Shown here: piece after piece, positions 1 to 25,637 of the stretch
Position numbering within the stretch: position 1 is the stretch's first letter
How the letters are laid out: each line of letters starts with the position of its first letter
Origin: Candidatus Omnitrophota bacterium
GTDB lineage: Bacteria; Omnitrophota; Omnitrophia; Omnitrophales; Aquincolibacteriaceae
Length of the DNA: 25,637 nucleotides
NCBI GenBank assembly: GCA_043803685.1
Contig: JAZDJU010000008.1
Location: forward strand, 1 to 25,637
Direction of reading: 5' to 3'
Made by a program: the position numbers and the translations under genes
The notes under the pieces: model-generated
Database searches by the model: none
The model's input: only the letters and a program-made list of their open reading frames with translations
What the model was told of the DNA's origin: nothing

Positions 1-2244
1 TATCTCTCTCTGGAATTCCTGATCGGACGACTTCTCGGAAATTACATCCTGAACCTCGGCCTCTGGGACCAGTCGCAGAAGGCCCTTGAGGAATTCGGGT
101 TGGATCTGGAGAAGGTTCGTAACGAAGAGGTCGACGCGGGCCTCGGCAACGGTGGCCTGGGCCGTTTGGCCGCGTGTTTTCTTGATTCGATGGCGACGCT
201 CAGGATCCCGGCGCACGGTTACGGGATCCGTTATGATTACGGGATCTTCAACCAGAAGATCGTGAACGGTTACCAGGTGGAATCGCCGGATGAATGGCTC
301 AAGCATGGGAATCCCTGGGAATTCGCTCGTCCGGAATACTCACAGAAGATCAAGTTCTACGGCACGACGAACATGTATCACGATAAAAAAGGGCGGCTCT
401 GCGTTGAGTGGGTGAACACCCAGAACGTGATCGCGATGCCTTACGACACCCCGGTCCCGGGGTATATGAACAACGTGGTGAACACGCTCCGTCTCTGGTC
501 CGCGAAAAGTTCCGAAGAATTCGACTTCGAATATTTTAATGACGGGGACTACGAGCGCGCGGTCTACGACAAGATGTTCTCGGAAAACATCTCCAAGGTC
601 CTCTATCCCAACGACGCGACTTCCATGGGACGCGAGCTCCGGCTCAAGCAGGAGTATTTCTTTACCGCGGCCTCGATCGCGGACATCATCCGCCGTTTCA
701 AAGAGGATAACGCGCTTTTCAAGAGCTTTCCCGAAAAGGCCGCGATCCAGTTAAACGACACCCATCCGTCGCTCGCGATCGTGGAATTCATGCGCATTCT
801 TCTGGATGAAGAGCAAATGGATTGGGATACGGCCTGGGATCTCACGATCCGGACCTTTGCCTACACCAATCACACCGTGATGCCCGAGGCGCTCGAGTGC
901 TGGCCCGCGCCCCTGTTCGAAAAATTGTTGCCGCGGCACATGCAGATCGTCTATGAGATCAACGGACGTTTTCTGAAGGAGCTCGCGGCCCAGTATCCCG
1001 GGGATCACGACCGCCTTGCGCGGATGTCCCTGATCGAGGAAGGGAACCCCAAAAGGATCCGTATGGCTTATGTGGCGATCATCGGGTCCCACTCGGTGAA
1101 TGGAGTTTCCGAGTTGCATTCTCAGCTTTTGAAGGAGCAGCTCTTCAAGGATTTCTACGAGGTTTTCCCAGAAAAATTCAATAACAAAACGAACGGGATC
1201 ACCCACCGTCGGTGGCTCATGAAGGCGAACCATCCGCTAGCTGATCTCATCACGGAAGCGATCGGGAAGGGTTGGGAAAAGGACCTTTCCCATCTTGAAA
1301 AATTGATCCCGCTCAAGAGCGACCGTCTTCTCAAGAAAAAATGGCAGCAGGTGAAAGTGGAAAACAAAAAGCGCCTTGCCGAACTTATTCACACCGAGAC
1401 CGGGATCCGGGTCAACACGGATTCCATGTTCGATGTCCAGGTGAAGCGCATTCACGAGTATAAACGGCAGACCCTTTTCATCCTTTACGCGATCTCCCAG
1501 TATCTGAAGCTCCGGGAGAATCCGGGCGCGACTCTCACGCCGCGGACGTTCATTTTTTCCGGGAAAGCCGCGCCGGGCTATTTTCTCGCGAAGCTCATTA
1601 TCAAGTTCATCAACAATGTCGCGAACGTGATCAATCACGATAAAGCGAATAAAGACAAGTTTAAGGTCGTGTTCCTCGAAAATTACCGCGTGTCTCTGGC
1701 CGAAAAGATCTTTCCGGCGAGCGACCTCTCGGAGCAGATCTCCACGGCCGGGACGGAGGCTTCCGGGACCGGGTGCATGAAATTCATGATGAACGGAGCT
1801 CTGACGGTTGGGACCTACGACGGCGCCAATATCGAGATCGCCGAAGAGGCGGGGGATGAGAATGTCTATATGTTCGGGCTCAAGGCGCAAGAGGCCCTGA
1901 AAATAAAATACGAAGGATACGACCCTCAGAAATTCATCCGCCAGTCGCCCGCGTTGGCGCAGATCTTCCAGATGATCCAGAGTAATTTCTTTTCGCCGAT
2001 GGAATCCGGTATTTTTGACCCGCTTGTTCACAATCTGAGCGTGGTCGATCCTTTCATGGTTTGCGCGGATTTTGAGGCTTATTGCGCTGTGCAGGACCGG
2101 ATCTCGGAGGATTATCAGGACCAGGACACGTGGACTGAGAAGGCCATTCTCAATGTGGCGAAGTCGGGGAAATTCTCAAGTGATCGCACGATCGCTGAAT
2201 ACGCCAAAGAGATCTGGAATATCCCCGTCCAACCTTCCAAGTAG
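1..2244 (+). CDS. glgP: Glycogen/starch/alpha-glucan phosphorylase, 5'-truncated by the window edge
   Basis: Frame 1 is open from base 1 (YLSLEFLIGRLLGN...), so the gene starts upstream of the window, not at 100. Motifs: GLGNGGLGRLAACFLDS, LRLKQEYFF, QLNDTHP, KRIHEYKRQ, EASGTGCMK (PLP lysine region), FSSDRTI. Confidence 0.97.
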   Translation, partial: YLSLEFLIGRLLGNYILNLGLWDQSQKALEEFGLDLEKVRNEEVDAGLGNGGLGRLAACFLDSMATLRIPAHGYGIRYDYGIFNQKIVNGYQVESPDEWLKHGNPWEFARPEYSQKIKFYGTTNMYHDKKGRLCVEWVNTQNVIAMPYDTPVPGYMNNVVNTLRLWSAKSSEEFDFEYFNDGDYERAVYDKMFSENISKVLYPNDATSMGRELRLKQEYFFTAASIADIIRRFKEDNALFKSFPEKAAIQLNDTHPSLAIVEFMRILLDEEQMDWDTAWDLTIRTFAYTNHTVMPEALECWPAPLFEKLLPRHMQIVYEINGRFLKELAAQYPGDHDRLARMSLIEEGNPKRIRMAYVAIIGSHSVNGVSELHSQLLKEQLFKDFYEVFPEKFNNKTNGITHRRWLMKANHPLADLITEAIGKGWEKDLSHLEKLIPLKSDRLLKKKWQQVKVENKKRLAELIHTETGIRVNTDSMFDVQVKRIHEYKRQTLFILYAISQYLKLRENPGATLTPRTFIFSGKAAPGYFLAKLIIKFINNVANVINHDKANKDKFKVVFLENYRVSLAEKIFPASDLSEQISTAGTEASGTGCMKFMMNGALTVGTYDGANIEIAEEAGDENVYMFGLKAQEALKIKYEGYDPQKFIRQSPALAQIFQMIQSNFFSPMESGIFDPLVHNLSVVDPFMVCADFEAYCAVQDRISEDYQDQDTWTEKAILNVAKSGKFSSDRTIAEYAKEIWNIPVQPSK

Positions 2245-2251
2245 GTCCCGA

Positions 2252-3619
2252 TCAATCCTTCCAGGGGAACCGCTTCAGAAAAGACAGAACGCTCCAGTTC
2301 CGTCCTTTTTCTAAAAGGGGAGTGATCCCGACAACGCTGAAGAACAGTTCCACGCTTGAAACTTTTTGTGTCGCCGGGCGCACTTCGTGGAAATGGCGAG
2401 AGAGCAGGAAATGGGAGAGAAAACGCAGGACCGCCGAGATCGCGAAAAGGGTCAGGATCCTGGAACCGTTCAGCATGGGAAGTCGCTCCGCAAGATACCC
2501 GCCCAGTCCCGCCCCGATGAATGTGGCGATCCCATTAATGAAGCCGAAATATCCGAGGCAGCGCATTCGTTTGCCAGGGCTCACCGCGTCATAAATGAAA
2601 TTCAGGGAACACAGGTTGAAGCCGCCCCACACGAATCCCGCGAAGATCTCGATCGCGAAAAGATAAGCAAGGTTCGACGAAAAGATCCAGAGGAGCGGGA
2701 TCAGGGGGATCAAGAGGCTTGTCGCTTTGAGCACGCGGGCGTTCCCGATCTTGTCGGCGTGTCTTCCCCAGATCGGGAACGAGACCAGGCTTGCCACCAC
2801 AGCGCCCATATGGATGGACATGTAGGTGAGGTAGCTGAAGTGGAGGTCCTGGAGCATGTAGACGCTGAAATAAGGCGCGGCGAGCGTTGTGGCGAACGTG
2901 ATGCTCGCGACATAAAAAACGAACTTCACAAAATTACTTTCCCGGAAGCGTCTCAAAAACATAAAGAACGTGAACCGGTCTCCCGGCTTGTGAAGTTCTG
3001 GGACATCCTGCATACGGGTCATCAGACCTGAGGAAACAAAGCGCGCGAGGGCCGTGGCTCCGAAGAGGATACAAAAACCGGCGCCTGTGGAGAAAGCCTT
3101 AAAGGCTGTAAGCAAGATCCCTCCCAGAACGGTCGTGATCATTCCGGCGATCCCTGTGACGCGCGATCGCCAACCGAAGTATTGGCCTCGTTCTTCCGGG
3201 GCGAGGTAGTCGCTCGTGAGTCCTCCCCAGATCGTGGCGATGAGGTTCGCGAGGACCCGGAACAGAGTGACGCAAAAAATAAGAGCCAGGATCCGCGAAT
3301 GAAAGAAGAAGAAAGGGAAGATCGCCAGGGGTAGCAGGAAAAGAGCCTGAAGGAGTGTCGCGCGCACCAGGAAACGGAGACGGCTCCCGAAGAGCTCCAC
3401 GATCTTGACCGCGAAAAATTGTGAAAAAGAACCCAAAAGGTGAGGGATCGCCACCAGAAAGCCAATGTCCATCGGGGTGGCTCCGAGAAAGAGGCCGAGC
3501 GGGATCAGATATTCGTCCGTCGACGCTTGCATGACGGTTGCGGCGATCCCTTCCTTCCATGAGACGTCCAGGCTCTTGCGGAAAGGATGTTGGGAAAAAT
3601 AAGCCGGCAACTTGAGCAT
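2252..3619 (-). CDS. MFS transporter, substrate unknown
   Basis: 455 aa with about 12 hydrophobic segments. Contains an MFS motif-A-like WGRHADKIGNARVL and the loop signatures LAPEERGQYFG and VSPGKRMRCLG. Confidence 0.88.
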   Translation of the reverse strand: MLKLPAYFSQHPFRKSLDVSWKEGIAATVMQASTDEYLIPLGLFLGATPMDIGFLVAIPHLLGSFSQFFAVKIVELFGSRLRFLVRATLLQALFLLPLAIFPFFFFHSRILALIFCVTLFRVLANLIATIWGGLTSDYLAPEERGQYFGWRSRVTGIAGMITTVLGGILLTAFKAFSTGAGFCILFGATALARFVSSGLMTRMQDVPELHKPGDRFTFFMFLRRFRESNFVKFVFYVASITFATTLAAPYFSVYMLQDLHFSYLTYMSIHMGAVVASLVSFPIWGRHADKIGNARVLKATSLLIPLIPLLWIFSSNLAYLFAIEIFAGFVWGGFNLCSLNFIYDAVSPGKRMRCLGYFGFINGIATFIGAGLGGYLAERLPMLNGSRILTLFAISAVLRFLSHFLLSRHFHEVRPATQKVSSVELFFSVVGITPLLEKGRNWSVLSFLKRFPWKD

Positions 3620-3662
3620 GCGTTGGATCTTCTATTTTGTTCTACGGTTTCATGAGAGAACG

Positions 3663-3672
3663 TGGTTATAAT
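3663..3672 (+). promoter_or_regulatory. Putative sigma70 -10 element for the kinase/response regulator pair
   Basis: Perfect TATAAT at 3667-3672 in the 79-bp divergent gap. No convincing -35 found. Confidence 0.45.
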
Positions 3673-3698
3673 AGCACACTCACATTCGGAGAGAAAAG

Positions 3699-6092
3699 AT
3701 GAGTCCTCGTCGTGCGGGAAAAAGCGATCACCGGTCCCGGAAAGTCTCTTGCCCTGCTTCCAAGAAAACCCAAACCTCTCTCAGATCCCGGACCCTTCAC
3801 AAACGGAACGGCGATGCCATTTTTCAGGAAGAACGGCAGAACTGGAAAGCTGTTTTCGACAGTTCGCAGGACGGCGTCATGATCGCGGACATCGCCCGGA
3901 AGAAGTTCCTGAGTTGTAACAAAACGATCACAAAGATGCTGGGCTTTCCGGAATCAGAGCTACTCGGTTTATCCGCCAAGGACATCCATCCGCCCCAGGA
4001 ACTGAAGCGTGCCCTGACGGGTTTCAACCTTCTTGCCCGCGGTCAAGCGTCCGTTGTGAGCGATATCCCGATGAGACGCAAGAACGGAAGTATCTTTTAC
4101 GCGGATATCAGCGGTTCCCGCGTGAATTTTTTCGGTCGCAAATGCCTGGTCGGTTTTTTTCGCGATATCACTGAGCGCAAACGGGCGGAAGAAGAAGTCC
4201 GGCAGGCGCTTTCCCTGAAGCGGGCCACTTTGGAATCCACGGCGGACGGGATCCTCGTGGTGGACGGCGTGACGGGTAAGGTCATGGATTTTAATGACCG
4301 GTTCTGCCAATTATGGAAGGTCCCAAGGACGGTCCTTCGGTACCGGGAAGACAAGAAGCTATTGCGATACGTTCTGTCCCAGATGAAAGATCCCGTTCGC
4401 TTTCTCTCAAAGGTGAAGGAACTCTACCGGTATCCCCGGAGGAACAGTTTTGATGTTCTGGAATTTAAGGACGGAAGGATTTTTGAACGCTACTCGCATC
4501 CCCAACTTTTGGATGGCAGGCCGGTAGGGAGGGTTTGGAGTTTTCGCGACGTGACTCAGCATAAACGTGTGGAAGCGGATCTCCAGGCCAGCGAACAGCG
4601 TTACCGCGGTATTTTTGAATTTTCTCACGACGCCATGATGACCCTGGAACCGCCTTCCTGGAAGTTCACTACCGCTAATATCTCGATGGTCCGAATGTTT
4701 CGCGCGAAGAATGCGGCCCAACTGTTTTCTCATAGCCCTTGGGCCCTGTCGCCTGCGTGGCAGCCGGGTGGCCGCGCTTCTGCCGAAAAGGCCAAGGAGA
4801 TGATCGGGACTGCGATCCGAAAAGGTTCTCACTTTTTCGAATGGACTCACCGGCGGCTTGACGGCACCACGTTTCCTGCCGAAGTTCTATTGACCAAAAT
4901 GGAGAGAGACGGGGGAGTGTTGCTTCAGGCGACGGTGAGGGATATCACCGAGCGCAAGAAGGCCGAGGATTTTCTCAGGGAACACCGTCATCAACTCTCA
5001 CAGGTCATTGATACCGTGCCGCATATGATCTTTGCTGAGGACGGGGCGGGCCGGTTCTTGCTGGTGAATCGCGCGGTGGCTCGCGCGTACGGTGTCGAGC
5101 CCCGGGAGCTCGTCGGAGCCCGGAGGCAGGATGTCCATAAGGTTCGCGAGGAAGCTAAGGGTTATATCAAGGTCAACAGGAACGTCTTGGCGAACGATAC
5201 GGCTCAGGTTCTTCCCGGGGAATTTTTCACGGATGCTCATGGGAAAAAGCATATTCTCCAGACGATCCGGATCCCGTTTAAGATGGTGGGTGCTGAGAAG
5301 AAATGCATTCTGGGGGTCTCCGTGGACGTCACGGAACAGAAGAAGGTCGAGGAATTCCGCAACGATATTGTGCGGACGGTGTCCCATGAGCTTCGCACGC
5401 CTCTTTCGATCCAGAAGGAGGGGATCAGTCTTCTGATGGATGGGGTCGCGGGGCCGGTCAACGCGGGGCAAAAAGAGGTGCTCGTTGCGGTCATGCGAAA
5501 CATCGATCGCTTGGCGCGTATGATCACGAGTCTTCTGGATATATCAAGTATCGAAAGCGGTCAGATCAAACTTTCGAAGCAGGTGGTGGACTTGACGGTC
5601 CTTGTGAAGGAAGTGGTCGGCGGTTTTAAAGGGCGCGCCGGTGAGAAGGCTATCGACCTTAGTGTTAAATTGCCTCTGGGACCTATCTCTGTTCTTGCGG
5701 ACCCGGACAAGATCGCGCAGGTCCTGAGCAATATGGTCGACAATGCTCTCAAATTCACCGCCGGAAAAGGGACGGTCGAGGTTTTCTTGACCGCGCGGAA
5801 AAGGGACGTAGAATGCGAGGTGCGGGACAGCGGTATTGGGATCGCGCCGGAGCATCTTGGAAGGCTGTTTGAAAAATTCCAGCAGTTCGCGCGGACGGTT
5901 GGGCCGGGAGAGAAGGGTTTCGGGCTTGGACTTTCGATCGCCAAGGGGATCATCGATCTGCACGGGGGCCGGATACGGGTCCAAAGCAAACTGGGCCAAG
6001 GGACCCGGGTAGCGTTTTTGCTACCGCTCTATAGTACGGAAGAATCCCGTCATCCGGCAGGCGAGCCTGTTCATCATGCAAAGGAGGATTGA
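3699..6092 (+). CDS. Cytoplasmic multi-PAS sensor histidine kinase (about 4 PAS/PAC + HisKA + HATPase)
   Basis: Four PAC ends (RDITERK, RDVTQHK, RDITERK, VDVTEQK), H-box VSHELRTPL, N-box SNMVDNALKF, G1 DSGIGI, G2 GFGLGLSI. No transmembrane segment. The exact start is uncertain. Confidence 0.95.
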   Translation: MSPRRAGKSDHRSRKVSCPASKKTQTSLRSRTLHKRNGDAIFQEERQNWKAVFDSSQDGVMIADIARKKFLSCNKTITKMLGFPESELLGLSAKDIHPPQELKRALTGFNLLARGQASVVSDIPMRRKNGSIFYADISGSRVNFFGRKCLVGFFRDITERKRAEEEVRQALSLKRATLESTADGILVVDGVTGKVMDFNDRFCQLWKVPRTVLRYREDKKLLRYVLSQMKDPVRFLSKVKELYRYPRRNSFDVLEFKDGRIFERYSHPQLLDGRPVGRVWSFRDVTQHKRVEADLQASEQRYRGIFEFSHDAMMTLEPPSWKFTTANISMVRMFRAKNAAQLFSHSPWALSPAWQPGGRASAEKAKEMIGTAIRKGSHFFEWTHRRLDGTTFPAEVLLTKMERDGGVLLQATVRDITERKKAEDFLREHRHQLSQVIDTVPHMIFAEDGAGRFLLVNRAVARAYGVEPRELVGARRQDVHKVREEAKGYIKVNRNVLANDTAQVLPGEFFTDAHGKKHILQTIRIPFKMVGAEKKCILGVSVDVTEQKKVEEFRNDIVRTVSHELRTPLSIQKEGISLLMDGVAGPVNAGQKEVLVAVMRNIDRLARMITSLLDISSIESGQIKLSKQVVDLTVLVKEVVGGFKGRAGEKAIDLSVKLPLGPISVLADPDKIAQVLSNMVDNALKFTAGKGTVEVFLTARKRDVECEVRDSGIGIAPEHLGRLFEKFQQFARTVGPGEKGFGLGLSIAKGIIDLHGGRIRVQSKLGQGTRVAFLLPLYSTEESRHPAGEPVHHAKED

Positions 6093-6096
6093 AGTC

Positions 6097-6474
6097 ATGT
6101 CTGAGGTGAAGAAAAAGATCCTCTTTATGGACGACGAGCCGGACCAGATCACGATGGTCTCTCTGCGGCTTGCGAAGAATGGTTACACAGTCGTCTCAGC
6201 CTCGGACGGAGAAGAAGGTCTCAAAAAAGCTGTGGAAGAAAAGCCCGATCTTATTCTGATGGATGTGCTGATGCCCGGGCTTGACGGTTTCGAAGTTTGC
6301 CGGAGACTCCGGAAGAACCCTGTGACAAAACATATCCCGATCATTTCCACCACCGCTGCGGGCGTGGATGACATTGAAGCGCAATGTCTCGCGGCTGGCG
6401 CAGATGCCTGCGTTCGCAAACCCTACGATTCCGCGGACCTTCTCTCGAAGATCCGCCAGTTCCTCAAAAAATAG
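6097..6474 (+). CDS. Single-domain response regulator (receiver only)
   Basis: KILFMDDE, DLILMDVLMP (phospho-Asp), conserved T and KP. Start moved to ATG 6097 because SD AAGGAGG lies at 6081-6087. Confidence 0.93.
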   Translation: MSEVKKKILFMDDEPDQITMVSLRLAKNGYTVVSASDGEEGLKKAVEEKPDLILMDVLMPGLDGFEVCRRLRKNPVTKHIPIISTTAAGVDDIEAQCLAAGADACVRKPYDSADLLSKIRQFLKK

Positions 6475-6600
6475 GATTTTGTGAACCCTGAGCTTGGATG
6501 AACAAAGCAGGTCTCGGGTTTCTTGAACGCGTAATAGAGCGGAAGCCATAACCCCTTCATTCGCGAAAATATTTTGCTTCCTGGGAGTTACCCCTCCACG

Positions 6601-6807
6601 TAGAATACGGTGCTTTTGAACCAAGCAGATATCAGGTCTTTCGGGGGAGATGTCTAGGGGCGAAGGGGGAAATCCGCGGTGTTTTCGTGGATCTTTGCTC
6701 ATCTTGTCTAATGCCGGGCTTTCGAGTCGCAGTGCAATGTCCGGCCATCTTTCTTCGTAAGTCCCCGATATCAGATTCCTCAAAAACTTTCACCCGGGGA
6801 GGCAAGT
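6601..6807 (+). promoter_or_regulatory. Putative -10 (TAGAAT 6601-6606) and long structured 5' leader (riboswitch-like candidate)
   Basis: Complementary segments found by eye: 6643-6652/6746-6755, 6658-6665/6693-6700, 6672-6678/6686-6692, 6713-6717/6741-6745, plus a UUCG loop at 6721-6724. TCCCCG at 6762-6767 is complementary to CGGGGA at 6795-6800, which overlaps the SD. Confidence 0.45.
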
Positions 6808-8418
6808 ATGAATCTTCAAAGACCGAACGCGAATGACGCCACGCGTACCGCCAACCGCTCCAAAGACATTGCTCCGCAAAGTGGTATTTGTACCCGGTGT
6901 GTGGATGGATGCCGGGGCAATTGCGAAGTTTTCAAAGCTACGTTTCGTTCACGGGAACTCATTTATCCGGGACCTTTCGGAGATGTGACGGCTGGCGGCG
7001 ACAAGGACTATCCGATCGATTATTCCCATCTCAATATCCACGGGTACGCGCTCGGCTGTAAGGGGCTGCCCAAGGGGACGGCAGGGAATTCCGATACCGC
7101 GCGGTTTCCGGACGTCAATACCGAGACCGAATATGGTTGGGATCGCAAGGTCAAGATGGACGTCCCTGTTTTTACGGGCGCATTGGGCTCGACAGAGATC
7201 GCGCGCAAGAACTGGGAACACTTCGCGGTGGGCGCTGCTATTTCCGGCATGACGATCGTGTGCGGTGAGAACGTCTGCGGCATCGATCCGAAGCTGGTCC
7301 TGAACAAGGACAAAAAGGTCAAGGAAGCTCCGGATATGGACCGCCGGATCGAAACTTACAAGCGCTATTATCGCGGCAAAGGCGAGATCCTCATCCAGAT
7401 GAACGTGGAAGATACGCGCCTGGGTGTCGCGGAATATATCCTCAACGAGCACAAGATCGAAACGATCGAATTGAAGTGGGGGCAGGGCGCAAAGTGTATT
7501 GGCGGCGAGATCAAGGTGAACACGCTGGAACGCGCGCTGGAACTCCAGAGGCGCGGTTATATCGTGACGCCCGATCCATCGGATCCGGTGAACCAGGCCG
7601 CTTTCAAGGACGGCGCCATCAAGGAATTCGAGCGGCACAGTCGTCTCGGATTCATTGGGGAAGAAGAGTTCTACAAGGAGGTCGCGAGACTTCGCAAGCT
7701 CGGGTTTAAACGCATTACGCTCAAAACCGGCGCGTACGGTTTGCGGGAGTTGGCGATGGCGCTCAAGTGGGGTTCCAAGGCCAAGATCGATCTTCTCACG
7801 ATCGACGGGGCTCCGGGCGGCACGGGGATGAGTCCGTGGCGCATGATGGAAGAGTGGGGGATGCCCTCGATCTATCTCCATTCCGCGGCCTATGAGTTCG
7901 CGGAGATCCTTCGCAAGAAGGGTGAGCGTGTTCCCGATCTTGCGTTCGCGGGCGGTTTTTCAACGGAAGATCATATCTTCAAGTGCTTGTCCCTGGGAGC
8001 GCCGTACGTGAAAGCGGTCTGTATGGGACGCGCGCTCATGATCCCCGGGATGGTCGGAAAGAATATCGGCCATTGGATCGAAGGGAACGATCTTCCGAAG
8101 ACCGTCAGCGATTTCGGGACCACACCGGAGCAGATATTCGTTTGCTACGAAGAGGTCATGAAGCTTGTCGGGAAGAACGAGATCAAAAAGATCCCGCTCG
8201 GAGCGATCGGGATCTATAGTTACGCGCAGAAACTCAAAGTGGGTCTCCAGCAGCTGATGGCCGGGGCGCGGTGTTTTGATGTGCCTTCGATCAGCCGTAA
8301 GGAGTTGATGTCCCTGACCGATGAATGCGCGAAGGTCACTGGGATCCCGTACCTCATGGAGTCTTATCGCAGTGAGGCGCTAGCGGTTCTGAAGGGCGGT
8401 AAAGCCGGTAAGAAGTAA
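6808..8418 (+). CDS. Stand-alone FMN-binding glutamate synthase family protein
   Basis: IELKWGQGAKCIGGE, ITLKTG, TIDGAPGGTG, AFAGG, KCLSLGA and CMGRA match the GltS FMN barrel. N-terminal CxxCxxxCxxxC. SD GGGGAGG at 6796-6802. Confidence 0.88.
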   Translation: MNLQRPNANDATRTANRSKDIAPQSGICTRCVDGCRGNCEVFKATFRSRELIYPGPFGDVTAGGDKDYPIDYSHLNIHGYALGCKGLPKGTAGNSDTARFPDVNTETEYGWDRKVKMDVPVFTGALGSTEIARKNWEHFAVGAAISGMTIVCGENVCGIDPKLVLNKDKKVKEAPDMDRRIETYKRYYRGKGEILIQMNVEDTRLGVAEYILNEHKIETIELKWGQGAKCIGGEIKVNTLERALELQRRGYIVTPDPSDPVNQAAFKDGAIKEFERHSRLGFIGEEEFYKEVARLRKLGFKRITLKTGAYGLRELAMALKWGSKAKIDLLTIDGAPGGTGMSPWRMMEEWGMPSIYLHSAAYEFAEILRKKGERVPDLAFAGGFSTEDHIFKCLSLGAPYVKAVCMGRALMIPGMVGKNIGHWIEGNDLPKTVSDFGTTPEQIFVCYEEVMKLVGKNEIKKIPLGAIGIYSYAQKLKVGLQQLMAGARCFDVPSISRKELMSLTDECAKVTGIPYLMESYRSEALAVLKGGKAGKK

Positions 8419-8431
8419 TCCGTCTTTTATG

Positions 8432-8472
8432 GAGAGGCGACCCCGGGCTCGAAAGGGGTCGCCTCTCTTTTT
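8432..8472 (+). terminator. Intrinsic terminator after the GltS-like gene
   Basis: Perfect 13-bp stem GAGAGGCGACCCC (8432-8444) / GGGGTCGCCTCTC (8455-8467), followed by TTTTT. Confidence 0.88.
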
Positions 8473-8473
8473 C

Positions 8474-8502
8474 TTGACAAATGATACAATGATGGTATCA
8501 TT
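8474..8502 (+). promoter_or_regulatory. Sigma70 promoter of the Rrf2 operon with an overlapping 23-bp palindromic operator
   Basis: TTGACA at 8474-8479, 16-bp spacer, extended -10 TGg-TATCAT at 8493-8501. Inverted repeat AATGATAC-N7-GTATCATT at 8480-8502. Confidence 0.8.
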
Positions 8503-8507
8503 CACGC

Positions 8508-8969
8508 ATGAAACTTATCACGCGCAACACCGATTATGCGATGCGGGCTCTTTGCTATATCGCTCAGCAGGGCAGCCCCTCGGTCTCCGCGGCCGAGATG
8601 GTGGAGCGGCTCAGGATCCCGCGCCCGTTCCTGCGGAAGATCCTGCAGGTCTTAAGCGGCGAAGGCATCCTGAGGTCGACCAAGGGACAGGGAGGCGGTT
8701 TCTCTTTAGCTTATGCGAAGGAGAAAGTTCTGCTGACGGATCTGATACGGATCTTCCAGAACACGATCCAGTTAAACGAATGTGTTTTTAAGAAAAAGGT
8801 ATGTCCGAACCGGAGTACCTGTATGTTGAAAAAAGAGATCGATTCGATCGAGAAAGATGTGCTTGAGCGGCTTCACAAGATCTCGATCGCTTCATTAGTG
8901 GTTGGCGGGAGCGGTTCACGCCCGCGCGAGAAAGGAAAACGTCATGGCCATTCTACAAGCGGGCGCTGA
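8508..8969 (+). CDS. Rrf2 family transcriptional regulator, NsrR-like, predicted Fe-S binding
   Basis: TDYAMRAL, LRKILQVL, STKGQGGGFSL (winged helix) and a C-terminal C-X6-C-X5-C (8781-8822). Confidence 0.93.
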   Translation: MKLITRNTDYAMRALCYIAQQGSPSVSAAEMVERLRIPRPFLRKILQVLSGEGILRSTKGQGGGFSLAYAKEKVLLTDLIRIFQNTIQLNECVFKKKVCPNRSTCMLKKEIDSIEKDVLERLHKISIASLVVGGSGSRPREKGKRHGHSTSGR

Positions 8970-10722
8970 AACCCGGTTCAAAGGACTGCCGCTGAGTCCC
9001 GGAGTTTCCGTGGCGCGCGTGTGTCTTTTCAATGAAAAACGTCACATGAGCCTTCCCGTCGCGAATGTGACGCCCAAGGAAGTCCAGAACGAAGGCGATC
9101 GATTTCGCAGTGCCCTCGCGCTTGTGAAGGAAAAGCTCGCGCTCCTTATCAAGGAAGTAGAGGAACGCGTCGGGAAAGCGGAGTCCGAGATCTTTGTGGC
9201 CCAAAAAATGATCCTCGAAGACCCCCTGATGATCCAGAGGGTGACGGACCATATTCGCAGCAAGAACTTCAATGCTGAGAAAGCCGTCATTAGTTCGCTC
9301 GATTTTTTCGAAGAACAGCTTTCCGCAATGGATAACGCCTATATCCGTGAACGGGCCTCCGACATCGGCGAAGTGAAACGCCGGCTACTCGACGCGCTCG
9401 CCAACATGAGTCCGTCGTTTCAATGTGAAAGCGATTCCTTCTGCCAGAAGGGGAAGAACCGGATCGTCATCGCCCAGGAACTCACGCCGAGCCTTACGAT
9501 GGAGCTCAACACGGATTTTATCCGCGGATTCGTGACCGATCGCGGTGGCGTGGCGTCGCATGCGGCTATTTTGGCCCGCGCGCTCCGGATCCCGGCCGTG
9601 AGTGGCATCCCGGGGATCCATGACATGATCTTCTGCGGCACCGAGGTGCTCGTGAACGGCGATACCGGCGAAGTCGTGATCTGGCCAAGCAAGAAAACTC
9701 TCGAGGAATATCCTGACCTTCAACAGAAGGGCGCCGAAGAAATTCCTGCGGTGGAACCTGTCGCGGGGCTTAAGGTGTTCGCCAATCTGAATCTCGCGAA
9801 AAAAGTGAAGGAGGCTGTCGATCAAAAGGCGGAAGGCATCGGACTTTACCGGACGGAGTTCGAATTCTTTGCGGCAGGGAAGATCCTCCGCGAGGCGGAG
9901 CAATACGATCTTTATCTTGAAGTTCTGAAAGCCATGAAAGACAAACCGGTCTATTTCAGGATGCTGGACCTGGGCGCCGACAAGACCGCGGATTTTCTCA
10001 AGCTTCCCAAAGACCAGAATCCCGCGCTGGGTTTTCGGGGGAGCCGTCTTCTTCTGGGACATCCCGAGCTTTTCAGAAATCAGGCGAGAGCGCTTGCCCG
10101 CGCGTCCAAACACGGTCGCGTTCATGTGATGTATCCCATGGTGATCGACATCGAGCAATTCCGGAAGCTCAAAAAAGCCTTCGAAGAGGCGACCGGAGAT
10201 ATCTCCCAGGGCGAGATCAAGCACGGCTTGATGTTCGAAGTGCCTTCCGCCTGTCTCGATGCCGAGGAGATCCTTCGGGAGGCGGATTTTGGCAGCATTG
10301 GCACGAACGATCTGATCCAGTATCTCTTTGCCGTGGACCGCGACAATGAACTTGTCGCCTATGACCACCATCCGGACCGCAAGATCTTCTGGCAGCTGAT
10401 CCGCCACGTCGCGCATGCGGCCAGGAAACATCACAAACCTCTTTCAGTCTGTGGCGAACTGGCATCGAATCCCGGTCACGCAAGGCAGTTGCTTGCGGCA
10501 GGGATCCGCTCGGTCAGCGTGTCCGCCAAGATGATCCCGGGGCTGAGGATCGCGATCAAGAACAAGCCCAAGCTATCGAAAAAAGGACGTAGCCCTTTTT
10601 TCGCGAGAAACGCCGAACGGGCAACGCACCACGCAAAAGCTGAGAAAACGTTGCGCGTTGCGCGTCGTACGGTGAGTAAGAAGAAAATCAATTCCAGAAC
10701 AAGGCATCGAAACAGTCAATAA
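8944..10722 (+). CDS. ptsI: Phosphoenolpyruvate-protein phosphotransferase (PTS Enzyme I family)
   Basis: YIRERASDI, GGVASHAAILAR (phospho-His at 9559-9561), GIGLYRTEF, RMLDLGADK, NPALGFRG, MFEVPSA, SIGTNDLIQY, SVCGELA. Start moved to ATG 8944 (SD AAGGA at 8932-8936). Overlaps the Rrf2 gene by 26 nt. Confidence 0.92.
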   Translation: MAILQAGAETRFKGLPLSPGVSVARVCLFNEKRHMSLPVANVTPKEVQNEGDRFRSALALVKEKLALLIKEVEERVGKAESEIFVAQKMILEDPLMIQRVTDHIRSKNFNAEKAVISSLDFFEEQLSAMDNAYIRERASDIGEVKRRLLDALANMSPSFQCESDSFCQKGKNRIVIAQELTPSLTMELNTDFIRGFVTDRGGVASHAAILARALRIPAVSGIPGIHDMIFCGTEVLVNGDTGEVVIWPSKKTLEEYPDLQQKGAEEIPAVEPVAGLKVFANLNLAKKVKEAVDQKAEGIGLYRTEFEFFAAGKILREAEQYDLYLEVLKAMKDKPVYFRMLDLGADKTADFLKLPKDQNPALGFRGSRLLLGHPELFRNQARALARASKHGRVHVMYPMVIDIEQFRKLKKAFEEATGDISQGEIKHGLMFEVPSACLDAEEILREADFGSIGTNDLIQYLFAVDRDNELVAYDHHPDRKIFWQLIRHVAHAARKHHKPLSVCGELASNPGHARQLLAAGIRSVSVSAKMIPGLRIAIKNKPKLSKKGRSPFFARNAERATHHAKAEKTLRVARRTVSKKKINSRTRHRNSQ

Positions 10723-10735
10723 CGGGAGGTTTTTT

Positions 10736-12406
10736 ATGAGCATGTTTTGTTTTCAGTGTGAGCAGACGGCGAAAGGCAAAGGGTGCGATGTTCAAGGGGT
10801 TTGCGGGAAATCGCCGGAGGTGGCGACGTTGCAGGATCTTTTGATCCACGCCGCGAAAGGGATCGCGATCTACGCGGACATGGCACGGGAGATTGGGGTG
10901 AAAGACAAGCAGACGGATCTCTTTGTGATCGAGGCGCTTTTCGCGACGGTCACAAACGTGGATTTTGATGTCGAGCGATTGAAGGAAACTCTCGGGCGGG
11001 CTTACGCGGCCAAGGAAAAGATCAAAAAGCTGTTCCTGGAGGCTTACAAAAACAAGAACGGACGGGAATTTACCGGAGACCTTCCGACCGCCGCTTTCTG
11101 GAAACCCGCGGAAAATATTGCCGGGCTTTTCGAACAGGGCGCCAAGGTCGGCATTCTCTCCGACAAGACGTTAAATGAGGACATCCGCAGTCTCCGTGAG
11201 CTCCTTCTTTACGGGCTCAAGGGAATGGCGGCTTACGCGGATCACGCGCATGTGCTCGGGCGTGAGGATGAGGAAGTGGACGCGTTTTTCCATAAAGGGC
11301 TTCGCGCGATCACCAACGGCAGTCTGACGGTGAATGATCTCGTGGGACTCAATATGCAATTCGGGATGGTCAATCTCAAGTGTCTCGAGATCCTCGATAA
11401 AGCGCACACGGATCATTTCGGGCATCCGGTGCCGACGGGTGTGTCGCTCGGGGCGAAAAAAGGTCCCGCGATCCTCGTGTCGGGCCACGATCTTCTGGAT
11501 CTGGAGCAGCTCCTTCAGCAGACCGAAGGCAAAGGGGTGAATATCTACACGCATGGCGAAATGTTGCCGGCGCACGGATATCCGGGGCTCAAAAAGTACA
11601 AGCATCTCGTCGCCAATTACGGCGGCGCGTGGCAGGACCAGGCCAAGGAATTTGACGCTTTTCCGGGGGCGATCCTGATGACCACGAATTGCATCCAGCA
11701 ACCGCGCGAAAGTTACAAGGGCCGGATCTTCACGACGGGTCTTGTGGCGTGGCCGGGAGTGCAACATATCAACCCTGTGAATGGGAAAAAGGATTTTTCG
11801 GTCGTGATCAAGAAGGCGATCGAGGCGGGCGGTTTCCCGCAGGACATTCCCGCGAAGAACATTGTCGTGGGATTTGGTCACAACGCGGTGCTCGGAGTCG
11901 CTGACAAGGTTGTCGGCGCCGTGAAAGCGGGACTGATCAAGCATTTCTTCCTGGTGGGCGGCTGCGACGGCGCGAAACCCGGACGGAATTACTACACGGA
12001 TTTCGCTCAACAAGCGCCGAAGGACACCGTGATCCTGACCCTGGCGTGCGGCAAATACCGGTTCAACAAACTCGAGTTCGGGGACATTGGCGGCATTCCG
12101 AGGCTCCTCGATATGGGGCAGTGCAACGACGCCTATTCCGCGATCCAGGTGGCCGTGGCGCTTGCGAAGGCTTTCGGCTGCGGCGTGAACGATCTGCCGC
12201 TTTCGATGATCCTTTCCTGGTACGAGCAAAAGGCGGTCTGTATTCTGCTCACGCTTTTGTCGCTTGGGATCCAGAATATTCGCATCGGGCCTTCGCTCCC
12301 GGCGTTCGTGAGCCCCAACGTGCTCAAGGTGCTTGTCGAGAAATTCAATATCAAGCCCGTGACTACGGCCCAGGCCGACCTCGACGCGATTCTGGTAAAA
12401 AAGTAA
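10736..12406 (+). CDS. hcp: Hybrid cluster protein (hydroxylamine/NO reductase)
   Basis: MFCFQCEQT...GC...GVCGK (cubane ligands), SGHDL, YTHGEMLPAH, TTNC, GGCDG, LACGK, GQCND, SWYEQKA. SD GGGAGG at 10724-10729. Confidence 0.98.
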   Translation: MSMFCFQCEQTAKGKGCDVQGVCGKSPEVATLQDLLIHAAKGIAIYADMAREIGVKDKQTDLFVIEALFATVTNVDFDVERLKETLGRAYAAKEKIKKLFLEAYKNKNGREFTGDLPTAAFWKPAENIAGLFEQGAKVGILSDKTLNEDIRSLRELLLYGLKGMAAYADHAHVLGREDEEVDAFFHKGLRAITNGSLTVNDLVGLNMQFGMVNLKCLEILDKAHTDHFGHPVPTGVSLGAKKGPAILVSGHDLLDLEQLLQQTEGKGVNIYTHGEMLPAHGYPGLKKYKHLVANYGGAWQDQAKEFDAFPGAILMTTNCIQQPRESYKGRIFTTGLVAWPGVQHINPVNGKKDFSVVIKKAIEAGGFPQDIPAKNIVVGFGHNAVLGVADKVVGAVKAGLIKHFFLVGGCDGAKPGRNYYTDFAQQAPKDTVILTLACGKYRFNKLEFGDIGGIPRLLDMGQCNDAYSAIQVAVALAKAFGCGVNDLPLSMILSWYEQKAVCILLTLLSLGIQNIRIGPSLPAFVSPNVLKVLVEKFNIKPVTTAQADLDAILVKK

Positions 12407-12418
12407 AAGTCTGAAAAA

Positions 12419-12450
12419 AGGGGGTCAGGCACCGTGGTGCCTGACCCCCT
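12419..12450. terminator. Palindrome after hcp (terminator or REP-like element)
   Basis: AGGGGGTCAGGCACC-GT-GGTGCCTGACCCCCT: perfect 15-bp arms, preceded by an A-run and followed by CTTGCTT. Confidence 0.7.
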
Positions 12451-12455
12451 CTTGC

Positions 12456-12527
12456 TTCCCCCTTTGTAAAGGGGGAATGAGGGGGATTTTCAAATCTCCC
12501 CTTGCCCCTCTTTTAAAAAGAGGGGGA
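12456..12527. repeat. Inverted doublet of CCCCCTTTnnAAAGGGGG...AGGGGGATTT REP-like units
   Basis: TTCCCCCTTT-GT-AAAGGGGGAA (12456-12477), GGGGGATTT-TC-AAATCTCCC (12481-12500), CCCCTCTTTT-A-AAAAGAGGGG (12505-12525). The second unit is an imperfect reverse complement of the first. Confidence 0.75.
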
Positions 12528-12592
12528 TTACGGTATAAGCACTTGTGATTAGCTACTGCATGAAGTGTGATAGGCCCGGTATAGGGGAGTCC

Positions 12593-12621
12593 TTGATATG
12601 AAGGGCTTTCCATGGTGTAAT
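12593..12621 (+). promoter_or_regulatory. Putative internal sigma70 promoter for radical SAM-nadA-ilvD-ftn
   Basis: TTGATA at 12593-12598, 17-bp spacer, TGg-TGTAAT at 12613-12621. Confidence 0.4.
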
Positions 12622-12687
12622 ACGTGCCCGTCGAGCGGAATCCCCCGGAGAATGCCGCGACGGTTTTCTCTCAGATTGAGGCTTCAT

Positions 12688-13485
12688 ATGGAACAACCTA
12701 AGTATAAATACATTTACGGGCCCGTCTCTTCCTGGAGGCTGGGCCGTTCTCTTGGGATCGACCCCATTTCCTCGTTCCAGAAAACTTGTACGTTTGATTG
12801 TATGTATTGTCAGGCGGGGAAGACGGAATTTTTTTCCGACAGGCGCGAAGTTTTTGTTCCAACCGAAGCCCTGGTGCATGAATTGCGTTCCATGCCCGAC
12901 GTTCCCGTCGATTACATCACCTTCGCGGGGAACGGCGAACCGACTTTGGCAGCGAATCTCGGGGAAATGATCCGCGCGGTCAAAATGGTCCGTAATGAGA
13001 AAGTCGCGGTGATCACGAATTCTTCTTTGATCGATCGCAAGGACGTGGTCGAGGACCTGCTTCTGGCCGATCTCGTGGAGGCAAAGCTCGACGCGTCTTC
13101 TGCCGAGTCTTTCAATATAGTGAACCGGCCCATGTCGGAGATCCGCACGGAAGATATGGTGGCTGGGCTGAAGGCGTTCCGGGCGGTCTACCGCGGACAC
13201 CTGGTGCTTCAGGTGATGTTCGTGGCGAGCAACAAGCTGAGCGCTCCGGCGATGGCGAAACTTGCGCATGAGATCGGACCCAACGAGATCGAGATCAACA
13301 CACCGCTTCGGGCCTGTGCCGTGAAGCCGCTCTCGATCGAGGATATGGAAAGGATCACCGCGGTTTTTCGCGGGATCTGCGGCGACCAGATCAAAGTGCG
13401 GAGCGTGTACGAAGTTCAACGTGAAAAAAGCAAGCCATTCTGCGAGCCCTCGACCGAGCGTCGGCGCGTAAAAGAGGTTTTTTAA
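12688..13485 (+). CDS. Radical SAM protein of unknown function (COG0731-like, YGPVxSxRLGxSLG family)
   Basis: YIYGPVSSWRLGRSLGID, CTFDCMYC (CxxxCxxC at 12787-12810), TFAGNGEPTL, ITNSSL, KLDA. Start moved to ATG 12688 (GAGG at 12678-12681). Confidence 0.9.
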   Translation: MEQPKYKYIYGPVSSWRLGRSLGIDPISSFQKTCTFDCMYCQAGKTEFFSDRREVFVPTEALVHELRSMPDVPVDYITFAGNGEPTLAANLGEMIRAVKMVRNEKVAVITNSSLIDRKDVVEDLLLADLVEAKLDASSAESFNIVNRPMSEIRTEDMVAGLKAFRAVYRGHLVLQVMFVASNKLSAPAMAKLAHEIGPNEIEINTPLRACAVKPLSIEDMERITAVFRGICGDQIKVRSVYEVQREKSKPFCEPSTERRRVKEVF

Positions 13486-14496
13486 ATGAAAAATATTTCA
13501 AACGACGCAACCACGCAGGAACTTCTGGGACAGATCGCCCGTCTGAAAAAAGAGCGGGAGGCTGTGATCCTGGCGCATAATTATCAGGCGCCGGAGATCC
13601 AGGACCTCGCCGATTTTACCGGTGATTCGCTCGAGCTGAGCCGTATTGCGGCCAAGACGCCGGCGGAGGTGATCGTGTTCTGCGGCGTGAAATTCATGGC
13701 CGAAACCGCTTTTATCCTTTCGCCTAAAAAGACGGTCCTTCTTCCGGTGATGGAAGCCGGCTGTACGCTGGCCGATTACGCGACCGCCGAACAAGTCCGT
13801 GAAATGAAGAAGAAACATCCGGACGCGATCGTCGTGACCTACGTCAATAGCTCCGCCGAAGTAAAGGCGGAGACTGATGTTTGTTGCACCTCCGCAAACG
13901 CCGTCGAGATCGTTCGATCGATCAACAAAAACCGGCCGATCCTTTTTGTTCCGGATTACAATCTGGGGCACTATGCGGCCAAGATGACGGGGCGCGAGTT
14001 GATCCTTTGGGACGGTTGCTGTCCGACGCATGCGCTTCTGTCGACCTTCGCGGTCGCGAAGGCGAAGGATAAGTGGCCGAAGGCGCAGGTGATCATGCAT
14101 CCTGAATGCAAGCCCGCGACCCTGGAACTTGCCGATTTTGTGGGAAGCACTTCCGGGATGCTCAAGTACGTGAAGTCGCAGCCGGCCGGAACTTCTTTTG
14201 TCGTCGGGACCGAGGTCGGGTTGCTTCACCGGATGCAGAAAGAGAATCCGGATAAGATCTTTCATGTGGCTTCGGAATATTTGATCTGCCCCATGATGAA
14301 AATGATCACCTTGAAGGACGTCAAAGAGTCGCTTGAAAAAATGAAATATGTTGTGACTGTGGAAGAGGATGTTCGCGCGCGCGCCCAGGCGGCGGTCGAC
14401 GCGATGCTTCGCTACACGGGCGCGAGTCAGGAACCGGTGAAAGCACCGGCAGAAACGGAATTTTCCATAGGAACAGAAGAGGGAGGAGCGGTATGA
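13486..14496 (+). CDS. nadA: Quinolinate synthase A
   Basis: [59 protein letters not shown]; three [4Fe-4S] Cys present. Confidence 0.97.
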
Positions 14497-16265
14497 GAAA
14501 AGCAGTGAATCCGGGGATCGCGGCGATCCAGAAGCACGGAAGCCGGGTGGTGGGTGAGGGCATGCACATGTTGCCGGCAGCGGGACTCATGGTGGCCGCG
14601 GGCGTTTTGGGGAACGTGACTGACCGGAAAAAGAAATTCGTGACCGTCATTAATTCTTATACGACGCACATCCCCGGACATGTTCATTTGAATATCCTGG
14701 GCGAAAAGCTCGTGGCCGCGCTCAAGGCCAAGGGTTACAACGTCTGGTACGCCAATATCGGCGCGGCGATCTGCGACGGCATTGCGATGGGACACTTCGG
14801 GATGAAATATTCCTTGCCCTCTCGCGAGTTGATCACCGACCAGATCGAAAGCATTGTGGGGGCACATCCCTGCGATGGCTGGATCGGGATCGGGAACTGC
14901 GACAAGATCGTCCCCGGGATGCTGAACGCCATGGTGCGTCTGAACATTCCGTCGGTCTACGTGAGCGGCGGGCCGATGCTGGCCGGCGCGAAGAAGACAG
15001 ACCTCATCACGATCTTTGAAGGCGTCGGAAGCGAAGCGGCGGGAAAAATGTCACCCGCCAAGCTGGAAGATCTCGCCAACACCGCGTGCCGCACTTGCGG
15101 CAGCTGCGCCGGCATGTTCACGGCCAATTCCATGAATTGCCTCGCGGAAGCGATCGGTCTTGCTCAGCCGGGGAATGGAACGATCCCCGCGGCGGTGTGG
15201 ACGGATGGAAGCAAAACTTCGTGGGCGGTGAACCCTGAGCGTATCAAGCTCGTGGAACAAGCGGCGGATACTTTGGAGAACGCGCTTCTCAATAACGTTC
15301 GGCCGCTCGATATCGTGACCAAAAAGTCGATCGATAACGCTTTTATCCTGGATCTCGCGATGGGAGGTTCGACCAACACGATCCTTCACACGTTGGCGCT
15401 GGCTTGCGAAGCGGGCATTACTTATCCGATCAAGCGACTGAATGAACTTGCGAAACTGACGCCCACGGTTTGTAAGGTATCGCCGTCGCGTCCGGAGATC
15501 CATCTCGAGGACGTTCACGTGAAAGGCGGGATCGCGGCTATTCTGAAGGCGGTTTCTCAAGGGAGCCGGGCGCCGCTCGACCTGGATCTTGAGACATGCG
15601 TCGGAAGTTTGCGGAACGTCGTGGAAAAAGCGCCGGCCCCGGACGGGGATGTGATCCGTTCCTGCGCGAACGCTTTCTCGAAAGAAGGCGGGCTCGCGAT
15701 CCTGTACGGGAATATCGCGCCGGAAGGTTCGGTCGTGAAGACGGCGGGTGTGGATAAGGAAATGATGCAGTTCACGGGGCGCGCGAAGTGCTACGACTCG
15801 CAGGAGAGCGCGCTTGAGGCTATCCTTAAAGGCAAGGTTGTGGACGGCGACGTGGTGGTGATCCGCTATGAAGGACCCCGGGGCGGTCCCGGAATGCAGG
15901 AAATGCTTTCACCGACTTCGGCTTTGAAAGGCCGGGGGATAAGAGCGGCGCTTGTCACCGATGGACGTTTTTCCGGCGGGACGCGCGGGCTTTGTATCGG
16001 CCACGTTTCTCCGGAAGCTGCCGCGGGAGGACCGATCGCGATCCTCAAGAACGGCGATACGATCACGATCGATGCCGCGAAAAGAACGATGAATGTCGAG
16101 TTGTCGGCAGGGGAGATCAAGAAGCGGCTCGCCAAGCGCAAGCCTTTTACGCCCAAGGTGACCGGCGGGTGGTTGGGCCGGTATGCCCTTCACGTGTTGA
16201 GCGCTCACACGGGCGCCGTAATGGATAATGTGATTTCAGTTTCGAAAAACAAAAAAAGGAGATAG
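14493..16265 (+). CDS. ilvD: Dihydroxy-acid dehydratase
   Basis: [76 protein letters not shown]. Overlaps nadA at ATGA. Confidence 0.96.
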
Positions 16266-16268
16266 ACC

Positions 16269-16757
16269 ATGATCAGCGAAAAAATGAACAAGGCGATCAA
16301 CGAACAGATCAATAAGGAGCTTTTTTCCGCTTACATTTACACCGGGATGGCGGCCTACGCGGCGTCGCTCAGTCTGAACGGCATCGCGAACTGGTTCCAG
16401 ATCCAGACGAAGGAAGAGATCGAACATGCCGTGAAGTTCATGAAGTACATCAACGAACAGGGCGGGACGGTCACCCTTAAGGCGATCGCTGCGCCGGACC
16501 AGAAGTTCACGTCGGTGGCGGGTCTCTTTGAAGAAACCCTGAAACATGAAAAGATCATCACCTCTTCGATCAAAGGGCTAGTCGAACTCGCCAAAAAAGA
16601 AGGCGACGCGGCGACCGAGATCTTCCTCCAGTGGTATGTGACCGAACAGGTGGAAGAAGAAGCGAATCCGACCGAGATCCTGCAGAAGCTCGCGATTGGC
16701 GGCAAGACCGGAAGCTCGCTCCTGATCCTTGACGGGATCCTGGGGCAACGGAAGTAA
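16269..16757 (+). CDS. ftnA: Non-heme ferritin
   Basis: QINKELFSAYIY, EEIEHA, HEKIIT, FLQWYVTEQVEEE (ferroxidase centre residues). Confidence 0.94.
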   Translation: MISEKMNKAINEQINKELFSAYIYTGMAAYAASLSLNGIANWFQIQTKEEIEHAVKFMKYINEQGGTVTLKAIAAPDQKFTSVAGLFEETLKHEKIITSSIKGLVELAKKEGDAATEIFLQWYVTEQVEEEANPTEILQKLAIGGKTGSSLLILDGILGQRK

Positions 16758-16765
16758 CCTTTTTT

Positions 16766-16828
16766 GTCATCCCCGCAAGTTTTAAGCGGGGATCCAGACC
16801 AGGGTAGGCTTTAGCGGGAATGAATGAC
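16766..16828. repeat. GTCATCCCCGC...GCGGGGATCCAG REP-like palindrome with a degenerate inverted partner
   Basis: GTC-ATCCCCGC-AAGTTTTAA-GCGGGGAT-CCAG at 16766-16797, followed by the remnant half GCTTTAGCGGGAATGA(ATGAC). Confidence 0.65.
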
Positions 16829-16843
16829 GGAGGAAAGACGAAT

Positions 16844-18037
16844 ATGAAAGCGATCCCGATAGCGGAGAATATCTGGTGGGTGGGGGCGATCGATTGGAAT
16901 GCCCATCATTTTCACGGGCAGACCTTTACCACGAAGCGTGGAACGACGTACAACGCTTACCTGATCGTGGACGAGAAGATCACGCTCATCGATACGGTCT
17001 ACGGCCCTTTTACGGAGGAGATGCTTCAGAGGATCCGGAGCGTGGTGCCGCCTGAGAAGATCGACACCATCATCGCCAACCACATCGAACCCGATCATTC
17101 GCAGGCGCTCCCCGCCCTCGTCAAACTTTGTCCCAAGGCCAAAGTTTACGGGCGCGCGCGCGCCGGTCAGGGACTCGAGCGCTATTACGGGCAGAAGTTC
17201 AATTTTCAGGCTGTGAAGACCGGGGACCGGTTGAGCCTTGGGAAACGGACGCTTCAGTTCATCGAGATCCCGATGATCCACTGGCCGGACAGCATGATGA
17301 GCTATCTCATCGAAGACCAGACGCTTTTCTCCAACGATGCCTTTGGCCAGCATTACGCCACAAGCGAGCGTTTTGACGACGAAGTGCCGCAGGAGACCTT
17401 GATGGAGGAAGCTGGGAAATATTACGCCGGCATTCTGTGGCCGTTCAGTCATCTGATCCTCCAACGTCTCGCCGAGATCGAGAAAATGGGTATTCCGATC
17501 AAGACGATCCTGACCTCGCATGGCCTTAGCTGGCGCAAGAACCCGGGCAAGATCATCGAGGCCTATAAACGTTGGGGCGCGAACACCACGATGCCTAAGA
17601 TCGTCATTGCCTATGAGACGATGTGGGGTTCCACCGCGAAAATGGCGCAGAAGATCGCCGACGGAATCCAGGACGCGGGCGTGAAGTTCGAGCTTTATGA
17701 TATGGCTCAGTCGGACCGCACGGAAGTGATCCACGACATGCTCGACGCGAAGGCCTTCATCGTGGGTTCTTCGAACCACGACAGCGGCATTCTGCCGAAC
17801 ATGACGTCTTTTATGGAATTCCTGAAAGGCCTGCATCCGAAGAATCGCATCGGCTGCGCCTTTGGCTCCTACGGCTGGTCTGGGGTCGCGATCCAGTCGC
17901 TCCAGAACACGCTCGCAGCCGCGGGAGTGGAGATCGTCCAACCTCTGCTTTCGGTGATCTACGCGCCGGATGAGGCGCAGCTCACCGCCTGCTACGAACT
18001 TGGCAAGAAAATGGCGCAACTTGTTCTCAATAAATAA
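16844..18037 (+). CDS. fprA: Class A flavodiiron protein (NO/O2 reductase)
   Basis: GTTYNAYLI, NHIEPDHS, HWPDSM, FSNDAFGQH and SHG (diiron ligands); flavodoxin domain YETMWGST and FGSYGWSG. Start moved to ATG 16844 (GGAGG at 16829-16833). Confidence 0.95.
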   Translation: MKAIPIAENIWWVGAIDWNAHHFHGQTFTTKRGTTYNAYLIVDEKITLIDTVYGPFTEEMLQRIRSVVPPEKIDTIIANHIEPDHSQALPALVKLCPKAKVYGRARAGQGLERYYGQKFNFQAVKTGDRLSLGKRTLQFIEIPMIHWPDSMMSYLIEDQTLFSNDAFGQHYATSERFDDEVPQETLMEEAGKYYAGILWPFSHLILQRLAEIEKMGIPIKTILTSHGLSWRKNPGKIIEAYKRWGANTTMPKIVIAYETMWGSTAKMAQKIADGIQDAGVKFELYDMAQSDRTEVIHDMLDAKAFIVGSSNHDSGILPNMTSFMEFLKGLHPKNRIGCAFGSYGWSGVAIQSLQNTLAAAGVEIVQPLLSVIYAPDEAQLTACYELGKKMAQLVLNK

Positions 18038-18115
18038 TTTATTGGAAACAAGTGCAGCACTAAGCGGTCTATTGAATTTTTATCGGTAGCTCAGTGCGGT
18101 GCTCGTTCTCGTGCG

Positions 18116-18150
18116 AAGGGGACAGACAGTCACTTAATGTCTGTCCCCTT
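18116..18150. repeat. Perfect 13-bp inverted repeat (GGGGACAG...CTGTCCCC type; REP-like or terminator)
   Basis: AAGGGGACAGACA-GTCACTTAA-TGTCTGTCCCCTT, just upstream of the nitroreductase SD AAGGAGGT. Confidence 0.65.
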
Positions 18151-18169
18151 TAAAACAAGGAGGTAACCC

Positions 18170-18664
18170 ATGGAAACCTTTGACGCCCTTGCGAAACGCG
18201 CCAGCGTTCGCGATTATATGAACCAGCCGGTCTCCAAAGACATGCTGGAGAAGCTGATTGACGCCGGACGGCGCGCGCCGAGTGCCCGCGCTGTGGAACC
18301 CTGGGAATTTGTGGCGATCACCGAGCGTGCCACACTCGACAAACTCGCCTCGATCATCAGCACCGGAGTGTTCCTGAAACAAGCGACGGCCTGTGTGGTG
18401 GTTTTCTGCCAGGACACGAAGTACTACCTCGAGGACGGGTCGGCGGCGACGGAGAATATCCTGCTCGCGGCGACGGATCTGGGACTTGGCACTTGCTGGA
18501 TCGCGGGTGACAAGAAAGAATATTGTGAAGAGGTCTCAAAACTTCTCGGCGCGCCAACGCACCTGAAGCTCATCAGCCTGATCTCTGTGGGCTTTGCTGT
18601 GCGAGAGCCCAAGCAGCGTAAACGCCGCACCCTTTCCGAAGTTCTTCACTGGGAAAAGATCTGA
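18170..18664 (+). CDS. Nitroreductase family flavoprotein
   Basis: KRASVRDY, APSARAVEPWEF, ENILLAATDLGLGTCWI. Strong SD AAGGAGGT. Confidence 0.93.
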   Translation: METFDALAKRASVRDYMNQPVSKDMLEKLIDAGRRAPSARAVEPWEFVAITERATLDKLASIISTGVFLKQATACVVVFCQDTKYYLEDGSAATENILLAATDLGLGTCWIAGDKKEYCEEVSKLLGAPTHLKLISLISVGFAVREPKQRKRRTLSEVLHWEKI

Positions 18665-18736
18665 CATCGTAAAATTTAGTGTAGGTAGGTTGTAAATGGT
18701 TTTATAGATTTGTCGAAAATGAAATCAGGGGGATCT

Positions 18737-19267
18737 ATGAGTGGACATCATTGTTTGTACTATGATTCTTTAAAGGATCTGTGCGGTGTTGTGGCCAGCT
18801 TTTTAAGGGATGGGATCCGTAAGAACATGCTTTGTTTATGGATTCTTCCTGGAGGACTGGACGCTGAAGCCGCGAAGGTGGCTTTGAGAGAGAGTCTGGG
18901 GGATCTGGATCAATATGTCGGATCGGGTCAATTGGAGATCAGGGAGTTCCACGATTGGTACACTCGCTCAGGAGCATTCAACCCGGAAGAGACACTGAAG
19001 GCTTGTGGCCAAAAAGAGAGCGAGGCTTTGGCTCGGGGTTTTAGCGGTCTTTGCGTGATCGGCGATGGCTCCTGGCTTTTGAGAGAAGATAGGGAAAAGC
19101 TCCTGACCTACGAAAGCGTTGCTGCAGAAGTCATTTCCCAAAGCAAGATCACCGCCTTATGCACTTACGCGACCGAAAAACTCAGTGAAGAAGAGCGGCG
19201 GATCATGAGCCAGCATCACGACGTGAGTATTTCCCATCGTCACGGCACACTGGCCATTTCCAACTGA
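18737..19267 (+). CDS. Stand-alone MEDS (DcmR-like) sensory domain protein
   Basis: GHHCLYYDS, FLRDGI...CLWI, GQLEI...WY...G.F, ALARGFSGLCVIGDGSW, LLTYES, ALCTY, QHHD match the MEDS pattern. Start at ATG 18737 after AGGGGG. Confidence 0.82.
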   Translation: MSGHHCLYYDSLKDLCGVVASFLRDGIRKNMLCLWILPGGLDAEAAKVALRESLGDLDQYVGSGQLEIREFHDWYTRSGAFNPEETLKACGQKESEALARGFSGLCVIGDGSWLLREDREKLLTYESVAAEVISQSKITALCTYATEKLSEEERRIMSQHHDVSISHRHGTLAISN

Positions 19268-19385
19268 ACAAGGCGAGTCGGTGATCTGGAGATGCTGACC
19301 CTTTTAAACAGATCCTTCCTCCGAAGAAACGATCGATTCGTCAAAGGACAAAGACACTGCGATTTCAAAAACGGGGGATGTGGCG

Positions 19386-20462
19386 ATGCTGAGTAAGACG
19401 CTGACGATCATGTTTATCGATCTGCAAGGCTACACTTCTCTGACATCCCAGAATACCCGGGAAGAACACCAGCTTTTCATCACCGAGATCCATGCCTTCG
19501 TGGAGAAGCACGCTCAGAGTAAGCGCGGGCGTCTTGTCAAAACCATGGGGGACGGGTTCTTGATTACTTTCGAATCGCCCACGGACGCGATCAATTGCGG
19601 CCTGGCGATCCAGGAAGAGATCGGCCGGCGGAACATGAATGTCCTCGACGAAAGCCATTGGTTGCGGCTTCGGGTCGGGATCAGCACAGGCGAGGTGAGT
19701 GTTGATGAAAATAACGATGTGTACGGGGACGCGGTCAATATCGCGGCGAGGATCGAAAAACGCTGTGACCCCAACGAGGTGTTCATTTCGGAATCCACTT
19801 ACCTGGCGATGAACCGTTCGGAAGTCAACGCGCTGGACCTGGGAGCGTTAAAATTCAAGAATGTGACCGAAGACGTCAGGGTCTTCAAGATCCTGAAAGA
19901 GAAAAAGATCCCTGGAGAGGTTCCGGGATCCCGTTCGAGCCTTTCTGTGAAAGGGTGGATAATCGCCGGCGGGGTCGCGGTCCTTCTGATCGTGGTTGCC
20001 GGCTTGTTTTTCGCCGGCAGAGCGGGAAAAACTTCTGTCAAACCATCGTCGCCCGGAGATAAGCGGGTCTCGATGAATCCGATGGACTCCTGCCGGGAAA
20101 ATGTCGAGCGCTATTGCGGGGACGTGCAGCCCGGAGAAGGGCGCATCATCCGGTGCCTGAAGGAACACTCCAGCAGTTTGGATCCAGCCTGTGCCAGCAC
20201 TTTATCTCAGGGAGAAAACCGCGCGGGAGTGGGAGCTCGTTCACCGTCTCAATCGTCAGGCGATGCACCGCAACCGTTTTTAGGCCAGGGAGAAAACGCC
20301 CGTGAAAAGGGTAAGGATTTCCTGAGCTCCTGCGATGAAGAGGTCCGGAATTATTGTGGATCAGTACAACACGGCGGCGGGCGGATCGTCCAGTGCCTCA
20401 AAGAAAATGTCAGCCAGTTAAGCCGTACCTGCCAGGAAGCCCTTCCAGAGGACATGAAATAA
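19386..20462 (+). CDS. Class III adenylate/guanylate cyclase with one TM helix and two C-terminal Cys-rich (GLG1-like) repeats
   Basis: MFIDLQGYT, VKTMGDGF, RVGISTGEV, DVYGDAVNIAARIE; TM segment WIIAGGVAVLLIVVAGLFFA; two C-X7-C-X12-C-X11-C repeats. Start is ATG 19386 (SD GGGGGA at 19373-19378) or GTG 19380. Confidence 0.88.
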   Translation: MLSKTLTIMFIDLQGYTSLTSQNTREEHQLFITEIHAFVEKHAQSKRGRLVKTMGDGFLITFESPTDAINCGLAIQEEIGRRNMNVLDESHWLRLRVGISTGEVSVDENNDVYGDAVNIAARIEKRCDPNEVFISESTYLAMNRSEVNALDLGALKFKNVTEDVRVFKILKEKKIPGEVPGSRSSLSVKGWIIAGGVAVLLIVVAGLFFAGRAGKTSVKPSSPGDKRVSMNPMDSCRENVERYCGDVQPGEGRIIRCLKEHSSSLDPACASTLSQGENRAGVGARSPSQSSGDAPQPFLGQGENAREKGKDFLSSCDEEVRNYCGSVQHGGGRIVQCLKENVSQLSRTCQEALPEDMK

Positions 20463-20603
20463 GGGAAAGCCTCTTGTTCATTCAAAGAGAAATAGGGTGC
20501 AAAGGCGGGGGTTTTCACGTATAGTACGCCATCAAAAATGATGTTCTCCTCTGGGGCGCTTTGTCCTGGGGGACGCGGCAGCATAACAGGGAGATTCACC
20601 GTA

Positions 20604-20804
20604 ATGGCCAAAGGTAAAGTCAAGTGGTTCAACAATCAAAAAGGTTATGGATTCATCACGCCTGAGAATGGCGCCGATGTGTTTGTCCATCACACTGCGA
20701 TCCAGGGCGAAGGTTATAAGTCATTGGAAGAAGGTCAGGCTGTGGAGTTCGAGATCACCAAAGGTCCCAAGGGTGATCAGGCAGTCAACGTCGTCAAGGC
20801 GTAA
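20604..20804 (+). CDS. cspA: Cold-shock protein (CspA family)
   Basis: [18 protein letters not shown]...DVFVHHTAI...GYKSLEEGQ...[10 protein letters not shown]; 66 aa from ATG 20604. Paralog identity is not resolved. Confidence 0.95.
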
Positions 20805-20819
20805 AAGTCCTCAAAGCTC

Positions 20820-20854
20820 AGGGCCCGGTCCCAAAACCGGGTCCTAGTTTTTTT
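20820..20854 (+). terminator. Intrinsic terminator after the csp gene
   Basis: AGGGCCCGGT-CCCAAA-ACCGGGTCCT stem (one G-U pair), then AG and a T7 run. Confidence 0.82.
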
Positions 20855-20984
20855 GGTTTAAAGTGCAGTTCTTCTTTTCACCTCCTAGGCGCATTAAGAA
20901 ACGGGGTTCTTTGTCTCTGCCCTGATCTTGTTACGTGAAGGTAGCCAAAACTATCCTGGCTTTTAAAATTTTGAATAAGGATCT

Positions 20985-22838
20985 ATGACCACCCAGAAAA
21001 GACGTAAAGATGTCCGTAATGTCGCGATTGTCGCTCACGTGGACCACGGGAAAACCACTTTGGTCGACGCCCTTTTAAAACAGAGTGGCGCCTACAAGTT
21101 CGAGGCCGGGGAGTCCACGATCATGGATTCGAACGACCTGGAACGCGAACGCGGGATCACGATCTTTTCGAAGAATGCTTCGTTCCGCTACAAGGACGTG
21201 CAGTTTAATATCGTCGACACACCGGGCCACGCCGATTTCGGCAGTGAAGTGGAACGCATTCTCAAGATGGTCGACGGCGTTCTGCTTCTCGTGGATGCTT
21301 ACGACGGGCCGATGCCCCAGACGAAATTTGTTTTGAAGAAATCCCTCGCGCTACATCTCAAGCCGATCCTCGTGGTTAATAAAGTGGACCGTCCGAATTG
21401 CCGGCCGAACGAAGTGATGGATATGACCTTCGATCTTTTTTGCGAGTTGAACGCTACTGACGAGCAGCTGGATTTTCCGGTGGTGTTCGCCTCAGGGAGA
21501 GAAGGCTGGGCCGCGCTCGATCTCAAGGACGAGCGGAAAGACATGACCCCACTTCTCGAGACGATCCTGCATCGTGTGTTGCCGCCGGTCGCCGACACCG
21601 AGCAGCCGTTCCAGATGCTCGTGACCATGCTCGATTATGATAATTATGTGGGGCGTATCGCCATTGGCCGCATTGCCCACGGACAGATCCGTTACGGCGA
21701 TCCCATGGTCGTCGTGAAGCAAAGCGGGGAAGTGATCCGCGGCAAGGTGACCAAGATCCTGAAGTATCAGGGTCTCAAACGGATCGAGGCCCAGGAGGCG
21801 TTGGCGGGAGATATTATTTCCATTAGCGGGATCGATGATGTGAAGGTTGGGGAGACGCTAGCTTCTCCGGATAAGCCGGAAGCGCTGCCGACGATGAAGA
21901 TCGACGAGCCCACGATCTCGATGAATTTTTCTCATAACACCAGTCCGCTTGCCGGGAAAGACGGCGGCCGATTCCTGACTTCGCGCCACATTCGCGACAG
22001 GCTCGCGCATGAAGCGATGATGAATGTCGGGGTTAAGGTGGAAGAGGTGGAAGGCGGGGAACGTTTCAAGGTGTCGGGGCGCGGGGAATTGCATCTTGCG
22101 ATCTTGATCGAGACGATGCGCCGCGAAGGTTACGAGTTGGAGGTCTCGCCGCCGAAAGTGATCGTGAAAACGATCGACGGAGAACTCTACGAGCCGGTGG
22201 AGGAAGTGACTGTGGAAGTGGATCCCGGTTATCAGGGCGCTGTGATCGAGGCGCTCGGGAAACGCCGTGCCGAGATGAAGCATATGAACATGAGCGCGGT
22301 GGGCGGAACGGTCCGCATGGAATTCCTCGTCGCGTCGCGGGCCCTTTTGGGTTTCCGTAATGAATTTATGGTCATGACACGCGGGACGGGCATGATGTAC
22401 CAGAATTTTTTTGAGTATCAGCCGTTCAAGGGCGAGATGCCCGAACGTCAATCCGGCGTGCTGGTCTCTCAGCTAGACGGAAAAGCGGTCGCGTATTCCC
22501 TTTGGGGTCTTCAGGAACGCGGGGAGATCTTTGTCCAGCCGGGTACCATCCTCTACGAGGGGATGATCATTGGCGTTAACAATAAAGGGCATGACCTTGT
22601 CGTGAACGCGATCCGGGAGAAGAAACAAACCAACATGCGATCCTCCGGCGCCGATGAAGCGATCCAGCTGATCACGCCCCGGGAAATGACGCTGGAGTTT
22701 GCACTCGAATTTATCGATGAGGACGAACTTGTGGAAATTACGCCCAAGAACGTCCGGCTGCGCAAACGGTATCTGACGGAGAACGATCGCAAGGCCATGG
22801 CGCGCGTGGCCGTGGGCAAGCGGCTGGGGTCGTCGTAG
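20985..22838 (+). CDS. typA: Translational GTPase TypA/BipA
   Basis: AHVDHGKTT, ERERGIT, DTPGHADF, NKVD, GRGELHL, ETMRREGYE, TNMRSSG, ELVEITPKNVRLRK. Confidence 0.98.
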   Translation: MTTQKRRKDVRNVAIVAHVDHGKTTLVDALLKQSGAYKFEAGESTIMDSNDLERERGITIFSKNASFRYKDVQFNIVDTPGHADFGSEVERILKMVDGVLLLVDAYDGPMPQTKFVLKKSLALHLKPILVVNKVDRPNCRPNEVMDMTFDLFCELNATDEQLDFPVVFASGREGWAALDLKDERKDMTPLLETILHRVLPPVADTEQPFQMLVTMLDYDNYVGRIAIGRIAHGQIRYGDPMVVVKQSGEVIRGKVTKILKYQGLKRIEAQEALAGDIISISGIDDVKVGETLASPDKPEALPTMKIDEPTISMNFSHNTSPLAGKDGGRFLTSRHIRDRLAHEAMMNVGVKVEEVEGGERFKVSGRGELHLAILIETMRREGYELEVSPPKVIVKTIDGELYEPVEEVTVEVDPGYQGAVIEALGKRRAEMKHMNMSAVGGTVRMEFLVASRALLGFRNEFMVMTRGTGMMYQNFFEYQPFKGEMPERQSGVLVSQLDGKAVAYSLWGLQERGEIFVQPGTILYEGMIIGVNNKGHDLVVNAIREKKQTNMRSSGADEAIQLITPREMTLEFALEFIDEDELVEITPKNVRLRKRYLTENDRKAMARVAVGKRLGSS

Positions 22839-22898
22839 TTCCAGAGCGTTTTTTGTTTTTGAAACAATGAAAACTCAAACACATCGAAAGGAGTTACG

Positions 22899-23558
22899 AT
22901 GAAAAAATGGTTCCTGCTTTCTTATTGTCTTCTTCTCGCGGGGTGCGCGGGCCAGACGTCTGTCACCTCCGATTCCAAGACGCAACCCGTAATACCTGTT
23001 CCCAATGCCGTGACCGCCACTCCAACCCAGCCTGTAACACCCGTTCCAAAGGTTCTAGCCGCCACTCCAACCCCTGAAACAGCAAAGGACACCACTATTG
23101 TGAAGATCAAGATCGAGACGACGATGGGAGATATTTACGCGGACCTTTATCAAGCGGATGCGCCGAAGACGGTCGAGAATTTTGTGACGCTCGCCAAGAA
23201 GGGTTTTTATGACGGGATCATTTTTCACCGTGTTATTCCGGATTTCATGATCCAGACCGGCGACCCGACGGGCACCGGTACGGGCGGTCCCGGTTACCAG
23301 TTTGCGGACGAGTTCTCTCCGAAATTGCGCCATGACAAACCGGGCGTGCTTTCGATGGCGAATTCCGGACCCGGCACGAACGGAAGTCAGTTCTTCATCA
23401 CCGAAGTGGCGACCCCATGGCTTGATAATCGCCACTCCGTTTTCGGTCAAGTGACCGGAGGTATGGACGTGGTGCTCGCGATCTCCAAGGCTCCTCGGGA
23501 TCGTCAGGACAAACCGGTCCAGAAGATCGCGATGAACAAGGTCGTCGTTCTTTCGTAG
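22899..23558 (+). CDS. Cyclophilin-type peptidyl-prolyl isomerase, predicted lipoprotein
   Basis: Lipobox LAGC (residues 13-16), Pro/Thr linker, then [49 protein letters not shown]. Confidence 0.94.
22980..23069 (+). repeat. Imperfect 45-bp tandem duplication in the PPIase linker
   Basis: [15 protein letters not shown] / [30 protein letters not shown] occurs twice, 45 nt apart. Confidence 0.85.
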
Positions 23559-23623
23559 TTTTTTAAAAAAGCTTTTGTCCCACGGCGGAGGCGCTCCGGC
23601 GCTTTCGCCGCAGGGAGGTCTTG

Positions 23624-24871
23624 ATGCGGCAAGTTTCATGGGATGTGATCATCATTGGCGCAGGTCCAGCCGGTCTTATGGCCGCGATCCCTTGCGCCAC
23701 AGGCGGGCTTCGAACGCTCATTCTTGATTCCCAACCAACGATCGGGGCCAAACTCCTTATCTCCGGCGGCGGCCGCTGCAATGTGACGAATGTCGAGGTC
23801 ACCGAAAACGATTATCAGTCCGGCGCGCCGCGTACCGTGCGCAATATCCTCCGCGCTTTTCCTCCTGAACGCACCCTGACCTTTTTCAAGGAGATCGGTG
23901 TCGAGATGGTTCTGGAGGAGGGGACGAAATACTTTCCCCGGGAACAGTCCGCGAAATTCCTGCTCCAGGCCCTGCTTCAGATTTCATGCCGGGTGGGTGT
24001 CATTATCCAAACGGGGAAAAAAGTCAAATCGGTCTCCAAAGACGACCAGATCTTTCATGTCTCGGGAGAAGGTTTTGAACATACCGCCCGGACGCTTGTG
24101 ATCGCGACGGGCGGGCTCTCCTATCCGGGAACCGGGAGTGACGGCTCGGGTTACGTTCTCGCGAAGTCGCTTGGACACAAGATCACTTCCACCACGCCCG
24201 CGCTCACGTCTCTCATCACCGATGACGCCGAATGGAAAACGCTTGCGGGGATCACGCTTCCGGTAGGCCTTTCCATTCTCGCGGACGGAAAAAAGATCGC
24301 CCAAAGCAAAGGGGCGTTGCTTTTTACGCACACCGGGTTCAGCGGACCCGCGGCGCTCGATATCAGCGGACCGTGGCTGCGCACCGACGCGAGAGAAAAA
24401 AATCTGTCTGTGAATTTTCTTCCGGACCGGCGGGAGTCGGATCTTCCGGCGGAATGGACTCGTTGGAACGAGGAGTATCCGGACCGCGGCTGGAAACGGC
24501 TTTTAACGCTGTATTTTCCGGAACGTCTTGCGGAAGTGCTTCTCAAAAAGGCCGGGATCGATCCTCAATCGCGTTTTGATCAGATCTCCAGGATCGAAAG
24601 GGAATCGTTGATCCGTCTTCTTTTCAATTTCCCGCTTCGCGTGAGCGGCGCGCATGGGTTCGAAAAGGCTGAGGTGACTTCGGGCGGGGTGAATCTTGAA
24701 AAAGTGGATCCCAAGACACTGGAATCGACCGTATGCCCCCGCCTTTTTTTCGCGGGGGAGGTCCTGGATGTGGACGGGCGCATTGGCGGATTCAATTTTC
24801 AGTGGGCCTGGGCGAGCGGGACCGTGGTCGGCCGGACGATCGCCGAAGGATCCTCGAGCAATCAAGCCTGA
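23624..24871 (+). CDS. HI0933/YhiN (BaiN/RdsA-like) NAD(P)/FAD-dependent oxidoreductase
   Basis: IIGAGPAG, KLLISGGGRCNVTN, ATGGLSYPGTGSDGSGY, LFTHTGFSGPA, AEVTSGGV, GEVLDVDGRIGGFNFQWAWASG. SD GGGAGG at 23613-23618. Confidence 0.94.
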   Translation: MRQVSWDVIIIGAGPAGLMAAIPCATGGLRTLILDSQPTIGAKLLISGGGRCNVTNVEVTENDYQSGAPRTVRNILRAFPPERTLTFFKEIGVEMVLEEGTKYFPREQSAKFLLQALLQISCRVGVIIQTGKKVKSVSKDDQIFHVSGEGFEHTARTLVIATGGLSYPGTGSDGSGYVLAKSLGHKITSTTPALTSLITDDAEWKTLAGITLPVGLSILADGKKIAQSKGALLFTHTGFSGPAALDISGPWLRTDAREKNLSVNFLPDRRESDLPAEWTRWNEEYPDRGWKRLLTLYFPERLAEVLLKKAGIDPQSRFDQISRIERESLIRLLFNFPLRVSGAHGFEKAEVTSGGVNLEKVDPKTLESTVCPRLFFAGEVLDVDGRIGGFNFQWAWASGTVVGRTIAEGSSSNQA

Positions 24872-24987
24872 TGGGGCTTCTGCCGTTACAACGTATACAA
24901 AATTCGTGGTCACGAACGTCTTTTGTGAGTAGATTAGACGTGTTGGACCATTCCTGCACTTACTGAAAAGCCCTAATGGAGTTTTAC

Positions 24988-25637
24988 ATGAAAAAGAACT
25001 TTTTATTCCTGCTCGCATTCCTCTTTATTGTTTCAATCGCCTATGCGGAGGAAAAGCTTCCGCCACTCCCCAAAGGACCGATGATCCTCACGAGCGCGAC
25101 TCCCGCGATGCAATCGGCGGATTACTGGATCCGGCGTATCCCCGGAGCTGAGAAACCCGTGAAGACCCTGGACCAGGTGAAGCATTTCAATGACGAGATC
25201 AAGCACATGGTGCCTGAGAATATCGACGTTCTGAAACTTGATAAATCGCGTGCCGGGAAGGATATCAGCGATCAGCTTCAGCTCGAATACAGTACGCTCA
25301 GGAACCGGAAACTTTTCGACGAGAACGACAAAACGGTGCCGAAGAGCTTTTTCGATGAAGAGATCAAGCCCCTTGTGCAGATCGATCAAGTGCCCGCGAA
25401 GATCAAAACGAAGTGGGGTGTGGCGACCCGCGCGACTTCTGTCCGCGCGATCCCGACGATGTTCAAGATGATCGAAGGTAAAGGGGACGTAGAGTTCGAT
25501 CAATTGCAATACACGCAGATCAAGCTTTGGACGCCCGTGGCAATCTATCACACATCGAGCGACGGCAAGTGGTTCTACGTTCAGGCGCCGTATGTCCGGG
25601 GGTGGGTCAAGGCAAAGGATGTCGCGCTTTTTGAGGG
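24988..25637 (+). CDS. Secreted SH3b-domain protein, probably an NlpC/P60 peptidoglycan endopeptidase; 3'-truncated and absent from the supplied ORF track
   Basis: Manual translation from ATG 24988 (GGAG at 24978-24981): signal peptide MKKNFLFLLAFLFIVSIAYA, then MQSADYWI...TSVRAIPT...FDQLQYTQIKLWTPVAIYHTSSDGKWFYVQAPYVRGWV. The frame stays open to the window end. The catalytic domain is not in the window. Confidence 0.78.
   Translation, partial: MKKNFLFLLAFLFIVSIAYAEEKLPPLPKGPMILTSATPAMQSADYWIRRIPGAEKPVKTLDQVKHFNDEIKHMVPENIDVLKLDKSRAGKDISDQLQLEYSTLRNRKLFDENDKTVPKSFFDEEIKPLVQIDQVPAKIKTKWGVATRATSVRAIPTMFKMIEGKGDVEFDQLQYTQIKLWTPVAIYHTSSDGKWFYVQAPYVRGWVKAKDVALFE

Follow-up and report, generated by a model that had tools for sequence, protein, structure and literature searches.

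In this study, we show that a radical SAM gene, nadA and ilvD, of which the latter two encode likely iron-sulfur enzymes for the synthesis of NAD and of branched-chain amino acids, lie inside an otherwise ordinary O2/NO-defence gene cluster in one group of Omnitrophota, an arrangement of which our literature search found no description. The nine-gene block that holds them, analysed within a stretch of 25,637 nucleotides (the window), belongs to a known sort of anaerobe O2/NO-defence operon, and at its head stands a predicted Rrf2 repressor with NsrR-type ligand residues. We consider it an even question whether this conserved two-part cluster works by nested transcripts, in which read-through from an Rrf2-repressed promoter (P1) is added to the output of a constitutive internal promoter (P2). 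ORF calling and profile matches within the window gave the following features.

8432..8467, plus strand: GC-rich hairpin with T run, which likely terminates the FMN glutamate-synthase-family gene upstream
8474..8501, plus strand: P1, sigma70-like promoter TTGACA-16-TATCAT with extended −10, 11/12 match, conserved in relatives
8480..8502, no strand: operator, 23-bp palindrome AATGATAC-N7-GTATCATT overlapping P1, predicted target of the adjacent Rrf2
8508..8969, plus strand: rrf2, Rrf2-family regulator (PF02082)
8944..10722, plus strand: ptsI, second PTS Enzyme I
10736..12406, plus strand: hcp, hybrid cluster protein Hcp
12416..12529, no strand: three hairpins, dispersed genomic repeats with a weak U tail on the plus strand, not conserved in relatives
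12593..12621, plus strand: P2, promoter-like element TTGATA-17-TGTAAT with extended −10 and no Rrf2 operator
12638..12670, plus strand: degenerate leader hairpin with T run, a copy of the element following P2 in most relatives
12688..13485, plus strand: radical SAM gene (rSAM), CxxxCxxC at 34/38/41
13486..14496, plus strand: nadA, quinolinate synthase NadA, sole copy
14493..16265, plus strand: ilvD, dihydroxy-acid dehydratase IlvD, sole copy
16269..16757, plus strand: ftn, non-heme ferritin
16844..18037, plus strand: fprA, two-domain flavodiiron protein, with an in-frame ATG also at 16820
18170..18664, plus strand: ntr, nitroreductase-family flavoprotein

All nine genes share one orientation, as a sequence-only reading of this DNA had reported, and the junctions it described are present: the radical SAM gene abuts nadA (gap 0), nadA and ilvD overlap by 4 nt (ATGA), and ilvD and ftn are 3 nt apart. 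The conservation of gene order in relatives, on which it had staked its interpretation, was also found, with 29 of 29 clade loci colinear. Its label of an island did not survive, since the GC content of 0.53–0.59 in the block compares with 0.49–0.575 elsewhere in the window and the flanking genes are equally syntenic, so that the block shows neither a compositional nor a syntenic boundary of a horizontally acquired island. The flanking csp-typA-ppi and gdhA are as well conserved as the block, and gene order by itself therefore proves little. Rfam gave zero matches across the window.

The rrf2 start codon lies 6 nt past the P1 −10 box, and its mRNA is thus predicted to be leaderless. The 23-bp operator over this promoter, overlooked by the sequence-only reading, is found in all 14 loci having the rrf2 start. 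A genome scan of G000 returned it as the sole strong site (33.5 bits, with the runner-up at 13.3), and no further site in the block or the genome rose above 13.3 bits. Across the phylum it occurs in 96 of 301 genomes, against 0 of 301 for the reversed control. Asp9, Cys92, Cys99, and Cys105 of the Rrf2 protein align to D8, C93, C99, and C105 of NsrR 5N07, positions which we take to be the [4Fe-4S] cluster ligands of NsrR; the Asp and three Cys are kept in the 12 relatives aligned, and 5N08 in the same alignment has the three Cys changed to Ala. The protein scores 52.6 bits with the NsrR equivalog NF008240, not reaching its cut-off of 182, and the operator, with 15 nt between ATG and CAT, does not match the NsrR consensus. 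In the operator-linked operon throughout the phylum (80 loci) O2/ROS genes dominate, and O2 is a near-equal alternative to NO as the signal for the repressor. The 2-oxoacid:ferredoxin oxidoreductase, also an Fe-S enzyme, is present in six of these 80 loci, and in 11 genomes with two to three operators (20 stretches) no operator precedes nadA or ilvD. The operator is missing from all 67 genomes with [2Fe-2S]-type IlvD, and is thereby predicted to be an easily read indicator of the oxygen lifestyle of Omnitrophota; it also offers a precise target for studying an uncharacterised Rrf2 subfamily.

NadA scores 368 with TIGR00550 (cut-off 263), and its C93, C179, and C268 align with 5KTM. IlvD scores 639 with TIGR00110 (cut-off 618) and has a PGH motif opposite the PCN of 6NTE and 6OVT, with Gly at the first-ligand position and C136 and C205 retained; this characteristic Gly supports the earlier assignment of IlvD to the [4Fe-4S] type, as predicted from sequence. 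This type is described as the labile one (PMC9543379), and IlvD as an NO target in E. coli (PMC3963858). The sequence-only reading had suggested looking for second copies of nadA or ilvD beside nadBC or ilv genes. A genome search of G000 found none, and congeners with a match carry a single nadA and a single ilvD each (in two pieces for ilvD of G008), so both genes are sole copies and replacement can mean only resupply of the same enzyme. Of the detoxify/sequester/replace module that it proposed, the first two functions are thus retained and replacement by spare copies is not. The separation of nadA and ilvD from their usual partners, which it had emphasized, is seen; nadB was not found in the genus (0/6 genomes) and nadA has moved away from the nadX locus, but ilvD is solitary in the order's other loci read too, so that its separation from ilv genes is nothing special here. 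Overall, the earlier reading is partly supported: its Rrf2-led detoxify/sequester core stands, and the island and the spare nadA/ilvD copies are given up.

Enzyme I (TIGR01417 score 418, cut-off 342) has three domains, retains the catalytic His206 and Cys503, and carries additional conserved Cys at 27, 161, 167, 231, and 437. Its gene is optional in the block (15 full, 1 fragment, and 5 absent in 21 loci), and the housekeeping copy lies on contig C79 with HPr. Hcp (TIGR01703, 755 bits, cut-off 361) has the N-terminal four-Cys motif C5, C8, C17, and C23. In G027, G029, and G013, hcp comes after divergent genes of regulator size that, on visual inspection, are putatively Crp/Fnr-like. Also optional are ftn, present in 15 of 24 loci, and a hemerythrin gene found in the block of G014, G011, G009, G030, G099, and G127. 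FprA combines metallo-beta-lactamase and flavodoxin domains with diiron motifs, its best solved relative being 1YCF, and falls below the cut-offs of flavorubredoxin profiles; a profile search for rubredoxin (PF00301) gave 0/5 clade genomes, so that no rubredoxin donor for FprA was found among them. The nitroreductase gene follows fprA in all 22 loci extending that far. The radical SAM protein is widespread in the phylum; no solved relative was found for it and its automatic database names are generic. Its identification as wyosine synthase was rejected on a score far below the model cut-off.

The palindrome cluster that had been remarked after hcp does consist of hairpins, but these are dispersed repeats whose sequence is not conserved in relatives: the first hairpin arm has 9 genome-wide matches on both strands, while each of the remaining two recurs 4 more times when up to 4 mismatches are allowed. 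A role for them as specific regulators was therefore rejected. The possible internal promoter suspected in the same gap is matched by P2, conserved in 25 of 26 scorable loci, with a canonical TATAAT at its position in three g42 genomes and a strongly conserved GGAATC before the −35 box. The −10 hexamer TGTAAT is non-canonical, and extended −10 variants are sparse in a genome-wide count. The leader hairpin is deleted in G016 and G017. Given P2, the block is not a single operon free of internal promoters, and two transcription units are likely, which agrees with the two or more transcripts previously envisaged. Among the 23 loci with both an upstream gene and P2, 17 have a hairpin before P2 and six do not; only G011 of the 17 has a tail of 4 T, the tail being not scorable in four. 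Downstream, ilvD-(ftn)-fprA adjoin in 24/24 loci with most gaps too small for a promoter. This supports the tight linkage of nadA and ilvD to the ferritin and FprA genes, with which they likely share one transcript.

On the nested-transcript reading, the block would provide a basal supply and a stress-dependent supplement. The predicted constitutive P2 would yield a basal rSAM-nadA-ilvD-ftn-fprA-nitroreductase RNA, and nadA and ilvD, being behind their own predicted promoter, are likely made at basal level. By homology, Rrf2 would bind the operator through its Asp/3Cys [4Fe-4S] form and release it on NO, so that P1, predicted to be Rrf2-repressed, would add read-through RNA once the repressor's cluster is damaged; Hcp and FprA would reduce NO, FprA also O2, and ferritin would store the released iron. 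Because the block has its operator at the front and nowhere else, stress induction of nadA/ilvD depends on read-through, and because no second operator precedes ftn/fprA in the clade, continued Rrf2 control of these genes must cross nadA-ilvD. The read-through and the selective value of resupplying NadA/IlvD are the least certain parts of this explanation, and the leader hairpin with T run that most relatives carry behind P2 could attenuate the RNAs from either promoter. More tentatively still, and with the balance slightly against it, we propose that the sole NadA and a [4Fe-4S] IlvD have been wired into an Fe-S-sensing Rrf2 operon by basal-plus-boost promoters, such that damage to the sensor cluster sets off detoxification and iron capture along with renewed synthesis of the pair of biosynthetic enzymes that are most exposed, and that nadA was recruited independently to this repressor in another Omnitrophota lineage.

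The placement of rSAM-nadA-ilvD between hcp and ftn/fprA, behind P2, spans six genera of one family. The block IlvDs form a single clade in the tree (support 0.96), which indicates about one event; the grouping probably reflects one insertion plus one independent nadA case, rrf2-fdx-nadA-nifS-nifU in Ca. Aceula meridiana (L082), the only occurrence of nadA near the operator outside the clade. Judging from synteny, an ancestral operator-rrf2-hcp…ftn-fprA operon may have been split a single time, when rSAM-(nadA)-ilvD entered it together with a promoter. The nested-transcript reading is favored by G065 (96% complete), which has no hcp match and carries its only operator site and a 3-Cys Rrf2 directly before P2-rSAM-nadA-ilvD-ftn-fprA, so that only the P2 unit lies downstream; synonymous sites are saturated for dN/dS of the G065 rrf2. 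It is also favored by ftn and fprA lying downstream of the operator in other lineages (G057, G045, and many of the 80 loci), by the adjacency of ilvD-(ftn)-fprA in all 24 loci, by the scarcity of strong hairpin-T tails before P2, by the L082 nadA, by the oxidoreductase in operator loci, and by the labile type predicted for IlvD and the NO sensitivity of the E. coli enzyme. Against it, G104 keeps the P2 unit, and G013 keeps nadA-ilvD-fprA-ntr, without Rrf2 or its operator; the block of G030 has lost its nadA, and an unrelated copy next to mnmA is used instead; and hand counts outside the clade placed neither ilvD (0/40 genomes at a distance of up to 20 kb) nor nadA (0/62 at up to 10 kb) close to the operator. 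In 18 of the 28 genomes of family f27, nadA shares a contig with the operator and lies 13–40 kb downstream; this was rejected as operator recruitment and assigned to background synteny, as housekeeping genes such as birA, csp, or mnmA intervene in the regions read.

The strongest competitor, to which we give roughly a third of our belief, is that Rrf2 governs rrf2-ptsI-hcp only and that rSAM-nadA-ilvD-ftn-fprA-ntr is a constitutive housekeeping unit frozen after a single insertion. The lone operator at the head, the near-universal P2, the hairpins before it in 17/23 loci, the solitary P2 units of G104 and G013, the single origin, and the equally conserved flanks all suit such independence; G065, the 6/23 loci lacking a hairpin, and the phylum-wide operator linkage of ftn/fprA speak against it. 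It is unlikely that the P2 unit is grouped by iron/Fe-S supply, with another factor acting at P2 through, for example, the leader hairpin or a GGAATCC…GGATTCC inverted repeat around the −35 box. The conserved GGAATC element would agree with this, as would the company of nadA with Fe/Fe-S genes elsewhere (thiC-nadA-ispG in G042, G021, and G022; feoB-nadA-CDF-ferritin-like in G025; nadA after a NifS-like class-V aminotransferase in G045), but several genomes lack the right-hand part of the repeat, g42 has its plain TATAAT promoter without the repeat, and no candidate regulator was identified. The strong form of the sequence-only reading, a discrete stress island with stress-dedicated nadA/ilvD alongside housekeeping copies, matches the gene content and the optional hemerythrin of six genomes but is highly improbable and already largely refuted by the single copies in G000 and congeners, the missing compositional boundary, and the syntenic flanks.

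If the read-through of the nested-transcript reading is true, the block would be a natural case of genes grouped by how fragile their cofactors are and not by pathway, and one in which Fe-S damage is answered by resupplying essential enzymes rather than by swapping isozymes; if it is false, a housekeeping insertion has divided a defence operon of the ordinary kind. In the SoxRS response of E. coli, labile dehydratases are replaced by resistant isozymes (fumC/acnA). The idea of sustaining a pathway during Fe-S damage is shared, but the block has no resistant isozyme or second copy, and the outcome could only be a larger amount of the same labile enzyme. Anaerobe O2-defence clusters, such as the PerR regulon of Clostridium acetobutylicum, contain a flavodiiron protein, rubredoxin, superoxide reductase, and rubrerythrin. 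The phylum-wide form of the operator-linked operon has exactly this content, whereas the window's clade carries nitroreductase, Enzyme I, radical SAM, nadA, and ilvD instead, and a profile search found superoxide reductase in 0/5 of its genomes. The HcpR/HcpR2 hcp-frdX regulons of Desulfovibrio, Clostridia, and Bacteroides (PMC1274295, PMC5701242) likewise include Hcp, commonly beside a gene for a ferredoxin-like protein or hemerythrin, and are induced by nitrosative stress; the regulator of the block is of the Rrf2 family and not Crp/Fnr. With the NsrR regulon (5N07; PMC1274295) the block shares the Rrf2 fold, Asp and three Cys at ligand positions, a palindromic operator over the promoter and, by inference, the control of hcp. 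It differs in scoring below the NsrR cut-off, in an operator with 15 nt from ATG to CAT where gATGyAT-N5-ATrCATc of NsrR has 11, and in a regulon that is the O2/ROS set of anaerobes, here with nadA and ilvD added.

Here we show that nadA and ilvD, present in single copy, are tightly linked to ftn and fprA in a block that carries a conserved predicted operator at its head and a second conserved promoter-like element in its interior. ORF calls together with Pfam and curated models bore out the nine genes and family names proposed in the sequence-only reading, and the gene junctions are as it described them on re-inspection. NadA, IlvD, Hcp and Enzyme I exceeded curated cut-offs, the only model passed by Rrf2 was the superfamily model, and ferritin, FprA, nitroreductase and radical SAM were named from Pfam. 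The features discussed below are as follows.

8480-8502: 23-bp palindrome, the predicted operator, over P1, the predicted promoter of rrf2
8944-10722: ptsI, encoding Enzyme I
12593-12621: P2, the promoter-like element before the radical SAM gene (rSAM)
12638-12670: position of a hairpin and T run just 3' of P2
18170-18664: nitroreductase gene (ntr)

The palindrome lies over P1 in all 14 loci having an rrf2 start. Scanning 22 loci with a matrix derived from these 14 palindromes gave no further site above 7 bits, and G000, the genome of the window, has no other above 13.3 bits. Of 301 phylum genomes, 96 carry the strict operator pattern (control, 0/301), as do at least 117 contigs in the species collection, a few other phyla included. 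Palindromic insertions separate the operator from rrf2 and shift the start codon in genomes G016, G010 and G065 (loci L035, L036, L190). G067 and G266 (L259, L266) have a second operator site, followed in both by a similar ORF of some 50 aa, presumably resembling a C-terminal piece of anaerobic ribonucleotide reductase.

The internal promoter suspected after hcp gained support: of 27 loci inspected, 26 could be scored (G007 was left out at a contig edge), and in 25 of these, all but G132, a -35/-10-spaced element lies ahead of rSAM. For most loci the search itself fixed the spacer at 17 nt, two matches being one base off; most have a non-canonical -10 box, and three genomes of g42 have a canonical TATAAT. 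No operator was found at P2. Where an upstream gene is present (23 loci), the stretch ahead of P2 has no hairpin in 6 loci and one of varied sequence in 17, followed by a 4-T tail only in G011 (tail unscorable in 4); those of G000 are dispersed genomic repeats. The hairpin and T run just 3' of P2 are present in most relatives and terminator-like in many, degenerate in G000 and deleted in two relatives.

We favor a nested model, which we hold to be about evenly balanced between right and wrong. Rrf2 would repress a leaderless P1 transcript, damage to its cluster would release P1, P2 would drive basal expression of unit 2 (rSAM-nadA-ilvD-ftn-fprA-ntr), and P1 transcripts would partly read through into unit 2. 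Natural deletions cut both ways. Genome G104 (91% complete) has unit 2 and G013 (97% complete) has nadA-ilvD-fprA-ntr, both missing the operator and an ortholog of the window Rrf2, so that unit 2 can do without Rrf2; in G065 (96% complete), where hcp is unmatched, the operator and Rrf2 stand directly 5' of P2 and unit 2, so that Rrf2 is able to persist with unit 2 as its sole possible target. The first two genomes are what two independent units would predict and the third is not; we regard such independence as rather unlikely, though a serious contender. Separate iron-type control of P2 appears improbable.

The gene order is conserved in relatives: 29/29 loci, representing six genera of the family, and 9/9 metagenome contigs are colinear with the window. 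nadA and ilvD are adjacent in 25 of the 26 loci spanning both, the exception being G030, whose block is without nadA and whose different nadA adjoins mnmA. ilvD-(ftn)-fprA is adjacent in 24/24 loci (ftn found in 15/24), nitroreductase follows fprA in 22/22, and Enzyme I is full length in 15/21; G018 (77% complete), one of 20 genus genomes, gave no nadA match and was left unscored. The block IlvDs form a single clade (FastTree support 0.96; 31 rows, excluded loci having <80% coverage or a stop). Conserved order and this single clade suggest that the arrangement probably arose as one event followed by vertical inheritance. By tblastn, G000 (91% complete) has second paralogs of rrf2, Enzyme I and nitroreductase, and one copy each of nadA, ilvD, hcp, ftn, fprA and rSAM, leaving no further nadA or ilvD beside those of the block. 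An island carrying spare copies is thus very improbable, and the term does not apply, since GC gave no compositional boundary and the flanks (csp-typA-ppi downstream, GAF-ANTAR-gdhA upstream) are conserved about as well.

Several local variations were observed. The slot 5' of rrf2 (6808-8418) is filled by an FMN glutamate-synthase-family gene in G000 and in a single metagenome contig, whereas most relatives carry gdhA there and others an nfnAB-like pair (L034 and L045 are among the slot loci). Between nitroreductase and csp, a MEDS-domain gene and an adenylate/guanylate cyclase with Cys-rich repeats (18710-20462) occupy a site that varies among relatives. In G008 (L047) ilvD is split in two pieces in the assembly and two ORFs separate fprA from nitroreductase. 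Contig C49 of G000 (51149-55263) apparently continues the last gene of the window, and a second Rrf2 lies a few kb further on, before suf-like genes.

The sequence-only reading placed nadA and ilvD away from their usual nadBC and ilv/leu partners, which stands in part. NadA is labile. nadB had no match in G000 and five congeners (94-96% complete), a NadX-like aspartate dehydrogenase occurs in 5/5 genomes (E about 1e-51, under the curated cut-off), and nadC is alone, with valS and uvrB on either side (neighbors identified by eye). At the panC locus of G096, G067 and G041 nadA is directly 5' of nadX, and the G000 counterpart is without it; nadA therefore departed from a pathway partner, namely nadX. 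ilvC-leuA is on contig C79 of G000, and because ilvD is separate from ilv genes in all other Omnitrophales loci read (eight loci and G069), its isolation is not peculiar to the block.

Outside the clade, that is, the six genera with rSAM-nadA-ilvD between hcp and ftn/fprA, hand counts placed ilvD <20 kb from the operator in 0/40 genomes for which both coordinates were listed, and nadA <10 kb in 0/62 (69 handles searched, less one without nadA and six without listed operator coordinates). One among 77 non-clade operator loci listed, L082 of Ca. Aceula meridiana, reads rrf2-fdx-nadA-nifS-nifU. Runs with no Rrf2 are thiC-nadA-ispG (three genomes, Pfam-tested in one), feoB-nadA-CDF-ferritin-like, and nadA behind a NifS-like gene. 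Such recurrence beside Fe/Fe-S genes fits cofactor grouping generally and does not demonstrate stress control. In L028, L027 and L030, from operator-free genomes, thiC-nadA-ispG(-radical SAM) is one run of Fe-S enzymes from different pathways.

The window IlvD has PGH where the first Cys would stand, in agreement with its earlier assignment to the [4Fe-4S] type, which we likewise predict; the part of PMC9543379 consulted describes replacement of this Cys by Gly in [4Fe-4S] IlvD-type enzymes. Among the 301 phylum genomes, the operator occurs in 0/67 with PCN ([2Fe-2S]) IlvD, 29 motif-confirmed and 38 assigned by E-value class (the intermediate class had PGH in 7/7 genomes sampled), and is missing from about half of the PGH genomes too. 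IlvD type switches in step with the operator inside families f1, f9, f36 and f46, whose members, being kin, are not independent. The association may mark a predicted anaerobe-versus-aerobe lifestyle and is no proof of operon function. E. coli IlvD is inactivated by NO (cited in the part of PMC3963858 consulted).

Across 80 operator loci, annotated with our own gene caller and many of them cut by contig ends, the usual set is rrf2, a 4Fe-4S ferredoxin-like gene, hcp, superoxide reductase, rubredoxin, an FAD/NAD reductase, fprA, glutaredoxin and thioredoxin reductase, with ferritin, rubrerythrin, peroxiredoxin, nifU/nifS, sufCB and 2-oxoacid:ferredoxin oxidoreductase (6/80) optional. This content points to O2/ROS no less than NO as the signal. 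The clade of the window retains Hcp and an FprA whose closest solved structure, 1YCF, is labelled nitric oxide reductase, and rubredoxin and superoxide reductase matched in 0/5 of its genomes each; its content leans toward NO. Nitroreductase follows fprA throughout the clade, where rubredoxin is missing, and may be a candidate electron donor. Enzyme I has conserved Cys 27, 161, 167, 231 and 437, which the housekeeping copy does not have, possibly forming a metal or redox site.

A literature search, covering few subscription journals and articles without their supplements, turned up no description of this arrangement. The closest solved structure to Rrf2 is NsrR 5N07 (E 1e-8), to which its Asp9 and three Cys correspond in position; however, it falls far under the cut-offs of the curated NsrR, IscR and CymR models, and its operator differs in spacing from the NsrR consensus in the part of PMC1274295 consulted. 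The defence operon itself is of an already known kind; new is a lineage-limited variant in which a sole-copy nadA-ilvD unit is embedded together with a promoter of its own, and of which the key step is a prediction.

Follow-up and report, generated by a model that had tools for sequence, protein, structure and literature searches.

A PTS Enzyme I with four additional cysteines between an Rrf2-family regulator gene and hcp in Omnitrophota

Enzyme I (EI) of the PTS, among the best-studied bacterial signalling enzymes, is regarded as a sensor of carbon status (PEP/pyruvate, alpha-ketoglutarate) and, to our knowledge, not of redox state. What does such an enzyme do when its gene lies between an Rrf2-family regulator gene and hcp? 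This is the arrangement met in a contig of an Omnitrophota bacterium, analysed here over a stretch of 25,637 nucleotides (the window). The first-pass annotation had proposed a stress-inducible EI paralog that couples PEP status to the NO/Fe-S response. The genes concerned are the following.

8508..8969, forward strand: Rrf2-family regulator with putative NsrR-like cluster ligands D9, C92, C99 and C105 (PF02082, TIGR00738)
8944..10722, forward strand: PTS Enzyme I, 592 aa, with H206 at 9559-9561 and C503 at 10450-10452 (Pfam, TIGR01417, AF2, Foldseek)
10736..12406, forward strand: hcp, hybrid-cluster protein / hydroxylamine reductase (PF03063, 586 bits; NF003658)

The identity of the central gene is clear. 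Its domains follow the canonical order (PF05524 PEP-utilisers_N, E 3.8e-26; PF00391 mobile domain, 4.2e-20; PF02896 PEP-binding domain, 1.2e-83) and its score exceeds the cut-off of the TIGR01417 PTS_I_fam model (417.9 bits vs 341.7). The catalytic motifs, already described as intact in the first-pass annotation, are all present, namely GGVASHAAILAR (H206), GTNDL (453-457) and CGE (503-505); H206, C503 and residues 453-457 align with the same residues of the solved EIs 2hro and 2wqd and are invariant in 87/87 homologs. The top Foldseek matches of the AF2 model (a predicted structure, pLDDT 84.4) are the full-length EIs 9a4v, 2wqd and 2hwg (E 1e-46 to 1e-42), the alignment to solved EIs spans residues 11-540, and the helical subdomain, which binds HPr in known EIs, is present. 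The protein starts with the ATG at 8944, as in its homologs (MAI...), which do not use the longer TTG ORF from 8902. Other identities were considered and rejected: the scores rule out PEP synthase, PPDK and DhaM, the PEP synthase and PPDK models remaining far under their cut-offs, and the lack of an N-terminal GAF domain in the Pfam search, together with a score of 286.6 against a cut-off of 583 for NF008283, excludes EI-Ntr (PtsP), as had been anticipated. The EI fold is followed by an extension:

10564..10719, forward strand: Lys/Arg-rich C-terminal tail of EI, aa 541-592, past the EI fold (pLDDT <60)

The tails of the homologs are also basic and vary in length, and P0040 and P0035 have ...LRV(A/E)RR... 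in common. A frameshift or a fused small ORF was rejected as the source of the tail, since neither of the other frames is open and both homologs have the tail as well.

The partners expected of an EI were searched in the window and in 27 related loci, made up of 12 from Omnitrophota and a distant set of 15 from Lentisphaerota, Kiritimatiellota and Phycisphaerae. The window contains no PTS family besides EI among its 22 plausible genes and the other 57 ORFs of at least 80 aa, which bears out the earlier remark that HPr and EII genes are missing from it. Likewise, neither HPr, EII nor HprK is encoded in the window or in the flanks (up to 10 kb per side) of any of the 27 related loci, and the small ORFs adjoining EI, screened for HPr, have no Pfam match even at E up to 1.

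The borders of the gene unit were then defined by the following elements.

8431..8468, forward strand: hairpin followed by a U-tract, which ends the glutamate-synthase-like gene (6808-8418) and isolates the unit
8474..8501, forward strand: sigma-70-like promoter, TTGACA-16-TATCAT with a TG extension (11/12 matches)
8480..8502, forward strand: candidate operator for the Rrf2 protein, a perfect palindrome (AATGATAC-N7-GTATCATT) that overlaps the interval from -35 to -10
12419..12450, forward strand: hairpin 3' of hcp, end of the Rrf2-EI-hcp unit

All three genes lie on the forward strand, and the spacings given in the first-pass annotation were confirmed: EI overlaps the regulator gene by 26 nt (EI ATG at 8944, Rrf2 end at 8969) and its stop at 10722 is separated from the hcp start at 10736 by a gap of 13 nt that contains GGGAGG. 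The upstream hairpin has a 14-bp stem (-30.5 kcal/mol, z -5.7, 0/200 shuffles equally stable) followed by UUUUUCUU; the downstream one also has a 14-bp stem (-30.7 kcal/mol, z -6.1, 0/200 shuffles equally stable) and a weak U-tract (CUCUUGCUU). By the same shuffle folding test, the junction between EI and hcp is unstructured (z 0.1). The promoter is the best of three sites within positions 6000-20000. Given the single promoter and operator, the overlapping or abutting genes and the flanking hairpins, Rrf2-EI-hcp looks like one transcription unit, an anatomy that fits the co-transcription on which the first-pass proposal depended. A foreign island was rejected, GC content being even across the window (0.51-0.59). 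The Rfam search gave no match, either for the window or for the three loci whose leader is long, and no tRNA genes were found.

The nature of both neighbours agrees with the earlier reading. The downstream product exceeds the Hcp equivalog cut-offs (NF003658, 846.7 vs 367; TIGR01703, 755.4 vs 360.8), and the upstream one belongs to the Rrf2 winged-helix family (PF02082, 99.3 bits; TIGR00738, 95.1 vs a cut-off of 73.3). Within that family, the regulator scores under the NsrR equivalog cut-off (NF008240, 52.6 vs 182), and the SufR-like, RirA and IscR models score as high as the NsrR model or higher, all under their own cut-offs. Its best PDB match is the NsrR of S. coelicolor, 5n07 (E 1.2e-8), where its D9, C92, C99 and C105 align with the D, C, C and C that ligate its [4Fe-4S] cluster. 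The palindrome is the single match in the window at up to three mismatches (0.01 expected), and it recurs with 0 mismatches, as one site each and with a variable 7-nt spacer, in the 11/11 Omnitrophota loci that have upstream DNA; in 10/11 of these, TTGACA (TTGGACA in L006) stands immediately 5' of it. No second copy at up to three mismatches was found in the window or in the related loci, L026 excepted, where one 3-mismatch match was taken as chance. The palindrome does not match the published NsrR operator gATGyAT-N5-ATrCATc: the ATG/CAT arms are common to both and the spacing is 4 bp longer. It consists of N7-spaced 8-mers, unlike that motif. The regulator might sense Fe-S status or the general redox state instead of NO. 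In the light of its motifs and predicted fold, we read the EI as a catalytically competent enzyme, presumably of regulatory type and co-induced with NO/O2 defence. The stress-inducible part of the first-pass proposal gains from the single promoter/operator unit under an Rrf2 protein, while the coupling of PEP status to the NO/Fe-S response stays an inference.

The search for the same neighbourhood elsewhere, suggested by the first-pass annotation, was successful. The Rrf2-EI pair is kept in 12/12 related Omnitrophota loci and is followed by hcp in 11/12, the contig of the remaining one (L007) ending before that point. Regulator and EI overlap by 17-26 nt in 11/12 of these loci and are 2 nt apart in the other. 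A hemerythrin gene lies between EI and hcp in 5/12 loci and a small Cys-rich ORF occupies this place in 5/12. The gene upstream of the unit varies (glutamate-synthase-like, GDH or photolyase), and because this neighbour differs the trio seems to move as a unit. Nevertheless, the loci come from close relatives (EI identity 70-87%), so that the gene order must partly be inherited synteny.

The most distinctive trait of this EI, and one absent from the first-pass annotation (as is the wider PVC pattern presented below), is a set of lineage-specific cysteines.

9022..9636, forward strand: four Cys codons, C27 at 9022-9024, C161 at 9424-9426, C167 at 9442-9444 and C231 at 9634-9636

The four residues are invariant in 87/87 homologs and in every locus EI that covers them. 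They are missing from the Staphylococcus EI (2hro/2wqd), in comparison with which C161-C167 fall within a 6-residue insert, and the C161-C167 loop has a pLDDT of only 63 in the AF2 model. Among 146 EI representatives, 23 have C27 together with at least two loop cysteines and 89 have no cysteine of the set. When exactly two loop cysteines occur, C231 is present (13/13); when C231 is missing, there are at least three loop cysteines (9/9); and none of the 23 has a total below four, although on the tree of representatives this ligand swap amounts to one or two evolutionary events, not 23 (the Cys4_ii label needs two changes). These alignments show the set of four as all-or-none, with a ligand swap at the fourth position. 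A metal or redox site in the N-terminal domain of EI is probable, and the four extra cysteines suggest that this signalling enzyme may sense redox stress.

One could also imagine that EI is itself a victim of stress, its catalytic Cys and a metal site making it labile, and that it is included in the regulon for replacement like the Fe-S enzymes NadA and IlvD. The protein has a near-invariant C437 and the four further cysteines besides the catalytic C503, and an rSAM-NadA-IlvD-ferritin-FDP-nitroreductase series follows directly 3' of hcp in the window and in six loci. Yet, the rSAM-NadA-IlvD block stands behind a strong hairpin without an operator copy of its own, and replacement would leave the all-or-none, ligand-swapped cysteine set unexplained, which makes this scenario improbable.

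The distant loci extend the analysis beyond the Omnitrophota; all the named taxa recovered in the profile search for relatives of EI belong to PVC. Six fused forms longer than 1037 aa (25-36% identity to EI), correspond to transporter, PEP-synthase and one other fusion, and none of them is a member of the clade. The first-pass annotation had allowed for orthologs in unrelated contexts; instead, distant orthologs occur in other redox-stress operons. EI directly adjoins rubrerythrin, flavodiiron, thioredoxin-like or DsbD genes in 6/15 distant loci: L015 and L016 (sigma-54 activator, thioredoxin-like, EI, Rbr, DsbD, G6PD), L018 (Fur-family gene, Rbr, EI, Ftn, FDP, Rd, adjoining an hcp/YgbA_NO operon), L026 (FDP, EI, Rbr, SOR, Ftn, then DsbD and G6PD), and L019 and L025 (thioredoxin-like, EI, then DsbD). 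Four further distant loci have redox-defence genes within 10 kb of EI. The Cys4 EI is also found in 5/15 distant loci without stress genes in the flanks covered (L017, L022, L023, L024 and the short L027); therefore, the cysteines occur independently of the stress context and may have a purely structural role.

This last observation leads to the most serious alternative: the protein could be the sole EI of the lineage, a housekeeping enzyme in a regulatory PTS that has no transporters. Its position in stress operons would then be inherited order with no functional coupling behind it, and its Cys4 site a structural zinc that senses nothing. The presence of the same Cys4 EI beside carA/guaA or glycosyltransferase genes (L017, L022-L024) speaks for it, as does the close relationship of the Omnitrophota loci. 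Moreover, in hosts of the EI^R group PTS transporters are usually missing and one EI is enough, according to Comas 2008 (PMC2405797). Nevertheless, three lineages have differently built redox operons in which EI lies near Rrf2, Fur-family or sigma-54 activator genes, the EI and regulator genes still overlap and the operator is still single where the flanks have changed, and two fusions join EI to redox domains. On balance, we hold the housekeeping explanation to be rather unlikely.

The fusions are P0106 (an ArsC/LMWPc-like domain and EI; eight member sequences, one contig) and P0297 (FDP and EI; one sequence, on a 3.5-kb contig). Since each is known from one contig, they could be assembly or frameshift artefacts. 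EI might bypass HPr and bind or phosphorylate a redox protein directly, be it Hcp, a flavodiiron protein or an ArsC/LMWPc-like domain. None of the 28 EI genes has an HPr gene nearby, and in L015 and L016 the sigma-54 activators encoded next to EI begin with an LMWPc domain; the LMW phosphatase fold resembles the PTS EIIB-cellobiose, a phospho-Cys acceptor. Against this stand the well-conserved HPr-binding subdomain (the PF05524 match), the one contig behind each fusion and the lack of an LMWPc gene in the window, and we consider such a direct route quite improbable. Still less credible, and very unlikely indeed, is a metabolic helper that converts PEP to pyruvate and fuels the reductant for Hcp, FDP and rubrerythrin. 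Genes for the pentose-phosphate pathway, pyruvate kinase and PGI do occur near EI (L011, L015, L016, L019-L021, L026), but by the established chemistry of EI each turnover requires a stoichiometric amount of phosphoryl acceptor, and the Rrf2-EI-hcp unit encodes neither an acceptor nor a phosphatase.

The scenario that we favor is one of co-repression, phosphorelay and redox sensing. A holo-Rrf2 dimer would bind the palindrome and repress the unit; damage to the Rrf2 cluster by NO or oxidants would release it, so that regulator, EI and Hcp would be made together. EI would autophosphorylate on H206 from PEP, and an HPr-type protein whose gene lies elsewhere would receive the phosphoryl group. 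The two would belong to a regulatory PTS that has no transporters, of the EI^R kind described from Planctomycetes, Chlamydiales and relatives. In the boldest step, C27, C161, C167 and C231 would coordinate a metal, as Zn(Cys)4 or as Fe-S. By sequence position, this site would lie close to where the His-bearing and HPr-binding subdomains meet, and its oxidation or nitrosylation would alter phosphotransfer. The relay could then report redox/NO stress in addition to the PEP/pyruvate ratio and direct carbon flux toward reductant for the detoxifying enzymes. Taken as a whole (co-repressed Rrf2-EI-hcp, HPr relay and Cys4 redox-sensing site), this proposal has in our view about an even chance of being correct. 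A broader version is possible, if less than likely: a deep EI lineage of the PVC superphylum and Elusimicrobia would carry a Cys4 metal/Fe-S switch, and these anaerobes would use the PEP phosphorelay for redox/NO-stress signalling, wired into Hcp, flavodiiron, rubrerythrin, thioredoxin/DsbD and pentose-phosphate operons. In that case, EI may even act directly on redox proteins, as hinted by the FDP-EI and ArsC-like-EI fusions.

If the favored scenario is true, the regulatory EI of transporter-less bacteria would be given a specific function that can be tested, and a candidate site for sensing, the lineage-wide four-cysteine signature with its ligand-swap pattern. The placement in NO/O2-defence operons is conserved in at least three phylum-level lineages, and a compact Rrf2 operator-operon pair is defined in the uncultured phylum Omnitrophota.

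The first-pass annotation knew of no described system with this arrangement, and no description of it was met in the literature searched, which covered journals open without subscription; nothing was found there on EI in stress operons, on the PTS of Omnitrophota or on any EI with a Cys/metal site. The known systems can nevertheless be compared trait by trait. The canonical PtsI (E. coli, Staphylococcus; 2hwg, 2wqd, 2hro) agrees with our EI in its three-domain fold and in the motifs around the catalytic His and Cys, but the identity of our EI to solved full-length EIs is only 30-36%, it misses the PtsI equivalog cut-off (346.2 vs 824), it has four extra cysteines, a 6-residue insert and a basic C-terminal tail, and ptsH/crr do not adjoin it. 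EI-Ntr (PtsP) is a regulatory EI paralog working without sugar transport, a role that our EI may share; unlike it, our EI has no N-terminal GAF domain and stays under the PtsP score.

The NsrR regulon (hmp, ytfE, hcp-hcr; proteobacteria, Bacillus/Streptomyces) offers a parallel for the regulatory side. The NsrR targets of enterobacteria include hcp and the di-iron ytfE/dnrN (Rodionov 2005, PMC1274295); here too an Rrf2 protein with putative Cys ligands probably controls hcp, and a hemerythrin-type gene belongs to the unit of five relatives. The candidate operator resembles that of NsrR in being a palindrome that overlaps the promoter, with ATG...CAT arms, and differs in having 8-mers separated by N7 (compare PMC1274295). 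No PTS gene appears in the NsrR regulons of Rodionov 2005, the word 'phosphotransferase' having 0 occurrences in the main text of that paper.

There is also a likeness to the EI^R group, found in Planctomycetes, Chlamydiales and relatives without PTS transporters, for which a signalling-only role was proposed (PMC2405797). In the available part of the source (Comas 2008, PMC2405797), the group has neither functional data nor an assigned function, none having come with or since its naming, and no cysteine signature is mentioned for it. The proteobacterial EI^R genes sit with ptsH and the rpoN cluster (PMC2405797); by contrast, no HPr, EIIA, HprK or rpoN lies within 10 kb in any locus studied here, and the neighbours are redox-defence genes. 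By the published description, as far as that part of the paper covers it, our EI is nevertheless similar to EI^R, stand-alone and without GAF (PMC2405797), and the sigma-54 link proposed for EI^R in the same source has a counterpart in the sigma-54 activator genes upstream of EI in L015 and L016.

The EI gene sits in a compact three-gene unit (Rrf2, EI, hcp), whose surroundings in the window are as follows.

100-2244, plus strand, glycogen phosphorylase (GlgP)
2252-3619, minus strand, MFS transporter
3699-6474, plus strand, PAS histidine kinase and single-domain response regulator
6808-8418, plus strand, glutamate-synthase-like protein
8431-8468, hairpin with U-tract 3' of the upstream gene (14-bp stem, -30.5 kcal/mol, z -5.7)
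8480-8502, perfect palindrome AATGATAC-N7-GTATCATT, overlapping the promoter
8508-8969, plus strand, Rrf2 regulator
8944-10722, plus strand, Enzyme I (592 aa)
10736-12406, plus strand, Hcp
12419-12450, hairpin 3' of hcp (14-bp stem, -30.7 kcal/mol, z -6.1)
downstream of hcp, plus strand, radical-SAM protein, NadA, IlvD, ferritin, flavodiiron protein (FDP), nitroreductase (12598-18664) and further genes

The EI has the complete set of three EI domains (Pfam), scores 417.9 bits with TIGR01417 (cut-off 341.7) and retains H206 within GGVASHAAILAR, GTNDL and C503GE, which bears out the first-pass annotation in reading its catalytic motifs as intact. Its start, an ATG at 8944 common to the aligned homologs, makes the gene overlap Rrf2 by 26 nt, and a 13-nt gap containing GGGAGG separates its end from hcp, both distances as first described. 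The same annotation had seen no HPr or EII gene in the window and had set the protein apart from the classical EI-Ntr (PtsP) architecture, and both points hold: none of the other 78 window ORFs of at least 80 aa matches a PTS family, Pfam detects no GAF domain in the EI, and the protein falls short of the PtsP model. A further near-invariant cysteine, C437 (PSAC; 10252-10254), lies a few residues past the MFEVP strand, a conserved element of the PEP-binding domain, at a position that is Ala in most canonical EI representatives.

Folding of the EI-hcp junction gave no structure (z 0.1). A sigma-70-like site, TTGACA-16-TATCAT with a TG extension (11/12 matches), lies between the first hairpin and Rrf2 and ranks best within the 14-kb region scanned; the palindrome occurs once in the window, against 0.01 expected. 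The solved structure closest to the Rrf2 protein is S. coelicolor NsrR (5n07, E 1.2e-8), with whose Asp and three Cys its D9, C92, C99 and C105 align. The protein scores below the NsrR equivalog level (52.6 versus 182), and the spacing of the palindrome (8-mers, N7) is unlike that of the NsrR motif in the available text of Rodionov 2005 (PMC1274295), gATGyAT-N5-ATrCATc; it is therefore termed NsrR-like, for its ligands and targets, rather than NsrR.

The nearest EI proteins (70-92% identical) are metagenomic, and the named ones all belong to Candidatus Omnitrophota. A genome scan yielded 27 loci, 12 of Omnitrophota type (L001-L010, L013, L014; EI identity 70-87%) and 15 with more distant orthologs. 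The Rrf2-EI-hcp order first noticed in the window recurs in the former group: Rrf2 is immediately 5' of EI in 12/12 loci; the two genes overlap by 17-26 nt in all of them except L010, where a 2-nt gap separates them. In 11/12, hcp is 3' of EI, the L007 contig stopping before it. The palindrome is present without mismatch, in a single copy per locus and with a variable 7-nt spacer, in all 11 of these loci that have upstream DNA. The gene 5' of the unit, glutamate-synthase-like in the window, is glutamate dehydrogenase in eight loci and photolyase in L001; since this neighbour varies, the trio behaves as a unit. A hemerythrin-domain gene lies between EI and hcp in five loci (L001-L004, L007). 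As hcp and the di-iron ytfE/dnrN are among the enterobacterial NsrR targets in the available text of Rodionov 2005 (PMC1274295), the gene content suits a nitrosative-stress operon.

Several other features of these loci may be mentioned. A small Cys-rich ORF immediately 5' of hcp (MNWGCP.LE...C..L...C.P.Q.GC.L.G plus a basic tail) is found in L001 (12344-12589), L002 (12334-12558), L003 (12331-12552), L004 (6200-6337) and L008 (11699-11884); it has no Pfam family there and no counterpart in the window. About 100 extra nt separate the operator from the Rrf2 start, there a GTG, in L006 (9459-9567), L010 (1136-1252) and L014 (107-197); bounded by the long inverted repeat ccccgttagatctc ... gagatctaacggg and without Rfam match, these stretches could be leader structures or small mobile inserts. 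The co-directional block at 12598-18664, directly after the hcp hairpin, combines oxidant-sensitive Fe-S enzymes, iron storage and O2/NO reduction, and the Rrf2 palindrome does not recur in it; the block is entire in L001, L002, L003, L006, L009 and L013 and partial in L004, L005, L008 and L014. The 190-nt spacer preceding it holds, past the terminator, further G5/C5 hairpin-like repeats (ccccctttgtaaaggggg, gggggattttcaaatctcccc, cccctcttttaaaaagagggg; 12450-12545). The segment 18710-20462 encodes a MEDS-domain protein and, after it, an adenylate/guanylate cyclase catalytic domain linked to repeats matching Cys_rich_FGFR (Pfam PF00839, E 1.7e-16), an odd pairing for a bacterium.

Besides the catalytic C503, four cysteines of the EI (C27, C161, C167, C231) are invariant in alignments of 20 and then 87 homologs; among the EIs of the loci that cover each position, C27 is kept in 20/20 and the other three in 21/21 each. 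Staphylococcus EI structures have Tyr, Ala or Gln at these positions, and C161-C167 fall within a six-residue insert. Searching the full library produced 19,651 hits; 146 of the best 150 cluster representatives span all three regions. Among these best representatives, 89/146 lack the set entirely, 13 have C27, two loop Cys (around C161-C167) and C231, nine have C27 and at least three loop Cys (CxxxxxCxxxxC) with C231 missing, one has C27 with both, and none has C27 and two loop Cys without C231. Each motif carrier thus has at least four Cys, the fourth from position 231 or the loop, a pattern that would be expected of a four-ligand metal site; judging from these sequences, the set probably binds metal. 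In a FastTree phylogeny of 102 rows the loop-rich variant comes close to forming a single clade (2 changes); the ligand swap therefore represents one or two events, and the four-cysteine rows together are not monophyletic (7 changes, with low support at depth). The AF2 model (overall pLDDT 84.4, 63 in the C161-C167 loop) matches full-length EI structures, and its predicted secondary structure puts C27 at the end of the second long N-terminal strand, C161/C167 ahead of strand 173-177 and C231 ahead of strand 234-238. By the E. coli EIN topology, these positions presumably lie near the junction of the HPr-binding helical and His-bearing subdomains.

The 15 distant orthologs (EI 48-56% identical) come from Lentisphaerota, Kiritimatiellota, Phycisphaerae, Verrucomicrobiota, Auribacterota, Elusimicrobiota and unnamed bins. 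Genes in the loci were called by a simple longest-ORF rule, and 92 + 74 + 80 ORFs were scanned against Pfam. The EI lies directly amid same-strand redox-defence genes in 6/15 loci, and related genes are found within 10 kb in four others (L011, L020, L021, L012):

L015, L016: sigma-54 activator (N-terminal LMWPc and PAS), small ORF, thioredoxin-like, EI, rubrerythrin, Cys-rich ORF, DsbD, G6PD (and 6PGL in L016)
L018: Fur-family regulator, rubrerythrin, EI, ferritin, FDP, rubredoxin; adjoining divergent hcp/HD/YgbA_NO operon
L026: FDP, EI, rubrerythrin, desulfoferrodoxin, ferritin, NAD(P)H oxidoreductase, Cys-rich ORF, DsbD, G6PD, 6PGL
L019, L025: thioredoxin-like, EI, (rubrerythrin-like), DsbD
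L011: EI, dodecin, transketolase, 6PGDH, G6PD, 6PGL; farther along, AhpC
L020, L021: ferritin and rubrerythrin-like gene
L012: rubrerythrin and desulfoferrodoxin

Redox-defence genes were not found near EI in L017, L022, L023, L024 and L027 (just 3.9 kb), and absences in high-GC loci count for less, as the ORF rule misfires there. HPr, EIIA, HprK and rpoN had zero Pfam matches across all loci examined; the EI is thus an orphan throughout. Two conserved proteins without a Pfam family accompany some of these runs. One, of about 122 aa and Cys-rich (KECPNCHY...CGTSLAIEAG...CP.YC...C.NKCECAYVRD), lies between rubrerythrin or oxidoreductase and DsbD (L015 12139-12507, L016 12266-12634, L026 11507-11896). 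The other, small and not HPr-like (...KHLKEALE.SRKLTILADEGEASS.DDGCAVLYG..RDCAYKIRGRAERER...), heads the run in four Lentisphaerota/Kiritimatiellota loci (L015 8865-9134, L016 9132-9389, L026 4780-4959, and L017 9102-9302, which has no other stress genes).

Redox operons contain the EI in three distinct lineages, namely Omnitrophota, a Lentisphaerota/Kiritimatiellota group and one Phycisphaerae locus, and the nearby regulator gene differs among them (Rrf2, sigma-54 activator or Fur-family gene). The main alternative to a functional role there is that the lineage has no other EI and that this one, carrying a structural zinc site, resides in redox operons without a functional tie to them. The retention of the four cysteines in five relatives without stress context supports such a scenario, but the independent building of redox operons three times and the conserved overlap of EI with the regulator gene speak against it.

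Two fusion proteins among the EI homologs also weigh against an uncoupled EI. P0106 (707 aa; 8 member sequences, 1 contig) joins an N-terminal LMWPc domain to a four-cysteine EI, and P0297 (952 aa; one sequence, 3.5-kb contig) joins a complete FDP to such an EI, paralleling the FDP-EI gene order of L026. The CVGNSCRS motif in the LMWPc domain of P0106 resembles thioredoxin-coupled ArsC. These fusions are suggestive, each with a single contig behind it. The LMWPc domain (low-molecular-weight phosphatase/ArsC-like) is also, with PAS, the sensor part of the sigma-54 activators upstream of the EI run (L015 6929-8686, L016 7163-8914).

The Rrf2 repressor most likely keeps the unit off until cluster damage, upon which regulator, EI and Hcp would be made together. 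The EI appears competent to accept phosphate from PEP and keeps its HPr-binding subdomain, so that an HPr-type acceptor encoded elsewhere would be expected, and it is plausible that the four-cysteine site renders phosphotransfer sensitive to NO or oxidants. GlgP lies 6.7 kb upstream, in a GlgP-MFS-histidine kinase-response regulator order also found in L001. Because HPr is a binding partner and activator of glycogen phosphorylase in E. coli, GlgP may be an output of the phosphorelay, although its nearness could be coincidence.

An acceptor encoded elsewhere would liken this EI to the transporter-less EI^R systems of Planctomycetes, Chlamydiales and others, whose function is noted as not known in the available text of Comas et al. 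2008 (PMC2405797). EI itself is known, as are Rrf2/NsrR-type control of hcp and PTS branches with a regulatory role. What is new, relative to the literature searched, which holds no account of any of the three, is an EI fixed as a member of NO/O2-defence operons, the recurrence of this stress-operon EI across PVC lineages and the four-cysteine signature it carries.
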